Of a DNA stretch of 64,000 nt, positions 1 through 64,000 are shown one piece after another. The notes under the pieces were generated by a model. The model was given only the letters and a program-made list of their open reading frames with translations. It did no database searches and was not told the origin of the DNA. The stretch lies in assembly GCA_963600815.1 (NCBI GenBank), contig CAVCCX010000002.1, forward strand, positions 16,033-80,032, given 5' to 3'. This DNA is from Bacteroides uniformis. GTDB lineage: Bacteria; Bacillota_I; Bacilli_A; RFN20; CAG-288. How positions within the stretch are numbered: position 1 is the first letter of the stretch; each line of letters starts with the position of its first letter. A program made the position numbers and the translations under genes.

Positions 1-14
1 AGAAAGGTGAATCT

Positions 15-683
15 ATGAACACACCAAACAAAATAACGTCTGTGCGACTTGTCATGGCAATCTTGATGATTTTCATCTTCTGTCTCTCCTTCATTCCAGC
101 CTCCGATATCTTTGCACCGGAATTCGTGCTCTGCGGATTCCATTTCGGATTCAACTGGATTGATCTTCTTTGCTGTGTCATCTTCATCATCGGTTCCATC
201 ACCGATGCTATCGATGGACATATCGCAAGAAGTCGGAATCTCGTCACCAATCTCGGAAAATTCCTCGACCCCCTCGCTGACAAGTTCCTTGTGGATTCCG
301 CCTTCATTCTTTTGGCCACAAGAACGGATTTTGCCGGACATTTCCAGATTCTTCCTCTCTTCCCGGTTCTCTTCATCGGAAGAGACCTGGCGATGGATGG
401 ACTTCGAAGCATCGCCGCCGCCAATGGAAAAGTCCTGGCTGCCAACATGTATGGAAAAGTGAAGACCGCCATCCAGATGGGTCTGATTCCCGTTTTGTTC
501 CTGAACGGATTCCCCTTCTCCATGATGAATTTCACATCCGATATCGATGTATGGCTGTCCACCCGCTTTGAATTCACCTATGTCATCACTAATATCCTTG
601 TTCTGATTGCTCTTTTCTTTTCCTTGTTGTCTATGGTCATTTATTTCGTTCAGAATCGAAACGTGTTAAAGGATAACAAATAA
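15..683 (+). CDS. pgsA: CDP-diacylglycerol--glycerol-3-phosphate 3-phosphatidyltransferase
   Basis: 222-aa multi-TM ORF with the CDP-alcohol phosphatidyltransferase motif DAIDGHIARSRNLVTNLGKFLDPLADK. SD-like gaaaggtg lies upstream of the ATG. pgsA-cinA-recA order as in Bacillus. Confidence 0.88.
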   Translation: MNTPNKITSVRLVMAILMIFIFCLSFIPASDIFAPEFVLCGFHFGFNWIDLLCCVIFIIGSITDAIDGHIARSRNLVTNLGKFLDPLADKFLVDSAFILLATRTDFAGHFQILPLFPVLFIGRDLAMDGLRSIAAANGKVLAANMYGKVKTAIQMGLIPVLFLNGFPFSMMNFTSDIDVWLSTRFEFTYVITNILVLIALFFSLLSMVIYFVQNRNVLKDNK

Positions 684-1153
684 TGGAATATCAAAATTTA
701 TTGAATCTGCTTTTGGAGCAGAATCTGACTCTTTCCTGCATGGAATCTCTTACCGGCGGACTGTTTGCCAGCACATTCACAGGAATCCCATCTGCCAGCA
801 AGGTCTTCAAGGGTGGCGCTGTCACCTATACGGATGAAGCCAAGGAAGCTTTTGGTGTCTCAAAAAAGACCATCGCCGAAAATGGTGCCATCTCCAAGGA
901 ATGCGCCAAGGAAATGGCCTTGCAGGCAAGTTTCTTCTTCAACAGCGATCTCTCTGTTTCCTTCACAGGAAACGCAGGTCCGAGTGAAAGTGAAAACAAG
1001 CCAGTGGGGCTTGTCTATATCGCTGTCAAGTACCTCAAAGAGGTCTCTGTCTATGAACTGCATCTCAGCGGAAGCCGGAACAACATACGAAAACAGTGTG
1101 TGGATTTCGCCTTTTCGACCCTAATTGATAATTTATCTCAAAAAGTTTCGTAA
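683..1153 (+). CDS. cinA: CinA C-terminal domain protein (nicotinamide-nucleotide amidohydrolase PncC-like)
   Basis: 156 aa. N-terminal LTLSCMESLTGGLFAS and FTGNAGP segments are typical of the CinA/PncC domain. TAATG overlap with pgsA. Located just upstream of recA. Confidence 0.8.
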   Translation: MEYQNLLNLLLEQNLTLSCMESLTGGLFASTFTGIPSASKVFKGGAVTYTDEAKEAFGVSKKTIAENGAISKECAKEMALQASFFFNSDLSVSFTGNAGPSESENKPVGLVYIAVKYLKEVSVYELHLSGSRNNIRKQCVDFAFSTLIDNLSQKVS

Positions 1154-1196
1154 AAAATCATTTTACCCATAAATAATATTAGTGGAGGTGCTCATT

Positions 1197-2270
1197 ATGC
1201 CCAAAAAAGCTGCTGCAGCCAATACGAATCCAGTCGAAGCCGAAAAAGATTCCGCCATCGAAGCGACCCTCAGAGATATTCGCAACTACTACAATGACAA
1301 AGGAATCGTCATGAAGATGGGAGACAAGCCGACAAGCGATGTCGGTGTCATCCCGACCGGAAGTCTCCTTGTGGACTCCATTCTCGGAGTCGGAGGCTAT
1401 CCGAAAGGAAGAATCATCGAAATCTATGGTCCAGAATCCTCAGGTAAAACCACACTAGCCCTTGAAGCGATTGCCGAAGTCCAGAAATTAGGAGGAAGAG
1501 CGGCCTATATCGATGCCGAACATGCCATCGATCCAGATTATGCCAAACATCTCGGTGTCAACATCGCTGACCTTATCCTCTCCCAACCGGATTATGGCGA
1601 ACAGGCGATGGAGATTGTCGATATGCTTGCCAAATCCAATGCCATCGATCTCATCATCGTCGACTCTGTCGCTGCCTTGATTCCAAAAGCAGAACTCGAA
1701 GGAACCTTCGAGGATTCCTCCGTTGGTCTTCAGGCTCGATTGATGTCGAAATCACTAAGAAAACTCGCCGGTGTCCTTTCCAAGTCGAACTGCACCGTCA
1801 TCTTCATCAACCAACTGAGAGAGAAAGTCGGTGTCATGTACGGAAATCCGGAGACCACGACCGGTGGACGTGCCCTGAAATTCTATTCCACCATCCGTAT
1901 CGAAATCCGTCGTGCGGAAACAATCAAGCAGGGTGATAAGGCTTTAGGCAACATCGTCAATGTCAAGGTCGTCAAGAACAAGGTTGCCCCACCGTATCGC
2001 AGCTGCAAAATAGAGCTCATGTTCGGAGAAGGAATCTCCAAGGAACACGAGATTGCCCAATTGGCTGTCGACTTTTCCATCATCGAGAAATCCGGTTCCT
2101 GGTTCTCCTATCAGGGGGAAAGAATCGGTCAGGGTATGTCCTCTGTCTATGACTATATGAAGAATAATCCACTCTTCGAGTCCCAGATTGAGGAAGCCGT
2201 CCGCATGAAACTGACAAATAAGCCTTTAGCCGAGGAAGAGGACGAAGAAGAAGCAGATACAACGAACTAA
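1197..2270 (+). CDS. recA: Recombinase RecA
   Basis: Walker A GPESSGKTTLAL and conserved IDAEHA, VVDSVAAL and FINQLREK blocks. ATG at 1197 is preceded by SD ggaggtg. The track start at 1182 is an upstream GTG. Confidence 0.97.
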   Translation: MPKKAAAANTNPVEAEKDSAIEATLRDIRNYYNDKGIVMKMGDKPTSDVGVIPTGSLLVDSILGVGGYPKGRIIEIYGPESSGKTTLALEAIAEVQKLGGRAAYIDAEHAIDPDYAKHLGVNIADLILSQPDYGEQAMEIVDMLAKSNAIDLIIVDSVAALIPKAELEGTFEDSSVGLQARLMSKSLRKLAGVLSKSNCTVIFINQLREKVGVMYGNPETTTGGRALKFYSTIRIEIRRAETIKQGDKALGNIVNVKVVKNKVAPPYRSCKIELMFGEGISKEHEIAQLAVDFSIIEKSGSWFSYQGERIGQGMSSVYDYMKNNPLFESQIEEAVRMKLTNKPLAEEEDEEEADTTN

Positions 2271-2276
2271 GCAAAG

Positions 2277-2304
2277 AAACTCCGATTCATTTCGGAGTTT
2301 TTTT
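2277..2304 (+). terminator. Rho-independent terminator after recA
   Basis: aaactccga/tcggagttt 9-bp stem with a 6-nt loop, followed by a T-run. Confidence 0.8.
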
Positions 2305-2391
2305 CATTGCCAACTTTTCTCATGCGGAAAGAAAACAGGTTTCTTCCTTTTTTTCTTTCCTCTTTTCGAAAGAAAAAAGCGGAAATTCGCT

Positions 2392-2419
2392 TTCAAAAAA
2401 GCCCATTCGGGGTTATAAT
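2392..2419 (+). promoter_or_regulatory. Candidate sigma-A promoter for rny
   Basis: TTCAAA, 16-nt spacer, TATAAT, about 170 nt upstream of the rny ATG. Confidence 0.35.
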
Positions 2420-2589
2420 TTTACATGTACATAAAGTCACTCGCTTTATGTTGTATATAAAAGATAAACTTGATTTAATTTGTTTTTTTTGAATATTTAA
2501 ATCGCAACGTCTTTTTTCAGAGTAGGTTCAAAAAGGGCACAGTGGACCTTTAAATTTTTTACTGAACCCTAGAAAGGTTATATTTTTAT

Positions 2590-4164
2590 ATGGAAGCCAT
2601 ATACGTTGTACTTATCTGTCTTGCCGTTTTTGTCGTGACGCTCATTGTCACATTCGGTTTCTGCTTCTACTACATGCATGTCAAGCCGAAGAAACAAGGC
2701 ACATTGGCCAAGAAACAGGCCGAAGACCTCATCAATGAGGCAAACAGCAAAGTCGATACAATCATCGACAATGCCAAGAAGGAAGGAAAAGCTGAAGCCG
2801 AAGAGCTCAAGAAAGCTGCTGAAAAGGATATCGCCGAAAGAAAAGCGACCATCAGCCAGTCGGAAGCCAAGCTCGACGCAAGAGAATCCACCCTTGACAA
2901 GAGAGAGGATGCCATCATCTCCCGTGAAGCCCAGATCGACCAGAAGAGAACTGAATATGAACAGAAGATCCAGGCACTTGACTGCAAGGACAAGGAATTG
3001 CAGACAAAACTCGATTCTGTCCTTGGCGAATTGGAGAAAATCGCCTCGATGACCACCGAACAGGCCAAAGAAGAACTCATGGCCCGTGTCGAAGAAAAAG
3101 AAACCAAGCGTCTTGCCTTGTTCAAGGAACAGAAGGAAGAAGAAGTCCGTTCCCAGATTGAAGACAAGGCCAAGACTCTTCTTTCCCTGGCCATGGAAAA
3201 ATATGCCCAGGATGTCACCTGTGAAAGAAATTCCTCTTCCGTCGCTCTTCCAAGCGACGAGATGAAGGGAAGAATCATCGGACGTGAAGGAAGAAACATC
3301 AAATCCATGGAACAGCTCTTCGGTGTCTCGCTCATCATCGATGACACACCGGAAACCCTGACTGTCTCCTGCTTCGATCCAATCCGCAGAGAAAAAGCCA
3401 AACTCACATTGGAAGCCTTGGTCCGTGATGGAAGAATCCAGCCCGGAAGAATCGAAGACCTCTATAAGAAGATTTCGGATGAATTCGATGATTCCTTGAG
3501 AAGAATCGGTGAACAGACCGTCTTCAAACTCGGTCTTCCGAGAATCAACGCCGGACTCTATCCGTATATCGGAAGACTCAAATATCGTACCTCCTATGGT
3601 CAGAACGTCCTTGACCATTCCATCCAGGTCGCCTATCTAGCCTCCGTCATGGCCAGTGAACTCGGCCTTGACCCTGTCTTAGCCAAGAGAGCCGGTCTTC
3701 TTCACGATATCGGCAAATCCATCGATGCCGAACAGGAAGGCTCCCACGTCGAACTTGGTTCGAAGCTGGCCAAGAAGTTCAATGAATCCGATGTCATCGT
3801 CAATGCCATCGAATCCCACCATGGCGATGTACCTAAGAAATATCTCATTTCCGAATTGGTGACCGCCGCAGATACGCTTTCCGCCGCCCGTCCAGGAGCC
3901 AGAAGCGAAACATTGGAAACCTACATCAAGCGTCTTGAACAGTTGGAGACCATCTGCAAATCCTTCAACGGTGTCCAGTCTTCCTATGCCTTGCAGTCCG
4001 GAAGAGATGTCCGTGTTCTCGTCGTCCCTGAGAAGGTCAGCGATGAGGATGCCAAAGTCATGGCTGTCCAAATCCGTGAAAAGATTGAATCCGAAATGCA
4101 GTATCCAGGACAGATCAAAGTTTCTGTCATCCGTGAAACCCGCGCTGTCGAATTCGCAAAATAA
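2590..4164 (+). CDS. rny: Ribonuclease Y
   Basis: 524 aa. N-terminal TM helix, long charged coiled coil, KH motif [12 protein letters not shown], and HD domain LLHDIGK...ESHHG. Confidence 0.95.
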
Positions 4165-4175
4165 GATTGCCAGCC

Positions 4176-4982
4176 ATGAGAGAATTCGTTCGTATCCTTT
4201 TCTTCGGAGATATCGTCGGACCTCTTGGAAGAAAAGCAGTCAAGAAATATCTTTCTCTTCACAAAAAGCAGGATGGAATCGATTTTGTGATTGCCAATGG
4301 CGAGAACACAACCCACGGCCATGGACTCTCCTATACACACTATAAGGAACTTCTCTCCTATGGCATCGATTGTCTGACCAGCGGAAATCATTTCTTCAAC
4401 TCGCCTGATGCGGCGAAATACGCAAAGGAGATGAACCGCCAGGTCCGTCCCTACAATTTCGATAAGGCCTGCCCCGGCGAAGGAACACGTCTCTTCACCA
4501 TGGATGACTCAACAGAAATCCAGGTAAGCAACATGATGGGTCGAATCTACATGAATGGTGTCCAGTCGAATCCTTTCTACGATATGGATGAAATCATGAA
4601 TGACAAAAAAGACGTCATTCACATACTCGACTTCCATGCGGAAGCCACCGCCGAAAAAAGAATCATGGGCGAATACCTCGATGGAAAAATCACGGCTGTC
4701 TTTGGAACCCACACCCATGTCCAGACGAACGATGCCAAGATTCTTTCCAAGGGAACGCTCTTCCTAAGCGATGTCGGAATGAACGGTGCCTATTATTCCT
4801 CCCTTGGCGATGATATCGAACCATCGATGCGTCGCACCATCACCCAGATGCCAACTGCACTCTCGGTTCCCCGAACTGGAAAAATGCTTGTCAACGCCAT
4901 CCAATTCGATGTGAATCGGACAACGAAGCAGGTGACATCCTTCCATCTGATCAATGAAACCTTCCAAGATGACCCAAACTGA
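4176..4982 (+). CDS. ymdB: YmdB-family metallophosphoesterase (2',3'-cyclic-nucleotide 2'-phosphodiesterase)
   Basis: ILFFGDIVG, ANGENTTHGHG, DFHAEATAEK and GTHTHVQTND motifs. Directly downstream of rny as in Bacillus. Start could be TTG 4167 or ATG 4176. Confidence 0.9.
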   Translation: MREFVRILFFGDIVGPLGRKAVKKYLSLHKKQDGIDFVIANGENTTHGHGLSYTHYKELLSYGIDCLTSGNHFFNSPDAAKYAKEMNRQVRPYNFDKACPGEGTRLFTMDDSTEIQVSNMMGRIYMNGVQSNPFYDMDEIMNDKKDVIHILDFHAEATAEKRIMGEYLDGKITAVFGTHTHVQTNDAKILSKGTLFLSDVGMNGAYYSSLGDDIEPSMRRTITQMPTALSVPRTGKMLVNAIQFDVNRTTKQVTSFHLINETFQDDPN

Positions 4983-4997
4983 TGGGTCATCTTTTTC
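4968..4997 (+). terminator. Rho-independent terminator after ymdB
   Basis: gatgaccca/tgggtcatc 9-bp stem with the stop codon in the loop, followed by tttttc. Confidence 0.75.
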
Positions 4998-5135
4998 TTT
5001 CGATTCTTTCCAATATTTTTTGACTACTTCCTATTTTTGTCATTACGTTTTTTTCAGAAAAAGAAAAATGTTGACAAAACTACCATTTTCAGGCGAAAAA
5101 AGATTATAATAGAAACTTAGAAAGAGGTTTTCTAT

Positions 5136-5483
5136 ATGACAACATTAAAAGCAAGTGGAAACACACAAATTCAGAAGTTAGCAGGAGCGATTGCCGGTAA
5201 CATTCGTCAGGAAGGTGCCGTCCAGATCTCTTTGGTTGGTGCATCGGCTCTCAATCAGGCCATCAAGGCTTGCATCGTCGCCCGCCGTTTTCTCAAGGAT
5301 GATGAAAACAAGTGCGACATCGCCATCCAGCCTGAATTCATGATGCAGAACTTCACAGAACCGTCTGATTCTGCTGCCAGAGAAGTCACCACGATCCTTC
5401 TCCACATCACCAAAGCAGAATTCAATCCGGATCATGCTGTGTCCTCCGATGTTCCCAAGCACGAAGAAGCACTTGGCGAGTAA
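5136..5483 (+). CDS. spoVS: SpoVS-like protein with C-terminal extension
   Basis: N-terminal about 85 aa resemble SpoVS (LKASGNT..KLAGAIAGNIR..GAV.I..VGASALNQAIKA..VARRFL). SD aaagagg upstream. Same genomic position as B. subtilis spoVS. Confidence 0.75.
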   Translation: MTTLKASGNTQIQKLAGAIAGNIRQEGAVQISLVGASALNQAIKACIVARRFLKDDENKCDIAIQPEFMMQNFTEPSDSAAREVTTILLHITKAEFNPDHAVSSDVPKHEEALGE

Positions 5484-5494
5484 TTAGCAATCGT

Positions 5495-6955
5495 ATGAAA
5501 AACCGCCGTCTTGTATCCCTGCCTGATCTGAAGGCAGCCGCGGGACGGAATCTCAGCGAAACGGTTCGTTACGAAAAGGTTAATATGAAACCGACGTCTT
5601 TCCTTGTCTCCTGGGGGCAGGGAAAGACTTTTTGTATCAAAACATATGGCTGCCAGGCCAATGTCCGAGATTCCGAAATCATCCGCAGTATGTTGTTGTC
5701 CATCGGCATGAAAGAGCAGGAAGATTTTTTGGGTGCCGATTTTATTTTATTCAATACCTGTGCCGTGAGAGAGAATGCAGAAAATCATCTCTATGGCGAA
5801 CTTGGCCGTGCCAAGGAACAATATGAGAAGAATCCAGAGACCATCATCTCCATCTGCGGATGCGTCATGCAAGAAGAATTCGCTGTCAAGCACGTTCTGG
5901 AGCACTTCCCGTTTGTCTCCCTCATTTTCGGAACCAACAATCTGGTCGAATTCTTCCCGCTTCTCAGTGACTGCATCACCCACAATCAGTCCATCGTCGA
6001 TGTGAGAAGCAATTCCGACTTGGTTCCCGAAGGCTTACCTGAGAATCAGGAAGGACGTATGTCGAAATATACCGCCTTTGTCAACATCATGTATGGATGC
6101 AACAAGTTCTGCACGTATTGCATCGTTCCCTATACCCGTGGAAGAGAACGCTCAAGAAAGATGGAAGATATCATTGCAGAAGTCAACTGTCTTAAAGAAA
6201 GCGGCTATAAGCAGGTCACGCTCTTAGGACAGAATGTCGATGCCTATGGAAAGGATTTCGGTGATGAATACGCCTTTGCCACCCTCCTTGAGAAAGTGGC
6301 TCAGACCGGAATCGAGCGCGTGCGCTTTGTCACCCCTTATCCGAGTGATTTCCGCACCCAGGTTTTCGACGTGATGGCCAAATATAAGAACATCATGCCC
6401 TATATGCATCTTCCTGTCCAGTCGGGTTCCAATAGCGTGCTGAAGAGAATGAACAGACGCTATACCAGAGAACAGTATCTTGACATCGTCCATGAGCTGA
6501 GAAAAAGACTTCCCGATGTTTTTTTGAGCACCGATATCATTGTCGGCTTCCCTAATGAGACTGAAGAAGAATTCCAAGAAACGCTTTCCTTGGTCCGTGA
6601 AGTCGAATACGATGCCGCCTTCACCTTTATCTTCTCTCCCCGTCCTGGAACACCGGCCAGTCGCATGAAGGATGAATTCTCTTCCGAAATCAAGCATAAG
6701 CATTTCGATGAGCTCAAGGCACTGATCGATGAACTTTCCATGAAACGTGCGCAGGAATTTGTCGGAAAGACCGTTCCTGTCCTCTTTGAAAAAGTCAGTG
6801 AAAAAGATCCAAGCCGCATCTCTGGCTATGATCCACATAACAAGCTTGTTCACGCAAAAGGGGATGCCTCTTTGATTGGACAGATCAAGAATGTCAAGAT
6901 CACAGAATCCCATACCTATTCTTTGATTGGAGAAATCATCGATGACGGAGATTGA
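5495..6955 (+). CDS. miaB: tRNA-2-methylthio-N6-dimethylallyladenosine synthase
   Basis: UPF0004 block KTYGCQANVRDSE, radical-SAM CNKFCTYCIVPYTRG, and a C-terminal TRAM-like region. Start uncertain: 5495, or the ATG at 5585. Confidence 0.92.
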   Translation: MKNRRLVSLPDLKAAAGRNLSETVRYEKVNMKPTSFLVSWGQGKTFCIKTYGCQANVRDSEIIRSMLLSIGMKEQEDFLGADFILFNTCAVRENAENHLYGELGRAKEQYEKNPETIISICGCVMQEEFAVKHVLEHFPFVSLIFGTNNLVEFFPLLSDCITHNQSIVDVRSNSDLVPEGLPENQEGRMSKYTAFVNIMYGCNKFCTYCIVPYTRGRERSRKMEDIIAEVNCLKESGYKQVTLLGQNVDAYGKDFGDEYAFATLLEKVAQTGIERVRFVTPYPSDFRTQVFDVMAKYKNIMPYMHLPVQSGSNSVLKRMNRRYTREQYLDIVHELRKRLPDVFLSTDIIVGFPNETEEEFQETLSLVREVEYDAAFTFIFSPRPGTPASRMKDEFSSEIKHKHFDELKALIDELSMKRAQEFVGKTVPVLFEKVSEKDPSRISGYDPHNKLVHAKGDASLIGQIKNVKITESHTYSLIGEIIDDGD

Positions 6956-7256
6956 GTCTCTCTACCAGAAGGCGGATCAGCTTCTAAAGGACTTTTCTTC
7001 CCTGGAGATCGTTTCCCGCTATCATTTCCTCAAGAATGCCCTCAAGGAAGATTCCCATCTTCAGGAAATCAAGAAGACAAGAGAGGATTTTCAGTCCAAA
7101 CTGAAATACATCTCTTCTGAAAAGAAGGATGAAGTCCTTTCTCTCTGCAAGAGACTCGATATCGAATATAAGAACGATCCACTCGTCATCAATCTTCTTT
7201 CCACGAAAGAAGAAATCGACGAAATCATAAAACCTTTGACAGAGACGAAACTCTAG
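6942..7256 (+). CDS. ymcA: YmcA/YlbF-family regulatory protein
   Basis: Small helical protein directly after miaB (the ymcB-ymcA order of Bacillus). ATG 6942 is preceded by ggaga. It overlaps the miaB 3' end. Confidence 0.6.
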   Translation: MTEIESLYQKADQLLKDFSSLEIVSRYHFLKNALKEDSHLQEIKKTREDFQSKLKYISSEKKDEVLSLCKRLDIEYKNDPLVINLLSTKEEIDEIIKPLTETKL

Positions 7257-7276
7257 TTCGTCTCTCTTTGTTTTTT
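7240..7276 (+). terminator. Rho-independent terminator after ymcA
   Basis: gagacgaa/ttcgtctc stem spanning the stop codon, followed by ctttgtttttt. Confidence 0.7.
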
Positions 7277-7315
7277 AAGTATAATAAGAAGACATCAGTT
7301 TCAGAGGACATCATT

Positions 7316-9853
7316 ATGGCAACGAAATCAAAAGAAACCGGGTTTACCCCGATGGTCGAACAATATCTTTCCTTTAAGAAGCAGTACGGCGATATCATCC
7401 TTTTCTTCCGAATCGGAGACTTTTACGAAATGTTTTTGGAAGATGCGCAGATTGTCAGCCGCGAGCTGCAGCTCTTCCTCACGAAGAAGGCCTGTGGAAA
7501 CGGACAATTCATTCCGATGTGCGGAATTCCCCATCACGCCTATCTCCAATACGCCCAGAAACTGATCGACCACGGATATAAAGTCGCCATCTGCGAGCAG
7601 GTCGAGGATCCAAAACTCGCCAAGAAGCTCGTCAAGAGAGATGTCATCCAGATCATCACACCCGGTGCCAATCTCGACTTGACCAACAATGAGAACAACT
7701 TCATCGCCTCCTTGGTGTTGGACCAGCGTCAGGCATTTTTATCCTATGCTGATATCTCCACCGGTGAGATGAAGGCCATGTCCTTGGAAAACAGCTATGC
7801 AAGAATCGTCGAACAGCTTCTTTCCTTGGATATCAAGGAACTTGTCTTAAGAAAAAATACGGACAACAACCTCATCTGCTACATCAAATCGAATTCCAAT
7901 ATCTGCGTTTCCTATTATGAGGATGCTTCCACCTCCATCGAGACGGATTCTCTTTTCGGTGCCCTGAAAGATGAAAGACAGATTGAAGCCTCCGCTCTTC
8001 TCTACAATTATCTGAAGAACATGGAAAGAAGAGACCTGACCTATTTCAAGCCGGTCGAGAACAAGATGGAACAGAAATCCATGAAACTGGATTATTCGGC
8101 CCAGGCGAATATGGAACTCGTCAAATCCCTAGACAACAAGACCTATGGAACCCTCTATTGGCTTTTAAATCAGACCAAGACCCCGATGGGAAGCCGTTAT
8201 CTGAAAAGCCAGATCACGAGTCCAAGCGCAAGCCAGAATGAAATCGAAAAGCGATTGGATCTGACGGAATGTTTCTTGAATCATTATCTTGAAAGAGAAA
8301 CGCTCCGCAAGGATCTCGAATCCGTCTTTGATATGGAAAGACTCATCGCAAGAATGGGCTATGAGAACTGCAACGGACATGACCTTCTCCAGCTCAAGCG
8401 TTCCTTGGAGATTCTTCCGACCATCAAGAAACATCTTTTGCAGATTCAGGACTGTCCACAAGTGACGCATCTTTCGGATAAACTTGGAAATTATGATGAA
8501 CTTGTCTCTCTTCTTGAGAAAGCCATCTCAGAAGATTGTCCTTTGACCATCACCGAAGGCGAAATCTTCAAGAAGGGCTATAACGAGCAATTGGATGAAT
8601 TGATTGCCTTGACAGGCGATGCCAAGGAATGGATCGCCCAACTGGAAATCCGGGAGAAAGAAAGAACCGGAATCAACAAGCTCAAAGTCGGATACACCTC
8701 CGTCTTCGGCTACTATATCGAAGTGACCAAAGCCCAGCTTGACCTCGTCAAGCCGGAATACGGATACATTCGAAAACAGACCCTGACTACCGGAGAAAGA
8801 TTCATCACCGAAGAACTCCAGGAAAAGGAAGCCAAGATTCTGCGTGCCAAAGATGATCGAACCTCCCTAGAATACAAATTGTTCAAGGAACTGAGAAAAT
8901 ATGTCTCTCAGTTCACCTTGCAGATTCAACAGACCTCCGATGCGCTTTCCGAACTCGACTACTATCTCGACCTTGCCTTCGTCAGCTCGGAGAATCACTA
9001 TATCCGTCCTATTTTCAACCAGGAAGGAAAAATCCATGTTCTCAATGCCCGACACCCCATCATCGAAAAGGCAGCTCCGGACAAGGTCTTCGTCTCGAAT
9101 GACTACACCATGGATGAAAAGACGAATGTCCTAATCATCACCGGCCCCAACATGGGCGGCAAATCCACCTATATGAAGGAATTCGGACTCATTGTCATCA
9201 TGGCACAGATTGGTTGCTTTGTTCCTGCCGATTGCTGTGAGATTCCTCTTTTTGGTTCCCTGTTCACTCGTATTGGTGCATCCGACAACCTCATCAAAGG
9301 ACAATCCACCTTCATGACCGAGATGAGCGAAGTCGCCGGCGCCCTGGAAAAAGCCGACGAGCATTCCCTTTTCCTCTTTGATGAAATCGGAAGAGGCACG
9401 GCCACCTTCGATGGTATGGCCATCGCCCAATCCATCATCGAATACATCGTCCGCTTTGTCCATGCGAAGACGTTTTTCTCCACTCACTACCACGAAATCA
9501 CAAAACTAAGTGAGAAGATTCCATCTGTGAAGAACATCCACTGCGATGTGAAAGAATCCGATGGAAAAGTCACTTTCCTCTATAAGATGAGAGATGGTTC
9601 CATGGACCGCTCCTATGGCGTCAATGTTGCCAAACTGGCCGGACTGCCGAATGAAATCATCGAAAGAGCGGATGAACTTCTTGTTTCCCTCGAGCAGAAT
9701 TCTGCCATCAAGGAAAGCCAGGTGAAGAATGTCGTCGCCGAAGAAAAGCCGAAAGACACTCTCCGTGAAGAAATCAAGAAACTCGATCCGATGACACTCT
9801 CTCCCCTGGATGCCCTGAACTATCTCATCGACCTGAAGAAGAGGTGCAAATAA
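7316..9853 (+). CDS. mutS: DNA mismatch repair protein MutS
   Basis: N-terminal TPMVEQY...FFRIGDFYE and Walker A GPNMGGKSTYM. ATG 7316 has an SD-like agagga. The track start at 7268 lies inside the ymcA terminator. Confidence 0.97.
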   Translation: MATKSKETGFTPMVEQYLSFKKQYGDIILFFRIGDFYEMFLEDAQIVSRELQLFLTKKACGNGQFIPMCGIPHHAYLQYAQKLIDHGYKVAICEQVEDPKLAKKLVKRDVIQIITPGANLDLTNNENNFIASLVLDQRQAFLSYADISTGEMKAMSLENSYARIVEQLLSLDIKELVLRKNTDNNLICYIKSNSNICVSYYEDASTSIETDSLFGALKDERQIEASALLYNYLKNMERRDLTYFKPVENKMEQKSMKLDYSAQANMELVKSLDNKTYGTLYWLLNQTKTPMGSRYLKSQITSPSASQNEIEKRLDLTECFLNHYLERETLRKDLESVFDMERLIARMGYENCNGHDLLQLKRSLEILPTIKKHLLQIQDCPQVTHLSDKLGNYDELVSLLEKAISEDCPLTITEGEIFKKGYNEQLDELIALTGDAKEWIAQLEIREKERTGINKLKVGYTSVFGYYIEVTKAQLDLVKPEYGYIRKQTLTTGERFITEELQEKEAKILRAKDDRTSLEYKLFKELRKYVSQFTLQIQQTSDALSELDYYLDLAFVSSENHYIRPIFNQEGKIHVLNARHPIIEKAAPDKVFVSNDYTMDEKTNVLIITGPNMGGKSTYMKEFGLIVIMAQIGCFVPADCCEIPLFGSLFTRIGASDNLIKGQSTFMTEMSEVAGALEKADEHSLFLFDEIGRGTATFDGMAIAQSIIEYIVRFVHAKTFFSTHYHEITKLSEKIPSVKNIHCDVKESDGKVTFLYKMRDGSMDRSYGVNVAKLAGLPNEIIERADELLVSLEQNSAIKESQVKNVVAEEKPKDTLREEIKKLDPMTLSPLDALNYLIDLKKRCK

Positions 9854-11763
9854 TGTCCCAAATCCAATTGATGAAGCCAGAGCTGGCAAACCTCATTGCC
9901 GCTGGCGAAGTGATTGAACGTCCGGCCAGCGTCATCAAGGAATTGGTCGAAAATGCCATCGATGCCAAAGCCAAGAATATCTATATCGGTGTCACCGATG
10001 CCGGAAAAGGCACGATTCTTGTCAAAGATGATGGAACCGGCATGGATCGAGAAGATGCCAAGACCTGTTTTCTAAGACATGCCTCGAGCAAGATCAAGAC
10101 AGAATACGATCTCAACCGAATCCGAACGCTCGGATTCCGCGGCGAGGCCATTCCTTCCATCGCAGCGGTCAGCAAGGTGAAATTGACAACCGCTATCGAA
10201 AATGCGGAGTGCGGCACCCTTGTCGAATCCACACCCAATGAGGAACTTCAGGTTTCCGATACCCTCAATCGGAAAGGCACCATCTTTGAAGTCCGCGATC
10301 TTTTCTATAACACACCCGCCCGACTCAAATATCTCAAGTCCCAGAAAGTCGAGACCTATAGCATCATCGAAACAGTCGAGCATCTCGCTTTGGGCTTCCC
10401 TTCTGTCTCGATTTCCTTAGCCATCGACGGAAAGGAAATCTTCAAGACGAGCGGACGCGGTGACTTATTGGAAACCATCCAGAAGATCTATGGCAATGTC
10501 ATTGCCCAGTCTCTCTATCCGATCAAGAAAGAAGGCATCGCCTATTCCTTCTTTGGCTATATTGCCAAACCGGAAATCAACTATTCCAGAAGGAAGGATA
10601 TGCTTACCTTCCTAAACAATCGCTGCATCTACGACTATAAGATCAACAAAGGAATCGAAGACGCCTATAAGGACTATCTTCCCCCTTTAAGATATCCTTT
10701 CTGCATCATCAATCTCCAGCTGGATTCCTCCTTGGTGGATGTCAATGTCCATCCAACCAAGAAAGAAGTCCGTATCTCTATGGAAGAGGAGATTGCAAGA
10801 GATGTCAAAGAAGAAGTCTTGAAGACACTCGACTATAAAAAGCCGATCTATTTTGCAAGCGAAGACAAGAAAGCCGAATCGCTCATGGTCGAAGAAGATG
10901 CCTTTGACATCTCCGACCTTCAGCAAAATGACTTAGAAAAAGCCAAGGAAAGCCAGGACTATTCCACCATCCATCCCGTCGAAAAATCCCCCATCCCAGA
11001 ATATGTCCAGGATTCTCTTCCTTTTGAGCCGACCTATGAACTAAGAAGTCCACACGTCTCCGGAAATGAAAAGAAAGAAGAATTTTCTTCTTCTGTTCCA
11101 CCAAGTGAAAAGCCTCAGGCGGAATATACCTCCACAGACTACTATTCCACCATCTTCGAAAAGGAGAATATTTCCTATCAGCTTCCCGAGATGCATCCGA
11201 TCGGTCAGGTACTGCAGACCTATGTTCTTTGTGATGGCATCGACTGCTTCTATATCCTCGACCAGCATGCCGCAGCCGAAAGAGTCAATTATGAAAAAAC
11301 CGAAGCCCTCTTCAAAAGCATAAGAAGCCGGATTGTTCCTCTTTTCCCAATCACAGTGGAACTCACCTACAAGGAAAGACTCAACTATGATGAAGAACAT
11401 ATCAATCGTCTAGCCTCCATCGGCATCAAAGTCGAGGAATTCGGAGGAAATTCCATCAAGGTCACCGAGATTCCTTCCTTTCTCAATGAAAAGAACGATG
11501 AGGAGGTCATTCTCGATTGTGTCCATTCCTGTCTGAACAATGAAACGGCCGATCCCATCAGCCTTCTTCATCTGACGATTGCCAATATCGCCTGCAAGAA
11601 ATCCATCAAGGCGAACCATCATATGTCTCTCTTTGAAATCGAAGCCCTGCTCAAAGATCTTGCCAAATGCAAGAATCCGGCCAATTGTCCCCATGGAAGA
11701 CCGACCATCATCAAGATTACGAAAGCCGATGTCGAGAAAATGTTTAGGAGAACCGGATTTTGA
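9853..11763 (+). CDS. mutL: DNA mismatch repair protein MutL
   Basis: GHKL ATPase N-terminus LIAAGEVIERPASVIKELVENAIDA and C-terminal dimerisation region with QHAAAERV. TAATG overlap with mutS, SD gaagagg. Confidence 0.95.
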   Translation: MSQIQLMKPELANLIAAGEVIERPASVIKELVENAIDAKAKNIYIGVTDAGKGTILVKDDGTGMDREDAKTCFLRHASSKIKTEYDLNRIRTLGFRGEAIPSIAAVSKVKLTTAIENAECGTLVESTPNEELQVSDTLNRKGTIFEVRDLFYNTPARLKYLKSQKVETYSIIETVEHLALGFPSVSISLAIDGKEIFKTSGRGDLLETIQKIYGNVIAQSLYPIKKEGIAYSFFGYIAKPEINYSRRKDMLTFLNNRCIYDYKINKGIEDAYKDYLPPLRYPFCIINLQLDSSLVDVNVHPTKKEVRISMEEEIARDVKEEVLKTLDYKKPIYFASEDKKAESLMVEEDAFDISDLQQNDLEKAKESQDYSTIHPVEKSPIPEYVQDSLPFEPTYELRSPHVSGNEKKEEFSSSVPPSEKPQAEYTSTDYYSTIFEKENISYQLPEMHPIGQVLQTYVLCDGIDCFYILDQHAAAERVNYEKTEALFKSIRSRIVPLFPITVELTYKERLNYDEEHINRLASIGIKVEEFGGNSIKVTEIPSFLNEKNDEEVILDCVHSCLNNETADPISLLHLTIANIACKKSIKANHHMSLFEIEALLKDLAKCKNPANCPHGRPTIIKITKADVEKMFRRTGF

Positions 11764-12641
11764 TTTACTGTTTGCTTGGCCAGACGGCCAGCGGAAAGAC
11801 CTCCCTTGCCCTGAAGCTGGCAAAGGAATTCTCCTTGCCTGTCATTTCCGCCGATGCCTATCAATGCTATAAGATCATGCAGATTGGAACCGATAAGCCC
11901 TCAAGAGAGGAAATCGGTTCTATTCCGTATTATTTTTATGATGAATATGAACCGGATGAAGATGTCTCCGTCTATGATTTCCAGCAGAAATGCCGCCCCA
12001 TCTTAGAAAAATATATCCAGGAAGGAAAAGATATCCTTGTGGTCGGGGGAAATTTCCTTTATGTCAAAGCACTTCTTTTCAACTATGTCTTCCAAAAAGA
12101 AGACCAGAAAAGAAAAAGTCCCTATGAGGATATGTCTCTAAGTGAGATGCAGAAGATTCTCAAGGAAAAATCTTTGGAAACCTACAAGTCAATCGATATA
12201 CAAAACCCTCGAAGAGTCCTTCGTGCCCTTGTCCAATTGGATGAAGGAACATCCAAAAGGGAAATCAAGGAACAGAATTCCGGCATGCCCCTCTATCCTT
12301 GTGAATTCTATTGCCTGAATATCGATAAAGAGGAAGGGAATCGGAAAATTGATCAAAGAATCGATTCGATGGTCAAAAACGGCCTTGTGGAGGAAGTGAC
12401 TACCCTCTATCAGAAATATAATGAAAATTCCCGTCCATTCACCACCATCGGATATATCGAAATCATCCAGGCCATCAAGGAGAAGAGAGAAGTCGATTCC
12501 TCCGTAATCGACCTCATCAAGATCCACACCCATCAGTATGCGAAAAAGCAGAGAACCTTCCTTAAACACCAGTTTCCTTCCATCACCAGCGGAAGCAAAG
12601 ATGAAATCGAAGAAATCCTGCGTCAAAAAATGAAAAGATAA
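11760..12641 (+). CDS. miaA: tRNA dimethylallyltransferase
   Basis: P-loop GQTASGKTSLAL and IISADAYQCYK..IGTDKP. TTG start overlaps the mutL stop and is preceded by aggag. Confidence 0.9.
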   Translation: MIYCLLGQTASGKTSLALKLAKEFSLPVISADAYQCYKIMQIGTDKPSREEIGSIPYYFYDEYEPDEDVSVYDFQQKCRPILEKYIQEGKDILVVGGNFLYVKALLFNYVFQKEDQKRKSPYEDMSLSEMQKILKEKSLETYKSIDIQNPRRVLRALVQLDEGTSKREIKEQNSGMPLYPCEFYCLNIDKEEGNRKIDQRIDSMVKNGLVEEVTTLYQKYNENSRPFTTIGYIEIIQAIKEKREVDSSVIDLIKIHTHQYAKKQRTFLKHQFPSITSGSKDEIEEILRQKMKR

Positions 12642-12657
12642 TCTTCTTTTCATTTTT
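12630..12657 (+). terminator. Rho-independent terminator after miaA
   Basis: Perfect 9-bp stem atgaaaaga/tcttttcat with the stop codon in the loop, followed by tttt. Confidence 0.7.
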
Positions 12658-12695
12658 CGATTCCATTACAATAGTACAAGCGAGGAGACCCTATC

Positions 12696-14300
12696 ATGAA
12701 CAAAGAGTATGACATCAAGCCGATCTGTGAAGAATTAGGCCTCAGTGAAGACAATTTGATCTACTATGGAAGAGATAAGGCAAAAATCGATTTGGACAGT
12801 CTTCCTTCCGATCTGAAAAGAAAAGGAAAACTGATTCTGACAACCGCCATCACCCCGACAAAGGCCGGCGAAGGAAAGACAACGACCGCCATCGGTCTTG
12901 CCGACGGACTCAAAGCCTTGTCCTACAATGCCATGGCTGTCTTAAGAGAGCCATCCTTAGGTCCTGTCTTCGGTGTGAAGGGAGGCGGTGCCGGAGGTGG
13001 AGAGGAAACCCTCTATCCGGAAGAAGACATCAACCTTCATTTCACCGGTGATATGCATGCCATCACCTCTGCCAACAACCTGATTGCCGCCTTGATCGAC
13101 AACGAACTTTTCCAGCAGTCGAGCCTCAACGTGGATCCAGAAAAAATCGTCTTCCCACGCTGCATGGATATGAATGACCGCTCGTTAAGAGATATCGAAA
13201 CATCCCTCAATGACAAGAAAGCCATTCCCCATCCATCCCATTTTGTCATCACAGCCGCCAGTGAAATCATGGCGATATTCGCTCTCTGCAAGAATGAGGA
13301 AGATTTCCTCGACCGTGTGGAGAACATTCTTGTTGCCTACTCCAAGGAAGGAAATCCGATTTTTGTCAAGCAGCTCGAATGCCGCAATGCCATCAAAAAG
13401 CTGATGCATACCGCCTTGAACCCAAACCTAGTCCAGACGAAATATCATACGCCAGTTCTTGTCCACGGTGGACCTTTTGCCAATATCGCCCATGGAACCA
13501 ATTCCATCATCGCCACTGACTTAGCCCTGAAGCTCTCTGATTATGTCATCACAGAGAGCGGATTTGGAAGCGACCTCGGCATGGAAAAATATATGGATAT
13601 TGTTTCCCCATTGGGTGGATTCCATCCGGATGCCGTCGTGCTTGTCTGCTCGATCCGCGCACTGAAGCTTCATGGCGGTGTCAAGTTCGAAGATCTGAGC
13701 CAGGAGAATGTCGAAGCGACAAAAACTGGATTAGCCAATTTGCAGAAACATATCGAGAATGTTCAAGCGTTCCACGTTCCTGTCGTCGTCGGAATCAACC
13801 AGTTCAAGGATGACAGCGAAAAGGAAATCGAAATCGTCGAAGACTATCTTTTGAAGAACAAAATTCCTTATAGCCTCAATTCCTCCTATGTCGATGGTCC
13901 GAAAGGTGCTCTTGATTTAGCCAAGAAGGTTGTCAATACCCTCGATAAGGAAGAATGCCATTATGAACCTCTTGTCTCGTCTGACATGAATCTTGAAGAG
14001 AAAATCGAGAAGATTGCCCACACCATGTATGGGGCAAAGAATGTCGAATATGCTCCTGAAGTCCTTGAGGAACTCCACCATCTCGAAAACAGCGACTTCA
14101 GGAATTTCAACATCTGCGTCTCCAAAGTCCCGAATTCCTTGAGCGATGACCCCCATGCCCTCAATGTCCCTACTGGACATACCCTCCATGTGAAGAAACT
14201 GCGTCTTTTCACAGGCGCCCAGTTTGTCGTTCCGCTCACAGGGGATATCTTCACCATGCCTGGACTTCCAAAAGTTCCGGCAAGCAAGAAAATGAACTGA
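12696..14300 (+). CDS. fhs: Formate--tetrahydrofolate ligase
   Basis: ITPTKAGEGKTTTAIGL P-loop block and overall FTHFS-like sequence. SD gaggag upstream. Confidence 0.95.
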   Translation: MNKEYDIKPICEELGLSEDNLIYYGRDKAKIDLDSLPSDLKRKGKLILTTAITPTKAGEGKTTTAIGLADGLKALSYNAMAVLREPSLGPVFGVKGGGAGGGEETLYPEEDINLHFTGDMHAITSANNLIAALIDNELFQQSSLNVDPEKIVFPRCMDMNDRSLRDIETSLNDKKAIPHPSHFVITAASEIMAIFALCKNEEDFLDRVENILVAYSKEGNPIFVKQLECRNAIKKLMHTALNPNLVQTKYHTPVLVHGGPFANIAHGTNSIIATDLALKLSDYVITESGFGSDLGMEKYMDIVSPLGGFHPDAVVLVCSIRALKLHGGVKFEDLSQENVEATKTGLANLQKHIENVQAFHVPVVVGINQFKDDSEKEIEIVEDYLLKNKIPYSLNSSYVDGPKGALDLAKKVVNTLDKEECHYEPLVSSDMNLEEKIEKIAHTMYGAKNVEYAPEVLEELHHLENSDFRNFNICVSKVPNSLSDDPHALNVPTGHTLHVKKLRLFTGAQFVVPLTGDIFTMPGLPKVPASKKMN

Positions 14301-14301
14301 T

Positions 14302-15105
14302 ATGAAAATCCTATCCGGAAAAGAAATCCGTCCTCTTTTGAAAGAAGAAATCCAAAAAGAACTCAAGGATGTCTCTCTTTCTTTCTATCTCTATTCCAAT
14401 AAAGAGGACTACCCCTCCCAGGCCTATCTTAACAGCATCAAGAAAATGCTCTCTTCCTTCTCAATTCCCTATTCAGAAGGGTTCATCGATTCAAAAAAAG
14501 ACAAGGAAGACAATCTTTCTCTCTTCAAAAAGGAAAGCGAAGGAAAAAGCATTCTGATGGCTCGCCCTCTCAAAGTCGATTATGAAAAGGAATTTCTTTC
14601 CTTGATTCCTTCCAACCAGGATCCAGATATGCTTACAAACGACAATCGCGGATACCTCTTCTCTGGAGACCTCGACTATCTCACCGCGACAAGTCAATCC
14701 GTCAGAAGGATTCTCTCCTACTATCAGATTCCTGTCGAAGGAAAAAAGGCGGTCGTTCTAGGAAGAAGCACGGAGGTCGGCTATCCCTGCTTCCAGCTTC
14801 TCAACAAAATGAATGCGGCGACCACGCTTCTTCATTCAAAAGTGGATGAAAAGATGATTCAGGACTATGTCAAGGAAGCCGACATCCTTATTCTGGCCAC
14901 CGGAAAAAGTGGACTCATCAAAGAAGAAAGCCTCCATCCCTCCCTGAGCATCCTCGATTGTGGATTCAACCCCAATGGCGGTGACCTGGGATTCATACCA
15001 AAGGAAGATTCCATTTCAGCCTACACCCCAGTTCCTGGCGGTGTTGGAGCCCTGACTTCCTATTGTCTCTTGCTCAACGCAATTCACCTCAAGAAGAAAA
15101 AATAA
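14302..15105 (+). CDS. folD: Bifunctional methylenetetrahydrofolate dehydrogenase/cyclohydrolase (divergent FolD)
   Basis: C-terminal TPVPGGVGALT, Rossmann GKKAVVLGRSTEVG, and YLNSIKK (Y..K). The usual KDVDGF block reads QDPDML. Adjacent to fhs. Confidence 0.75.
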   Translation: MKILSGKEIRPLLKEEIQKELKDVSLSFYLYSNKEDYPSQAYLNSIKKMLSSFSIPYSEGFIDSKKDKEDNLSLFKKESEGKSILMARPLKVDYEKEFLSLIPSNQDPDMLTNDNRGYLFSGDLDYLTATSQSVRRILSYYQIPVEGKKAVVLGRSTEVGYPCFQLLNKMNAATTLLHSKVDEKMIQDYVKEADILILATGKSGLIKEESLHPSLSILDCGFNPNGGDLGFIPKEDSISAYTPVPGGVGALTSYCLLLNAIHLKKKK

Positions 15106-15111
15106 ACCTTT

Positions 15112-15156
15112 GCATAACAGAATTTGACAGATTGTCGATTCTGTTATGCCTTTTTT
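15112..15156 (+). terminator. Rho-independent terminator after folD
   Basis: 12-bp stem gcataacagaat/attctgttatgc with a 14-nt loop, followed by c-tttttt. Confidence 0.85.
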
Positions 15157-15214
15157 CATTTCTTTCGAAATTTTCACCCTCTTTCGAACCATATATAAGT
15201 AGGGAGGGAAAGAA

Positions 15215-17176
15215 ATGTCTATCCAAATTCAAAATGTCAATTTCTCTTATGGAGATCATGTGATTTTTTCTGGTCTAACTCTTCTTCTGCCAGAAAATGG
15301 ATTCGTGCTGCTCTTAGGTCCCTCGGGCAGCGGAAAGACAACCTTTCTCTCCCTGTTGAATAAAACATTGCTTCCGGAAAGTGGAACCATCACGATGGAT
15401 TCCACGCCGAGCTGTGTTTTCCAAAGTCCGCTTCTCCTTCCTTATCTCACAGTCGAAGAAAATATCGCCTTGCCTCTTCTTTTTGAAGGATATGATCTCA
15501 TAGATGCCCTAAAAGAAGTCAATCCTTATCTAAAAAGACTCGGTCTGGAAAACCTGAAAGACAAATTGCCAGGCCAACTAAGCGGTGGAGAATGTGTCCG
15601 GGTTTCCATCTGCCGTGGACTCATCAAAGGAGAGAAGATTCTGATTCTGGATGAACCGACCGGACAGCTTGATGAAATGAATTCAGCAAACATCTATCAG
15701 CTCTTAAAAGAACTCTCCAAAGATCATCTCATCATCCTTGTCTCCCATGATGAAATCCGGGCAAGCGAAAATGCCGATTTCATCTATATGCTCAAAAACA
15801 AGAGAATCGAATTGCTCAAGCAGTCAAGGATTCCACAAGGTGAGAAAAAAGAAGAAATCCTTCCAAGGGGAAAAAAGATGATGAGCATGAAAACCTCCTT
15901 CTTTCTCAACCTGAGGTTTCTTAGGATGAAAAAGAAACGCACCTTCTTTTCCATCCTCTTTCTCTCTCTGAACTGCCTTCTTCTCTACCTTGGACTGAAT
16001 CTGAATTTCCATATGGATACAAGCATCAACTCTCTGGTCCAGGAATACTATGCCTATAACACCTTTTCCATCTCCATGGTCGAGGAAGTCGCTTCTTCAG
16101 GAAACCTGCATCTAAAGAAAAATAGCATTCCATCGGATGAGGTTCTTTCGATACTCAACCTGAAAAAAGTTCATTATTCCCTCGACTATTTCATTCCGAC
16201 CGCCTATGAAATCAACCTGAACAAGAAAACATTCACCTCTTCGATCTATCCATTCATGGAAGAAGAAAAAGAAAGGCTCAAGATAGGGAAGACCACTTCC
16301 AAAGAGACGGATATCATCGTCAATCCCTCTTTTGTAAAGGAAACAGGACTGAATGAAAAAGAGATTCTCAATCGGAAAATCCATTTCTCGAGAGAGATTC
16401 TTCTCTACAGCACGAAATTCAAAGCGGAGGATCCTTTCCGGCTCGACTTTGATTTCACCATCGTTGGCATCTCTAAGGAAAAAGAAGCCTTCAACAAGCC
16501 GATCCTCTATTATCCCTACGAGAAGATGCTCCTTTCCTTTCGTGAGATCGAACTGACGAACATCAGCGAGGAACTCGACAGAAACAAGAGTCTCTATGAT
16601 CTCATCCTGGATAGCGACTATGACCAGGATGACTTCAAAAGCAATTGCCTTTATGCAGAAAACGAGAACCCAGAAAGAATCTCCATTCTCAGCAATCACT
16701 ATTTCAAGAAAAATGTCAAAATCAACTCACCCTCCATGGACATGAAAGAAAGCACAAAAGACATCCTTTCTTCTCTTTTGAAGGTATTATCTCTTTTTCT
16801 TCTTTTGAACACTCTATCCTGCGTCATGCTGGAATTTTTATCTGTCTATTCATTGTATGAAGATCAGATTCGTCTTTTTGCCCTCTTGAAAGCTTTCAGC
16901 ACGAAAAAGAATCTCGGAAGGCTTGTCTTTGGCTTGGCATGGATTTTTATTTTCTTCTCCCTTTTCATGACCTTTGTGTTTTCTCTTTTCTCTGCGACAA
17001 TCATCAACTCGATTCTTCAGAAAAACAACCTTGTCCGTTTTCTATCCTTCTTTGATGCGAAAGCATTTTTCTTGATCATCCTTTTAACCATCCTCTGCTG
17101 CTTCCTTGCTTCTTTCCTGCCTCTAAGAAAAATCAAGGATTCGAGAATCAATAAGGAACTGGAGGGAGAAGACTGA
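15215..17176 (+). CDS. Fused ABC transporter ATP-binding / FtsX-type permease protein
   Basis: Walker A GPSGSGKTT, signature LSGGECVRV, Walker B ILILDEPT. These are followed by a TM helix, an extracytoplasmic region of about 255 aa, and a C-terminal FtsX-like TM bundle. Confidence 0.85.
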   Translation: MSIQIQNVNFSYGDHVIFSGLTLLLPENGFVLLLGPSGSGKTTFLSLLNKTLLPESGTITMDSTPSCVFQSPLLLPYLTVEENIALPLLFEGYDLIDALKEVNPYLKRLGLENLKDKLPGQLSGGECVRVSICRGLIKGEKILILDEPTGQLDEMNSANIYQLLKELSKDHLIILVSHDEIRASENADFIYMLKNKRIELLKQSRIPQGEKKEEILPRGKKMMSMKTSFFLNLRFLRMKKKRTFFSILFLSLNCLLLYLGLNLNFHMDTSINSLVQEYYAYNTFSISMVEEVASSGNLHLKKNSIPSDEVLSILNLKKVHYSLDYFIPTAYEINLNKKTFTSSIYPFMEEEKERLKIGKTTSKETDIIVNPSFVKETGLNEKEILNRKIHFSREILLYSTKFKAEDPFRLDFDFTIVGISKEKEAFNKPILYYPYEKMLLSFREIELTNISEELDRNKSLYDLILDSDYDQDDFKSNCLYAENENPERISILSNHYFKKNVKINSPSMDMKESTKDILSSLLKVLSLFLLLNTLSCVMLEFLSVYSLYEDQIRLFALLKAFSTKKNLGRLVFGLAWIFIFFSLFMTFVFSLFSATIINSILQKNNLVRFLSFFDAKAFFLIILLTILCCFLASFLPLRKIKDSRINKELEGED

Positions 17177-20001
17177 TGTTTGAAATCGTCCACCTGAAAA
17201 AGAGATATCCATCCAACAAAGAGGACACTTTGAAGGACATCTCGCTTACTCTTCCCAGTCATGGCCTATTCTATTTCATCGGGAAATCCGGGGCTGGGAA
17301 ATCTACCCTGATTCAGCTTCTCGGACTTGCCGATGAAGACTATAAAGGAAAAATACTTTTCAATGGAAAAGACCTAAAGGAATTCACCGAAGAGGAAAAA
17401 GCCAATTATCGTTTTGCGGACGTTTCCTTTGTCTTCCAATCCTATCATGCCGAAGATAAAGAGAGCGTCAAAGAAAATCTTCTCAAGATTTTCGCAATCA
17501 CTTCCCTCTCCAAAAAAGAAAAGAACGAAAAAATCAAAGAGGCTCTAAGCCTTGTCGATCTCCCCGAAAAGGAAAACCAGCTCTTCAAGAATCTATCCGG
17601 CGGCGAGAAAAAAAGAATCGCCTTGGCAAGAGGCATCCTGAAGGAATCCAAAGTCCTCCTTGTGGATGAGCCTTTAGCCAATCTCAACGCGGATCTAAGG
17701 AAGAAAATGACAAAGGTCCTCCAAAAAGAAAGTGAAAGAAGACTCGTAATCATCATCACCCATGAAAAAGAAGAGATTCCAGATAGTACCACCATCTATG
17801 AAATGACAAATGGAAGAATCCATGAAAAAAGAAGAGGCGTTCTTCCACCCAAGAGAGAAGAAAAGGAAAACTATCAGAGACGAAAATATGGATTCAGGGA
17901 AATGCTTCATCCCCTTTGGATTGCCTTGAAGATCAAAAGGGAATTTCTTGTCATCACCCTCTTTGCCTTGATGGTCGGACTCTTTTCCATCTCCTTTTCC
18001 TTTCAGCTGAGTTCGAATGTCTCTACGGCGATGCAGAAATCGATGCAGAGCTATATGGATGAAAATTGCATGGTCGTCTCAAAGAAAGACAATTCCTTAT
18101 CCTCAACCTCTTTTGAGAATCCAGATTATGCCACACTCAACCGGCTCAGAAGAAATCATTCCTCTTATATCCTCGGTATCACCTCCTTCTATCAGACCGG
18201 TTTTGATGAAATCTTCAATGACAGCCAGCTCATGAGCATCCAGTTCAACCGAAAATCGCTGAATCTCGAGAAACTCTCTCTCAACTCATTTTTGGAATAT
18301 CGCATGCCTGAAGAAGTCATTGAGAAAACAATTTATACTGATTTATCAAGCATGTCGGAAGAAGATATCATCCTTGCTCTTGATGAAAACCAGATTATCG
18401 CCCTCTATTCCATGATGTTCGATACTCGAATCCATCAAGTCAGCGAAGAAGACATGGAAAAATTAGCCAGGCAGATTGAAAACAATCTCGTCCAGTTCCG
18501 TATCCAGGCCGATAAGGTCGACTGGCGCTACAATATGGATTACCTCTATCGGGTCAAGGGAATCATCCTGGACAAGAAGAATTACCTGATCAACCCAAGT
18601 GAGACGTTCGCCAATCATTTTGTCATGGATATCATGCATTTTGAGGAAATCAATGTCGATGAGGATATCGATGAGAAAAAGCCCTGGACACTGAAAAAAT
18701 ATGATGGCTATCGACTCAAAAACAACACGTCTGGCGAATTCCTGAAATCCTTTCTTGAGGACAAGGAAGCCAATGACTATACGCTTGAGATGTTCAAGAC
18801 ACCCAACTACTATGAAAAGAATGATGTGACAACCCACAATCATGTCTTAGTTGTCAAAGACTATCTTCCCAAGATTCATCTTGATGAAATAAATGATTTC
18901 ATCAAGGAAAATCAAAAAGACATCCAAGGCATCAATTATTCCTCCCCTGTCTATACCTACACAGCTTCAGGATACATCTCCGGGTTTGCCAAACCGTTCT
19001 TCTTTTCAAAATACAAGGAAAAACTCAACCAAATCGAAGATGATTCCACCTATAGCGAGAAGGATTTAGGCCAGCTTCAAGGTTCCCTCATCGAAGAGAT
19101 ACCCGGGGTCATCAAAGCCGATCTTCTCACCAGCATGAATCAGAAGGAAGGTCTCTCCTTCGTCAGTCTTGATCAGACGGCCCTCAAGCCCTACTATGGA
19201 AAGAATCCATCCCGCTATGATGAGATTGGAATTTCCAAAAAGATGGCGGAGACTCTTTTTTATTCGGCAACTGGTGCCCTTGGAAAGGATCTTTGCACTT
19301 TGACACTTGACCGCACTGTGAAGACCAATGGGCGATACAAAAACGAATTTACCCAGGGAAGCGTCAAAATCACCGGCATCTACGATTCAGAGAAAATCAG
19401 TATCTACCAGGATAGTCTTTTTCCCCTTTGCTATTCTTTTTCCTGTGGGGAATTGACCTGTCAGGAAACAAGAATCGAGCAAGTCATCCTCAAAACGGAC
19501 CTATCAAGCCATACAATCGAAGAATATCAGAATAGAATCCGAAAAAGCGGAGACTACACCGGTTCTTATCCGATGTACCTCATGATCCAGGAAATCAAGA
19601 AGACGCTCAATCGTCTTTCCTCGCTCTTTTTTGGCTTTGCCATCCTATCATTGATTTCCGCTTCCTGCCTCTTGCTTCTTTCCTTATATCTCATCATCAC
19701 CAAGGACAAAAAGGAAATCGGCATCCTTCTTTCCCTTGGCTATACCAAAAAGGAAATCTCCTCTTTCTACCTTCTTTTGAGCCAATCCATCGGATTTTTC
19801 GGCTTCATCGGTTCCCTTTTTCTTTCTTTATTGACGGAAGTCATTCTCAGCAAGACGCTGACAGACCTATTATCGAGTTATTCTTTTTCTATTATGCCAT
19901 TCTTGATTTCTTTTCTTGTCAGTTTCCTTCTGACAACCATGATTGGAACGCTTCTTTCAGGCAAACTGAAAAACGCGACCGTCATGGATGGATTCAGGTA
20001 A
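17176..20001 (+). CDS. Fused ABC transporter ATP-binding / FtsX-type permease protein with large extracytoplasmic domain
   Basis: Walker A GKSGAGKST, LSGGEKKRIALAR, VLLVDEP. These are followed by a TM helix, about 540 aa without TM segments, and FtsX-like KDKKEIGILLSLGYTKKEI with terminal TMs. ATGA overlap with the preceding gene. Confidence 0.85.
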   Translation: MFEIVHLKKRYPSNKEDTLKDISLTLPSHGLFYFIGKSGAGKSTLIQLLGLADEDYKGKILFNGKDLKEFTEEEKANYRFADVSFVFQSYHAEDKESVKENLLKIFAITSLSKKEKNEKIKEALSLVDLPEKENQLFKNLSGGEKKRIALARGILKESKVLLVDEPLANLNADLRKKMTKVLQKESERRLVIIITHEKEEIPDSTTIYEMTNGRIHEKRRGVLPPKREEKENYQRRKYGFREMLHPLWIALKIKREFLVITLFALMVGLFSISFSFQLSSNVSTAMQKSMQSYMDENCMVVSKKDNSLSSTSFENPDYATLNRLRRNHSSYILGITSFYQTGFDEIFNDSQLMSIQFNRKSLNLEKLSLNSFLEYRMPEEVIEKTIYTDLSSMSEEDIILALDENQIIALYSMMFDTRIHQVSEEDMEKLARQIENNLVQFRIQADKVDWRYNMDYLYRVKGIILDKKNYLINPSETFANHFVMDIMHFEEINVDEDIDEKKPWTLKKYDGYRLKNNTSGEFLKSFLEDKEANDYTLEMFKTPNYYEKNDVTTHNHVLVVKDYLPKIHLDEINDFIKENQKDIQGINYSSPVYTYTASGYISGFAKPFFFSKYKEKLNQIEDDSTYSEKDLGQLQGSLIEEIPGVIKADLLTSMNQKEGLSFVSLDQTALKPYYGKNPSRYDEIGISKKMAETLFYSATGALGKDLCTLTLDRTVKTNGRYKNEFTQGSVKITGIYDSEKISIYQDSLFPLCYSFSCGELTCQETRIEQVILKTDLSSHTIEEYQNRIRKSGDYTGSYPMYLMIQEIKKTLNRLSSLFFGFAILSLISASCLLLLSLYLIITKDKKEIGILLSLGYTKKEISSFYLLLSQSIGFFGFIGSLFLSLLTEVILSKTLTDLLSSYSFSIMPFLISFLVSFLLTTMIGTLLSGKLKNATVMDGFR

Positions 20002-20112
20002 AAGGGGTAACCGCTTACAGCAAAATCGGAAAAATTTTTATATCACATCAAAACAAAATATGATATATTTTTTAGAGCATTGAAGTGTCAATGCGAAGAA
20101 AGGGTTTAGACT

Positions 20113-20313
20113 ATGAAGGGTACTGTTAAAAAGTTCGACAAAGAAAAGGGCTATGGCTTCATCACTGGTGAAGATGGCAAGGATTATTTCTTCCATTACA
20201 GCCAGCTTATGATGGAAGGCTTCAAGACTGCCGAAGTCGGTCAGAAAGTTGATTATGAAGCAGCTTCGACCGAAAAGGGTCTCAGAGCCAACAACATCAA
20301 GTTCGCTGACTAA
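20113..20313 (+). CDS. csp: Cold-shock protein (CSD)
   Basis: 66 aa. GTVKKFDKEKGYGFI (RNP1-like) and DYFFHYS (RNP2-like). Confidence 0.95.
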   Translation: MKGTVKKFDKEKGYGFITGEDGKDYFFHYSQLMMEGFKTAEVGQKVDYEAASTEKGLRANNIKFAD

Positions 20314-20354
20314 TCCAAAGAACTTAGCTTTTCTACTTTTTAGATAATGCTAAT

Positions 20355-20386
20355 AAAAGGTCGCCTCTCTTCGGGCGACCTTTTTT
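20355..20386. terminator. Bidirectional terminator between csp and the convergent kinase gene
   Basis: aaaaggtcgcc/ggcgacctttt stem flanked by an A-run and a T-run. Confidence 0.85.
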
Positions 20387-20394
20387 GCTGTTCA

Positions 20395-22026
20395 TTATCT
20401 TGCGTCTTTGAAGCAGGAACCACCCACAAATTCCCTCATGATGGAATTGCAGGGGATATCCTCCACTTCAATCGGAAGGAAATAGCGGACCATATTCTTC
20501 AATCGGCAGGCAAGAAGATATTCTTCCTGGTCCGGCGTGATCTTCTCCAGAAGGGGAAGAACGATATTCCGAAGGGCTGAAAATTCATACGGGACAAAGG
20601 AATCGAAGACATAATCGGCGTTCTCCTGCGTTGGATAGATATAGGAGAATTCACCCTGACGGACATCGGGCCACATGCGGATGGTTTCCGTGGCATCCGA
20701 ATTTCTTGTGCGGACATCGCGTGCGATTCTTCTTAACAGACGGATATCCGTCATCGAAATCGGAGAATGATTGTCGATATTGACCTGCGGCTGAGGCGCA
20801 ATGAAGATGCGGAACTTCTCCGAAGGAGAGACTTCCTTGAGAACCTGGCTATCCAGGGCATGGATGCCTTCGACAATCAGAGGCTGATTATCCTGCAAGG
20901 TGATGGTCTTCCCTGGCTTTCTCTTCTTGGTGACAAAGTCATAAACAGGAAGCGTGACACTTTCCTGACGGATGAGCTGATCCATCTGGCGGTTGAACAA
21001 TTCAAGATTCAGAGCCTCAACGCTTTCCAGGGAAATATCCGGCGAACTTTCTTCCCTCGTCTTGAAATAATCATCCATCGAAATACGGATTGGACGCAAA
21101 GATTTTGACATCAATTCGAACATCAATCGGTTGGCAAAGCTCGTCTTTCCCGAGGAAGACGGTCCTGCGATAGAGATGACCTTGACGGGTGTCTCCGAGG
21201 ATGTGATCATTCTTCCAAGTTCGGCAATCATATCATTGATTCTCGCCTCACAGAGATTGATGAAGGCCATGGCGGAATTGTTCTTGATAAATCGATTGAT
21301 TCCAAAAACCGTATCCAATTGGTTATTCTTGCTCCAGAGATAGTTTTTCTGCAGGGATTGGGCATAGGTGGGTTCATCCTTGAATTCTGGAATCATGCCA
21401 CCACATTCGCTTCTTGGAACCTGGATGAGGAATCCTGGCGCATAATAGCGAAGCATATATTTCTTCAGATATCCTGTCGAAGGGACAAGGAAGGAATAGA
21501 GATAGTCATCATAGACAAAATCCCCATCCTTGCATTCATCGAGATGGACAAAATTTTCCTTTCGATACTTCAGAATATCGATTTTATCCTTGAATCCAAG
21601 TTTCTTATATCGCTCCAAAGCTTCCTCCTTGGAGATTCTCAACCGCTCGATCTTCAGATCCTTTCTGATGAGTTCCTCCACCTTCTCAGAAAGCTGCTGG
21701 ACAAAGTCAGGCGAAAGGAAGGAATTCTTTCCGTATAAGGGCTTGGCAAACATCGCTCTGGAAATATTATAGAAAAAGCGAAGATCCATCTTCGGTGCGA
21801 TCTCATGGCAAGCCATCGAGATCACATATCGAAGACTGGCAGAATAGATTCGATTGGCATTCTGATCCTTCAGATCGAGGAATTCGATCTCATAGTCGTT
21901 GTCCTTCTCAAAGACGTAATCGAGCTGTCGGACCTTTCCATTGATTTTCGAGCAAATGAAATCCTTTCTGTTCTCTTCCTTCAGAAGTGAAGAAAGGATG
22001 GTTCCTTTTTGAATGTGCTGTTTCAT
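20395..22026 (-). CDS. Uridine-kinase-family P-loop kinase with N-terminal TGS / ThrRS-like region
   Basis: C-terminal half has GPSSSGKTSF, SMDDYF, LPVYDF, IVEGIHAL and LLRRIARD (Udk/PRK family). The N-terminal about 270 aa resemble the TGS plus second additional domain of ThrRS. Confidence 0.75.
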   Translation of the reverse strand: MKQHIQKGTILSSLLKEENRKDFICSKINGKVRQLDYVFEKDNDYEIEFLDLKDQNANRIYSASLRYVISMACHEIAPKMDLRFFYNISRAMFAKPLYGKNSFLSPDFVQQLSEKVEELIRKDLKIERLRISKEEALERYKKLGFKDKIDILKYRKENFVHLDECKDGDFVYDDYLYSFLVPSTGYLKKYMLRYYAPGFLIQVPRSECGGMIPEFKDEPTYAQSLQKNYLWSKNNQLDTVFGINRFIKNNSAMAFINLCEARINDMIAELGRMITSSETPVKVISIAGPSSSGKTSFANRLMFELMSKSLRPIRISMDDYFKTREESSPDISLESVEALNLELFNRQMDQLIRQESVTLPVYDFVTKKRKPGKTITLQDNQPLIVEGIHALDSQVLKEVSPSEKFRIFIAPQPQVNIDNHSPISMTDIRLLRRIARDVRTRNSDATETIRMWPDVRQGEFSYIYPTQENADYVFDSFVPYEFSALRNIVLPLLEKITPDQEEYLLACRLKNMVRYFLPIEVEDIPCNSIMREFVGGSCFKDAR

Positions 22027-22091
22027 ATTGACCTCCTACATCATTGAGCCTATTTTATCGCATTTCATCCCCAAATGGATGAAAAACGAAC

Positions 22092-22124
22092 CAAAAAAAG
22101 AGGATAGGCATTTCTGCCTACCCA
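22092..22124 (-). terminator. Putative terminator after metQ
   Basis: On the minus strand, gg-taggca gaaa tgccta-cc hairpin followed by tcttttttt. Confidence 0.55.
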
Positions 22125-22129
22125 ATCTC

Positions 22130-22957
22130 CTATCTCAGGTCCTTCTGATAGCTTTCGATGACGCCCTTGTAGGTTGTCTTGATGAAAGTCTTCACTTTTT
22201 CACTTAGAAGAGAATCACATAAGACATCCATTTTTTTCTTATAGGTTTCATCTTCCTTGTATTTTGTCACGCTAAGAGCAAGGACGTTGGCATTCTTATC
22301 GGCAACCGTGGCATTTTCCATCGGAAGGGATTCACTTGCTTCCAGTCCACCGGTCAAGGCACTGTTGACCGGAAGAACGCCATAATCATAGTCGGCAATG
22401 GACAAGGCAAGTTCGGATTCGGCAAGAGGATGGATATTCGATGGAAGGTTGATCGGGGCATTGTCCTTGTCGAGTTCATAGCCATCGATGACACCGGCAT
22501 CCTTGAGAAGATCAAGTGCTCTGATTTCATTGGAAACATCATTGCAGATGCAATAAGTGGCCGTCTTTTTGTTGGCCTCGAATTCACTTGCATTCTTCTT
22601 TCCTTCATAGATTCTCAGTGGTTCGAAATGAACCGTGACAGCTGGGAAGAGTTTCTTATAGGTATAGGATGTCGAATAGACGCTCTGCTCTCCATCATAG
22701 TTCTGAAGGTAAGGGCGATGCTGGAAATAGTTTCCATCATATTCACCATTATTGGTCGCTTCATTGGTGATGGACCAATCAAGGACGGTGACTTTCAGCT
22801 CATAGCCTTTTTCCTTGAGGTCTTCCTTGCAGACACCATTGAGGATTTCTGCATGCGGCTTCTGTGAGCAGGCGATGGTGATGACATGGGATGTATCCTG
22901 TTTGCAGGATGCGAACGATAAGACGAACAACGGAAGCAATAAAATATTTTTTTTCAT
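22130..22957 (-). CDS. metQ: Methionine ABC transporter substrate-binding lipoprotein
   Basis: Signal peptide with lipobox LSFASC and an NlpA/MetQ-like sequence. Last gene of the metNIQ operon. Confidence 0.85.
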   Translation of the reverse strand: MKKNILLLPLFVLSFASCKQDTSHVITIACSQKPHAEILNGVCKEDLKEKGYELKVTVLDWSITNEATNNGEYDGNYFQHRPYLQNYDGEQSVYSTSYTYKKLFPAVTVHFEPLRIYEGKKNASEFEANKKTATYCICNDVSNEIRALDLLKDAGVIDGYELDKDNAPINLPSNIHPLAESELALSIADYDYGVLPVNSALTGGLEASESLPMENATVADKNANVLALSVTKYKEDETYKKKMDVLCDSLLSEKVKTFIKTTYKGVIESYQKDLR

Positions 22958-23628
22958 TTGAGAATTCTCCTTTTATCCAATTTCTTTGTTAAATACAGAC
23001 CAAACTCCTGAACGACTTCGACAAGAATCACGACGATGACAATCAAGAGCCAGAACACATAACTGGTTTCGAATTTCTTGGAATGTCCCATATAGTAGGC
23101 ATAAATCTCGGCAATCAAGCCACCGGCTCCGATGTTGTAGGCAAAGGATGTGTAGCCGATGATATTGACAAAGGTGACACAGACCCCTAAGAGAAGCGAG
23201 CTTCTCGCTTCTGGGATGAGGACTTTGCGGACAATCATGAAGTCGCTTGCCCCCATCGAACGGATCGCCTCAATCTTTCCATTGTCCACATCCGTCAGAG
23301 ACTGTTCGACAATTCTGGCTACATAGGCAAAGGAAGAGACAAACAAGGGGATGACCATCGTATACCATTCCCCAGTTCCTTTCCCTAATAAGGCTCTTGT
23401 CAAGGGAAGAAGAATCACCGTGATAATCAGACAGGGGATGCTACGCAAGAAATTCACAATCGCTCCCAAGATCAGATTGGCCCAGCGATTCGGCTTGAGT
23501 CCCGTCTTGGATGTCACCTTGAGAAGAACACCTAAAGGCAGTCCGACAAGATAGGCAAGAGCTAGGGCAAGCAAGGACATCAGCATGGTGTCAAGGAGGG
23601 CTTTTAGGACATTGACAGACCCGATCAT
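22954..23628 (-). CDS. metI: Methionine ABC transporter permease
   Basis: 224-aa five-TM permease with an EAA-like loop EAIRSMGAS. 4-bp overlaps with metN and metQ. Confidence 0.88.
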   Translation of the reverse strand: MIGSVNVLKALLDTMLMSLLALALAYLVGLPLGVLLKVTSKTGLKPNRWANLILGAIVNFLRSIPCLIITVILLPLTRALLGKGTGEWYTMVIPLFVSSFAYVARIVEQSLTDVDNGKIEAIRSMGASDFMIVRKVLIPEARSSLLLGVCVTFVNIIGYTSFAYNIGAGGLIAEIYAYYMGHSKKFETSYVFWLLIVIVVILVEVVQEFGLYLTKKLDKRRILK

Positions 23629-24608
23629 AATTCCACCTCCTCGACCTTGATGTTCTTCAGGGCTAAGAATTGCAATACCTTGTGATATTCTTTTTCATCG
23701 ACTGGTCTCTGGATGACCGTCTGTCCATAGACTTTTCCATCCTTGACTCTGGTATCAGCGTAGACAAGATTGACCATGACATTGCAGTTGAGGACGATCT
23801 GGGAAAGAATCGGTTCATCCACATTGCCATCAAACAGGATGCGAAGCATTCTCTTTTCATCGAGATTCGTGTGAATCTTGTTCGAATAGAGAAGTTGCTT
23901 TGTAATCTCCGCCTTCGGGGAAAGGAAGACATCATCGATGCTTCCATTTTCAACGATCTTTGCCTTATCCAGGATGCAGACCTTGTTGCAGATGGCTTCG
24001 ATGGCACTCAGCTGATGAGAGATCATCACGATGGTGATGCCATCGCTTTTGTTCAGCGACTGAAGAAGAGAGAGAACCGATTTTGTATTCTCCGCATCCA
24101 GGGCGCTTGTCGCCTCATCGGAGAGAATCACCTCCGGCTTCAATGCTAAACAGCGTGCAATGCTGACTCTCTGCTTCTGTCCTCCCGAAAGCTGGGAGGG
24201 ATAGGCATTCCATTTTTCCTCCAGTCCGACTCTTTTAAGAGCCTCCAGAGCGATCTCTTTTCTTTTTTTCTTCTCCACCTTGTGGATTTCAAGCCCGATC
24301 ATCACATTGTCGAGGCAATTCTTCTGATCGAGAAGGTTGAAGGACTGGAAGATCATGCCAATCTGTCTTTTTTCCTCCCTTCCTGCCTTTTTTGTGGGAG
24401 AACAGAGAAGTTTCTCCTTGAAATAGATGTTGCCTGATTCGAATGTCTCCAGGGAATTGATGCAGCGGACCAGGGTCGATTTTCCGGCACCGGACAATCC
24501 CAAGACGCCATAGATATCGCCTTTTTTGATATCCAAGGAGATATCATCCAAGACAACATGGGAATCAAAGCTTTTGCACAAATGTTCGATTCTGATTTCT
24601 GATTCCAT
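23625..24608 (-). CDS. metN: Methionine ABC transporter ATP-binding protein
   Basis: GLSGAGKST, LSGGQKQRVSIARC, ILSDEATSALD, and a C-terminal NIL-like domain. ATG (MESEIRIEH) is preceded by ggaggtg right after the T-box terminator. Confidence 0.92.
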   Translation of the reverse strand: MESEIRIEHLCKSFDSHVVLDDISLDIKKGDIYGVLGLSGAGKSTLVRCINSLETFESGNIYFKEKLLCSPTKKAGREEKRQIGMIFQSFNLLDQKNCLDNVMIGLEIHKVEKKKRKEIALEALKRVGLEEKWNAYPSQLSGGQKQRVSIARCLALKPEVILSDEATSALDAENTKSVLSLLQSLNKSDGITIVMISHQLSAIEAICNKVCILDKAKIVENGSIDDVFLSPKAEITKQLLYSNKIHTNLDEKRMLRILFDGNVDEPILSQIVLNCNVMVNLVYADTRVKDGKVYGQTVIQRPVDEKEYHKVLQFLALKNIKVEEVEL

Positions 24609-24618
24609 TTTCACCTCC

Positions 24619-24890
24619 AAAAAAAATTCCGTCCCAAACACATAAAGAAACTATGTGCTTAAGGACGGAATTCACCGTGTTACCACCTTAATTCGTTCTA
24701 TAGTCGCCTATAGAGCCTCAGAGAGTTCAATCGTCTAAACTCATTTGCTGTCACGGGCATACCCGAAGAAAGCTACTCTTTTTCACTTTCTCAGCTCAGA
24801 GGCCATGTTCGTCACCCTTATCCATCCTGCTTCCACCGTCCAGGACTCTCTATCGGAATATCTGTGAGTACTCTTCCTCATCAACGCTTT
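24619..24890 (-). ncRNA. T-box leader (methionine specifier AUG) controlling metNIQ
   Basis: Minus strand shows a UGAUGA K-turn at the stem I base, an AGAGAG box, a GGUGGAAGC distal loop, specifier context gaacAUGg (24804-24806), and the T-box sequence AAUUAAGGUGGUAACACGGUG (24673-24693). This is followed by terminator uuccgucc...gggacggaa and U8. Confidence 0.88.
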
Positions 24891-24946
24891 TACGTGGCAT
24901 ATTCTAAACTTTCGAATCATAAAAAACAACATCTTTTTTCAAATAA

Positions 24947-25609
24947 TATTTCCGTCGCCTCATCATATACGGTCAAAAAAGAAGCAAAGGTCTCATCACC
25001 TACGCCAAGCACTTTGCCCTGAATGACCAGGATACCAATAGAAAAGGTCTTGCCACCTTCTCTTCTGAACAGGCTATCCGCGAAATCTATCTTCGTCCAT
25101 TCGAATTGGCTGTCAAGGTCGGAAAGACCAATGGCATCATGGAATCCCATAACCGTATCGGTGCCACCTGGGTCGGCGGTTCTTCGAATCTTTTGGAAGA
25201 TGTTCTCCGTGGAGAATGGGGCTATCGGAACTTTGTTCTCTCCGATCATGTCGGAACACCGGTCTATCAGTCTTCCTTGCAGGGTGTACTCAATGGCTTG
25301 GATATGCAGCTTGCCACCAACGCCAAAGCCGATGATATATCTGCAAACTATCAGGACAACGCCTATGTCATGAGCAGGGTAAGACTTGCCTGCCATCGAA
25401 TCCTTTTTACCACTGTCAATACGGCTGCCATGAATGGCATATCCCAATCTTCGAAAGTCGTCTCCGTGACACCGGCATGGAGAGTCTGGCTGACCATCCT
25501 GCTTGTCGTCCTATATGTCGGCATTGCTGTCGGCGCATTCTTCGTCACAAAGCATTTCTTCTTCCCGAAGAAGAAGGGTGATGCCAAAGAAGAAGCCAAA
25601 GCCGAATAA
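24947..25609 (+). pseudogene. 5'-truncated glycoside hydrolase family 3 remnant with C-terminal TM anchor
   Basis: Open frame from the stop at 24944-24946 encodes GLITYAKHFALNDQDTNR...EQAIREIYLRPFE...LLEDVLRGEWGYRNFVLSDHVG (GH3 catalytic-domain blocks). No ATG or SD, and the several hundred N-terminal residues expected for GH3 are missing. The only in-frame start candidate is TTG at 25106. Confidence 0.6.
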
Positions 25610-25624
25610 TCCATCCCCTTTCAT

Positions 25625-25660
25625 AGAGGTCCGTAAGCATTGCTTGCCGACCTCTTTTTG
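25625..25660 (+). terminator. Rho-independent terminator after the GH3 remnant
   Basis: Long imperfect hairpin agaggtccgtaagca/tgcttgccgacctct followed by tttt. Confidence 0.75.
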
Positions 25661-25678
25661 ATGATGAAAAGAAGAAGG

Positions 25679-25721
25679 ACTTTGAAGTACTTCACAAAGA
25701 CTTTGAAGTAACTTTGAAGTA
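25679..25721. repeat. Three copies of ACTTTGAAGTA plus an embedded 12-bp palindrome
   Basis: Copies at 25679-25689, 25700-25710 and 25711-25721 (spacing 21 and 11 bp). TGAAGTACTTCA at 25683-25694 is a perfect palindrome. Confidence 0.8.
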
Positions 25722-26118
25722 AATAGTCTATTCTTTCTTTTGGATGAGATGCTTACAAATATACTATTTTTTAGCATACAATGATTTCAACAAATGAATA
25801 GAGGTTGTCTTATAAAATTTGATACTCTAACATATATGCCGTGATACATAGCCCAAATTTAGAATCTATCCTTTGGGAATACTTCACTTTCAGCCATCAT
25901 AGAAGAGCACTCCTTCACAATCAGATATTGCCATACAATTTCAAGGCACAAAAATGAACGCTCTTTCAAAAGATGTCTTACAAAAGAAACGTAGATAGGG
26001 TATCATATGTAGGTTTCTTAAAGAATCATCCATAGAACAGGACAACGCATTGCTTTCTTCTTTTGACTGCCAAAAGAAAGCTTCCATTATTTTGTCTAAG
26101 ATGAAGAAAGAGGTGAAA

Positions 26119-26703
26119 ATGAGAACTGAGATAAAAAAACTGACACTCTCGGCCATGTTTTTGGCTATGGGACTTTTCCTTCCCTTCCTGACGGGCCAAA
26201 TTCCACAGATCGGTAGCATGCTTCTTCCGATGCACATCCCTGTCTTTTTCTGCGGGCTCATCTGCGGATGGCAATATGGACTCTTCATCGGTGCCGTTCT
26301 TCCTTTGATGCGTTCCCTTCTTTTTGGAATGCCTCCGCTTTATCCGACAGCCACAGCCATGTGCTTCGAATTGGCGACTTATGGGTTTGTCTCTGGATTA
26401 CTCTATAGCCTATTCAAGAAACAGGGAATCGTCGCCCTTTATTCCTCCATGGTCATTTCCATGATTGCAGGACGGATCGTATGGGGACTTGCAGAAGTGG
26501 TCCTTCTCGGCTTTGCCGGCAATACATTCACCTGGCAGGCCTTCTTCGCCGGCTCATTCCTGAATGCCTTCCCGGGCATCATCCTGCAGCTCATCATGAT
26601 TCCTGCCCTGATGTTTGCCCTTGACAAGGCAGGCTTCGTGAAATTCAAAAAGCCTCAAACAGAGACAAAAACGTCCAATGAGGAAGCCCGCCAGAATCCA
26701 TAA
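26119..26703 (+). CDS. ECF-transporter substrate-specific (S) component, substrate unknown
   Basis: About 195-aa six-TM protein with LPMHIPVFFCGLICGWQYG and GMPPLYP blocks typical of ECF S components. Strong SD agaggtga precedes ATG 26119. No ecfA/ecfT genes are adjacent. Confidence 0.75.
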   Translation: MRTEIKKLTLSAMFLAMGLFLPFLTGQIPQIGSMLLPMHIPVFFCGLICGWQYGLFIGAVLPLMRSLLFGMPPLYPTATAMCFELATYGFVSGLLYSLFKKQGIVALYSSMVISMIAGRIVWGLAEVVLLGFAGNTFTWQAFFAGSFLNAFPGIILQLIMIPALMFALDKAGFVKFKKPQTETKTSNEEARQNP

Positions 26704-26833
26704 GAGAACGTTTTTTTGCTTTCCTGAGTGAATCGATTTCCCAGGTTCCGGACGATTCATCAAAAAAAAGACCGTTTTCAGGAAAGAATTGTACAGACTG
26801 CAAACAAAAAGTATCCAAAGTCGAATGTATTTT

Positions 26834-26842
26834 TGATATAAT
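26834..26842 (+). promoter_or_regulatory. Extended -10 (TGaTATAAT) candidate promoter for greA
   Basis: tgatataat about 48 nt upstream of the greA ATG. No good -35. Confidence 0.4.
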
Positions 26843-26889
26843 GTCAAATGCTATTTTAGATAACAAGATGAAATGCAAGGAGAAAGAAT

Positions 26890-27366
26890 ATGGCAGAAAA
26901 GAATGTCTTAACCAAACAGGGAAAAGAAGATTTAGAAAAGAAATTAAAGAATTTGGTCGAAGTTGAACAGCCGAAAGCTTTCGAAGAACTGAATTTCGCC
27001 AGATCCCAGGGCGACTTATCCGAAAACAGCGACTATGATGCCGCCAGAGAGAAAACCGAAGCCATCAAGGCTGAAATCGCCCGTATCCAGTATGCTCTCG
27101 ACCATAGCGAGATCATCGATGAAGATATCGGCACAGGCGATGGAAAGACTGTCCGTATGGGCGCCTATACCATCACCATCAAGAACCTCGACACGAATGC
27201 GGACTATGAATTCTCCATCGTCGGTTCCTCTGAAGCCGATCCGATGAACAAGAAGATTTCCAACACTTGCCCGGTTGCCCAGGCCATCCTTGGAAAGAAG
27301 ATTGGAACCATCGTCACCGTCAACGCCAAGAAGCCTTACCAAGTCGAAATCATCGACATCAAATAA
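26890..27366 (+). CDS. greA: Transcription elongation factor GreA
   Basis: 158 aa. LT.QG...L..KL..L, ARSQGDLSENSDYDAAREK and the C-terminal ISNTCPVAQAILGKKIGT block. Confidence 0.95.
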   Translation: MAEKNVLTKQGKEDLEKKLKNLVEVEQPKAFEELNFARSQGDLSENSDYDAAREKTEAIKAEIARIQYALDHSEIIDEDIGTGDGKTVRMGAYTITIKNLDTNADYEFSIVGSSEADPMNKKISNTCPVAQAILGKKIGTIVTVNAKKPYQVEIIDIK

Positions 27367-27441
27367 AATCGAAAAAAAATTAGACCGAAACCCGTAACTT
27401 TGCCCCCGAAGCAGACAATATGTATGTAGGAGGCAATCAAA

Positions 27442-27993
27442 ATGCTTAAAACTATCATTATTGGCATCATTGTTACAGTCGTCGGTCTTTTTTCTTTGGC
27501 AGCAGTCAACAACGTGGTATCCGGAAACAGCACAAAATCATCTGTCAACGGCTATGCCACCACAGAAACCCAATCCGATAAGAATACGGTCAGTGTTTCC
27601 ATCTCCGGAGAAATCAATCATCCCGGTTCCTACTACATCAATCCGGAAGAGACGCTCGGCGATCTCATCGCCTTGGCAGGCGGAGTCACCACAAGTGCGG
27701 ACACCACTGCCTACAACACCTCTCTTGTCATCAGCACAAGAACATCCTTCTATATCGCACCGCTATTGGTCGATAGCGGAGTCTGTGTGGAAACGAATTC
27801 CAAGAAGACAAACATCAACAAGGCAGACAAAGAGGAATTGGTCAGCGTCGGACTGAAGGAAAGCCAAGCGAGCAACCTCATCTCCTATCGAAATGACAAC
27901 GGTGCCTTCGGAGCCATCGAGGACATCCTCAATGTCTCGGGCATCGGGGCGAGCACCTTCAACAAAGTCAAAAACAAAATCTGTATTTCCTGA
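27442..27993 (+). CDS. comEA: Competence protein ComEA (DNA receptor)
   Basis: N-terminal TM, SLBB-like GEINHPGSYYI, and C-terminal helix-hairpin-helix INKADKEEL...GIGASTFNKV. Confidence 0.85.
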   Translation: MLKTIIIGIIVTVVGLFSLAAVNNVVSGNSTKSSVNGYATTETQSDKNTVSVSISGEINHPGSYYINPEETLGDLIALAGGVTTSADTTAYNTSLVISTRTSFYIAPLLVDSGVCVETNSKKTNINKADKEELVSVGLKESQASNLISYRNDNGAFGAIEDILNVSGIGASTFNKVKNKICIS

Positions 27994-30002
27994 TGTTCTT
28001 CTTTTTTGCATTCCTGTTCTTTCTGATTGGTTTGCTCTCTTCTCTCTTTTCCCCTTTTCTTCTTTTTCTTGCTCTTCTTCCTTTTTCCTATCTCTTCTTC
28101 TTTAGAAAAGAAAAAAGAGCCATCTATTTCCTACTTTTCACAATGTTGGGCTTCCTTCTTGTCTTCCTTCTTCCGAAAGGAAATGCCGATGTGAAAAGTC
28201 TTTATGGCATCGTCATCGAAAGAAAAGACACGTATTGTCTTGTCCTATCCTGGCATGGAAAATACTATCTTTCCGACAAGGAAGGAAGTCTTTCCCTCTT
28301 CGACTTCATCCATATCGAAGGCTATGCACAGAAGATATCCATCACCCATTATGAATCCATCTTCGATTTCAGAAACTATCTTAAGACAAAAGGCGTGTTC
28401 TATGAATTCAAGAAAAAGAGTTCATCCGTCTATTTTCAGAATCCGATTTCCAATGTTCCACTGAAGAACTACCTTTTCCAGTCCCTTTCCGAAGATGGGA
28501 GGATCTTCATCTCCGCTCTCTTGTGCGGAGATTCCATTTCCAATCTCAGCAATAGCAAAGACTTTGACGAACTTGGCATCCTTTCTGCCATTTCCCTATC
28601 CGGTTTTCATATCTCTTTTCTTTTCTCTTCCATACAGTTCTTTCTGAAAGAGGAGCAGAAAAAGAAATTCTGCTATTTCGAATTCCCGTTTCTTTTTCTT
28701 CTTCTCTTTCTATCCGGATGGAAATATTCCATCCGAAGAATCTTTCTGATGCATCTTCTTTCCTTTCTGAATCAAAAAAAGAAATGGAATCTTCTCTATA
28801 TCGACCGGGTGTCCATCGTTGCCTTTCTTCTTTTATTCTTTGAGCCCTATTCCCTATTGAATGGTGCTTTCTATTATCCTTTTCCTCTTCTTTTCTTCCT
28901 TGCCCTCTTTCAGGAAAAAGGCAAGAAAGAGAAAAAATCTTTCCCTATCCTCATTTTTCTCTTCTTTCTACCCTATCGGATGACGCAAAGTCCAAAATTT
29001 CATTTTCTTTCCCCATTGCTCAGTCTTTTCTTCATTCCGATCAGCCATGCCTTGTTTTTGTCTTCGTTCCTTCTTTTCCTGGTTCCCCAGTTTGGCATCG
29101 TCCTAGACAAGATTCTTTCAGGGCTTTTCTTTCTTATGGAGAAAATCGCATCGGTTCCTTTTTATGCTGTCAATGGAGAACCATCCATTCTCTTTTTTGT
29201 TCTCTATTATTTCTTTTTTATCGGAATCTTTCTTTTCAGGCAATACCACTTCGACAAATATCGAAAAGTGTGTATGCTTAGTCTTTCCATCGTCTTTCTT
29301 TCTTCTTTTCTTCCGGACATATTTCCCCATAACAGCGTCACTTTCCTGGATGTCGGACAGGGGGATAGCACGCTTGTCCGCTACAAGAACTACAACTTCC
29401 TGATCGATACCGGAGGAAATGTCAAAATCGACTTGGCAGAAGAATGTCTTATTCCCTATCTCGAAAAAAAGAAGATTCGAAAGCTCGATATGGTCATCAT
29501 CACCCATTCAGACTATGACCACAATGGCGCACTTGAATCTTTGAAGAATCATTTCCGTGTCGAATGCACCTATACCCAGGATGACTTCCTTCTCATGGAG
29601 AACAACACTCTTGATTTCCATGGCCTAGCCATCAGAGACTACAATCTCTATGGAAGCTATGGAGACAACAGCGACAACAACCTCAATTCCGGCGTCTATC
29701 AGTTCGCCATCAAAGGAAAGTCTATTCTAATCATGGGCGATGCACCAAAGGAAATCGAATACAAGATTATCAAGAGCCATCCGGAACTAAGGTGCGATGT
29801 GATCAAAATCGGACACCATGGATCAAACACCTCCTCCTCAAAGGAATTCCTAAGTCAAGTCTCTCCTTCTTTAGCCATCATTTCCTGTGGAGAGAACAAT
29901 CGCTACAAGCATCCACACAAAGAAACCATCAGCACCCTCGAATCCCTGAACATCCCCTATGTCCGGACAGATGAAGTCGGAACGTATACCTATCGTCTCT
30001 AG
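27993..30002 (+). CDS. comEC: DNA internalisation competence protein ComEC/Rec2
   Basis: 669 aa. Polytopic membrane region followed by a metallo-beta-lactamase domain VTFLDVGQGDSTLV...ITHSDYDHNGA...KIGHHGS. ATGA overlap with comEA. Confidence 0.88.
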   Translation: MFFFFAFLFFLIGLLSSLFSPFLLFLALLPFSYLFFFRKEKRAIYFLLFTMLGFLLVFLLPKGNADVKSLYGIVIERKDTYCLVLSWHGKYYLSDKEGSLSLFDFIHIEGYAQKISITHYESIFDFRNYLKTKGVFYEFKKKSSSVYFQNPISNVPLKNYLFQSLSEDGRIFISALLCGDSISNLSNSKDFDELGILSAISLSGFHISFLFSSIQFFLKEEQKKKFCYFEFPFLFLLLFLSGWKYSIRRIFLMHLLSFLNQKKKWNLLYIDRVSIVAFLLLFFEPYSLLNGAFYYPFPLLFFLALFQEKGKKEKKSFPILIFLFFLPYRMTQSPKFHFLSPLLSLFFIPISHALFLSSFLLFLVPQFGIVLDKILSGLFFLMEKIASVPFYAVNGEPSILFFVLYYFFFIGIFLFRQYHFDKYRKVCMLSLSIVFLSSFLPDIFPHNSVTFLDVGQGDSTLVRYKNYNFLIDTGGNVKIDLAEECLIPYLEKKKIRKLDMVIITHSDYDHNGALESLKNHFRVECTYTQDDFLLMENNTLDFHGLAIRDYNLYGSYGDNSDNNLNSGVYQFAIKGKSILIMGDAPKEIEYKIIKSHPELRCDVIKIGHHGSNTSSSKEFLSQVSPSLAIISCGENNRYKHPHKETISTLESLNIPYVRTDEVGTYTYRL

Positions 30003-30070
30003 AATCCCTCTTTTTTGCATGAAAAAGAAGATGAAATTCAATTATTGTCAACAAAAGGCAATCGTCTTGT

Positions 30071-30099
30071 TTGTAAATGAAAAGAATTGCATTTATAAT
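30071..30099 (+). promoter_or_regulatory. Sigma-A promoter TTGTAA-17-TATAAT immediately upstream of coaX
   Basis: -35 at 30071-30076 and -10 at 30094-30099. The coaX ATG is at 30109, 10 nt past the -10, with no SD. Confidence 0.5.
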
Positions 30100-30108
30100 T
30101 GTTTTGCT

Positions 30109-30861
30109 ATGAAAGAAAAAATCCTGCTAGCCGATATCGGAAATACATCCATCGATTTTGCCTTCTATGAAAATGAGAATCTTTTTGGAATCAGAAAAAT
30201 CAAAATCCAGGAAAAAGATGAGATTCTCGGATTCCTTTTTAAGAATCTTCATGACATTTCACGATGTCTTATTTCATCCGTCAACCAGAAAGGACTCTCT
30301 CTTCTTCTTGATGCGATAAAAAAAGAAGAGATTCCCTACAGGGTCATCGATTCCATCCTCATGGATGAATATTGCAAGAAATATGGCTATACCATCAAAA
30401 ACACCGCCTATCTAGGAAGCGATCTCTTCTTGGATGTCATTGCAAGAGAAGAGGCGCCACAGATCATCATCGATCTAGGAACCGTAGGAAAAATCCTTTA
30501 TCTGGATGAAAAGAAGGTCTTTCATGGAGCATCCATCTTTCCGGATATCCAGATGTTCATGAAGATGATGAACCAGGGTACCGAACAGCTCAATGAAACC
30601 ATCCTGAAGGAAAATCCGCCCCTTGTCTCCCTCAAGACCGATGAATGCATGTCATCCGGAACCATCTATGGAATGGCAAGCCTGGTTTCCGGAATGGCAA
30701 GAAGAATCCTGGAGGAATATCATCTAGAGAAGTGTACGATCCTTCTGACAGGAGGGTATGCACCCTTCATCAAGGAGGTCCTGAAAAATTTCCATATGCC
30801 GGATTTCCAATACGTAGAAGATCTCTGTCTGGAAGGAATGATTCGTTTGATAAAGAGGTAA
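30109..30861 (+). CDS. coaX: Type III pantothenate kinase
   Basis: N-terminus MKEKILLADIGNTSIDFA (the DxGNT signature of CoaX) and an ASKHA-fold-like remainder. The upstream part of the track ORF (29959) is unlikely to be coding. Confidence 0.85.
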   Translation: MKEKILLADIGNTSIDFAFYENENLFGIRKIKIQEKDEILGFLFKNLHDISRCLISSVNQKGLSLLLDAIKKEEIPYRVIDSILMDEYCKKYGYTIKNTAYLGSDLFLDVIAREEAPQIIIDLGTVGKILYLDEKKVFHGASIFPDIQMFMKMMNQGTEQLNETILKENPPLVSLKTDECMSSGTIYGMASLVSGMARRILEEYHLEKCTILLTGGYAPFIKEVLKNFHMPDFQYVEDLCLEGMIRLIKR

Positions 30862-32291
30862 TGAAAATGAAAGAAAATGCAAATCCAGTCAAAATCAATG
30901 ACACAAAATGGAGAAAACTGGTCGATCCGTATAAAGAAGAAGCCTTCAAATCCTTAAAGGAACTTGTCGCCATCCCATCCGTCCTGGATGAGACAACCAA
31001 AAGCGAGAAAGCACCTTTCGGAAAAGGCGTGGATGAAGCTTTAGCTTATGTCGCCGAACTTGGAAAGAAGATGGGATTCAAAGTCGATCGCTGCGACAAT
31101 TATGTCACCGAACTCTCCTATGGAGAAGGAGACAAGACACTCGATATCTATGGACACTGCGATGTCGTCCCGGTCAAGAAGGAAAATTGGACCGGCGATC
31201 CTTTCACACTCCGCCTTGAAGAAGGAAACACCATGTATGGAAGAGGAACCTCCGATGACAAAGGTCCGGCTTTAGCCTGTCTTTATGCCGTCAAGGCCTT
31301 GATGGACAACAACATGCTTGGCGGATACAAGCTTCGCTTCCTTTTTGGAGGAAATGAAGAGAACGATTCCCTCTGCCTGAAGCATTATTTCGAAGAGATG
31401 AAGAAGGATTATCCAACCCTCGGATTCTCTCCAGACGCCGACTATCCTTTGATTTATGGCGAAAAATCCATCTATGCCTATAAGGCTTCCTATCCGGCAA
31501 CGATTCTCGGACTTGGAAACTTCACCATTGGTTCCGCACTGAACATCGTTCCAGCCGAAGCGAGCTGTGAAGTCTCTCTCCACCAGGAAGACATCAAAAA
31601 AGCATTGCCAGAATATTTATCCAGACACAAGAAAGTCACCGCCTCTTTCGATGGAAAGACATTGAAATTCTTTGGGAAACCCTATCACGGCTCCATGCCA
31701 TGGAACGGTGTCAATGCCGGACTCTACATGTTCCATTTCTTAGGCGAAGTCTTCGGAAATAAAACCCTGATCAATATCTTCTATTCCTATCATGATGGAA
31801 TGGGTGAAAGTTTCAAGGGAAACTTCAAGAATGAATATTTCAGTGAAACTTCCTACAACGTCGGAAGAATCCAGTATGATGGCGCTTCTTTGGATGTCTA
31901 TGTCAATGTCCGTTTCCCCAGCGATATGAAAGTCAAAACCGTCTTAGACAATGTCCATGACAAGACCCATGCCAATATCACCCTTTTAGGCGGAAGCGAT
32001 GGCTTTGTCGCTGATCCGAATTCCGATTTCATCAAGATTCTTCTTAACGCCTATCAGAAAGAAACCGGGGATATGGAAAGCAAGCCTTTAGCCATCGGTG
32101 GCGGCACCTATGCCAGAGAAAGCAAGAACTCCGTCGCCTTTGGTGCCCAGTTCCCGAACAGAGACTATCGCATGCACGGTGATGATGAATTCTTCCCGCT
32201 ATCGGACTTCTATGACAATATGCAGATCTATGCCCACGCCATCTATGATTTGGGCGAATATCTCAAATCCGGAAAGAAATCCAAGAAATGA
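30861..32291 (+). CDS. pepV: Dipeptidase PepV (M20 family)
   Basis: HCDVVP, GRGTSDDKGPALA and GGNEEN blocks. TAATG overlap with coaX. The track ORF start at 30645 overlaps coaX and is rejected. Confidence 0.88.
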   Translation: MKMKENANPVKINDTKWRKLVDPYKEEAFKSLKELVAIPSVLDETTKSEKAPFGKGVDEALAYVAELGKKMGFKVDRCDNYVTELSYGEGDKTLDIYGHCDVVPVKKENWTGDPFTLRLEEGNTMYGRGTSDDKGPALACLYAVKALMDNNMLGGYKLRFLFGGNEENDSLCLKHYFEEMKKDYPTLGFSPDADYPLIYGEKSIYAYKASYPATILGLGNFTIGSALNIVPAEASCEVSLHQEDIKKALPEYLSRHKKVTASFDGKTLKFFGKPYHGSMPWNGVNAGLYMFHFLGEVFGNKTLINIFYSYHDGMGESFKGNFKNEYFSETSYNVGRIQYDGASLDVYVNVRFPSDMKVKTVLDNVHDKTHANITLLGGSDGFVADPNSDFIKILLNAYQKETGDMESKPLAIGGGTYARESKNSVAFGAQFPNRDYRMHGDDEFFPLSDFYDNMQIYAHAIYDLGEYLKSGKKSKK

Positions 32292-32932
32292 GACTACGAC
32301 ACCGCAAATGGGCTGACCAAGTCCTCAATGACAACAAAGATATCGCTCGAGACCTCTCCGACCTCGATATCGAGGATATCAAGACCTACTCTTCCTTGGA
32401 AATCGGATCGGGACAGGGGGGATTCCTCATGGAAGTCTCCAAGATCGAACCCGAGAAGAAATACCTCGGTGTCGAAATCAACCGAAATGCATTCGCTCTG
32501 GCTGTCAAGCATCTATCGAGCATCAAGGAAGACCATCACAACTTCATGATCCTGAATGCACCGATTGAGCGTATCTTCCCCCTGATTGAAGAAAATCAGC
32601 TGGACAATATCTATCTCAACTTCTCCGATCCCTGGCCAAAGAAGAAACAGCATCATCGAAGACTGACCTATCCCACGCTTCAGAAGGAATATTTCCGTAT
32701 CCTGAAAGAAGACGGAACCCTATATTTTCGTACAGACAATACGGACTTATTCAACGATTCCATCGAATATTTCAATCAGGCCGATCTCTTCGACTATGAA
32801 ATCATCTGCCCCTTCTATTCAGAAAAGGTCGACTATCTTCCACCCACCGAATACGAGAAGAAATTCCGTGCCCAGGGCGTCGACATCCATGTCCTCATCG
32901 CCCATAAGAAAAAGAAAGAACAGCCGAGATAA
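32288..32932 (+). CDS. trmB: tRNA (guanine-N7)-methyltransferase
   Basis: LEIGSGQGGFL SAM motif, YLNFSDPWPKKKQHHRRL and TDN..LF blocks. ATGA overlap with pepV. Confidence 0.92.
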   Translation: MRLRHRKWADQVLNDNKDIARDLSDLDIEDIKTYSSLEIGSGQGGFLMEVSKIEPEKKYLGVEINRNAFALAVKHLSSIKEDHHNFMILNAPIERIFPLIEENQLDNIYLNFSDPWPKKKQHHRRLTYPTLQKEYFRILKEDGTLYFRTDNTDLFNDSIEYFNQADLFDYEIICPFYSEKVDYLPPTEYEKKFRAQGVDIHVLIAHKKKKEQPR

Positions 32933-32958
32933 CGAGTCCATCCCGGGCTCGTTTTTTT
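32933..32958 (+). terminator. Rho-independent terminator after trmB
   Basis: cgagtcc/gggctcg stem followed by T7. Confidence 0.75.
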
Positions 32959-33045
32959 CATGCCTGTTTCCTTCCCTAAATACCTTATTTATACCATGGG
33001 AAGGAAAGCAGAGCGACGAAAATATTTCAATAAAATTAGCACTCT

Positions 33046-33072
33046 ACTATTGCATTTGCTAAAATTGCGTAT
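33046..33072 (+). promoter_or_regulatory. CIRCE-like operator 1 (half-degenerate)
   Basis: TTAGCACTC-N9-ATTTGCTAA against consensus TTAGCACTC-N9-GAGTGCTAA. The left arm is perfect and the right arm matches 6/9. Confidence 0.6.
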
Positions 33073-33081
33073 ATAATATTT

Positions 33082-33107
33082 CTAGCATTCAGAAAAGTGA
33101 GTGCTAC
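33082..33107 (+). promoter_or_regulatory. CIRCE-like operator 2 (8-nt spacer)
   Basis: CTAGCATTC-N8-GAGTGCTAC, directly upstream of the hrcA SD. TATAAT at 33072-33077 lies between the two elements. Confidence 0.6.
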
Positions 33108-33117
33108 GGAGGGCGGT

Positions 33118-34242
33118 ATGAAGACAGAAAGAAAAGACGAAATCCTCAAATATATCGTTGAAGAATTCATCCGAACCGCTCAGCCGGTCGGAAGCAAATC
33201 CCTTTTGAGCCGATACAACATGGACTGCTCCAGTGCGACGATCCGCAATGCGATGGTCGAACTCGAAAAAGACGGCATGCTTGAAAAGACGCATGTCTCC
33301 TCTGGAAGAGTCCCATCCGCCAAAGGGTACCAATACTATCTCGACCATCTCGACAATTCATCCCTGATGAATTCCGTCGATCTCGAATTCCAGAGAGAAT
33401 TCCAGGAAGTCCTGAAGAACAAATCCCGATCCGTCGAGGATGTCATCTCCAAGTCCTGCCAGATGCTCTCGGAAATGACGAATATGGCCACGGTCGTTCT
33501 CGGTCCGAAGAGTTCGAACGAAACATTGATTTCCGTCCAGCTGCTCAAGCTGAATGAAAACAGTGCCATGGGCATCTTCATCACCGATTCCGGCTATGTC
33601 GAAAAGAAGACCTTCGTCATCAATCCCAAAGATGGCGTCACGTTCAATCAGCTGACCAACACGATGGCCATGCTCAATGAACGTCTTGCCGGCACAAAGA
33701 TCTCCGATCTCGAAGCCAAGGCAAAGGCTCTCCAGCCGATTGCCTCGAAGACATTCGGAAAAGGTGGTGACATCATCATGGAAGCCTTCCTCCAGGCCCT
33801 TGTCTCTTTCACTCGGAAGAGATATGAAGTCTACGGGGAAAAGAACCTGCTCTCGCTTCCGGAATTCAGCAACAGCAAGGAATCCTTCATCAATGCCTAC
33901 GATGCCTTGCAGGATCCCAATGCCCTCGAAAAGAATTTCGCGGGACAGGATGACTTAGGAAGCGTCAACGTTTCCTTCACCAATGAAAACAAAGGTGACT
34001 TCGCCATCGTCTCCAAGAAGTTCAATGGCAAAGACCAGCTGGCCGTCGTCGGTCCGAAGAGAATGGACTACAAGAAAGTTCTCTCCGCCCTAGAATATAT
34101 CGTCTATATGCTGGATCGATACTATTTCTCAGACGGACACAATTCCTCCTCACTGGTTCCCGTTTCCACTCCGAAGGAAGTCATCGATGAGAAACCAGGA
34201 AAGAAGAAAAAACAACCCTCGAAGAAAGGAGTCAAAAAATGA
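33118..34242 (+). CDS. hrcA: Heat-inducible transcription repressor HrcA
   Basis: N-terminal winged helix RKDEILKYIVEEFIRTAQPVGSK and ...SSATIRNAMVELEKDGMLEKTHVSSGRVPS. ATG 33118 is preceded by ggaggg. First gene of hrcA-grpE-dnaK-dnaJ. Confidence 0.93.
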   Translation: MKTERKDEILKYIVEEFIRTAQPVGSKSLLSRYNMDCSSATIRNAMVELEKDGMLEKTHVSSGRVPSAKGYQYYLDHLDNSSLMNSVDLEFQREFQEVLKNKSRSVEDVISKSCQMLSEMTNMATVVLGPKSSNETLISVQLLKLNENSAMGIFITDSGYVEKKTFVINPKDGVTFNQLTNTMAMLNERLAGTKISDLEAKAKALQPIASKTFGKGGDIIMEAFLQALVSFTRKRYEVYGEKNLLSLPEFSNSKESFINAYDALQDPNALEKNFAGQDDLGSVNVSFTNENKGDFAIVSKKFNGKDQLAVVGPKRMDYKKVLSALEYIVYMLDRYYFSDGHNSSSLVPVSTPKEVIDEKPGKKKKQPSKKGVKK

Positions 34243-34892
34243 GTGAAGAAAAAGAAAATGAAATCCCTGTGACAGACAAGAAAGAAGAGAAGGAAAAAGA
34301 AGAAAAGAAAGATTCCAAGAAGGAGGCCTATGAAAACGAGATTGCCGAATTGAAGAAGAAAGTCTTCGATTACCAGGCAAAGTTCGAAGAGGCCGACAAG
34401 AAGGCGGATGAATGGAAAAACAAATATTACCAGGTCTACGCCGACATGTCCAACACCAGAAAGCAGCTCGAGAAGGAATCGGCGGATTTCAAGAAATATG
34501 CCAAGAAATCCCTCATCGAGGAACTGATTCCGGCACTCGATGGCTTCGACATGGCTCTGAAGAAAGAGCCTGAAGATGAAACCCTGAAGAAATATCTCCA
34601 AGGCTTCAAGATGATCCACACGAAGCTCATCGAAGTCCTCAAGAGCCAAAATGTGACCATCGTCTCGCCCAAGCCGGGCGATGACTACGATCCGAATACG
34701 ATGCAGGCCTTCTCCACCGTCGAAGGCGAGGAAGACAACAAGGTCGCCGATGTCTTCACCAAGGGATATCAGATGTACGAGCATCTGCTCCGTCCATGCG
34801 GTGTCATCGTGACCAAGAAGAAAGAAGAAAAAGTCGAAGAAAAGAAATCTGATTCCCCTGAAAAGGAATCCGAAGCAGAGAAAGCTGAATAA
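34239..34892 (+). CDS. grpE: Nucleotide exchange factor GrpE
   Basis: Charged N-terminus, LIEELIPALDGFDMAL and a C-terminal beta domain ending GVIVTK. ATGA overlap with hrcA. Confidence 0.92.
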   Translation: MSEEKENEIPVTDKKEEKEKEEKKDSKKEAYENEIAELKKKVFDYQAKFEEADKKADEWKNKYYQVYADMSNTRKQLEKESADFKKYAKKSLIEELIPALDGFDMALKKEPEDETLKKYLQGFKMIHTKLIEVLKSQNVTIVSPKPGDDYDPNTMQAFSTVEGEEDNKVADVFTKGYQMYEHLLRPCGVIVTKKKEEKVEEKKSDSPEKESEAEKAE

Positions 34893-34913
34893 CCACTATA
34901 GGAGGTAAATATT

Positions 34914-36779
34914 ATGGCTAAAGAAATTATCTTAGGTATCGATTTAGGTACAACAAACTCTGTCGTTTCGTATATGCAGGATGACCATGGCGTCAAGGTC
35001 ATTCCTTCTCCGGAAGGAACCAACACCTGCCCGAGCGTCGTCTCTTTCAAGAAGGATGGCGAGGAAATCGTCGGCAATGCCGCAAAGCGTATGCTTTTGA
35101 CCAACCCCGACACCATTCACTCCATCAAGAGAAAGATGGGTACAAGAGAAATGACCCATATCGCCTGTATCAACAAGGATTTCACACCAGAGGAAATCTC
35201 TGCAAAAATCCTTTCCTATATGAAGTCGTATGCTGAAAAGTATCTCGGCCAGACCGTCAGCAAGGCCGTCATCACCTGCCCTGCCTACTTCAATGATGAC
35301 CAGAGACAGGCCACCAAGAATGCCGGTACCATCGCTGGCTTGGATGTCGTCCGTGTCATCTCCGAACCGACCGCAGCCGCTTTGGCTTATGGCATGGATT
35401 CGAAGAAGTCCGGAAAGATTCTCGTCTTCGATTTGGGCGGCGGAACCTTGGATGTCTCCATCCTCGATATCGGCGATGGAACCTTCGAAGTTCTTTCCAC
35501 CTCGGGTGATACCCAGCTTGGTGGCGATGACTGGGATAACCATGTCATCGATTGGCTGATTGGAGAAATCTCCAGTCAGTGCGGCATCAACATCTCCAAG
35601 AACAACCCGAGCGACCGTCCAACCCTTCAGCGTCTGAGAGATGAAGCCGAAAAGGCCAAGATCAACCTTTCTGCCCAGACCGAGACCATCATCTCCCTTC
35701 CGTACATCGGATTCAAGGATGGTGCCCCTGTCAACTTCGAAACCACCCTCACCAGAGCCAAGTTCCAGGATTTGACTGCTGACTTGATCAACCGCTGCAA
35801 ACAGCCGTTCGAAAAAGCTTTGAGCGATGCCAAACTCTCTGTTGCCGATTTGACCGATGTCATCCTCGTCGGCGGTTCGACCCGTATGCCTGCTGTCGTC
35901 GACCTCGTCACCCGTCTTTGCAACGGCAAGAAGCCAAATCAGTCTGTCAACCCCGATGAAGCCGTCTCTGTCGGTGCCGCTGTCCAGGGCGGTGTCATCC
36001 GTGGCGATGTCAAGGATGTCGTCCTTCTCGATGTCACGCCTCTGACCCTCGGTTTGGAAACCTTGGGTGGCGTCATGACTCCTCTCATTCCAAGAAATAC
36101 CACCATTCCGACCACCAGAAGCCAGGTCTTCTCCACAGCTGAAGACAATCAGCCAGGTGTCGAAATCCAGGTCTTCCAGGGTGAACGTCCAATGGCCCAG
36201 GACAACAAGTTCTTAGGCCGCTTCAAATTGGAAGGCATCCGTCCGGCAAGACGTGGTGAACCGAGAATTCAGGTCACCTTCTCCATCGATGTCAACGGTA
36301 TCGTCTCCGTCTCCGCAAAGGATCTGGATACGAACCAGGAACAGCACATCACCATCTCCAACTCCTCCGGCTTGAGCAAGGAAGAAATCGACCGCATGGT
36401 CAAGGAAGCCGAAGCCAACAAGGATGCCGATGACAAGAGAAAGAAAGATGCCGACACCAGAAATGAAGCTCAGCAACTGATTGACTCCATCGACCGTCAG
36501 GTCAATGACAAGGATCATCCGATCGACGAGAACACCAAAGCCTCCGCTTTGAAGATCCGCGATGAAATCAAGGATGCCTTGGACAAGAATGACCTCGACA
36601 CCGTCCGTGCCAAGATTGCCCAGCTCCAGCAGGCTGCCAACCAGGTCTATCAGGCCCAGGCCAACCAGACAGCCAATGCCTCTTCTTCCACCGCTGGCGG
36701 AAATGCCCAGTCCACTGCTACGGATAACAATGATCCGCATGTCGTGGATGCAACCTTCACAGAAAAGAAAGACAACTGA
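34914..36779 (+). CDS. dnaK: Molecular chaperone DnaK
   Basis: [19 protein letters not shown] and [11 protein letters not shown] Hsp70 signatures. SD aggagg. Confidence 0.98.
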
Positions 36780-36792
36780 TAAATTCGGAAGC

Positions 36793-36817
36793 AAGCCCGG
36801 AACGCATTTCCGGGCTT
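36793..36817 (+). promoter_or_regulatory. Stable hairpin between dnaK and dnaJ (no U-tract)
   Basis: aagcccggaa/ttccgggctt 10-bp stem with a 5-nt loop. It may act as a partial terminator or processing/stability element. Confidence 0.5.
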
Positions 36818-36841
36818 ATTCCTTAAATAGGAGGATTCTCT

Positions 36842-37972
36842 ATGGCAGAAAACAAACGCGACTACTATGAAGTTCTAGGTATCAACAAGACTGCCACCCA
36901 GGATGAGATCAAAAGCGCCTATCGAAAACTGGCCAAGCAATACCATCCTGACTTGAACAAATCACCGGATGCTCCCGCCAAATTCAAGGAAGTCCAGGAA
37001 GCCTACGAGGTTCTAAGCGACCAGCAGAAACGTGCCCAATACGATCAGTTTGGATTCGCTGCGTTCGACAACAACGGCGCCAATGGATTCCAGCAGGGAT
37101 TCAATGGGTTCCAGCAAGGCGACTTTGGAGACTTCGGGGACATCAACGATATCTTCTCTTCCTTCTTCGGAGGAGGCTCCTCTCGAGCCAGAAGAAGCAA
37201 CATGCCAAGAACAGGCGAAGATAAGGTTGTCCAGGTCAAGATCAATTTCGATCAGGCCGTCAGGGGAACCAAAGTCGATATTCCTCTTTCCTATGTCCAG
37301 ACCTGTCCGACCTGTCACGGAAGCGGTGCAAAATCACCCGATGATGTCACCACCTGCTCCACATGCCACGGCTCGGGAAGAGTCCGGACGAGAAGACAGA
37401 CCATCTTCGGCGTCATGGAAAGCGAAGAAGAATGTCCGACTTGCCACGGCAAGGGAAAGACCGTCAAGAAATACTGCGATCATTGCCATGGTTCGGGAAG
37501 AGTGCAGGTCAATGAGACCATCACCGTGAATATCCCACAGGGTGTCGATACGGGTGATACCATCCGCATCGCCGGAAAAGGCGAACCGGGCATCAACGGC
37601 GGTGAAAGCGGAAGCCTGATCATTCAGATTTCCGTCTCGCCATCCCAGACCTTCGTCAGAAAGGGAGCGGATGTCTACATCAACGCTCCGATTTCCTATA
37701 CGGATGCCCTTCTTGGTGCCACCGTGACTGTTCCGACCGTCACTGGGGATTGTGACCTTGTCATTCCACCCTGCACAGAACCGAATACGATTCTCCGCAT
37801 GGCCGGAAAAGGAATCACGACACCCAAGGGCAAAGTCGGAAACCAATATGTCACCATCAATGTCAAGTTCCCAAAGACACTCAACAATGAGCAGAAGGAA
37901 CTCATCAAGAAGCTCGATGAGATTGAGACCAAAAAAGGTGGCTTCTTCAATTGGTTCAAGAAGAAGAAATAA
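36842..37972 (+). CDS. dnaJ: Molecular chaperone DnaJ
   Basis: J domain DYYEVLGI...YHPDLN, G/F region, and four CxxCxGxG repeats ([32 protein letters not shown]). Confidence 0.97.
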
Positions 37973-37983
37973 GATGATTCTGA

Positions 37984-38010
37984 AAAAAGAGGGTTCGCGC
38001 CCTCTTTTTT
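37984..38010. terminator. Bidirectional terminator between dnaJ and fbp
   Basis: aaaaagaggg...ccctctttttt hairpin flanked by an A-run and a T-run. Confidence 0.8.
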
Positions 38011-38016
38011 GCATGT

Positions 38017-39951
38017 CTAGATTCTGGCTTCCGGAATCTTTCCTTCCTGATAGGCCTGGATAAGTTCCTTTAAGTCCTGTATCTGAAGAGAAAGAAGTTT
38101 TCCCTTATCGGTATTTTTGACGAAGATACGATCCTTGAATTTCTCGACGATCTTCACCTTCGACAAGTTCGTCTTCCCCTTGATGAAGTTCTTATGCTGT
38201 GCCAAGGCGATATGATGGGAATTGATGATCAGGGTATAGCCTGCGATTCCGGTTTTCGAATGGAAGGACTTTGCCAATCCGCCATCGATCTTGAAGAGTC
38301 TTCCATCCGCCTTAATCGGGGATTCGCCCTTGTTGACCAAGACCGGGACATGTCCGTTGATGATATGTCCGTGCTCGACATCGGCAGAGAATTCCTTGAG
38401 GATCATCTCGACACATTCCTTTTTCTTTGACCATTCATAGTAGGGGTTGTAGTCTTCATGATACAAAGAGGCATCATCAAGGAAGGTTCTTTCGAAGGTC
38501 GTGATCTGGTCTTTTCCGAAAAGCGGGGATTTTGGTCCACACCACATATACCAGAGGAAATCTGTCTCATATTCTTTCTTTGGATCATCCATCGGAAGCT
38601 TGCAGGCATGACGGATTCTTCTTTCACAGTAGTCGAGGTAATTCTTTCCAGAGAGGAATCCTTCCTCGGTTTCGACTTCAAAGAAGGAGCCATCTTCCTT
38701 CATGGGAATACATGCGTGATAGAGAAGGTTTCCATTGTAGATGGTATAGATTTTTCCTTTCTTGAGAAGGAAATCGATATGCTTCTTCAGCTTCTCGGAA
38801 TGAGTGAAGCTATACTGAAGCGTCTTCATCAGGTTCTCTTCTTCCTTGTTGAGCTTCCGGATATCGTCCTTATCGAAGGTCGGAAGATTCTGATCAAGAA
38901 GGGAGAAGGTCTTGTCCCCTAAGCGAATCGTCTTCTTTTCGACATCCAAGCCATCCAGAAGAAGTCTTGTTCCCAAATGAAATTCCGGATGTCTTTTGAT
39001 GAGCTGACCTTCCAACTTGAACATGATGATGGTGATGACCTTGCACATCTTGGCAGCCAGATCCGGAGAGACGGAATCGGAGACATTGCTATCAAGAAGA
39101 TGCGGGCGGAACCTCGTGCAGAGATCATCCTTGTAGAGTTCCTCGGCATACATAGACAAGGGACGGAGATTGATGCCATAGCCCGATTCAAGGACGTCAA
39201 AGGAATTGTACAGGGTGGCGATATGAAGGACATTGGCAATGCAGGTCCAGTTTCCCTGAGAGGCGCCGATCCAGGTCGCATCATGGTTTCCCCATTGGAT
39301 ATCGATTTCCGGATACGTCATCAATTCATCCATGATCTTATCGGCTCTTGGACCACGGTCGAAGATATCCCCAACGATATGGAGATGATCGACACAAAGC
39401 GCCTGTATCAGTTTGGCCAGAGCCTGGATATATTCCTTTGCGAAGCCAAGCGAAATGATGGAATTCAGAATCGCCTCATGATACGTCTGCGTATTGAGGT
39501 CATCCGAATTGGAATTGAGAAGTTCATCCATGGTGTAGTCAAAGGGCTTTGGCATTCTTTTACGGACTTTGCTTCTCGTGAATTTGCTCGAGACGAGCCT
39601 GGCAACCCGGATGAGGTTCTCCATGGTGTTCTTCTGTTCATCCGTACTCGGAGACCCTGCGAAGAAAAGATTGACCTTCTCTTCTGGATAATAGATCATA
39701 TCCGCAAGTTTTTCATATTCGATGGATGTCAAGGATGTGCCTAAAGCTTTCTTCATCTTCATCATGACCACACCCGAACAGGATCGCATCAGGTAGGAGA
39801 AAGATTCATATTCGCCATGGACATCACTGAGAAAGAATTCCGTTCCTTTCGGCAACTCCATAATGGCGGAAAGGTTGATGATTTCCGTCGCTGCGGATTT
39901 TAGATTCGGAAACGTCTTCGACAGCAATTTCAAATAATCGAGATCTCTCAT
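38017..39951 (-). CDS. fbp: Fructose-1,6-bisphosphatase class 3
   Basis: 644 aa. N-terminus LDYLKLLSKTFPN......IINL and metallophosphoesterase blocks FFLSDVHGEYE, IVGDIFDRGP and WGNHD, typical of Firmicutes Fbp (YydE). Confidence 0.93.
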   Translation of the reverse strand: MRDLDYLKLLSKTFPNLKSAATEIINLSAIMELPKGTEFFLSDVHGEYESFSYLMRSCSGVVMMKMKKALGTSLTSIEYEKLADMIYYPEEKVNLFFAGSPSTDEQKNTMENLIRVARLVSSKFTRSKVRKRMPKPFDYTMDELLNSNSDDLNTQTYHEAILNSIISLGFAKEYIQALAKLIQALCVDHLHIVGDIFDRGPRADKIMDELMTYPEIDIQWGNHDATWIGASQGNWTCIANVLHIATLYNSFDVLESGYGINLRPLSMYAEELYKDDLCTRFRPHLLDSNVSDSVSPDLAAKMCKVITIIMFKLEGQLIKRHPEFHLGTRLLLDGLDVEKKTIRLGDKTFSLLDQNLPTFDKDDIRKLNKEEENLMKTLQYSFTHSEKLKKHIDFLLKKGKIYTIYNGNLLYHACIPMKEDGSFFEVETEEGFLSGKNYLDYCERRIRHACKLPMDDPKKEYETDFLWYMWCGPKSPLFGKDQITTFERTFLDDASLYHEDYNPYYEWSKKKECVEMILKEFSADVEHGHIINGHVPVLVNKGESPIKADGRLFKIDGGLAKSFHSKTGIAGYTLIINSHHIALAQHKNFIKGKTNLSKVKIVEKFKDRIFVKNTDKGKLLSLQIQDLKELIQAYQEGKIPEARI

Positions 39952-40049
39952 GGTAGTATTTCCTTTTCTTGATTATAAATCATTCCTCCTCTTTTTCCTT
40001 TGAAAACTTCATCTTATCTACCAAAATAAAATGAAATCGATGCATTTTC

Positions 40050-40079
40050 TTTACATTTCGCTTTCTTCTATCCTATAAT
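40050..40079 (+). promoter_or_regulatory. Sigma-A promoter TTTACA-18-TATAAT immediately upstream of the phosphatase gene
   Basis: -35 at 40050-40055 and -10 at 40074-40079. The ATG is at 40088 with no SD. Confidence 0.5.
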
Positions 40080-40087
40080 CACTGCCT

Positions 40088-40927
40088 ATGAACAATAGAG
40101 AACTCGGAAAAAGAATACCTCTTGAAGGAACTAAGAACACCAGGGATTTAGGTGGCTATCCGACAAAGGATGGCAGAACAATCGCCTATAAAAGACTCAT
40201 CCGCTCAGATTGCCTAGCCAATATCACAAAGAAGGATGAAGATATTCTTCTTCATGATCTTCATGTCCTTTATGAAGTCGATATGCGTGGAAAGCATGAG
40301 ATTCTGACAAGGCCTAATGTAAAACTCGAGAATGTCACTTTCCTTCATCTTCCCATCCAGGAAGAAGAAAAAAGAGAAGAAGACTACAATCCACATACGA
40401 ACATCCTGGTCGAAGACAAAGCACTTCAGCATACTATCGACTACCTCTTCCGGATGGACTTCAAAGGCGATATCACCATCGCATTCGAAAAGGTCTATCG
40501 GAATATGCTCCGTCCTTTTGGAAAAAGCGCCTATGAGAAATTTATCCGTCTCTGCATAAAGAACAAGGAAGGAGCTATCCTCTTCCATTGTGCGGATGGA
40601 AAAGACCGCTCTGGATTGGCCGCTGCCATCCTTCTTCTCTCTCTTGGTGTCGAGAAGGAAATTGTCATCCAGGATTATCTGAAGACAAATGAAAACACCA
40701 TCGACAAGGCTCGAAAACGAGAAGAATACCTCCGCAATGTCGCCCATATTCAAGATGAAACCATCATCAACTCCATTAAGGCAGTGGCTGGTGTAAGAAG
40801 AAACTGGATTGAGGCTGCCTTTGATGAAATGGAAAAACAAGCTGGCACCATCGACAATTTCATCAATCAGGAACTCCATCTCTCAGAGGAAGACTTAGAA
40901 GAACTGAGAAATAACTATCTCATCTGA
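40088..40927 (+). CDS. Tyrosine-protein phosphatase family protein (Y_phosphatase3-like)
   Basis: NTRDLGGY N-terminal block and CX5R P-loop HCADGKDRSG. Confidence 0.85.
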   Translation: MNNRELGKRIPLEGTKNTRDLGGYPTKDGRTIAYKRLIRSDCLANITKKDEDILLHDLHVLYEVDMRGKHEILTRPNVKLENVTFLHLPIQEEEKREEDYNPHTNILVEDKALQHTIDYLFRMDFKGDITIAFEKVYRNMLRPFGKSAYEKFIRLCIKNKEGAILFHCADGKDRSGLAAAILLLSLGVEKEIVIQDYLKTNENTIDKARKREEYLRNVAHIQDETIINSIKAVAGVRRNWIEAAFDEMEKQAGTIDNFINQELHLSEEDLEELRNNYLI

Positions 40928-40932
40928 CCAAC

Positions 40933-40971
40933 GAAAAAGAGGACTGCCATCAGGCTAATCCTCTTCTTTTT
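40933..40971. terminator. Putative bidirectional terminator between convergent genes
   Basis: aagagga/tcctctt stem flanked by A- and T-runs. It overlaps the stop of the minus-strand CNNM gene. Confidence 0.5.
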
Positions 40972-42265
40972 CGATTCTCTTGACTAAGATACGATTCACA
41001 GCGCCGTTTTCATCGACGGCGATGACTTTGATATGCGTATTCTCAAAATCGACTTCATTGCCGATTTTGGCAAAATGATCATCCAACAGCTCGATGATGA
41101 ATCCACCGATGGTCACATAGTCGGTGTTGATCTCATCAAACGGAATATCGAAGAGATCACAGAAATCTTCCAGAGTGACGTTTCCATCGATGATGTAGGT
41201 TCCATCTTTTCTTTCGACAATCGGTTCCTGGGTTCTGTCATTCTCATCCCAGATTTCGCCGACAATCTCTTCTAAGATATCTTCCATGGTGATGATGCCA
41301 TCAAGGCCACCATATTCATCGATAACGAGAGCAAGCTGTTTTTTCGTCTTCTTGAATTCACGAAGAATATCATTGATTTCCGCAGTATCCGGGAAGCGCA
41401 TCGGCTCAAGAAGGATATCACGGATAGAAAATTCCTTATGGGAAAGATATTCCTTCATCAATGTCTTCGTCTGGATATAGCCAATGACATTGTCGATTGT
41501 CGATTCATAGACGATGACTCTTCCATGGCGATAGAGTTCCGCATCATGGATGATATCTTCCATATCATCATCGATATCGATCGCATAGACATCGACTCGC
41601 GGCGTCATGATTTCATTGGCCTGGGTTCTGGTGTATTTGATGGTTTCATGAAGCATATCGGCTTTTTCTTCATCGACCTGACCATGTTCCTGAATATCAT
41701 CGACCATCTCATGAAGTTCTTCTTCTGCCACCGGTTCATCCGAGACATTGTTGGCAAAGATCTTCGAGACACCTTTTCCGAATAAGGAGACCGGATAGGT
41801 GATGGGGAAGAAAAGATAAATCAGGAAAGAGATGATATTGGCATAGGCCTTCGACAGTTTGAGATTGTTGATCTTCGAAATCGACTTCGGAACAATTTCA
41901 CCAAAGCAGATTTTCAGAACCAGGACAATCAAGGAAGCCACAAAGCCCCATGTCTCACTATAGGGAGAAGTATCTCCCAAAATCAGAAAGCAGAGATTGA
42001 CACCTAAGAGGGTCGAAACAGAATCCAGACCGGCATTGACGATATCATTCCCAAAGAGAATCGTCGCAATGCTCGTATCATAGTTGGTGGCCAGTTTCTT
42101 GGCACGGACAACCTTCTTCTTATCACTGGAAGTCTTTTCCAGTTCATCGAGACGATGAATCGAGACACTTCCATAGGCCATATCGGCACTCGAGAAGAAG
42201 AAGGAAAGGCAAAGGAAGCAGAACAAAGCAATGGAATAGACGATGATTTTCACAATATTATTCAT
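40955..42265 (-). CDS. CNNM/HlyC/CorC-family transporter (DUF21-CBS pair-CorC_HlyC)
   Basis: 436 aa. N-terminal four-TM DUF21 (EIVPKSI), a CBS pair, and a C-terminal transporter-associated domain. Confidence 0.85.
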   Translation of the reverse strand: MNNIVKIIVYSIALFCFLCLSFFFSSADMAYGSVSIHRLDELEKTSSDKKKVVRAKKLATNYDTSIATILFGNDIVNAGLDSVSTLLGVNLCFLILGDTSPYSETWGFVASLIVLVLKICFGEIVPKSISKINNLKLSKAYANIISFLIYLFFPITYPVSLFGKGVSKIFANNVSDEPVAEEELHEMVDDIQEHGQVDEEKADMLHETIKYTRTQANEIMTPRVDVYAIDIDDDMEDIIHDAELYRHGRVIVYESTIDNVIGYIQTKTLMKEYLSHKEFSIRDILLEPMRFPDTAEINDILREFKKTKKQLALVIDEYGGLDGIITMEDILEEIVGEIWDENDRTQEPIVERKDGTYIIDGNVTLEDFCDLFDIPFDEINTDYVTIGGFIIELLDDHFAKIGNEVDFENTHIKVIAVDENGAVNRILVKRIEKEED

Positions 42266-43391
42266 GTTGCTTCACCTCGTCTTTCGGATTCATGCTCGGA
42301 TTCTCGGAAATATCATTGACGACTTCCTCAAGGATATCCTCCATCGTCAATATACCAATCGCCTTTTCTTCCTTCATGACGATGCCAAGATGCACTTTCT
42401 CGCTGTTGAGCTCATCAAAGGCATCATCTAGACGCATATCAAAAGGAATCTCCACGATTCTTTCAAGAATGGAGGGAATGCTCAGATGCGGATCCTTGAT
42501 ATATTCCTCAAAATAGACACGGGTGACAAGGACACCAACGAATTCCTTCTTTTCTGTATCATAGACTGGGATTCGGCTATAGGTCGTCGACTGGATTGTT
42601 TCATTTACCTTATCAGCGGTCAAGTCATCCACTGTGAGATAGAATGTCTTCTCAAGAGGAACATAGACCTGGCTCACCTTCATGTCATCGAAGGTGAGAA
42701 CATGCTTGAGAATCTCTTTTTCATCCTTCTCGAAGAGTTTTTCCATGTCTTCATCATTGTCTTCATCCTCGATGATATTATCTTCCTCATTGATAGCCTT
42801 ATCGGCCTCATAGAGAAGATCTTCCTTGCTAAGAAGATTTTCATCCTCAAGATGAAGCATCCTGTGGATCAGAGAGAGAAGTCTTTTGAAGGCAAAGACG
42901 ATCGGAAAGAGAAGAATCTGAAGCGTATATAGAGGATAGGCCATCAATACAGCGATCTTATCCGGTATGGCTCTCGAAATCACCTTGGGCAAGGTATCGG
43001 CGACCACATAGAAAAGAAAACCCATGACGACGGTGGAGAAGATGGCTTCCATGCCATCGGCCCAGCCATTGATCGTCGCGATATTTAACCAGAGCATCGC
43101 CGAGATGAAAGACATCAACGTCGAAAGGGTATTCGAAGTCACCAAAATAACAACCAAGGAGTTGTCGAATCGATCGACAAGACTCGTGATGATCTTGGCA
43201 TATCTTTTTCCTTTTTCCGCCTCAGCCCTGAAATGATATTTATTGCATGTCGAATAGGCATTCTCACATGCAGAAAAGCAACCTGTCAAAAGAAGCAATG
43301 CGGCAATGACCAGAAATGCCATCCACATCGGCATTCCCCATACGGTAAACGTATCATTCACTTCCGTCAGTATACAATGAGAACTTATCAC
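42258..43391 (-). CDS. CNNM/CorC-family transporter (DUF21-CBS pair, no CorC C-terminal domain)
   Basis: 377 aa. DUF21-like TM region (DTLPKVISRAI) and a CBS pair. It overlaps the downstream paralog by 8 nt. Start uncertain: GTG 43391, or the internal ATG at 43334. Confidence 0.8.
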   Translation of the reverse strand: MISSHCILTEVNDTFTVWGMPMWMAFLVIAALLLLTGCFSACENAYSTCNKYHFRAEAEKGKRYAKIITSLVDRFDNSLVVILVTSNTLSTLMSFISAMLWLNIATINGWADGMEAIFSTVVMGFLFYVVADTLPKVISRAIPDKIAVLMAYPLYTLQILLFPIVFAFKRLLSLIHRMLHLEDENLLSKEDLLYEADKAINEEDNIIEDEDNDEDMEKLFEKDEKEILKHVLTFDDMKVSQVYVPLEKTFYLTVDDLTADKVNETIQSTTYSRIPVYDTEKKEFVGVLVTRVYFEEYIKDPHLSIPSILERIVEIPFDMRLDDAFDELNSEKVHLGIVMKEEKAIGILTMEDILEEVVNDISENPSMNPKDEVKQHE

Positions 43392-43417
43392 AATTGCTAA
43401 AATTACCTCAGTAAATT

Positions 43418-43428
43418 ATTATACATTA
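43418..43428 (-). promoter_or_regulatory. Extended -10 (TAATGTATAAT) upstream of the CNNM genes; left copy of the 11-bp direct repeat
   Basis: The minus strand reads taaTGTATAAT about 27 nt upstream of GTG 43391. No recognisable -35 lies upstream. Confidence 0.45.
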
Positions 43429-43736
43429 TTTCTCGATGATTTTATATAGGGAGAGAGGAAGTACACTTGAATGCTCAAATGAAATAATAACGAAATATCA
43501 TAAGCGGATAAATTTTAAAACAAATATAAAAGAAGTAAACCTAAAACTGTGAATATTTTTCGAGTACTCCCTTGACATATGGGATGTATTTCTTTTTTTA
43601 ACTTCCTTCTTTTCCTATCCTCAAGTCCAGTCGTGTTGGCTGAGACAAGGCGTTCATCGATATCTATATACTAGATACAGGTGGTAACATAGAAGGTTTC
43701 TTCCTAGAAATATATTGTTCATAGACTCATGATTTT

Positions 43737-43780
43737 CCGGCCGCAGCCAGGGCTATCGCCTCAATTCTGGCTGCGGCGGG
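43737..43780 (-). terminator. GC-rich hairpin 6 nt after the stop of the 1154-aa gene (no U-tract)
   Basis: ccgcagccag/ctggctgcgg 10-bp perfect stem, extendable to 11 bp plus 2 more after a mismatch, with a 16-nt loop. Confidence 0.4.
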
Positions 43781-43785
43781 ATTCC

Positions 43786-46700
43786 TCATATCTTGATTGT
43801 GATAGCGGGGCGGACGCCATTGCTCGAATTGTAGACGCGGCTGCCGTTCAGGTCGCCACCATTGTACACATCCAACGCGTCTGTGGGGAAGAAGCTGTGC
43901 GGGGAACGGGTCCAATAAAGGCCATTGCCGTTATATGATGAACTGGAATCGGTATTGTAATATGCTCCGCTTGCCTTTGCATAGTCCGTTGGCTTGCAGC
44001 ATCTTGATTCGTCGTCAGGAAAATACGACGTATTCGTATAATCTTTATAGCTAAGAAGATAGACCTTATCATTCGTATTCTCACAGGCATAGGAGTTGGT
44101 GCTCGAATTCGTTGTCGATGCACTGTTGTCGACTTCCACTGTCTGGCTATAGGATGAATCAAGGGAGAATGCCGAATTATAGAAATCAGAGTTCAGCCAG
44201 GAACGGATATAGCTGTATTTGTAATTGTTGAGATATACAGTCTTTCCATCTATTGTTCGATCAGAAAACGATAAATAATAATATTGATTTGCATCCAATA
44301 AGACTGTCGAGACAAGGGAATAGGTTCCATTGTCAGAAGAAAGCACTTTCCATTCGATTGGCTCACACTTGAACCAATAGGCAGTTCCATTTACGATTTT
44401 CGTTCCATCGCTGAAAGTATAGGAAGTAGAATAAGGTGAAGCCTTCTTCTTGGCATAATAGGCCCCATCATAGAGATACCAGCCATTGGATTCTGCTGTA
44501 GTAAGAGTATTGAGTGTTGAAATTAGAGATGCATCAGAAACATGAGTCTGAGGATATAAACCATAAGTCAAAGTGTTTGTTTCCGATAAATAATTCGGCA
44601 TTTTACCAATCGATTTATCATCTGCCTCTTTTTCTGCGGCAGTCCAAAAACACGCCATTAAAGACTTGTCTCCCGTAGGCATTGTAAATGTATACGTTTC
44701 ATCACGACTTAACAATTGGTTTCCTTCATACCATCCCTTAAAAGTGTAATTGGAATTGGCTGTTGCATTTACAGTTATTTTTTCATTCGTATATCCTTGT
44801 CCCGAAAGAATAAAAACACTTCCTTTTGTCATATTCTCACTTATCACAGTCAATTTATTTAGAATTGCTGACCATTTTCCTCGAAGAGAAAGACTCACCG
44901 AATAGCTTTTGGAATCTAGCGAATACTCTAATAATAACCATTTAAAAGTAAAGCCCGTTTTTTGGCTAGGTTCATTAAGATACTGATTCGCTTTTTTCTT
45001 AATTGTCGTCCGATAATTTCCATCATAATTGACATCGACTATGCCACCGATATTGTAAATATAATCTATTCCTGTTTCAATATCAGAACTTTCGAAAGCC
45101 TTCCCTGCTTCACACATGGCCAAAAGATTCTTATTATCGCCAAAATCACCATTTTTTTGAATTAGCTTGTATGCTTGGTCATACTGCTTGTTATTAAGAT
45201 AATATTGTATATCAGATTGTCTTCCACTTGGAATGAAGACGTTAAAAGTGAGTATCATAAATAGCGTAACTACGCCCACTAATGACAAAGATATGGTTAA
45301 AAATATTTTTTTGCGTTTTAAAAACCACTTTATCTTTTGTGCTTTCTTCAGCTTTTCACATTCAGCGATTTGATTCCTGGAATCCTTATAGGAGATGTTA
45401 TTCATGAAAATACGAATGGCGTCATCATACATTCCACTGTTTTTATAGGAAATGGCTATTCCATATTGTTCTTCACGAATCAAATTTTCGACAATTTCGA
45501 TTTCATTTTTAGAGTCTCTATAATCTTCGATTTTCTTAAACTCGGAAATTGACTGCTGATACATTTTTTTAGATTTATAATCCAGTGCTCTTTGATAGAT
45601 GTTTTCCTTCTTCAACATCTCTGTGCAAAAAGAAATCAGGGAGGAAGAATCCTTATATGCTTTGATGGACTCAAAAAGAGAAATTGCTTTTTTGTAGTTA
45701 TTTTGCGATTTGAGTCGTATAGCATCGTTATAAATCAATTCGTTATTTCGTCTTTGGCAAATATTGATTTGAGAAAAGGAGTCCCTATAGTCCTTGAGCT
45801 GTTTGAAAATGGATATGGCATCCGCATAATATCTAGCGTTTTTTGCATAGAGGCCTTTTTGATAAAGGTCTTCCTTTCCCTGAAGAATCGCGCACTCCTT
45901 CGCTTGTCCGTCCGCATCCTGATATCTATAAATTTTCTGAAATGCATGGCAGGCTTCCTGGTATCTTCTTTCATTCTTCAGATTCATCGCAGAGCCATAA
46001 AGTTGATTCAGCCTTAGCAAAATTTCATCGTTGATTGAATCAAGAAGTTTTTGTAGCTTTGCATCGCCATATTTATAGGCATGACGATAGTTCTCATTTT
46101 GGTCAAGCGGCTCTAAAATTTTTTTTAGTTCATCTTCTCCGCAATGGTATTCAACAAGCAACTCAAGAAAATAAGCTCGACCATTCTTTGCTTCCTTATA
46201 GAGAATCTTATTGAGCAATGGTGTCGCTTCATCATATTTTCCATCATCAATCAAAACCTCTGCTTTGGAAATCATTTCCTCCACTGTCAATTCGATTTTT
46301 TCTTCTTCGTTTCCGAACTTAAGATTCAAGCCATAATGGCGAACACCAATGAGAAGAATTCTTCCAGTCTCTTTAAGAGGCAAGCGATTCTTTTTTGAAA
46401 TCAAAGAAACATATTTGGCAAAGTCGTCAAAGCTAAGATCAAAATTATTGAACTGCTTCTTGTTCTTGAGAACTGACCAAATATCCAAATAGAAAGCAAC
46501 AAAGAGGTCATACATCTTCTTCTTTTCTGGCTTTTGTAGAACGAGACCAACCCTTGCAATGAGTGTCGAATAGGCTTTCTTCTTGCTCTTGTTCATCATA
46601 TTCGATGCAGGAATTTTTTTGGCTTCTTCCATTTTCTTTGCTTTTGCCAGAGTGATTTCATTCTCAGAGGCGGAATAAGGAACACCCAAAAATTCGTAGA

Positions 46701-47250
46701 GGTTTCCACAATTCAGGATTCGATATTCATCATCCAATCCATCAAAAGAAGCAAATTCATCATCCTTCGGCATCAGTTTATCTAATGCATCATCCTTTAA
46801 GACCCAGAAGCCTTTCTGTTCTGCTTCTTTGACAAGTTCATCAAATGAAAAGATATTCTCATTCTGGATACGATTTTCAGATGATTCCACGATATTTTGG
46901 ATCATCGATGGAAGAACGACTTTCGGAGATTTCGATGCACCGAATAAAAATTCCAAAGCTTTTCGAATCGACAGAGTCTTTAAAGATATGCGTTCGATGT
47001 TTCGTCCGCCTTTATTTCGATTATATTTGTTTTTGCTTTTATCATAGACAGCATCGTAAACCATGATTTCTTCTGCATCATTCTTTAAGTCTTGGGCCAG
47101 ACGTGGATTCTTCGGATTGGTCTCACTGGCTTTTTTCTTGATGATGGTATCGATATTCTGCACATTCTTCTCGGAAGGCTTGATTCGATAATAGCGGAAA
47201 TAATTGTATTCCACATCACTCAATTCAACTGATGTTCTTTGCTCTGACAT
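43786..47250 (-). CDS. Large single-pass membrane protein: cytoplasmic N-domain with J-like segment and 44-aa YKDS repeats, TM helix, InlB-B-repeat-like and DUF6273-like ectodomains
   Basis: 1154-aa uninterrupted ORF with SD gaggag 10 nt upstream. NLYEFLGVPYSASENEI (aa 183-199) is J-domain-like but has no HPD. Repeats span aa about 417-635. TM is IFLTISLSLVGVVTLFMILTFNVF (aa about 649-672). NYTFKGWY...LMACF is B-repeat-like (aa about 800-868). IEWKVL...IRSWLN..F...VYLLS...YWTRSP...GVRPAITI is DUF6273-like (aa about 893-1154). Confidence 0.8.
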   Translation of the reverse strand: MSEQRTSVELSDVEYNYFRYYRIKPSEKNVQNIDTIIKKKASETNPKNPRLAQDLKNDAEEIMVYDAVYDKSKNKYNRNKGGRNIERISLKTLSIRKALEFLFGASKSPKVVLPSMIQNIVESSENRIQNENIFSFDELVKEAEQKGFWVLKDDALDKLMPKDDEFASFDGLDDEYRILNCGNLYEFLGVPYSASENEITLAKAKKMEEAKKIPASNMMNKSKKKAYSTLIARVGLVLQKPEKKKMYDLFVAFYLDIWSVLKNKKQFNNFDLSFDDFAKYVSLISKKNRLPLKETGRILLIGVRHYGLNLKFGNEEEKIELTVEEMISKAEVLIDDGKYDEATPLLNKILYKEAKNGRAYFLELLVEYHCGEDELKKILEPLDQNENYRHAYKYGDAKLQKLLDSINDEILLRLNQLYGSAMNLKNERRYQEACHAFQKIYRYQDADGQAKECAILQGKEDLYQKGLYAKNARYYADAISIFKQLKDYRDSFSQINICQRRNNELIYNDAIRLKSQNNYKKAISLFESIKAYKDSSSLISFCTEMLKKENIYQRALDYKSKKMYQQSISEFKKIEDYRDSKNEIEIVENLIREEQYGIAISYKNSGMYDDAIRIFMNNISYKDSRNQIAECEKLKKAQKIKWFLKRKKIFLTISLSLVGVVTLFMILTFNVFIPSGRQSDIQYYLNNKQYDQAYKLIQKNGDFGDNKNLLAMCEAGKAFESSDIETGIDYIYNIGGIVDVNYDGNYRTTIKKKANQYLNEPSQKTGFTFKWLLLEYSLDSKSYSVSLSLRGKWSAILNKLTVISENMTKGSVFILSGQGYTNEKITVNATANSNYTFKGWYEGNQLLSRDETYTFTMPTGDKSLMACFWTAAEKEADDKSIGKMPNYLSETNTLTYGLYPQTHVSDASLISTLNTLTTAESNGWYLYDGAYYAKKKASPYSTSYTFSDGTKIVNGTAYWFKCEPIEWKVLSSDNGTYSLVSTVLLDANQYYYLSFSDRTIDGKTVYLNNYKYSYIRSWLNSDFYNSAFSLDSSYSQTVEVDNSASTTNSSTNSYACENTNDKVYLLSYKDYTNTSYFPDDESRCCKPTDYAKASGAYYNTDSSSSYNGNGLYWTRSPHSFFPTDALDVYNGGDLNGSRVYNSSNGVRPAITIKI
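45346..46002 (-). repeat. Coding tandem repeats: five units of a 44-aa motif (Y..A...F..I..YKDS....I..C)
   Basis: Units begin near aa 419, 463, 507, 551 and 595. The last four are exactly 44 aa apart. Examples: YYADAISIFKQLKDYRDS, YKKAISLFESIKAYKDS, YQQSISEFKKIEDYRDS, YDDAIRIFMNNISYKDS. Confidence 0.8.
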
Positions 47251-47280
47251 GCCTTAATCACTCCTCTAGATGTTCCAAAC

Positions 47281-48141
47281 TTATTTCCTTAATTTTGATG
47301 TAGAAGATATGACTTCAACCCCACTAAATCCATTCTTTTGTAAAAGACAATCAATTTGATCTACCTTTTTGTCCAAGCAGGGACCAATGACAACTTTTTT
47401 CAAAAAACCTGATTTAGGGATTTTTAGACTAAATATCTTTTTGCCAGATTTATCTTTATCAAATTCCCAATAAGCATTTATTTCTGGTAAGCAATCCAAA
47501 AACAATCTCCATGCCAATCGTTGTTCTTTCTCAAACGAAAACTCTTTATTTTTAACAAACGACATCAAATCAAGAAGATATTCTTCAGCTTCATTCCATG
47601 CATACCCATCATTTGAAATATTACTAAATATCTTACCATCAATCTCGCGGCAAGCCTTGTCTATTAATTCATAATACTTTTTCGTGCCACTATAAATGAC
47701 ATCTTGATATAAAACATGGGAAATCGGATATCCAATATTTTTTGGTACCTTTTTCAAGTAGTTCTCGCTAAAGCCTAACATCATCCCCTCTCCTCTAGAA
47801 CCATAGCAAAGCCATTGATTTGCTTTATCAAATTCTTTTGAAAAACTTATTGATAAATATTGAGGGTGCTTTAAGCTATTCGTATCTTTTGATGGCAAAT
47901 CGGTAAAATATCGATGTCTTTTATCTTCAAAATCATTAAAAAAGTTATGGAATATTTCGCAATGATGGCTAGACGACGATATATATCTTTTTTTAAGTTT
48001 TCTATATACTGCCCGAGAAAAGATTTTGATTTCCGAGGAATCATTTAAATTCTGTGCATAGCCAAATCGAATCAAAGATGAAGAAATGATTTTTTCAAAC
48101 GCGTCATATGACGTATAGTGATAAGTCAGTTTATTATTCAT
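47281..48141 (-). CDS. DUF2971-like protein
   Basis: 286 aa. N-terminal LTYHYTSYDAFEKIISSSLIRFGYAQNLNDSSE matches the DUF2971 hallmark (YHYTS ... fs ... lND..E). SD gggag lies 8 nt upstream. It ends 30 nt before the 1154-aa gene on the same strand. Confidence 0.7.
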   Translation of the reverse strand: MNNKLTYHYTSYDAFEKIISSSLIRFGYAQNLNDSSEIKIFSRAVYRKLKKRYISSSSHHCEIFHNFFNDFEDKRHRYFTDLPSKDTNSLKHPQYLSISFSKEFDKANQWLCYGSRGEGMMLGFSENYLKKVPKNIGYPISHVLYQDVIYSGTKKYYELIDKACREIDGKIFSNISNDGYAWNEAEEYLLDLMSFVKNKEFSFEKEQRLAWRLFLDCLPEINAYWEFDKDKSGKKIFSLKIPKSGFLKKVVIGPCLDKKVDQIDCLLQKNGFSGVEVISSTSKLRK

Positions 48142-48254
48142 GTGTATTTCTCCCTATTTGACGGTTCGCATAGTAGACTCGGAATTTACTACTTGCCTGT
48201 TTCTAATCTTATACATAAACGGCATGTAATAAATTTCCTTTCTCAAGGCCATAG

Positions 48255-48288
48255 AAAGAAAAAAGGCCTTGGCTGATAAACCAAGACC
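48255..48288 (-). terminator. Rho-independent terminator between the Udk-CYTH gene/G10 promoter and the DUF2971 gene
   Basis: On the minus strand, ggtcttgg/ccaaggcc 8-bp stem (one G-U pair) with an 8-nt loop, followed by uuuuuu. Confidence 0.75.
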
Positions 48289-48301
48289 CATAATAGGTAT
48301 A

Positions 48302-48329
48302 ATTATACATTACCCCCCCCCCGCGTCAA
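48302..48329 (-). promoter_or_regulatory. Near-consensus sigma-A promoter with a G10 tract in the spacer
   Basis: The minus strand reads TTGACG (48329-48324), then c-GGGGGGGGGG-taatg (16 nt), then TATAAT (48307-48302). A TG precedes the -10, giving an extended -10. Confidence 0.6.
48313..48322. repeat. C10/G10 homopolymer
   Basis: Ten consecutive C on the plus strand, in an intergenic region that is otherwise AT-rich. Confidence 0.95.
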
Positions 48330-48387
48330 TTTTACAAAACCCGAGGAGAAGCAAGGTTTGATAAACATATTGTACAACAAACAGTTC

Positions 48388-49815
48388 TTATTGTGGATAT
48401 TTTTCGAGCATTTCATTGACATATTTCATCGCCAATGCCTCATCTGGATTGTCAAATTCGATGAAATAGCCTTTCCCTTCCACATAGCGGATCGTCAGTT
48501 TCTGTCTTTTGTATTCGATTTTCCACTTGATCTTATGCTGGATGGGACCGATCAAGAATCCTGCGGTTGCGAAATCCTGGATGCAGTCGGATTCATCCTT
48601 CCACACATGATGGAAATCCCCTTCCCGTATGAGAATGTTGATCGGACGGATGATTTTTCCATCCTTTCGGATCTTTGGAATTCCTTTATGGACCAGACTG
48701 GAAGGAACATACGTCTTTCCCTGATCATCCGAATAGGAGCGAAGTCGAAGAATATTCTCGGATGGGGAGACTTCATTTGGTGTCGAGAAATAGGTATCTT
48801 TCTCATAGGTGATCTTCTTGATGAAGGACTCTTTGAGAATCTCATCGATGGCTTTCTTCGAATTGGTGTGTGTCTCCATCTTCGTCTTGTAGAGCGTTCC
48901 ATTCTTCTTCTCGAGGAAGGTCATGTCATTGATATAGATGACATCTGCATTCTCCTTGGAAGGAAGAATCGTCGAGACATAGCTCGGGATGATGTACTTG
49001 AAATAGAGTCTGGTCGTGAAAGCCGAACTTGCGGAGGTATTCTCTGCCTGGCTATCCCGGATGATTCTTCTTAGGAAGAGGGATTTTGGATTTCCATCGA
49101 CGAAATTGGTGATGATTTCCTCTCTTGGGAAAAGACGGATGAGATTGTTGTTCAATGCATAGATACCTTCGATGATGATGCAGTCATAGTCTTTTCCATT
49201 CAGATAGGTATGGCTTGGAATCCTTTCGGAATAAATCTTGGAATACACTTTCTTCTCGACCATCCTGTCCAAAAGAAGATCTTTCACATCCTGGGCGGCG
49301 GAGGACATATCATAGACGATTGGTTCATCAAAATTCAGCACCTTCCATTCCTTATTCAGATAGGAAAGAAACTTCGTAAGTTCCTCTTCGCTTGCAAAAT
49401 AGGAAGAAAGAACACTCTTAAGCTTCAACAAAGAACTTTCCGAGTATTTCTCATCGAAAGGAATTTCCATCAGAATCGGCTTGATGGCCGAGGAAATCTC
49501 CTCAAGATGCTCTAGTTTTCCATCATAGTAGTTCTGATTCACCTTGAGAGGAATGAGGTGGCTAAGTCCCACATTGTAGTTATCCAAGGAAAGAATGCAG
49601 GAATGATGTCCGTTTCTTTCTAAGACATCCTCGAGAAGTCTTGCACAATACGATTTTCCACTCGAAGAGGCACCGGCGATGAACACGACGGCCTTTTTCT
49701 TTTTCTCGAGGGTTTCCTCGATGAGATCGATATTGGCACTGACCCATTTGTCAGGATGATGATACTTGTATTGCATAAGAAGAAAAACCTTTTCTATGGA
49801 TTCATGGAAATCCAT
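48388..49815 (-). CDS. Uridine-kinase-family P-loop kinase fused to a C-terminal CYTH-like domain
   Basis: N-terminal half has IAGASSSGKSY, SLDNY, NFDEPIVYD, IIIEGIYAL and LRRIIRD. The C-terminal about 170 aa has a CyaB/CYTH-like pattern (EKDTYFSTP, ILRLRSY, KIKWKIEYKRQKLTIRYVEGKGYFIEFD). Start uncertain: 49815 overlaps cvpA, and ATG 49776 is the alternative. Confidence 0.7.
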   Translation of the reverse strand: MDFHESIEKVFLLMQYKYHHPDKWVSANIDLIEETLEKKKKAVVFIAGASSSGKSYCARLLEDVLERNGHHSCILSLDNYNVGLSHLIPLKVNQNYYDGKLEHLEEISSAIKPILMEIPFDEKYSESSLLKLKSVLSSYFASEEELTKFLSYLNKEWKVLNFDEPIVYDMSSAAQDVKDLLLDRMVEKKVYSKIYSERIPSHTYLNGKDYDCIIIEGIYALNNNLIRLFPREEIITNFVDGNPKSLFLRRIIRDSQAENTSASSAFTTRLYFKYIIPSYVSTILPSKENADVIYINDMTFLEKKNGTLYKTKMETHTNSKKAIDEILKESFIKKITYEKDTYFSTPNEVSPSENILRLRSYSDDQGKTYVPSSLVHKGIPKIRKDGKIIRPINILIREGDFHHVWKDESDCIQDFATAGFLIGPIQHKIKWKIEYKRQKLTIRYVEGKGYFIEFDNPDEALAMKYVNEMLEKYPQ

Positions 49816-50537
49816 TCGAAGAATGACGACGCCGTATTATAGAACATCTTCCCGATGGAGAATGCACTTGGATCATCCATCTTCAGATCCGTATTGATCC
49901 AGTCAAGAAGATAGCTGTTGCCTGCCTTGTAGGTCAAAGAAGCCACCAGAGAGACAATCGCCAAGACAAGAAGAATCGAAAACGAAGCCTTGAAGACCAT
50001 TCTTGCCGCTCCGCAGAGTCTTCCAAAAAAGGATCTTCCCTTCTCTCCGAAAAGAGACCCGTCCTTCCAGAAAGGACTGAAGAGGACACGGATAAGAATA
50101 TAGGTCAAAAAGAAGAGGAAGAGAAAGACAACGACCAGCATCGTCCAGTTGGCAAAGCTGCTCGCTAGGGCAGATGAGACATTCGAAGAAAAATCACTCG
50201 CCTTCGTGGTGAAGAAGGAATGAATGAATTTCGGAAAGTGAAGTTCACTTAATGCCGTCGACATCTGGCTGTTTCGCAGGGTGACATCACTCGCTGCGAT
50301 CGTATCCTGAAAGGCTTCGGTTGTCGGCAAAGCCGCAGTATACCATGACTGAATCAGGGAGCAGAGGTTTGTCTTGTTCAGAAGATTGAGCAAAGGGTTT
50401 CCAGCCAGATAGCCCACAAGGATTCCCATCTGCATGGCAAAAGAGGAGAGCCTTTTTTTCGAAAAGCCGGTGAGAAATCCCCAGAGAAGTGCCAAAGCCA
50501 GGCAGATCAGGATGACAAGATCAATGACACCCATCAA
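49794..50537 (-). CDS. cvpA: CvpA-family membrane protein
   Basis: 247 aa. N-terminal DLVILICLALALLWGFLTGF is typical of CvpA. Several TM helices. Confidence 0.7.
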   Translation of the reverse strand: MMGVIDLVILICLALALLWGFLTGFSKKRLSSFAMQMGILVGYLAGNPLLNLLNKTNLCSLIQSWYTAALPTTEAFQDTIAASDVTLRNSQMSTALSELHFPKFIHSFFTTKASDFSSNVSSALASSFANWTMLVVVFLFLFFLTYILIRVLFSPFWKDGSLFGEKGRSFFGRLCGAARMVFKASFSILLVLAIVSLVASLTYKAGNSYLLDWINTDLKMDDPSAFSIGKMFYNTASSFFEWISMNP

Positions 50538-51067
50538 TAATATATGGACTCCTTGACCTTATCGGCATATTCTTTTCCACAGAGCGTCTCGATGATATCG
50601 AAAGCGAAATCGATGGTCGCCGCTGCGCTCCTTCCCGTGATGAATTTTCCATCCACAACGGAATACTGATCGACATATTCCCCGCCGAAATCCTCATCCA
50701 TGCTCGTAAAGCAGGTATATTTCTTTCCCTTGAGCAGGCCAAGATGGCCTAAGATGGTCGGTCCGGCACAGATGGCTGCAATATATTTATCATGCGTTGC
50801 AAAATTCATGACCATCTTGAGGAATTCCGGATTCTTCTCTTCGGCGACATATTCCGGTCCGCCCGGAATGATCAGCATATCATACTCATCGATATTGACA
50901 TCTCTCAGGTTGACCAAATCGGTCACGCTGAGGCCATATCTTCCGATGGCCTTTGTATTGTCTATGCAGGCAAAAGTGAGATCCATCTGCGCTCTTTTTA
51001 AGATCGCATAGGTTCCCACTGCCTCGATATCTTCAAATCCATCCGTCACTACCATCAATAATTTCAT
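50534..51067 (-). CDS. DJ-1/PfpI-family protein
   Basis: 177 aa. IPGGP and the nucleophile-elbow AAICAGPTILG. Confidence 0.88.
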   Translation of the reverse strand: MKLLMVVTDGFEDIEAVGTYAILKRAQMDLTFACIDNTKAIGRYGLSVTDLVNLRDVNIDEYDMLIIPGGPEYVAEEKNPEFLKMVMNFATHDKYIAAICAGPTILGHLGLLKGKKYTCFTSMDEDFGGEYVDQYSVVDGKFITGRSAAATIDFAFDIIETLCGKEYADKVKESIYY

Positions 51068-51149
51068 AATCCATTACCTCTGAAGAAAGTTTCTTTCTTT
51101 TCTTCTCTCATATTTTATATAATATGGACGGAAAAAACAAAGTCAAATC

Positions 51150-52298
51150 ATGAACTCAATTTTAAAAGATTTCACAAGCCTGTCCTCCTATGTCTTTCCT
51201 TTTGAGGGAGAAAAACATTTAGCCACCATCATCATGGTCCCCTATCGGGAAGATACCTGGAGAGAAGAGGCCAAGCCTGCCGTTGAAAACTATTTGGAAG
51301 TCGTGAAAGCCATCTCACAATATGAGATGACCGTCGTCATCATCGACCCGAGAATCGATGAGAAGATCGTCTCTCGGTTCCAGATGAGGAACACCCATAT
51401 TCTCCGACTGAAATACGATGATGCCTGGGCAAGGGATTCTCTTCCCGTCTTTTTGGCAAATGAAGAGAAAAAGAGCCTTGTCGGCGTCGATTTCGGATTC
51501 AACAGCTGGGGAGGAAGCTATGACGGACTCTACACGGACTACAAAAACGACAACGAAGTCGGAAAGAACACCCTTCTCGAACTGATGATCCACCGCTATG
51601 CGGATAAGGATTTCATCCTCGAAGGCGGAAGCATCCACAGCGATGGAAAAGGCACACTCCTCGTCACCGAGGAATGTCTTCTTTCTCCTGGAAGAAACCC
51701 TTCCATGACGAAGGAAGAAATCGAAGAACGCCTCAAGAAGGATCTCAATGTGAAAAAGGTTCTCTGGCTTCCCTATGGCATCTATAACGATGAGACCGAT
51801 GGGCATGTCGATAATATCTGCTGCTTCCTCAAGCCCGGCGTCGTCGCCCTGGCTGAGACGGATGATGTCAGCGATCCACAATATGAAAGATCAAAGAAGG
51901 ACCGCGAATATCTTCTAAATGAAACCGATGCTGAGGGAAACAAACTCGAAATCATATCTCTTCCTCTTCCAAAGCCACAATATCTCACAAAGGAAGAGGC
52001 TGCCGGCATCAAAAATGACACCACCGCAATCACAAGAGAAGAAAATCGACGTTTGGCTGCAAGCTATGTCAACTTCTACATGGGAAAGGATTTTTTGATT
52101 CTTCCGCAGTTCGGTGATGAAAAAGATGAAGTCGCCAAAAAGATCCTTTCAGACTTCTACAAGAACGAGAAAGAGATTGTTCCGATCTATTCGAGAGAGA
52201 TTCTTCTCGGCGGAGGAAATATCCATTGCATCACCAAGCAGATTCCCTTTATGGAACCAGGCTATGATATCGAACCGAAAGAGGAGATGAAAGAATGA
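51150..52298 (+). CDS. aguA: Agmatine deiminase
   Basis: 382 aa. DAWARDS, TDGHVDN and C-terminal GGGNIHCITKQ with the catalytic Cys. Confidence 0.92.
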   Translation: MNSILKDFTSLSSYVFPFEGEKHLATIIMVPYREDTWREEAKPAVENYLEVVKAISQYEMTVVIIDPRIDEKIVSRFQMRNTHILRLKYDDAWARDSLPVFLANEEKKSLVGVDFGFNSWGGSYDGLYTDYKNDNEVGKNTLLELMIHRYADKDFILEGGSIHSDGKGTLLVTEECLLSPGRNPSMTKEEIEERLKKDLNVKKVLWLPYGIYNDETDGHVDNICCFLKPGVVALAETDDVSDPQYERSKKDREYLLNETDAEGNKLEIISLPLPKPQYLTKEEAAGIKNDTTAITREENRRLAASYVNFYMGKDFLILPQFGDEKDEVAKKILSDFYKNEKEIVPIYSREILLGGGNIHCITKQIPFMEPGYDIEPKEEMKE

Positions 52299-53167
52299 AA
52301 GTCACACTCTCGGCCACCCAGATGGCCTGTTCTTCAGTCTATGAAGAAAATATCCTCCACGCCACCAAGATGGTGAAGGAAGCCAAGAAGAAGGGAGCGG
52401 ATGTCATCCTTCTTCAGGAGCTTTTCCAGCGAAACTATTTCTGCCAGATTGAAGACTATGATTGTTTCTCCTTTGCCGAGGAATACACAAATTCGAAAAC
52501 ACTCGACTATTTTTCCAACCTCGCCAAGGAACAGGAAGTCGTCCTTCCCATCTCCTTCTTCGAGAAAAGAGGAAACTGCTACTACAATTCCCTCTGCGTC
52601 ATCGATAAAGATGGAAAAAGACTCGGTCTTTATAGAAAGACACATATCCCCACGGGCGAATGCTATGAAGAGAAATTCTATTTCACACCCGGCGATACCG
52701 GCTACAAGGTCTTTGAGAGCAAGGCTGGTAGAATCGGTGTCGGCATCTGCTGGGATCAGTGGTTTCTGGAAAGCGGAAGAATCCTCGCTCTGAAAGGGGC
52801 ACAGTATCTTCTTTTCCCGACTGCCATCGGAAGTGAACCCACTCTCCCCATCGACTCCATGCCCCACTGGCGAAATGCCATGATCGGCCAATCGGCTCTG
52901 AATATTCTTCCTCTTGTCGCCTCGAATCGAATCGGAACGGAAAAGGAGAAGAATTCCTCGATGACATTCTATGGTTCTTCCTTCATCACGGATGAGACCG
53001 GATGCATCGTCGAATCGGCTAGCCGCGACAAGGAAGAAATCCTTGTTCATACCTTCGACCTCGACAAGACCGACAAGACAAGAAGAGACTGGGGCATCTA
53101 TCGCGATCGAAGACCGGAAATGTATTCCTCGATTCTTCTCCATGACGATAGCGAGGAAAAGCTATGA
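52295..53167 (+). CDS. aguB: N-carbamoylputrescine amidase
   Basis: Nitrilase-superfamily blocks LQELF, YRKTHIP and GVGICWDQWF. ATGA overlap with aguA. Confidence 0.9.
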   Translation: MKVTLSATQMACSSVYEENILHATKMVKEAKKKGADVILLQELFQRNYFCQIEDYDCFSFAEEYTNSKTLDYFSNLAKEQEVVLPISFFEKRGNCYYNSLCVIDKDGKRLGLYRKTHIPTGECYEEKFYFTPGDTGYKVFESKAGRIGVGICWDQWFLESGRILALKGAQYLLFPTAIGSEPTLPIDSMPHWRNAMIGQSALNILPLVASNRIGTEKEKNSSMTFYGSSFITDETGCIVESASRDKEEILVHTFDLDKTDKTRRDWGIYRDRRPEMYSSILLHDDSEEKL

Positions 53168-53946
53168 GATTCATTTCATTCAATGTGAATTCCATCCGTG
53201 CCTATCTTCAGAAAGGTCTCACGGAACAGTGGCAGAAACACAATCCCGATATCTTTTCGATTGAGGAGCTCAAACTGACCGAGTCAGTCCATGAGAATTT
53301 TCCTTTCGTGATGGAAGGCTATACGCCCTATTGGACGGTGAGCAAGACAAAAAAAGGCTATGCCGGAACTGCAGTCATGACAAAAATGAAACCAATCAGT
53401 GTCCACTATGGGCTTCTTGATTCGAAATACGACGATGAAGGAAGAGTCATCACCCTGGAATTCGAAAAATTCTATTATGTCGAGATGTATGTTCCCAATT
53501 CCGGAGAGAACCCGGAGAAGAACGCCAAGCCGAAACGCCTTCCCTATCGAATGGAATTCGAAAAGGATCTTCGGGAATATCTTCTCACATTGAAGGCGAA
53601 GAAGTCGGTCGTCGTGACTGGCGACTTGAATGTCGCACATAATGAAATTGACCTGAAGCATCCGGAGACGAATCATCTCTCCGCCGGCTTCACCGATGAG
53701 GAAAGAGAATGCTTCACTTCTCTTCTTTCCTTGGGATTTGTCGATACTTTCCGTGCCCTTTATCCAGACAAGGTCGAATATTCCTATTGGTCCTATCGTT
53801 TCCATGCTAGAGAGAAGAATGCCGGATGGCGATTGGATTACTTCCTTGTCAGCGAGGATCTCTTCCCGCTTGTCAAGGATAGCCGCATTCTGAATGAATG
53901 CTATGGTTCCGATCATTGTCCAGTCCTGCTTGACATCGATTTGTAA
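53164..53946 (+). CDS. xth: Exodeoxyribonuclease III
   Basis: SFNVNSIRA, GDLNVAHNEIDL and GSDHCPV. ATGA overlap with aguB. Confidence 0.93.
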   Translation: MRFISFNVNSIRAYLQKGLTEQWQKHNPDIFSIEELKLTESVHENFPFVMEGYTPYWTVSKTKKGYAGTAVMTKMKPISVHYGLLDSKYDDEGRVITLEFEKFYYVEMYVPNSGENPEKNAKPKRLPYRMEFEKDLREYLLTLKAKKSVVVTGDLNVAHNEIDLKHPETNHLSAGFTDEERECFTSLLSLGFVDTFRALYPDKVEYSYWSYRFHAREKNAGWRLDYFLVSEDLFPLVKDSRILNECYGSDHCPVLLDIDL

Positions 53947-54049
53947 CGTCTTTCATTTGCAAAAAGAAAACATTTCATGATAAGATTTATCTAATCCATA
54001 TGTATCCTATCCAACACCTATTTTATTTTTCATGTAAGGAAATCAGAAT

Positions 54050-55795
54050 ATGCAACTAAACAATACCAATTCCATGCCTTTTTCGAGAGAAATCGGAAAT
54101 TATCCTATCAAAGTCGTCGCTTTAGGCGGTCTGAATGAGATGGGAAAGAACTGCTATGTCATCGAAGTGAACAACGACGCCTTTGTCATCGAGGCTGGTT
54201 TGAAATACCCGAATTCGGCCATTCCCGGCGTCGATATCATCATTCCCGATTTCGACTACCTCAAAGGCATCAACAACCGCATCAAGGGAATCATCATCAC
54301 CCATGGGCATGATGACCAGTATGGTGCCCTTCCCTATTTGATGAACATCACCCATGCTCCGATTTATGCCACGGAGACCACCATCAACATCATCAAGGAC
54401 CAGTACGAAAAGAAATTCAAGAAGATGGTCAACTGGGATTTCAGAACCGTCGAGCCAAGCCAGACTGTCAATATCGCCGGACATATCTTCGACCTTTTCC
54501 AGACCACCCATTCTGTCAGCCAATCCTTTGGCTTTGCCTTAAAGACCAAATTCGGAAACATCGTCTACACCTCCGACTTCATCTCCGACTATTTCCCACT
54601 GAAGGGATTCCAGTTTGATCTTCCCAAGGTCGCAAGACTCAGCGAGAATGAGAATACATTCCTTCTCATGACCGAAAGCGAAGCTGCCAACAAGCCGGGC
54701 ATCGCCTCCCCGAATCACAAGATTACCGACAAGATCAAGGACGCCTTCAAGAATCAGACCGGAAAAATCTTCGTCTCCATCTATTCCCAGAACTTCTACA
54801 ACATCCAGGAAGTTATCAACCTAGCCAAGCAGTTCCACAAGAAGATCTGCATCGCCAACAAGGCCCAGGAACCGTTCTTCAACAGAATGGCTGCAACCGG
54901 AAACCTCATCATTCCCGATGACATGAAGATTTCCCTTGCCGATATCAAGATTACCTCCAACAAGGATCTCATCGTCCTTGTCACTGGAAGCGGAGATGCC
55001 CTTTTCAACCTCTGCAAGGATATCTGCTATCATACGATTCCTTCCCTGAAGGTCGAACCGAGCGACTTATGGATCGATGCCGCCCCGAGTGTTCCGGGAA
55101 CCGAAGCCTTGGCGACAGAGGCGAGTGATACCATCTTCCGCACCGATTGCCATGTCATTACGCTTTCGAGAAAAGAAATCGCCAGCATGCATGCCCAGCA
55201 GGAAGATCTGAAGATGATGATTTCCCTCTTCCGTCCAAGATACTATCTTCCGGTCAAGGGCGACTATCGTCTTTTGATGGCCAATGCCCATCTTGCCATC
55301 GATCTGGGTGTCGGACTGAATCACTTCAACACCTTCGTCTATGATAACGGCATGGCCCTTGCCTTCGATGAGAACGGCAAAGCCGTGAAGAAGAATATCG
55401 TCGTGAAGAACGGCGATGTCATGGTCGACGGCAACTCCGTCGGCGACGTCAAGGAAGCAGCCATCGAAGAAAGAACCAAGATGGCCGATGGCGGTGTCCT
55501 CATCATGGGCATCACCTATTCCTCCAAGCAGAGAAAGATTCTCTCCTCTCCAGATATCCAGATGAGAGGCTTCCTCTATCTGAGCGACAACGAACCGATT
55601 CTCAACCAGCTGAACCAGATTCTTGTCTCCAACCTCAACAACTACCTCAATAACAGGGAAAACAAGCTCGTCAATGCTGATATGCAGAAGAAGATCACCG
55701 AGAAGATCAACAAATTCATCATCCATCAGACCAACAAGGAACCGATGGTCATGGTGCAGCTGATCGACTTGGATACCGCTGAAAAACTCGACTAA
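54050..55795 (+). CDS. rnj: Ribonuclease J
   Basis: 581 aa. Beta-lactamase/beta-CASP fold with ITHGHDDQYGALPY, plus a C-terminal domain. Confidence 0.92.
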   Translation: MQLNNTNSMPFSREIGNYPIKVVALGGLNEMGKNCYVIEVNNDAFVIEAGLKYPNSAIPGVDIIIPDFDYLKGINNRIKGIIITHGHDDQYGALPYLMNITHAPIYATETTINIIKDQYEKKFKKMVNWDFRTVEPSQTVNIAGHIFDLFQTTHSVSQSFGFALKTKFGNIVYTSDFISDYFPLKGFQFDLPKVARLSENENTFLLMTESEAANKPGIASPNHKITDKIKDAFKNQTGKIFVSIYSQNFYNIQEVINLAKQFHKKICIANKAQEPFFNRMAATGNLIIPDDMKISLADIKITSNKDLIVLVTGSGDALFNLCKDICYHTIPSLKVEPSDLWIDAAPSVPGTEALATEASDTIFRTDCHVITLSRKEIASMHAQQEDLKMMISLFRPRYYLPVKGDYRLLMANAHLAIDLGVGLNHFNTFVYDNGMALAFDENGKAVKKNIVVKNGDVMVDGNSVGDVKEAAIEERTKMADGGVLIMGITYSSKQRKILSSPDIQMRGFLYLSDNEPILNQLNQILVSNLNNYLNNRENKLVNADMQKKITEKINKFIIHQTNKEPMVMVQLIDLDTAEKLD

Positions 55796-55842
55796 AAAAG
55801 AGCTGTACAGAGAGGAGAAATCCAATCCGTACAGCTTTTTTG
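55796..55842. terminator. Bidirectional terminator between rnj and deoC
   Basis: agctgtac/gtacagct stem with a 20-nt loop, flanked by an A-run and a T-run. Confidence 0.7.
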
Positions 55843-55857
55843 ATGCAGGAATCAAGA

Positions 55858-56496
55858 TCAGTCGACTAATTCAAGGCCGTGCGAAGTTCCGATACGGGTC
55901 GCTCCGGCATTGACCATATCGATCATCTCCTGGCGATTCTTGACGCCACCGCTGGCTTTCACGCCCATCTCAGGTCCGACCGTCTTTCGCATGAGTTCGA
56001 CATCATGAAGGGTCGCTCCGCCTTTGGAGAATCCTGTGGATGTCTTGACAAAATCAGCACCGGCTTCCTTCGAAAGAAGACAGGCTCTCACCTTCTCTTC
56101 ATCACGAAGAAGACAAGTCTCAATGATGACCTTCAGGATGAGATCTCCACAGGCTTTTTTGAGGGTGTGGATTTCATTTCTCACATAGTCATCCTCGCCA
56201 TCCTTGAGCTTTCCGATGTTGATGACCATATCGAGTTCTGTCGCACCATCCTTGATGGCCTGTTTGATTTCCTCTTCCTTGCTATAGGTGCTTGTGGCTC
56301 CCAAAGGGAATCCGATGACGGTGCAGACATTCACTCTCGAACCTTTGAGCATCTCCTTACAAAAGGAAACCCAGCACGGATTGACGCACACGGAAGCAAA
56401 ATCATGCTCCTTTGCCTCAAGGCAAAGTTTCTCAATGTCTTTCTTTGTGGCATCCGGCTTCAATAAAGTATGATCGATCAAACGATTGTATTCCAT
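55858..56496 (-). CDS. deoC: Deoxyribose-phosphate aldolase
   Basis: 212 aa. [17 protein letters not shown] and DFVKTSTGF with the Schiff-base Lys. Confidence 0.93.
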
Positions 56497-56632
56497 ATAA
56501 ACAACCTCTCTTTCTGAGGGATATTATACCAAAGAAAAGGCTTACGATAGGATAGATGATGAGAAATCAACTGATTTTCATCTCTCGGTATCCCATGAAG
56601 CATAAAACCGGTTACTTTTTTTGCTTTACCTA

Positions 56633-56661
56633 TTGAAAAAAAGACTCATCTTCTATATAAT
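56633..56661 (+). promoter_or_regulatory. Sigma-A promoter TTGAAA-17-TATAAT for rpsT
   Basis: -35 at 56633-56638 and -10 at 56656-56661, about 52 nt upstream of the rpsT ATG. Confidence 0.6.
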
Positions 56662-56713
56662 CATTTACTGCTGTCGACTGTATAGATAATCACGATAAGG
56701 AGATTTATTCAAA

Positions 56714-56998
56714 ATGGCAAATATCAAATCACAGAAAAAACGTATCTTAATCGGCGAGAGAAATCACGCTGCCAATGCCAGCTTCAAGACAAGAATGAGA
56801 CATTCCATCAAGAAGGTCAGACTTGCTGTCGAAGCCAAGGATTTGGCCCTTGCCGAAAAGTTACTTCCTGAAGCTGTTTCTTTGATTGACAAGTCTGTCA
56901 AGAATGGCATCCAGCATGCCAACACGGCTGCCCGTCAGAAGGCCCATATCCAAAAGGCCGTCAACAGCTTGAAGGCTTCTACTGCCGAAGCTAAGTAA
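56714..56998 (+). CDS. rpsT: 30S ribosomal protein S20
   Basis: 94 aa. MANIKSQKKRI... N-terminus, basic and helical. SD aaggag. Confidence 0.95.
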   Translation: MANIKSQKKRILIGERNHAANASFKTRMRHSIKKVRLAVEAKDLALAEKLLPEAVSLIDKSVKNGIQHANTAARQKAHIQKAVNSLKASTAEAK

Positions 56999-57067
56999 CC
57001 AATCCTTTTGCTGTCCTATCTATACAAGAAAAGAACTGTCAATGAAGAAATTCATGAGATAGTCTTG

Positions 57068-57099
57068 GCATGACCATTTGGTCATGCTTTTTCTTTTTT
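57068..57099 (+). terminator. Rho-independent terminator after rpsT
   Basis: gcatgacc/ggtcatgc stem with a 4-nt loop, followed by tttttc. Confidence 0.8.
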
Positions 57100-57104
57100 A
57101 GGGA

Positions 57105-57136
57105 AAGAAAAACACAACCCATTCCCAGGATTGTGC
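57105..57136 (-). terminator. Putative terminator after holA
   Basis: On the minus strand, cacaatcc/gggttgtg stem (one G-U pair) followed by tttttc. Confidence 0.55.
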
Positions 57137-57154
57137 ATTTGCCTCTAAATACAT

Positions 57155-58195
57155 TTATCTCAGATAATTTCGGACAAAGGAAGTCAAGAAGAGTTCCATC
57201 ACGACATCGGGATTATCCATGTACTGCTTGATTCCTTTTTCGAGATTCGAAAGATCAGAAAGAATCCTCAGGCAGGATGAGAAAGGAAGGACAGCGAGTT
57301 CTTTCTTTCGGTAGTAGATAGATCCTGGCTTGATCGTCTTCTGCTGGATTTTTCCAAGTTGGGCTGCAATCTGCTCATTCGAATAGGTCATCTCGATGAG
57401 ATATTTCACCAGGGCGTAGTCCTTGAACTTGCTGGCAAAGGCTGGAAGCATCGAAAGAACTTCCACCCCGCTGTTCCTCAGATCCCGATAGGCGTATAAG
57501 GCAGAGGCTGTATTCTTTTCCATCAGTTTTTTGATGATCTCGAAGACATTATCCTCCAAAGGACGATAGATGAGCTTTCTTACATCATCGGGTGTGATGT
57601 GTTTCGTATAGAGAAGAAGCTTCTCCATTCCATGGACAAAGGTGAGATAATCAATTCCTTTCGGACCATAGGAATTCACAGCGATGACCCGACAACGTGA
57701 AAGAAGCATCTTGATCGCATCGGGCTCGATTTCCTTGCTTTCCTTCTTTGCCATTTGATTGGCAAGCATGACATAGTCATCATCGCTCGGGAGATTGCAT
57801 GACTCGAGATAGATTTCCTCTCCTTCCTGCAAGGAAGAATAGAGGTCTCCGTTCTTCTTGAGATCGGCATCGACCATGATGTAGAGATCCGTATCCTGAT
57901 TCGGAGAGGCAAAATAGGCCTTCAGATCCTTAAAGTTCCCCTGCTGGGAATCACTAAACGGTGCCTTCTTTCCCGTCGACGAAGAAAGAAAATAGCAGTT
58001 TGTATAGACGACGATTTTCTTATCACCGAAAAGTGAGATGGAGGAACAATCCTCCACCACACTTTGGCTCAAATCTTTGTATGCGTCGAATCGGATGATT
58101 TCCTTGTAGGCTTCCGGAGAAAGATTTTCCTTGAGTTCCTTCTCGAGCCGATGCATCGTGAAACCCGAATCCGGACCGGAGAAGACCTTGATCAT
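57155..58195 (-). CDS. holA: DNA polymerase III subunit delta
   Basis: 346 aa. Length and pattern are typical of HolA: SLFGDKKIV near the N-terminus and a helical C-terminal half. Confidence 0.75.
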   Translation of the reverse strand: MIKVFSGPDSGFTMHRLEKELKENLSPEAYKEIIRFDAYKDLSQSVVEDCSSISLFGDKKIVVYTNCYFLSSSTGKKAPFSDSQQGNFKDLKAYFASPNQDTDLYIMVDADLKKNGDLYSSLQEGEEIYLESCNLPSDDDYVMLANQMAKKESKEIEPDAIKMLLSRCRVIAVNSYGPKGIDYLTFVHGMEKLLLYTKHITPDDVRKLIYRPLEDNVFEIIKKLMEKNTASALYAYRDLRNSGVEVLSMLPAFASKFKDYALVKYLIEMTYSNEQIAAQLGKIQQKTIKPGSIYYRKKELAVLPFSSCLRILSDLSNLEKGIKQYMDNPDVVMELFLTSFVRNYLR

Positions 58196-58201
58196 CTTTC
58201 C

Positions 58202-58705
58202 TTAGAGTTTTTCGAATGGCGTATCCGGTTCGTCGATGGCTTCCGCAGAAAGGATGACGACTCTCGTCATCGGGAAATCGAAGGAATTGGTCTTGATGGC
58301 TGTGATCTTATCGACGACATCCATTCCCTTCGTGACCTTGCCAAAAGCGGCATAATCACCATCAAGGAAGGTATCCTTATTCGTATCGCAGATGAAGAAC
58401 TGGCTTCCAGCACTGTTCGGATCGCTCGCACGGGCCATGGAGACCGTTCCACGGCGATGGGAAAGAGCGTTATTGACGCCATTGCTGGAAAATTCGCCTT
58501 TGATGCAATACCCCGGACCACCGGTACCATCACCTTTCGGATCGCCGCCCTGAATCATGAAATTCTTGATGACGCGGTGGAAGGTCAATCCATTGTAGAA
58601 TCCAGACTTGACCAAAGAGACGAAGTTGGCGCAGCTGATGGGGGCATTCTGATAATCGAGTTCGATTTTGATGTCACCCAAGTCTTTGATGTGTAAAATA
58701 ATCAT
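58202..58705 (-). CDS. ppiB: Peptidylprolyl isomerase (cyclophilin type)
   Basis: [15 protein letters not shown] and [18 protein letters not shown] 58705 lies 8 nt after gagg. The track start at 58762 is rejected. Confidence 0.92.
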
Positions 58706-58763
58706 TTTCATTACCTCGTGAACACGGCTACTATTATAAGAAAAAAAGAGATTTCTTTCCACA

Positions 58764-58796
58764 TGAAAAGCCTCAGTTTTGATTCACCGAGGCTTG
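58764..58796 (-). terminator. Putative terminator after gpmA
   Basis: On the minus strand, aagcctc/gaggctt stem with a 14-nt loop, followed by a short U-run. Confidence 0.45.
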
Positions 58797-58807
58797 TAAG
58801 ACGAAAT

Positions 58808-59560
58808 TTAGTGCTTCTTGGCAGCGTCCTGATTCTTGACGGCGTTGATCTTCGCGTTGATGGCTTCCTGATCGCCAAGATAGTAATGCTTGATCGGCTT
58901 GAGGTCTTCATCCAATTCGTAGACAAGCGGGACACCGGTCGGGATGTTGAGATCTGCGATATCGGCATCCGAGATGTTGTCAAGATACTTGACCAAGGCT
59001 CTGAGAGAATTGCCATGGGCAGCAATCAAGACCTTCTTTCCGGCTTTGATTTCCGGAACGATGGTGTCGTTGTAGAAAGGAACGACTCTGGCGATGGTAT
59101 CCTTCAAGGATTCATGGAGAGGAAGAACCTTTGGATCGACATTCTTATAGGCCGGCTGCAAGGCTGGATTTCTCTTGTCTTCCGGATCCAAGGCCGGTGG
59201 GGCGATATCGAAGGATCTTCTCCACTGATGGACCTGTTCGGCACCATACTTTTCAGTGGTCTCGGCTTTGTTGAGTCCCTGAAGAGCACCATAATGTCTT
59301 TCATTGAGATGCCAATCCTTGATGACCGGGATGTAATCCTCATCGACACCATCCAAGACATGCCAACAGGTATGAATGGCTCTCTTCAATGTGGAAGTGA
59401 AGGCGATATCGAAGGTGAAACCGTCCTCATGAAGAAGTTTTCCACCATTGATGGCTTCCTGAACACCCTTTTCAGAGAGTTCGACATCTGTCCAACCGGT
59501 GAAAAGATTGAGTTTGTTCCATTCGCTTTCGCCATGGCGGATCAAAACTAATTTTGTCAT
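58808..59560 (-). CDS. gpmA: 2,3-bisphosphoglycerate-dependent phosphoglycerate mutase
   Basis: [10 protein letters not shown] with the catalytic His, and AHGNSLRAL. 250 aa. Confidence 0.95.
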
Positions 59561-59889
59561 GTAAAGTTATCTCCTTTTTAACGGCAAAATTATACACCAA
59601 AAAAAAGATAAAAAAAAGAGAGAAGGTCGTCTCCTATCACATCGATAAGATAACTGACGATGTCGTCAAACGTGTATTCTTTAACGTTTTATAAACCATT
59701 CATGATTCGTAAAACGCTCATTTTCAAAGATAACGGTTTCGAAGAATTTGCAGAATTCATGTTCTACCATCAGTTCAATTGTTTATGCAAAATAGGTCGA
59801 AGTATTTGAACAAACTGATTTTTTCGCCGTTTTTTCACTGTGTCGCGTTTATTCAACACTTGCTCATTTTTTCACCAACTCAAAATATT

Positions 59890-59918
59890 TTGTAAAGGTC
59901 TAAAAACAAGAGTATAAT
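59890..59918 (+). promoter_or_regulatory. Sigma-A promoter TTGTAA-17-TATAAT upstream of the sORF/ABC module
   Basis: -35 at 59890-59895 and -10 at 59913-59918. Confidence 0.55.
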
Positions 59919-59940
59919 AGAAACAACCGAGGAATTCTCA

Positions 59941-60039
59941 ATGAATCTTGTCATTTATAATCCAGAAACTGCCTACATCACCTATTGCGTGAAACTCGAA
60001 GGCAATGAAGAAAAACCAATCTATTATCTGCATGCATAA
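59941..60039 (+). CDS. Candidate 32-aa small ORF (MNLVIYNPETAYITYCVKLEGNEEKPIYYLHA)
   Basis: ATG lies 7 nt after gagga and about 16 nt from the predicted TSS. It overlaps the permease start (60005) in another frame. No homology recognised. Confidence 0.3.
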   Translation: MNLVIYNPETAYITYCVKLEGNEEKPIYYLHA

Positions 60040-61063
60040 TCTATTCATCAAAAGACTGAAGAGTCGAAAGAAGCAATTCTTCGGCTCTTCTTCTATCTTT
60101 TTCATTTTATTTTCGACATTAAACATCTTATTCCTTTTTTGTTGGAATTTTTTCAGCAATATATATTTATTCTCATTCGGCTACAATAATGATTATTACT
60201 ACTCATATAATGATGTAAATATAAAAGAAGCTGAAGAAACTTATCCAATAGAGGATATTGCATTTTCCTATGATATCGAAAACAAAATCGAAGATGAAAC
60301 AATCATCTTCGAAGCCTTTGTCAGTCCAAACACCTTTTTAGAGGAGTATGGAATCCGTTTGACAAACCGCCTTTTTGTCAATATGAAAGTCAAAGACAAA
60401 GACATATTCTCGAATATGGAAAGCATGGATTATTGCATCATTTCCGAGAATTACAGACATGAGAGGAATTCTCTATCAAAAAACGGAAAGGAATATCCCA
60501 TTCTGTCTACTTTCCAGTTGGAAATGACCTCCGCTATCATCAGCAGTCTAAGGACATCGAATATCAAGGATATGCAACTTGCTCTTTTCGTAGAGAAAAC
60601 CATCGACAAAGATAAATCCGCACAAATCATTGTCAAAGGACATGAAGAGGCGGCAGAAAAAGATGATCTGATTTCCGGAAAAACTCTCAATGATGAATAT
60701 AAGGAAGGATACACAATCTTTCAGCCCATGTTTTATGTCGGATTCCTTATCCCCTATCTCTTTGCCTGCATTTCGATGTTTTTCATTCTCTCCTCCATGC
60801 AGACTCTTTCCATGAAAGAAAATGACATTCTCTATCTCTTGGGAATGAAAAAGAGAAACCTCTATTTCCTCGTCTTAAATGAACGGACACTCGAAATGCT
60901 TCTTGGCTTTTTGGCTTCCATTCTCATTTTCACACCAATCCTTATACCTATCACGAAAACCTTCTTCTATGTGGCATTCATCAATTTTGCCATCCAGCTC
61001 TTGTATGTTCTTCTCATCCTTATTTTCTATACACTCAAAGAAACCAAAAGGAAGTTCCGATAA
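60005..61063 (+). CDS. FtsX-like ABC transporter permease
   Basis: 352 aa. N-terminal TM, an extracytoplasmic region of about 190 aa, and C-terminal TMs with an FtsX-like loop SMKENDILYLLGMKKRN. Confidence 0.7.
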   Translation: MKKNQSIICMHNLFIKRLKSRKKQFFGSSSIFFILFSTLNILFLFCWNFFSNIYLFSFGYNNDYYYSYNDVNIKEAEETYPIEDIAFSYDIENKIEDETIIFEAFVSPNTFLEEYGIRLTNRLFVNMKVKDKDIFSNMESMDYCIISENYRHERNSLSKNGKEYPILSTFQLEMTSAIISSLRTSNIKDMQLALFVEKTIDKDKSAQIIVKGHEEAAEKDDLISGKTLNDEYKEGYTIFQPMFYVGFLIPYLFACISMFFILSSMQTLSMKENDILYLLGMKKRNLYFLVLNERTLEMLLGFLASILIFTPILIPITKTFFYVAFINFAIQLLYVLLILIFYTLKETKRKFR

Positions 61064-61077
61064 GAAAGGAGTGAAGC

Positions 61078-61725
61078 ATGATTGAACTACAGAATTTCAC
61101 AAAAGAATTCAAATCGAAACGAATCTTCGAAAATATCAATATCCAATTTGACAAAAATACGTTCTATGGCATCTATGGTCCTTCGGGATGCGGAAAGACC
61201 ACTCTTCTGAATCTGATTTCCCTTCTCGATGATTCCTATTCCGGAGATATTCTCATCAACCAGAAAAACATAAAGGAAATTAAGAAAAAAGAGGAATTCC
61301 GAAAGAACACCTTCGCTTTCATCTTCTCGGAAGCCAGTCTTTTTGACTATCTTTCCGTCAAGGAGAATATCATCCTCCCTCTGACATTCCGAAAGAAGAA
61401 CGTTCCACAGAATCTGAATGAACTGGCCAAGGAATTATCCATCGACGATCTTTTAGACCGTGACATTTCCACTCTCTCCGAAGGCGAAAAACAAAGAGTC
61501 AGCATCCTCAGAGCCCTTGTCAGCGGCCAGGATTATCTCATCTGTGATGAACCGACCTCCCATCTCGACAAGGAGAATTCGATTCTGATTGTCCAATTGC
61601 TCAAAAAGATGGCTCAGAAGAAAGAGAAAACCATCATCATGTCCTGCCATGATCAGAATCTGATTCCCTATTTTTCGAAAGCCTATGCCATTGAAGAATA
61701 TCATTTACATGAAATCAAATCGTAA
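61078..61725 (+). CDS. ABC transporter ATP-binding protein
   Basis: GPSGCGKTT, LSEGEKQRVSILRAL and LICDEPTSHLD. Confidence 0.92.
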   Translation: MIELQNFTKEFKSKRIFENINIQFDKNTFYGIYGPSGCGKTTLLNLISLLDDSYSGDILINQKNIKEIKKKEEFRKNTFAFIFSEASLFDYLSVKENIILPLTFRKKNVPQNLNELAKELSIDDLLDRDISTLSEGEKQRVSILRALVSGQDYLICDEPTSHLDKENSILIVQLLKKMAQKKEKTIIMSCHDQNLIPYFSKAYAIEEYHLHEIKS

Positions 61726-62827
61726 AATCCGATTCAAGTTCATCCTGAATCTCTCTTATAAGCGAAAAAATCTGTTCATTCTTGGAGCCATCACAAGTCT
61801 TCTTTTGCTTTTGGCTTTTTCCTTCTCCGCCTTCTTCAGGCCCTACTATGAGCACTACAATCCAGATATGGATACAAATGTCATCACCATCCGAAAGGAA
61901 TTCAAGTGTTCCCTTGCGGATGCTGAAGAAACATCAAAGAATTACTACAAAAAAGAAATCGCTCCGCTCTTCGATAAAATAGAGAATGTGACATATTCCT
62001 ACCAGTACACAAGTGAAATGAAGTGGGACTACCTCTATGTTCAGGAAGAAACCAATCTCCACAATTTCGGTTTCATTCCAAGAGATCATGTCGAAAATAA
62101 GGAAGTCATTCTCATCGATGGCGATATAGAGAAGAGTGAAAAATTCTTCCACTATGAAGAAAATACCAAACTCGATTCGATTCATTCCTCTTCGCTGAAA
62201 AGCGATGAAACGAATACCATTCTTTTCAAGCCTTACTTCCATTCGGGAAATCAAGCCCTTGTCATTTCCAGCCAGAATCTCGTCAATGACAAAATGGAAT
62301 TCTACTGCTGCTTTTTCAGCATACGATGCAAGAAAATCACAACCAGCCTGATTTCGAAGATCACGAAACTATCCTCCTCCACCGATCTAGTCAGACGCAT
62401 CTTTGATGGCATGATCCATCCGGCAAGCAACTACATGCGTTTCTATGGAATCATCCATCCTGTTCTCTCCACATTCATCTATATCGATGTCATCCTTGCC
62501 TTGGGAATCTTCTTCAGCACTTCCTTCACCCAATATCTGAGCCTGAAAAACAAGCAGGAGGAAATCAGACAGTATTTCCTGCTCGGGCTCAGCAAAAAAG
62601 ATTTCTTCCTTTCTTCGAATCTCTCCAATTCCTCTTGCTTCGTCATTTCCAATCTCGCGATGTATCTTCTCTATCTTCTCTTTATGGTGATCTTCAAGTC
62701 AGCAAGCGGATATTCCTTCTTCTTCAGTCCTCTCTTCCTTCTTCTCTATTTCGGACTCGGCATCCTGCAGATTCTGATTCAATATCTCTTCGATTCTCTA
62801 TTCTATAGACAACTTACAAAGAAATAA
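61709..62827 (+). CDS. FtsX-like ABC transporter permease
   Basis: Start taken as MKSNRKIRF, overlapping the ATPase 3' end. N-terminal TM, an extracytoplasmic region, and C-terminal TMs with SLKNKQEEIRQYFLLGLSKKD. Confidence 0.7.
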   Translation: MKSNRKIRFKFILNLSYKRKNLFILGAITSLLLLLAFSFSAFFRPYYEHYNPDMDTNVITIRKEFKCSLADAEETSKNYYKKEIAPLFDKIENVTYSYQYTSEMKWDYLYVQEETNLHNFGFIPRDHVENKEVILIDGDIEKSEKFFHYEENTKLDSIHSSSLKSDETNTILFKPYFHSGNQALVISSQNLVNDKMEFYCCFFSIRCKKITTSLISKITKLSSSTDLVRRIFDGMIHPASNYMRFYGIIHPVLSTFIYIDVILALGIFFSTSFTQYLSLKNKQEEIRQYFLLGLSKKDFFLSSNLSNSSCFVISNLAMYLLYLLFMVIFKSASGYSFFFSPLFLLLYFGLGILQILIQYLFDSLFYRQLTKK

Positions 62828-62894
62828 AAAATATTCTTTCTTCTGAAAGCAAGAAAAAAGGCGGGCGATGAAGCCTACCTTTTTTCATTGTGTC

Positions 62895-64000
62895 CTAATT
62901 TGCCTGAATCACCTTACTAGCCTCAGCGGCTGTGAGAGTGAATTCCTGGGTCATCTGAGAACTCTTATAGGAGATATAGTTGAAGACATAGTCACCCGAT
63001 TCATTCTTGCTTGCTTCCAGTGTCGTACGGTTGCAGCGGAAGAAGAATTTCTCGGTGGTCGAATCATAGGACCAGGTTCCTTTTTCCGTGACATTGTAGT
63101 TATAGAAATGGAAGGCATAGGAATGATCGCTATAGAAGATGAATCCGAAGTGGGTCTGCGAGGCATTTACCTTGTCGATATTCGAAACCACCTTTGGAAG
63201 GAAGGAAGTATCATTGATGACAAAGGCCTGAGAGAGACGGGAATCGACATGGGCAAGATAGGTTCCCTTGTAGGTTCCATCTTCCTGCTTGGTCAATTCA
63301 TTGACGGTGAGACCCAACGTCAAAACGAATTTGTCATTCTCTTCATCATAGGTCCAGCCACCATTTTCTTCCTGCCATTCTCCAGAGAAGGCATAGGCGA
63401 AGGTGTAGGTGTGATCATGATTCAAGGAGAGATAGGTCTTTTCAGGGGCTACAACACCCTTGACCTTACAGTCCGAAACAGAGAAGACACTCTTGAAGGT
63501 TTCAGCATCCATCTTGTAATTCTGCGTATAGCCAGCGCTGTAGCTGAAGAGATAGCTTCCATCCTCCTGTATAGCGGAGGTCGCGGCGAGAGTTCCTGTG
63601 GAGGAGAGAATTTCGACACTGCCATCCTCCTTGATGTTGTAGGTTCCAGGGATGTTATAGGAAGTCGTACTTCCAGTTGGAGTCATCGCGATATTCGTCG
63701 TTCCATCGGAGTTGATGCTCAAGAGCGAAGCCGTATCTCTTTCTTCACCGCGAAGAGTCACAAGAGCATGGACGAAGACTTTTCCGAAAGCCTTCTTGCT
63801 CAAGGTGTAGTTCTGCGTAAGCTGTTCCGACTGGGAATAGGTGTAGCTGATGACATATAAGCCATTGGAATATTTGCTTGTTCCGCAAGTCTTATCTCCG
63901 ACCTTCAATGTGACGACATCACTTGCAGAATCATATGTCCAGGTTCCTTCGTCCTTGGCTGGCGTTCCTGAATAGGCAAAGACATAGCTTCCATCGGAAT
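62895..64000 (-). CDS. Repeat protein with lipocalin-like G[TG]W[ST]YD modules (5' end outside the window)
   Basis: The frame stays open upstream of the track start (TTG 63908) to the window edge (..GTWTYDSASDVVTLKVGDK..). Recurrent modules are GTWTYDSASD, GGWTYDEENDKFVL and GTWSYDSTTEKFFF. Confidence 0.7.
   Translation of the reverse strand, partial: SDGSYVFAYSGTPAKDEGTWTYDSASDVVTLKVGDKTCGTSKYSNGLYVISYTYSQSEQLTQNYTLSKKAFGKVFVHALVTLRGEERDTASLLSINSDGTTNIAMTPTGSTTSYNIPGTYNIKEDGSVEILSSTGTLAATSAIQEDGSYLFSYSAGYTQNYKMDAETFKSVFSVSDCKVKGVVAPEKTYLSLNHDHTYTFAYAFSGEWQEENGGWTYDEENDKFVLTLGLTVNELTKQEDGTYKGTYLAHVDSRLSQAFVINDTSFLPKVVSNIDKVNASQTHFGFIFYSDHSYAFHFYNYNVTEKGTWSYDSTTEKFFFRCNRTTLEASKNESGDYVFNYISYKSSQMTQEFTLTAAEASKVIQAN

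Follow-up and report, generated by a model that had tools for sequence, protein, structure and literature searches.

At the 3' end of the udk-CYTH gene, the 64-kb window (the whole stretch of DNA analysed here) carries a strain-variable insertion of 4844 bp (~4.8 kb; 43548-48391) that holds two minus-strand genes, one for a 286-aa DUF2971 protein and, after a gap of 30 nt and an SD-like AGAGGAG motif, one for a 1154-aa membrane protein. The initial annotation had described a compact operon of these two genes, the second with its own SD-like motif, lying on accessory DNA, and these points hold; its limits (43392-48387) do not, and the 156 nt at 43392-43547 are native CNNM upstream sequence outside the insert. 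Apart from overlapping frames, the segment contains no further ORFs of at least 60 aa. Imperfect 17-bp direct repeats, built from the udk-CYTH end, bracket the insert, which provides that gene with a new stop codon (…KYPQ-stop instead of …KYPQF-stop). Among assemblies encoding an identical DJ-1 protein, which were used for the same-locus comparison, six of the same species (L133, L134, L137, L138, L140 and L142) have an empty site; there, GTTTTAGG and the region upstream of CNNM come immediately after this 17-mer, and udk-CYTH directly adjoins the CNNM genes. The site is occupied in the window, L001/L135, L003/L136, L002, L139 and L141. The features of the locus are as follows.

48392-48408, minus strand: left direct repeat CTCGAAAAATATCCACA, last udk-CYTH codons
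48226-48391, minus strand: conserved operon leader
48329-48324, minus strand: -35-like TTGACG, in leader
48322-48313, minus strand: G10 tract, in leader
48307-48302, minus strand: -10-like TATAAT, in leader
48298-48286, minus strand: near-palindrome ACCTATTATGGGT, in leader
48288-48265, minus strand: terminator-like hairpin GGTCTTGG/CCAAGGCC, in leader
48264-48254, minus strand: T-run directly after the hairpin, in leader
48243-48235, minus strand: SD-like AGAAAGGAA, in leader
48154-48225, minus strand: 23-codon ORF MPFMYKIRNRQVVNSESTMRTVK plus stop, between leader and DUF2971 start
47281-48141, minus strand: DUF2971 protein, 286 aa
43786-47250, minus strand: large protein, 1154 aa
46321-47250, minus strand: cytoplasmic N-terminal domain of a rare family, aa 1-310
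46507-46704, minus strand: J-domain-like subdomain, aa ~180-250, HPD replaced by IPASN
45331-46293, minus strand: TPR-like helical region, aa ~320-640
45223-45306, minus strand: single predicted TM helix, aa ~649-676, preceded by KLKKAQKIKWFLKRKK
44641-44850, minus strand: divergent InlB B-repeat (Pfam Flg_new_2) in the ectodomain, aa 801-870
43565-44598, minus strand: segment derived from a diversity-generating retroelement (DGR) cassette (DUF6273 domain, VR, hairpin, truncated avd)
43907-43806, minus strand: DGR variable region (VR), aa 1116-1149, the last 102 nt of the large gene; expected template repeat (TR) pattern GTTCCCCG…GGCGTCCG
43778-43805, minus strand: VR-specific 3' flank at the IMH (initiation of mutagenic homing) position, including the stop codon
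43740-43777, minus strand: GC-rich inverted repeat GCCGCAGCCAG / CTGGCTGCGGC, just past stop codon and VR
43590-43722, minus strand: decayed 5' fragment of avd (accessory variability determinant), by tblastn
43548-43564, minus strand: right direct repeat CTCGAAAAATATTCACA, then GTTTTAG, the original udk-CYTH end, and native CNNM upstream sequence

No other 4.8-kb stretch of the window has a GC content as low as the one that holds both genes (36.6% versus 44.2%). GC content is 36.3% over 43392-48387 and 43.7% and 45.3% in the 5-kb flanks, so the composition is atypical as first described, though less extreme than the 30-35% against ~47% then given. GC3 is 0.28 in the DUF2971 gene and 0.38 in the large gene, whereas neighbouring genes have 0.52-0.54. 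The segment 43565-44598, which holds the 3' part of that gene, has a GC content of 42.6% and a different origin. The further claim that the window has no other accessory DNA is not established, as 60001-62000 is also AT-rich (37.7% GC). It is possible, but doubtful, that the insert is what is left of an integrative mobile element, for example a small island or satellite, which entered the udk-CYTH 3' end by site-specific recombination with the genes as cargo. Such an origin would account for the imperfect repeats taken from the target-gene end, the replacement of that end by insert sequence, the presence/absence polymorphism with differing cargo at one site, and the low GC3. However, the insert contains no integrase, transposase or tRNA, as the initial annotation had said, and no recombinase (Pfam assigns neither gene to an integrase or transposase family, and a tRNA scan of the whole window found none); both ends are homologous to the lineage's chromosomal DGR operon and not to phage, and scans of IMG/VR contigs with leader and VR patterns returned nothing related. 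As a route of arrival, this is compatible with the insert being a satellite DGR target operon.

From the G tract onward, the leader is 83-92% identical to sequence found ahead of DGR target operons elsewhere (L008, L009, L011 and L010). The tract itself, the sole G/C run of at least 8 nt in the window, measures 8-10 nt among the copies compared and differs in length between assemblies, these being metagenome assemblies, in which homopolymer lengths are error-prone. Promoters that phase-vary through homopolymer tracts include Neisseria meningitidis porA, with its poly-G spacer, and Bordetella fim, with its poly-C tract. The leader resembles them in placing a G8-G10 tract between -35-like and -10-like hexamers; it differs in that the -35-like hexamer is present at the udk locus only and in having a terminator-like hairpin no more than 13 nt past the -10-like hexamer. 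Through this promoter-like spacer, the tract may switch expression. The annotated terminator hairpin at the start of the cassette (48288-48265 plus T-run, upstream of the genes) and GC-rich hairpin at its end (43777-43740) are both present, but the reading as an insulated module falls, because each belongs to an element common to DGR target operons elsewhere. The 23-codon ORF, which starts near the first-gene start position of other leader copies and is kept in L001, L002 and L003, may be a remnant or a leader peptide.

The N-terminal part of the large gene is 99% identical in DNA to the L001 allele until a sharp break at ~46322. The encoded domain (aa 1-310) is 52% identical to the N-terminus of P0010, a protein located in an HSP70/vWA/DO-GTPase2/GAP1-N2 operon, between the HSP70/HSP70-vWA and the DO-GTPase2/GAP1-N2 genes. 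GTPase-centric conflict systems of the GAP1-N2 type include HSP70 and a DnaJ-/TPR-fused repeat protein (Kaur et al. 2020, PMC7159879). The window protein shares with them the 310-aa domain and its J-like subdomain; unlike them, it has no GTPase, GAP1 or extra HSP70 gene nearby, and carries a TM helix, a B-repeat and DUF6273 where P0010 has a zinc ribbon and other repeats. The TPR-like region, composed of five 44-45-aa repeats ending in Y(K/R/Q)D(S/A), is strongly diverged between alleles and mosaic relative to paralogues. The TM helix is the only Kyte-Doolittle window above 1.6 in the protein, and its N-terminal flank is rich in K/R; by the positive-inside rule, we predict an N-in/C-out topology with an exposed lectin-like end. 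The protein would thus be anchored by one helix, with the HPD-less J-like domain and the TPR-like region remaining in the cytoplasm and a B-repeat stalk and C-type-lectin-like tip outside the cell. The B-repeat and its counterpart in the lipoprotein-type allele of L139 are ~80% identical. DUF6273, matched by Pfam at aa 995-1153, is reported both to adopt a C-type-lectin-like fold (PMC10743442) and to serve as a DGR target domain whose C-terminus holds the VR (PMC11792537). The earlier view of a receptor-like membrane protein with InlB-B-repeat-like and DUF6273-like folds in its ectodomain is supported by the Pfam matches (Flg_new_2 and DUF6273) and the predicted topology.

What that view missed is that the 3' end of the large gene is, by its sequence, a DGR variable region. 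The DNA of 43565-44598 is 85% identical to a small cognate DGR target (P0012, in L008); the same-locus allele is less similar (83.5%). The final 13 nt of the VR, GGCGTCCGCCCCG (43818-43806), form the GC-rich end common to template repeats; after it, VR copies run CTATCAC… and TRs run ATTTGTCTGAG…, and this VR 3' flank is conserved among targets, unlike the sequence after the TR. The sequence downstream of the VR and the hairpin are common to cognate targets of same-species assemblies, and the GC-rich hairpin is conserved 3' of the VR in every target compared (L001, L008, L009, L011, L070 and L144). As DNA, it scores -19.1 kcal/mol (z = -5.5); no T-run follows it and the terminator scan did not list it. 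With the L011 Avd as query, tblastn matched aa 48-73 in the window, while L001 keeps Avd aa 5-71 with an in-frame stop; in L144, avd starts after the hairpin. In Bordetella phage BPP-1, Guo et al. are said to have described in 2008 and 2011 an mtd IMH made up of a (G/C)14 element and a downstream hairpin/cruciform. The window VR is alike in that TR/VR homology ends in a GC-rich element, divergence from the TR begins right after it, and a stable GC-rich inverted repeat lies shortly downstream; it differs in having an 11-bp stem and a 16-nt loop instead of a short tetraloop, and the sequences of its putative IMH and hairpin are unrelated to those of the phage.

Between the window and L001, the 26 VR codons differ at codon positions 1/2/3 in 12/13/2 cases, with 0 synonymous and 19 non-synonymous codons, whereas the 229 upstream codons differ in 30/26/59 cases, 44 synonymous and 39 non-synonymous (Fisher p = 2e-5). 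The VR aligns colinearly and gap-free with both TRs examined, those of L011 and L070, which come from these related assemblies and not from the window's genome; mismatches to them occur at 17/35 and 17/33 A sites and at 8/67 and 9/69 non-A sites, respectively. Where both TRs have A, 28 of 32 sites vary among three VRs; for non-A sites the figure is 7 of 66 (p = 6e-14). About 8-9 VR/TR mismatches fall at non-A sites. Gene conversion, with a cognate target that had already been diversified as donor, could also explain why the window and L001 differ in the VR.

In L011 and L012, target, bAvd, TR and RVT_1 follow in that order, and L070 has the same target-Avd-TR-RT cassette with its RT split into overlapping ORFs. 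The same-species assemblies L144 and L009 are 99.7% identical over 9 kb, and their 894-nt target genes differ at 2 nt, both in the VR and both at TR-A positions. Neither TR nor RT lies within the 64-kb window, so DGR activity in this strain can only be inferred; same-species contigs end at or just after the VR, and hence the RT is not seen in the species itself. This absence from the window, the decay of the avd adjoining the VR, the apparently frameshifted RT of L070, and the identical VRs of L001 and L003, which give no sign of ongoing diversification at the remote site, could be taken to mean that a DUF6273-VR-hairpin-avd' piece was captured from a DGR locus and is no longer mutagenised here, the large protein, mosaic relative to its paralogues, being a member of a variable surface family that diversifies by recombination. 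We consider this unlikely: the GC-rich end, 3' flank and hairpin are intact and closely similar to those of cognate targets, VR differences between the two alleles are almost confined to first and second codon positions and to TR-A sites, and the species' cognate target shows recent changes at TR-A sites only.

The product of the first gene matches Pfam DUF2971 with 33.9 bits (cut-off 22), in agreement with the initial call for this 286-aa ORF, and a Kyte-Doolittle scan finds no hydrophobic segment in it. Its differences between strains cluster within a 39-aa patch (aa 42-80). The family is predicted to have an ADP-ribosyltransferase (ART) fold (PMC12522546, PMC11381338), which a structure model with a pLDDT of 40 leaves unconfirmed for the window protein. 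Aristaios, a validated single-gene abortive-infection system of lactococcal plasmids, is a DUF2971 protein with an ART-like model (PMC11381338). Compared by family and size, the two share the Pfam match and a similar length (316 versus 286 aa), and both are small, cytoplasmic and located on accessory DNA; unlike Aristaios, the window gene is co-transcribed with a large surface-protein gene.

The initial annotation had proposed this pairing as a defining feature, one that would fit a surface-sensing or phage-interaction/abortive-type system. A surface protein is present, and the DUF2971 family has a published abortive-infection member (PMC11381338), but the pairing is found in two alleles of one locus only. 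A coupled sensor-effector defence would have the DGR-diversified ectodomain sense an external ligand, for example a phage particle, and pass a signal across the membrane to the J-like/TPR module and on to the co-transcribed DUF2971 ART-like protein, resulting in abortive infection. The two genes do lie 30 nt apart behind one leader and are kept together in two diverged alleles, Aristaios provides a validated precedent with an ART-like model, and the strain differences of the DUF2971 protein are concentrated in one patch. In addition, the operon type of P0010, which shares the N-terminal domain, is a proposed conflict system (PMC7159879), an FRG protein of the L011 DGR operon matches the PADLOC candidate PDC-S15 (E = 5e-12), and earlier work proposed conflict-system sensors diversified by DGRs (PMC10907252). 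Against this, a third allele at the udk site (L139/L141) consists of an unrelated 288-aa gene and a lipoprotein-type surface protein, a target without cytoplasmic part, and, for the large protein's paralogues, the preceding gene is DUF5662, an 85-aa ORF or absent. PADLOC gave no significant match for either window protein, Aristaios acts alone, the J-like domain lacks HPD, and an interaction of the two proteins is purely hypothetical. Sensor-effector coupling is thus possible but unsupported, and a defence system of this kind is quite improbable; the DUF2971 gene may most simply be read as separate cargo of the Aristaios abortive-infection type. That no retroelement is involved at all, and that ordinary positive selection and recombination act on a surface lectin whose hairpin is a transcription terminator, is hardly credible: the whole gene family is indeed variable and mosaic and the hairpin lies directly 3' of the stop codon, but the VR is colinear with TRs placed between avd and RT in related cassettes, its variability is tied to TR adenines (28/32 versus 7/66), the hairpin lacks a T-run and is absent from the terminator-scan output, and hairpin and flank are conserved 3' of the VR of unrelated targets, with the avd remnant next to them.

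Because the VR, GC-rich end, hairpin, avd remnant and leader are common to DGR target operons elsewhere, we conclude that this strain-variable insert is very probably a TR- and RT-less copy of a DGR target operon. Remote DGR targets are a known category (PMC5758913), and the Treponema denticola DGR has seven non-adjacent targets (PMC5758913, PMC4891356). As there, a lectin-type domain carries the VR at its C-terminus, the VR has a GC-rich end, VR/TR differences are concentrated at TR adenines, the target is away from the RT, and several targets share one 3' module. Unlike there, the RT and TR of the window's own genome are not seen and the TRs come from relatives, the target appears to be a type-II membrane protein, 650 aa of which are cytoplasmic, and it resides on a strain-variable insert with an avd fragment and the parent operon's leader. 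Phages and prophages of gut Bacillota also have DUF6273-type DGR targets: in tentaclins (PMC10743442) and in the targets of Faecalibacterium prophages (PMC11792537), the VR likewise sits at the C-terminal end of a domain with a reported C-type-lectin-like fold; those are phage tail or receptor-binding proteins, whereas the window target is chromosomal, anchored in the cell membrane and has no phage genes near it.

The insert is a new example of a known hypermutation system, not a new kind of system. Its 5' end is the G-tract leader of the lineage's DGR target operons, and its 3' end the last ~1 kb of such an operon, comprising the DUF6273 lectin-like domain, VR, IMH-like GC-rich end, hairpin and decayed first part of avd. 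The genes between these ends have been exchanged, here for DUF2971 (ART-like) and a surface-protein body from a lineage-specific multigene family, and exchange of the middle of the large gene with paralogues adds a further layer of variation. The species' chromosomal DGR, with target and avd at an FGGY locus and the complete Avd-TR-RT in related assemblies, would copy TR RNA with adenine-specific errors, and the cDNA would replace the VR of any target with a matching 3' end and hairpin, the remote one included. The outcome would be an altered ligand-binding surface on the large protein.

The segment between udk-CYTH and the CNNM genes, which the initial annotation regarded as accessory DNA, is indeed strain-variable: in six assemblies (loci L133, L134, L137, L138, L140, and L142; L-numbers denote loci in other assemblies), retrieved by exact-sequence look-up of the DJ-1 protein of the window, udk-CYTH is followed directly by the CNNM genes. 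Comparison of filled with empty sites delimits an insert of 4844 bp with the following content.

48408-48392, direct repeat CTCGAAAAATATCCACA, left end
43548-48391, insert
48215-48322, leader of ~105 nt
48154-48225, 23-codon ORF between the leader and the DUF2971 start
47281-48141, minus strand, DUF2971 gene (286 aa)
43786-47250, minus strand, large gene (1154 aa)
43907-43806, minus strand, DGR variable region (VR) within the large gene
43722-43590, decayed 5' piece of avd, the DGR accessory protein gene
43564-43548, direct repeat CTCGAAAAATATTCACA, right end

Both repeats derive from the last codons of udk-CYTH, and the locus has the direct repeats at both ends and the empty site in relatives by which an integrative mobile element is recognised. 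The insertion alters the Udk-CYTH C-terminus, which ends in …KYPQ in the window (48388-48410) and in …KYPQF at empty sites; the right junction keeps a diverged ~35-nt copy of the udk-CYTH end (43548 to about 43582). The insert holds only the two genes and the 23-codon ORF, with no integrase, recombinase, or transposase of its own; as had been claimed, neither gene matches an integrase or transposase family in Pfam, and no tRNA gene was found when the whole window was scanned.

The gene structure first proposed also stands, including the 30-nt gap between the two minus-strand ORFs, the Shine-Dalgarno-like motif upstream of the second, and the hairpins at either end of the segment. The AT-rich interval as originally drawn (43392-48387) has a GC content of 36.3%, compared with 43.7% and 45.3% in its flanks and 44.2% in the window, and is the lowest-GC 4.8-kb stretch there; GC3 is 0.28 in the DUF2971 gene, 0.38 in the large gene, and 0.52-0.54 in neighbouring genes. 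An ABC ATPase is encoded in the second-lowest-GC stretch of the window (60001-62000, 37.7%), together with a 352-aa ORF that Pfam does not recognise and the first part of a 380-aa ORF (61685-62827), likewise unmatched; the other strains have similarly sized genes.

The large protein carries the marks of a DGR target. Its C-terminal domain matches Pfam DUF6273 (67.4 bits, aa 995-1153), a family with a reported C-type-lectin-like fold (PMC10743442) and a recurrent DGR target domain with the VR at its C-terminus (PMC11792537). The 102 nt of the window VR align without gaps to the template repeats (TRs) of two DGR cassettes, L011 and L070, both TRs coming from related assemblies and not from this genome. 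Mismatches concentrate at TR adenines, affecting 17/35 TR-A and 8/67 non-A positions against L011 (Fisher p = 8e-5), and 17/33 and 9/69 against L070 (Fisher p = 7e-5). When three VRs are compared, 28/32 sites that are A in both TRs vary, as against 7/66 non-A sites (p = 6e-14). The coding consequences follow the same boundary: between the window and L001, a second filled allele of the locus, the 26 codons inside the VR (aa 1118-1143) show 12/13/2 differences at codon positions 1/2/3 and 0/19 synonymous/non-synonymous codons, versus 30/26/59 and 44/39 in the 229 codons upstream within the domain (Fisher p = 2e-5 for the codon-position pattern), and the bias towards non-synonymous change at positions 1 and 2 is confined to the VR. 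A change of VR between the near-identical L001 and L003 (same allele) was considered and rejected, their eight differences falling in B-repeats.

Homology between TR and VR starts at GTTCCCCG and ends at GGCGTCCG(C/T)CCCG, beyond which VR copies and TRs diverge. The 3' end is built as a target-recognition end: the GC-rich GGCGTCCGCCCCG, common to the TRs, is followed by a flank unlike the TR and then by a hairpin, an 11-bp GC-rich inverted repeat lying 28 nt past the VR, which is kept in every target compared, has a folding energy as DNA of -19.1 kcal/mol (z = -5.5), and has no T-run after it. Further downstream lies the avd remnant, of which L001 retains more, with an in-frame stop. The cognate VR is one codon longer than the TR in L011 (10986-11090 vs 11623-11724) and in L070, and the L008 VR has two extra codons relative to other VRs; the window VR is exactly of TR length. 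Indels are not expected from DGR mutagenesis.

No TR or reverse transcriptase (RT) was found within the 64-kb window. A VR pattern beginning TGGACCCG was searched in viral, genome, and metagenome contigs and gave zero matches; because its start lies outside the true TR/VR homology, on the upstream side, no TR could have been detected with it. With the pattern moved to GTTCCCCG…GGCGTCCGYCCCG, IMG/VR yielded two matches, both unrelated, and genomes at least 118, mostly by chance in high-GC genomes, L070 alone being relevant. The TR motif expected for this DGR is GTTCCCCGAAC…GGCGTCCG.

With the last 270 aa as query, the closest relatives are small proteins consisting of DUF6273 only (up to 76% identity), which rank ahead of the large paralogues. 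Two of them, P0012 (L008) and P0013 (L009), are encoded at a separate locus adjoining an FGGY kinase gene and have VR flanks, stop region, and GC hairpin in common with the window; their contigs end just past the hairpin. At the syntenic loci L011 and L012, a bAvd gene and then an RVT_1 reverse transcriptase come after the target, with a 102-nt TR between the two that overlaps the annotated start of the RT ORF. L070, the third cassette, comprises target, avd, TR, and RT, with the RT divided into overlapping ORFs in this species-representative assembly (2069-3255), reflecting a frameshift or an assembly error.

The same assemblies that contain L008 and L009 have an empty udk site (L138 and L142) and a DJ-1 protein identical to that of the window. 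A further FGGY-locus operon, L144, is 99.7% identical to L009 across 9 kb; the two target genes differ at 2/894 nt, both within the VR at TR-A positions, where L144 has A, and L144 preserves an intact avd gene start after the hairpin. From these comparisons, a DGR appears to be present in the species and to have acted recently. No RT is seen within the species itself because contigs break there; the assemblies break at or shortly after the VR or hairpin of DGR targets (L008, L009, L144, L001, and L003), as expected from the VR/TR repeat.

The opposite end of the insert leads to the same operons. The leader comprises a G tract, a -10-like TATAAT, a near-palindrome, and a hairpin with a T-run, and its pyrimidine stretch is able to pair with the Shine-Dalgarno-like AGAAAGGAA, a possible anti-SD/SD arrangement. 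It occurs once in the window and, from the G tract onward, where conservation begins exactly, is 83-92% identical to copies upstream of DGR target operons at unrelated loci.

Leader copies at other loci
L008, 8090-8178, FGGY-locus DGR operon
L009, 8713-8803, FGGY-locus DGR operon
L011, 7615-7705, FGGY-locus DGR operon
L010, 9954-10045, upstream of another DUF6273 gene

The 23-codon ORF starts close to where the first gene starts in other leader copies, and may either encode a leader peptide or be what is left of a replaced gene. Rfam has no family in 43000-49000, no covariation was found in the leader alignment, and the leader pattern had no matches in viral or JGI metagenome contigs.

Nowhere else in the window does a G/C run reach a length of 8, and at the udk locus the G tract lies inside the 16-nt spacer of a TTGACG-TATAAT pair, the best promoter-like match of the region (11/12, by consensus only). 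The length of the tract differs between assemblies, being 10 nt in the window, 9 in L001, L002, L139, and L141, 8 in L003, and 8-9 in the copies at other loci, differences to which assembly error may contribute. Phase variation through this tract is proposed here only as a hypothesis, because metagenome assemblies can misjudge homopolymer length. A narrow literature search returned no paper tying DGR targets to homopolymer phase variation.

In our reading, the insert originated as a DGR target operon copied between the leader and mid-avd, and its internal genes were exchanged afterwards. The other filled alleles illustrate such exchange. The DUF2971 protein has a single relative in a large protein collection, encoded at the same place in L001 and L003, after udk-CYTH and before a 1327-aa relative of the large protein; identity between these loci and the window is 99-100% for the flanking proteins, 88% for DUF2971, and 54-66% for the large protein. 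The L001 and L003 contigs end exactly at the CNNM start. In a third allele (L139 and L141), the same left junction and leader as in the window are followed by an unrelated 288-aa protein with no family match, and then by a lipoprotein-type protein whose Flg_new and Flg_new_2 repeats share ~80% identity with the window protein at aa 790-889; both contigs (L139, 12676-14374; L141, 11174-11481) stop inside this last gene. That the 288-aa first gene of L139 might be a diverged DUF2971 was rejected, with no similarity by BLASTP or Pfam.

The large protein belongs to a small multigene family with further copies at other loci of the same assemblies, where the paralogues are preceded by DUF5662, an 85-aa ORF, or nothing, and where upstream homopolymer tracts are absent and the VR flank and hairpin are not in common. 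In one paralogous locus, L005 (6820-7413), a DUF5662 gene lies 24-25 nt upstream; in another, L006 (4661-4918), only the 85-aa ORF is annotated, yet the DNA aligns with the full L005 DUF5662 gene. Compared with L001, the window allele is 99% identical to ~46322 (aa 310), then ~50%, then 80-90% in the DUF6273 part. The best match per 50-aa segment alternates between paralogue groups, and the protein is therefore a recombinant mosaic. The initial proposal that the DUF2971 protein is coupled to a receptor-like partner in a surface-sensing or abortive-type system is now improbable, since it fails the test set out with it: other alleles and paralogues do not keep the two genes together. The DUF2971 gene is probably cargo in its own right.

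The DUF2971 assignment itself is sound (Pfam PF11185, 33.9 bits with a cut-off of 22, full profile covered at aa 109-209), and the protein also matches phrog_1762, a family of unknown function. DUF2971 proteins have a predicted ADP-ribosyltransferase (ART) fold related to DarT and AbiGi (PMC12522546), and Aristaios, which belongs to the family, acts as an abortive-infection system with one gene (PMC11381338). Candidate residues for a modified H-Y-E(xE) active site of the ART fold, picked by eye only, are in YHYTS (H8), WLCYG (Y113), and FEKEQ (E204, E206). An AlphaFold model from two sequences reached a pLDDT of 40, a PDB sequence search gave no match, and nothing significant was found in NCBIfam or by PADLOC 2.0.0 (best E = 0.04, to PDC-S31). 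Differences between the two DUF2971 alleles lie mostly in aa 42-80 (39 residues; 47902-48018, DNA identity 61%), a patch that is possibly the equivalent of the large helical insert that separates β-strands 1 and 2 in the published description of the family (PMC12522546). The DGR operon of L011 encodes an FRG protein with a match to PADLOC candidate PDC-S15, so that, with DUF2971, the genes between leader and target include defence-associated families in at least two alleles, which is suggestive.

In the large protein, Pfam recognises Flg_new_2 (aa 801-870) in addition to DUF6273, and a hydropathy scan gives one transmembrane helix (~aa 649-676) with a strongly basic N-terminal flank, from which an N-in/C-out topology is inferred by the positive-inside rule. 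PADLOC and NCBIfam gave nothing significant for this protein, and a narrow literature search no description of its architecture. The N-terminal 310-aa domain is rare, with 56 representatives at E ≤ 1e-3 among 1.84 billion, and is elsewhere fused to zinc ribbons, true DnaJ domains, or surface repeats. Its AlphaFold model (pLDDT 75) matches solved structures only via a subdomain with a J-domain fold at aa ~180-250 (Foldseek TM 0.5-0.77, target-normalised; rmsd ~3 Å; probability 0.97-1.0); profile searches against PDB J domains gave E = 0.004-0.2, and Pfam DnaJ (aa 183-248) scored 19.4 bits, below the cut-off of 27.8. Canonical J domains rely on the HPD motif between helices II and III to stimulate Hsp70. 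At that position the family has (I/L)P(A/P/T)(S/N), with P alone invariant (IPASN in the window); we therefore call this a J-like and not a canonical J domain, and canonical Hsp70 stimulation by the large protein is doubtful. About 6 kb separate the insert from the housekeeping dnaK-dnaJ genes (34914-37972), a nearness that, given the J-like domain of the large protein, is probably coincidental.

A relative of the N-terminal domain, P0010 (52% identity over the domain), is encoded in an operon (L143, 371-12853) in the order HSP70, HSP70-vWA, P0010, DO-GTPase2, GAP1-N2, DO-GTPase2. Kaur et al. 2020 (PMC7159879) describe such a gene order as a GTPase-centric conflict system, one component of which is fused to DnaJ or TPR. 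The window gene differs from a GAP1-N2 conflict system in that the DO-GTPase, GAP1-N2, and HSP70 partners are not near it, the N-terminal domain alone being common to the two.

A more ambitious reading would join all of these elements: the DGR of a gut Bacillota lineage would rewrite the outer lectin tip of a transmembrane receptor, whose J-like/TPR cytoplasmic module, borrowed from HSP70/GTPase conflict systems, would control the ART-type abortive-infection toxin transcribed along with it, the whole operon being governed by a phase-variable poly-G leader that all DGR target operons of the lineage have. We regard this scenario as improbable. If it were true, a unicellular bacterium would possess a programmable surface sensor for defence, spread by copying to further chromosomal sites as RT-less satellites. 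The best-supported reading is that a DGR target operon was copied to give the insert, a strain-variable satellite, and that the large protein is a membrane-anchored surface protein whose predicted lectin-like tip the DGR of the lineage rewrites, or once rewrote, in trans.

Remote DGR targets are already known (PMC5758913), as are DUF6273 targets. The roles of cellular DGR targets are largely unknown, and this locus offers a well-defined case. The remote target sits on a strain-variable insert whose two ends, one with the leader and the other with VR, hairpin, and avd remnant, reveal where it came from, and so bears on how DGR targets multiply. The operon combines four sources of variation, namely mutagenesis at adenines, paralogue exchange, G-tract polymorphism, and presence or absence of the insert. 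The target is moreover a receptor-like membrane protein, encoded beside a gene of an abortive-infection family and having its cytoplasmic domain in common with a proposed conflict system, so that the idea of a DGR-diversified sensor becomes testable in a simple two-gene setting. Should the two genes be unrelated cargo, the locus would still usefully illustrate, in an uncultured lineage, a phenomenon that is already known.

Follow-up and report, generated by a model that had tools for sequence, protein, structure and literature searches.

The window, that is, the whole stretch of 64,000 nucleotides analysed here, is ordinary chromosome (recA, rny, mutS, mutL, dnaK, dnaJ and rnj are all present) from an uncultured lineage of the Bacillota, class Bacilli, that is represented by MAGs alone; the named homologues closest to a neighbouring gene are annotated as 'Bacilli bacterium' and Candidatus Enterosoma. 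The locus described below reads along the minus strand and comprises a PRK/CYTH gene, a pair of cargo genes enclosed by direct repeats, and a pair of CNNM genes:

48388-49815, minus strand: PRK/CYTH gene, 475 aa, upstream of the G tract
48392-48424, minus strand: left 33-nt direct repeat, ATATGTCAATGAAATGCTCGAAAAATATCCACA, at the 3' end of the PRK/CYTH gene
47281-48141, minus strand: DUF2971 protein, 286 aa, the first cargo gene
43786-47250, minus strand: 1154-aa membrane/surface protein, the second cargo gene
43737-43779, minus strand: very stable, GC-rich hairpin lacking a U-run, just 3' of the stop of the 1154-aa gene
43548-43580, minus strand: right 33-nt direct repeat, ATATGTCAAGGGAGTACTCGAAAAATATTCACA, beyond which native intergenic sequence resumes
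After the right repeat, downstream of the 1154-aa gene: two CNNM genes

A second protein with a PRK/uridine-kinase domain (543 aa; 20395-22026, minus strand) is also encoded within the window.

A near-consensus promoter with a homopolymeric spacer

Between the PRK/CYTH gene and the first cargo gene lies a promoter-like sequence with the following elements:

48324-48329, minus strand: −35 hexamer TTGACG, matching the consensus at 5/6 positions
48308-48323, minus strand: 16-nt spacer between TTGACG and TATAAT
48313-48322, minus strand: G10 homopolymer (C10 on the plus strand), wholly within the 16-nt spacer
48302-48307, minus strand: −10 hexamer TATAAT, matching the consensus at 6/6 positions
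48294-48296, minus strand: predicted transcription start, placed ~7 nt past the −10 hexamer

The minus strand from 48329 to 48302 reads TTGACG c GGGGGGGGGG taatg TATAAT, which bears out, letter for letter, the original prediction of a near-consensus promoter whose spacer is filled by ten G's. An A/T-rich stretch, TTTTGTAAAA, lies directly upstream of the −35 hexamer, and the sequences that flank the G tract, AAATTGACGC and TAATGTATAATTATACC, are usable as anchors. The proposed TG extension of the −10 hexamer has to be dropped: the TG adjoins the hexamer directly, unlike that of the TGnTATAAT arrangement (the scan returned TG_before_second: no), and, in the absence of an intervening base, it is not a canonical extended −10 element.

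In a consensus scan, this site is the best promoter match (11/12) between 43 and 52 kb. Across both strands of the 64-kb window, three matches of at least 11/12 were found, compared with 0.95 +/- 1.1 in simulations under a first-order Markov model. Each of the three lies in intergenic DNA and faces a gene, namely, rpsT (match at 56633, plus strand), the Y_phosphatase3 gene (TTTACA-18-TATAAT at 40050-40090, plus strand) and those of the islet. Given that both of the other sites are correctly placed before genes, this stringency seems to pick real promoters here. Only 9 nt separate the end of the match at 40050 from the start codon of the Y_phosphatase3 gene (ATG at 40088), which suggests that the mRNA of this gene is leaderless or almost so.

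The tract had also been proposed to be the only G/C run of its length, and it is indeed the sole G/C run of at least 7 in the window, the runner-up being a single G6. G/C runs of at least 6 are rarer than expected (two observed versus 15.2 simulated in the 64-kb window), and runs of at least 10 have an expectation of 0.08 per window; as the G10 run falls entirely within the spacer of one of the three top promoter matches, its position is not due to chance. Whereas G/C homopolymers are strongly avoided, the window has many A/T runs of 6 to 8.

The promoter lies within an acquired islet

The promoter heads a 4.84-kb islet that is inserted in the PRK/CYTH gene at its 3' end, the junction coming after the ...CCACA of the left repeat. 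The two repeats agree at 27/33 positions, with an alignment score of 48 (compared with 24 +/- 3.7 for shuffled sequences), and the insertion has replaced the last codon of the PRK/CYTH gene, such that the protein ends ...KYPQ* in the presence of the islet and ...KYPQF* at empty sites. The latter were found in at least four conspecific assemblies (L011 to L014; about 96-97.5% DNA identity), and in these, as in the two sister species represented by L002 and L003, the PRK/CYTH gene adjoins the CNNM genes directly. The GC content of the islet is 33-37% versus 42-48% for the flanks. Flanking repeats that duplicate the target, together with conspecific empty sites, identify the islet as a site-specific integrated element of the CIME-like kind and as horizontally acquired DNA. 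Measured from the upstream end of the islet, the G-tract promoter is located ~70 nt inwards, and it therefore belongs to the acquired DNA rather than to the ancestral intergenic region.

The islet contains two long ORFs, neither of which encodes a recombinase, and it has no integrase or recombinase of its own; none was seen among 20 further ORFs of the window either. At its downstream end, the hairpin that follows the 1154-aa gene may be a terminator or an islet-end element: the 101-nt fold that surrounds it (43800-43700) has a z of −5.2, and the hairpin is conserved in a second islet-bearing assembly (L005), where a C-to-T change retains a G-U pair. DNA pattern scans with a variable gap, which were directed at the promoter module, gave no match in genome_contigs, metagenome_contigs or viral_contigs, in all of which this species is absent; its proteins were found only through NCBI, Logan and ENA.

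The cargo genes

The first cargo protein matches DUF2971 (PF11185; E-value 8.6e-8, above the gathering score), as well as phrog_1762 (E-value 5e-17). The DUF2971 family has been assigned a predicted ADP-ribosyltransferase fold, related to DarT and AbiGi (PMC12522546), and it includes Aristaios, a lactococcal protein for which abortive infection has been shown by experiment (PMC11381338). By eye only, an E-x-E motif (FEKEQR) and a YHYTS motif can be recognized in the cargo protein; a single-sequence AlphaFold model had a pLDDT of 36 and was unusable. Sequence searches of the PDB and a PADLOC run on the cargo, using a database that predates Aristaios, yielded no match, and no DUF2971 member was found among viral contigs.

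The second cargo protein combines a weak J-domain-like match, repeats, one transmembrane helix, an InlB B-repeat and DUF6273. Comparison between strains shows it to be mosaic: identity is ~98% over the first 290 aa, ~40% in the middle and 66% in the C-terminal part, and the overall length is 1154 aa in the window versus 1327 aa in L005 (8892-12875). This pattern of sequence conservation is typical of an exposed, diversifying protein. A search with its N-terminal 330 aa scored no homologues, and an exact look-up of the 475-aa PRK/CYTH product and the 1154-aa product returned no record. Genes of the DUF2971 and surface-protein types would both be plausible targets of stochastic control.

A further assembly, L008, carries the same module of promoter, G tract, hairpin and Shine-Dalgarno site (8448-8693), here joined directly to another cargo ORF, MNGGEENNSNKQVEKGKLINDALDAG... 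Conservation of the module extends through GAGAAAGGAA, and the alternative ORF begins 6 nt past the Shine-Dalgarno site; 145 nt of this ORF are present before the end of the contig. From this arrangement, it follows that transcription of the L008 cargo must start upstream of the hairpin and cross it.

The leader between promoter and cargo

Downstream of the predicted start, the leader carries the following elements:

48264-48289, minus strand: hairpin HP1, terminator-like, with 11 pairs and a 4-nt loop (−15.4 kcal/mol; z −4.5)
48253-48263, minus strand: U-rich run U6CUUUCU, directly 3' of HP1
48234-48244, minus strand: Shine-Dalgarno-like GAGAAAGGAAA, the last conserved element of the module
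48154-48225, minus strand: 23-codon small ORF, MPFMYKIRNRQVVNSESTMRTVK, the stop of which adjoins the Shine-Dalgarno site of the DUF2971 gene

HP1 begins only ~6 nt past the predicted start (~48295) and is the strongest terminator-like element of the region; by prediction, it has the form of an intrinsic (Rho-independent) terminator, in that a GC-containing stem-loop is followed by a U-run. In L008, an A-to-G change within the stem keeps the pair as U-G. The U-rich run is predicted to pair with GAGAAAGGAAA to give a second hairpin, HP2, whereas its partner in a fold of the full leader is the Shine-Dalgarno site of the DUF2971 gene. HP1 is so near to the start, with no upstream room for an antiterminator, that most transcripts might end at ~40 nt, and its location downstream of the start lowers confidence that the promoter yields much full-length mRNA. 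We conclude that HP1 is part of the 5' leader, where it may serve to attenuate transcription, to terminate it leakily or to stabilize the 5' end, and this hairpin, together with the sequestered ribosome-binding site, would probably keep basal expression low. The consensus scan revealed no promoter-like site between HP1 and the DUF2971 gene. An Rfam search of the locus at permissive thresholds returned no family; the only Rfam match at the gathering score in the window is a T-box leader at 24658-24893 (minus strand; 116 bits).

The 23-codon ORF is possibly a leader ORF, or else a remnant. A 45-codon ORF in the same frame would begin at an ATG at 48289-48291 (minus strand), 4 to 6 nt past the predicted start; this codon reads ATA in L005 and in a fourth islet-bearing assembly, L010, and ACG in L008, and, given the loss of the start codon in all three, the 45-codon ORF is probably spurious. 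A translational switch was also considered and rejected: the only ORFs that run over the tract are of 30 to 39 codons and are implausible, and with no credible ORF across it, the tract cannot act by frameshifting.

Tract length differs between strains

Four islet-bearing assemblies of the same species, derived from different samples but apparently from one short-read sequencing project, allow the length of the tract to be compared:

Window: G10, 16-nt spacer; Logan contig of SRR13434611 100% identical
L005 (GCA_963659405.1): G9, 15-nt spacer; Logan contig of SRR13434598 (L006) 100% identical
L008 (GCA_963646135.1): G9, 15-nt spacer; Logan contig L009 stops short of the tract
L010 (GCA_963641725.1): G8, 14-nt spacer; one assembly

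An invariant length across strains had been named in advance as evidence against a switch. Instead, the tract varies (G10, G9, G9 and G8) between flanks that are near-identical: the −35 and −10 hexamers are invariant in 4/4 assemblies, and the few SNPs in the module are confined to the sequence just 5' of the −35 hexamer, the start region and the hairpin. A four-way alignment of 7.7 kb contains 226 variable columns and three indel sites, of which the G tract is the only one that is multi-allelic. The closest pair, L005 and L010, share 99.7% identity over 13.35 kb and yet carry G9 and G8, respectively. The tract is thus mutable in length exactly within the spacer, such that the −35/−10 spacing shifts between 16, 15 and 14 nt, and we are confident that tract length truly differs between strains. 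Transcriptional phase-variable loci in Neisseria have been recognized by length differences of this sort (PMC5320596).

The run does not have the character of a poly-G sequencer artefact, as it is internal, with unique conserved flanks in four samples. Logan contig L009 (SRR13434625) ends 16 nt before the G-run, at position 8439 of L008, whereas the SPAdes MAG continues through it; this end may reflect a branch in the assembly graph or a drop in coverage.

Intact copies of mutS (7268-9853, plus strand) and mutL (9844-11763, plus strand) are present in the window and the organism is therefore probably proficient in mismatch repair, in which respect it would differ from many of the classical users of homopolymeric phase variation. 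The presence of MutS and MutL lowers slippage rates, and this counts against the tract being a switch.

A spacer-length switch and its alternatives

Taking these observations together, we lean towards the view that tract length modulates transcription of the cargo by acting as a promoter-spacer switch. Slipped-strand mispairing during replication would add or remove G's in the spacer of a sigma-A/sigma-70-type promoter; G8, G9 and G10 would give distances of 14, 15 and 16 nt, respectively, and G11 would give the optimal −35/−10 distance of 17 nt. The spacing would in turn determine, heritably and stochastically, whether the islet cargo is transcribed at an intermediate level, at a low level or not at all, with the G10 allele of the window predicted to represent the intermediate state; the resulting transcript would have to cross the 5'-proximal hairpin with its U-run, as well as the sequestered ribosome-binding site. 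Here, we infer that the promoter is used, that its spacing affects expression and that the changes are reversible. Promoter-spacer switches are defined by five features: the position of the tract, its polymorphism between closely related strains, use of a transcription start ~7 nt past the −10 hexamer, expression that varies with tract length, and reversible, high-frequency switching in a population. The first two of these were found at this locus. None of the four observed alleles (0/4) gives the optimal 17-nt spacer, and those with G8 and G9 may be dead promoters.

A less probable account, and one that we hold to be rather doubtful, is that the tract is hypermutable but without effect, its length drifting neutrally while the cargo is either fed by read-through from the PRK/CYTH operon or largely silent or decaying. 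The terminator-like HP1 right after the predicted start would fit with this, as would the sub-optimal length (14 to 16 nt) of every spacer seen and the dispensability of the islet, which is missing in conspecific strains. However, HP1 would equally block read-through from upstream, and a neutral tract does not sit well with the quality of the promoter: just three sites in 64 kb, this one included, match at 11/12 or better, and the other two are well placed before genes. Moreover, the hexamers are invariant although the tract varies, and the module is intact before other cargo in L008.

We consider it quite unlikely that errors of sequencing or assembly in a long G homopolymer account for the length differences and that the true tract is uniform. 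The lengths in the window and in L005 were reproduced by a second assembler with 100% identity, the lengths track distinct strain backgrounds, and the presence of just two other indels in 7.7 kb indicates low indel noise in the assemblies; these points have to be set against the error-prone nature of homopolymers, the seemingly single short-read project behind the assemblies, and the termination of L009 16 nt before the tract. It is very improbable that the G-run instead acts in RNA, by pairing with the pyrimidine tract CUUCUCCUCG (48342-48351, minus strand) or with the hairpin's U/C-rich tail, and thereby influences termination or stability within the 3' UTR of the PRK/CYTH gene or within the islet leader, as tuned by tract length: pyrimidine tracts do lie on both sides of the G-run, and the predicted fold of the PRK/CYTH read-through transcript pairs G10 with CUUCUCCUCG (z −2.9 for the 141-nt region), but any CU tract will serve in silico as a partner for poly-G, the helix tolerates a 2-nt loss, there is neither covariation available nor an Rfam family match, and perfect hexamers at exact promoter spacing would be left unexplained.

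The CNNM genes

The original prediction was of phase-variable transcription of the DUF2971/1154-aa cassette and, possibly, of the CNNM genes beyond it. The first part gains from the tract-length polymorphism between strains, whereas the extension to the CNNM genes is not supported: their native upstream region is retained beyond the islet, with 96% identity to the empty-site strains over the stretch that starts at the right repeat and enters the CNNM genes, and these genes consequently do not need the islet promoter. As the islet-end hairpin lacks a U-run, read-through into the CNNM genes may occur.

Within 64 kb, there are exactly two copies of the 11-mer TAATGTATAAT (0.01 expected), both on the minus strand, one within the G-tract promoter (48302-48312) and one within the native CNNM promoter (43418-43428), and these copies are located 80 and 120 nt downstream of the respective copies of the direct repeat. 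In the native CNNM intergenic sequence, GAGAAA occupies the place taken by the G-run in the islet. From this resemblance in sequence, the left module of the islet may derive from the native intergenic region as a copy that has since diverged, the homology of the two being not significant past a 14-mer.

Comparison with known systems

Homopolymeric switches in promoter spacers are textbook in a few pathogens (Neisseria, Treponema, Mycoplasma and Bordetella) and, to our knowledge, have rarely been documented in uncultured commensal Bacillota. In Mycoplasma hyorhinis, poly-A tracts in the promoter spacers of the vlp genes control variable surface proteins. This system resembles the present one in belonging to a related low-GC lineage and in placing the switch beside surface protein genes that vary in size and sequence; it differs in that the vlp tract is poly-A in a host without MutS and MutL, whereas here it is poly-G and both genes are present. 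Mycoplasmas are not known to possess MutS or MutL.

In the porA (poly-G) and fetA/frpB (poly-C) promoters of Neisseria, as here, a G/C homopolymer of ~9 to 14 nt lies between sigma-70-type hexamers, and its length is strain-variable and sets the spacing. The range of tract lengths in porA (van der Ende, 1995) reportedly resembles the 8 to 10 G's seen here. For fetA specifically, the poly-C tract is located between the −35 and −10 elements and its strain-variable length sets their spacing (PMC5320596). The Neisseria genes encode core outer-membrane proteins, whereas the present tract is carried on an acquired islet of an uncultured Bacilli lineage; moreover, unlike in Neisseria, a terminator-like hairpin follows the start, and our locus is known from sequence alone. 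In Treponema pallidum, the tp0126, tprL and tprE,G,J promoters similarly contain a poly-G tract that varies from 7 to 11 in length, and for tp0126, expression is best when the −35/−10 distance is 17 nt (PMC7864442). The Treponema promoters are backed by mapped transcription starts, within-strain heterogeneity in fragment length and reporter assays, whereas consensus assemblies are what is available for the present one. The G10 run passes the usual threshold for phase variation, which is a G/C tract of at least 7 (PMC6321876), and the locus is likely to be a member of the switch type represented by porA, fetA and tp0126.

By analogy, the cargo would also seem to be of a type that is often phase-varied, consisting as it does of a mosaic surface protein and a member of the family of Aristaios. 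The pilus of Bifidobacterium breve provides an instance in which slippage in a G tract controls a surface structure of a gut commensal (PMC9187656); that switch is intragenic and operates by frameshift, whereas the tract described here is located in a promoter. Aristaios itself is a single-gene DUF2971 system of 316 aa; the protein encoded here has 286 aa, is likened to it by family membership alone, and its gene is paired with that of a large membrane protein, whereas Aristaios stands alone as one gene.

The interest of the locus lies in a lone contingency tract on a mobile islet, in a genome that otherwise avoids G/C runs; this tract seems to gate an ADP-ribosyltransferase-like gene with a possible antiphage role, together with a fast-evolving surface protein. 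We regard it as mildly novel in respect of its uncultured, mismatch-repair-proficient Bacilli host, its islet with a conserved module and exchangeable cargo, and its promoter-proximal hairpin. If the tract does act as a switch, metagenome assemblies alone can expose phase-variable loci through tract polymorphism between samples, and accessory or defence cargo can bring along its own stochastic switch.

A more far-reaching reading, which we advance only tentatively and think on the whole unlikely, is that the conserved stretch from the 33-nt, attachment-like repeat to the Shine-Dalgarno site, with the G-tract promoter and the 5' hairpin in between, constitutes a portable module for stochastic expression that forms the fixed upstream end of a cargo-swapping, site-specific islet. 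On this reading, the module would drive the DUF2971 and mosaic surface protein genes in three strains and an unrelated ORF in L008, and a mismatch-repair-proficient lineage would have put exchangeable cargo, possibly including an antiphage ADP-ribosyltransferase, under the control of a contingency switch. Such a module would be loosely analogous to the promoter of an integron, but phase-variable here.
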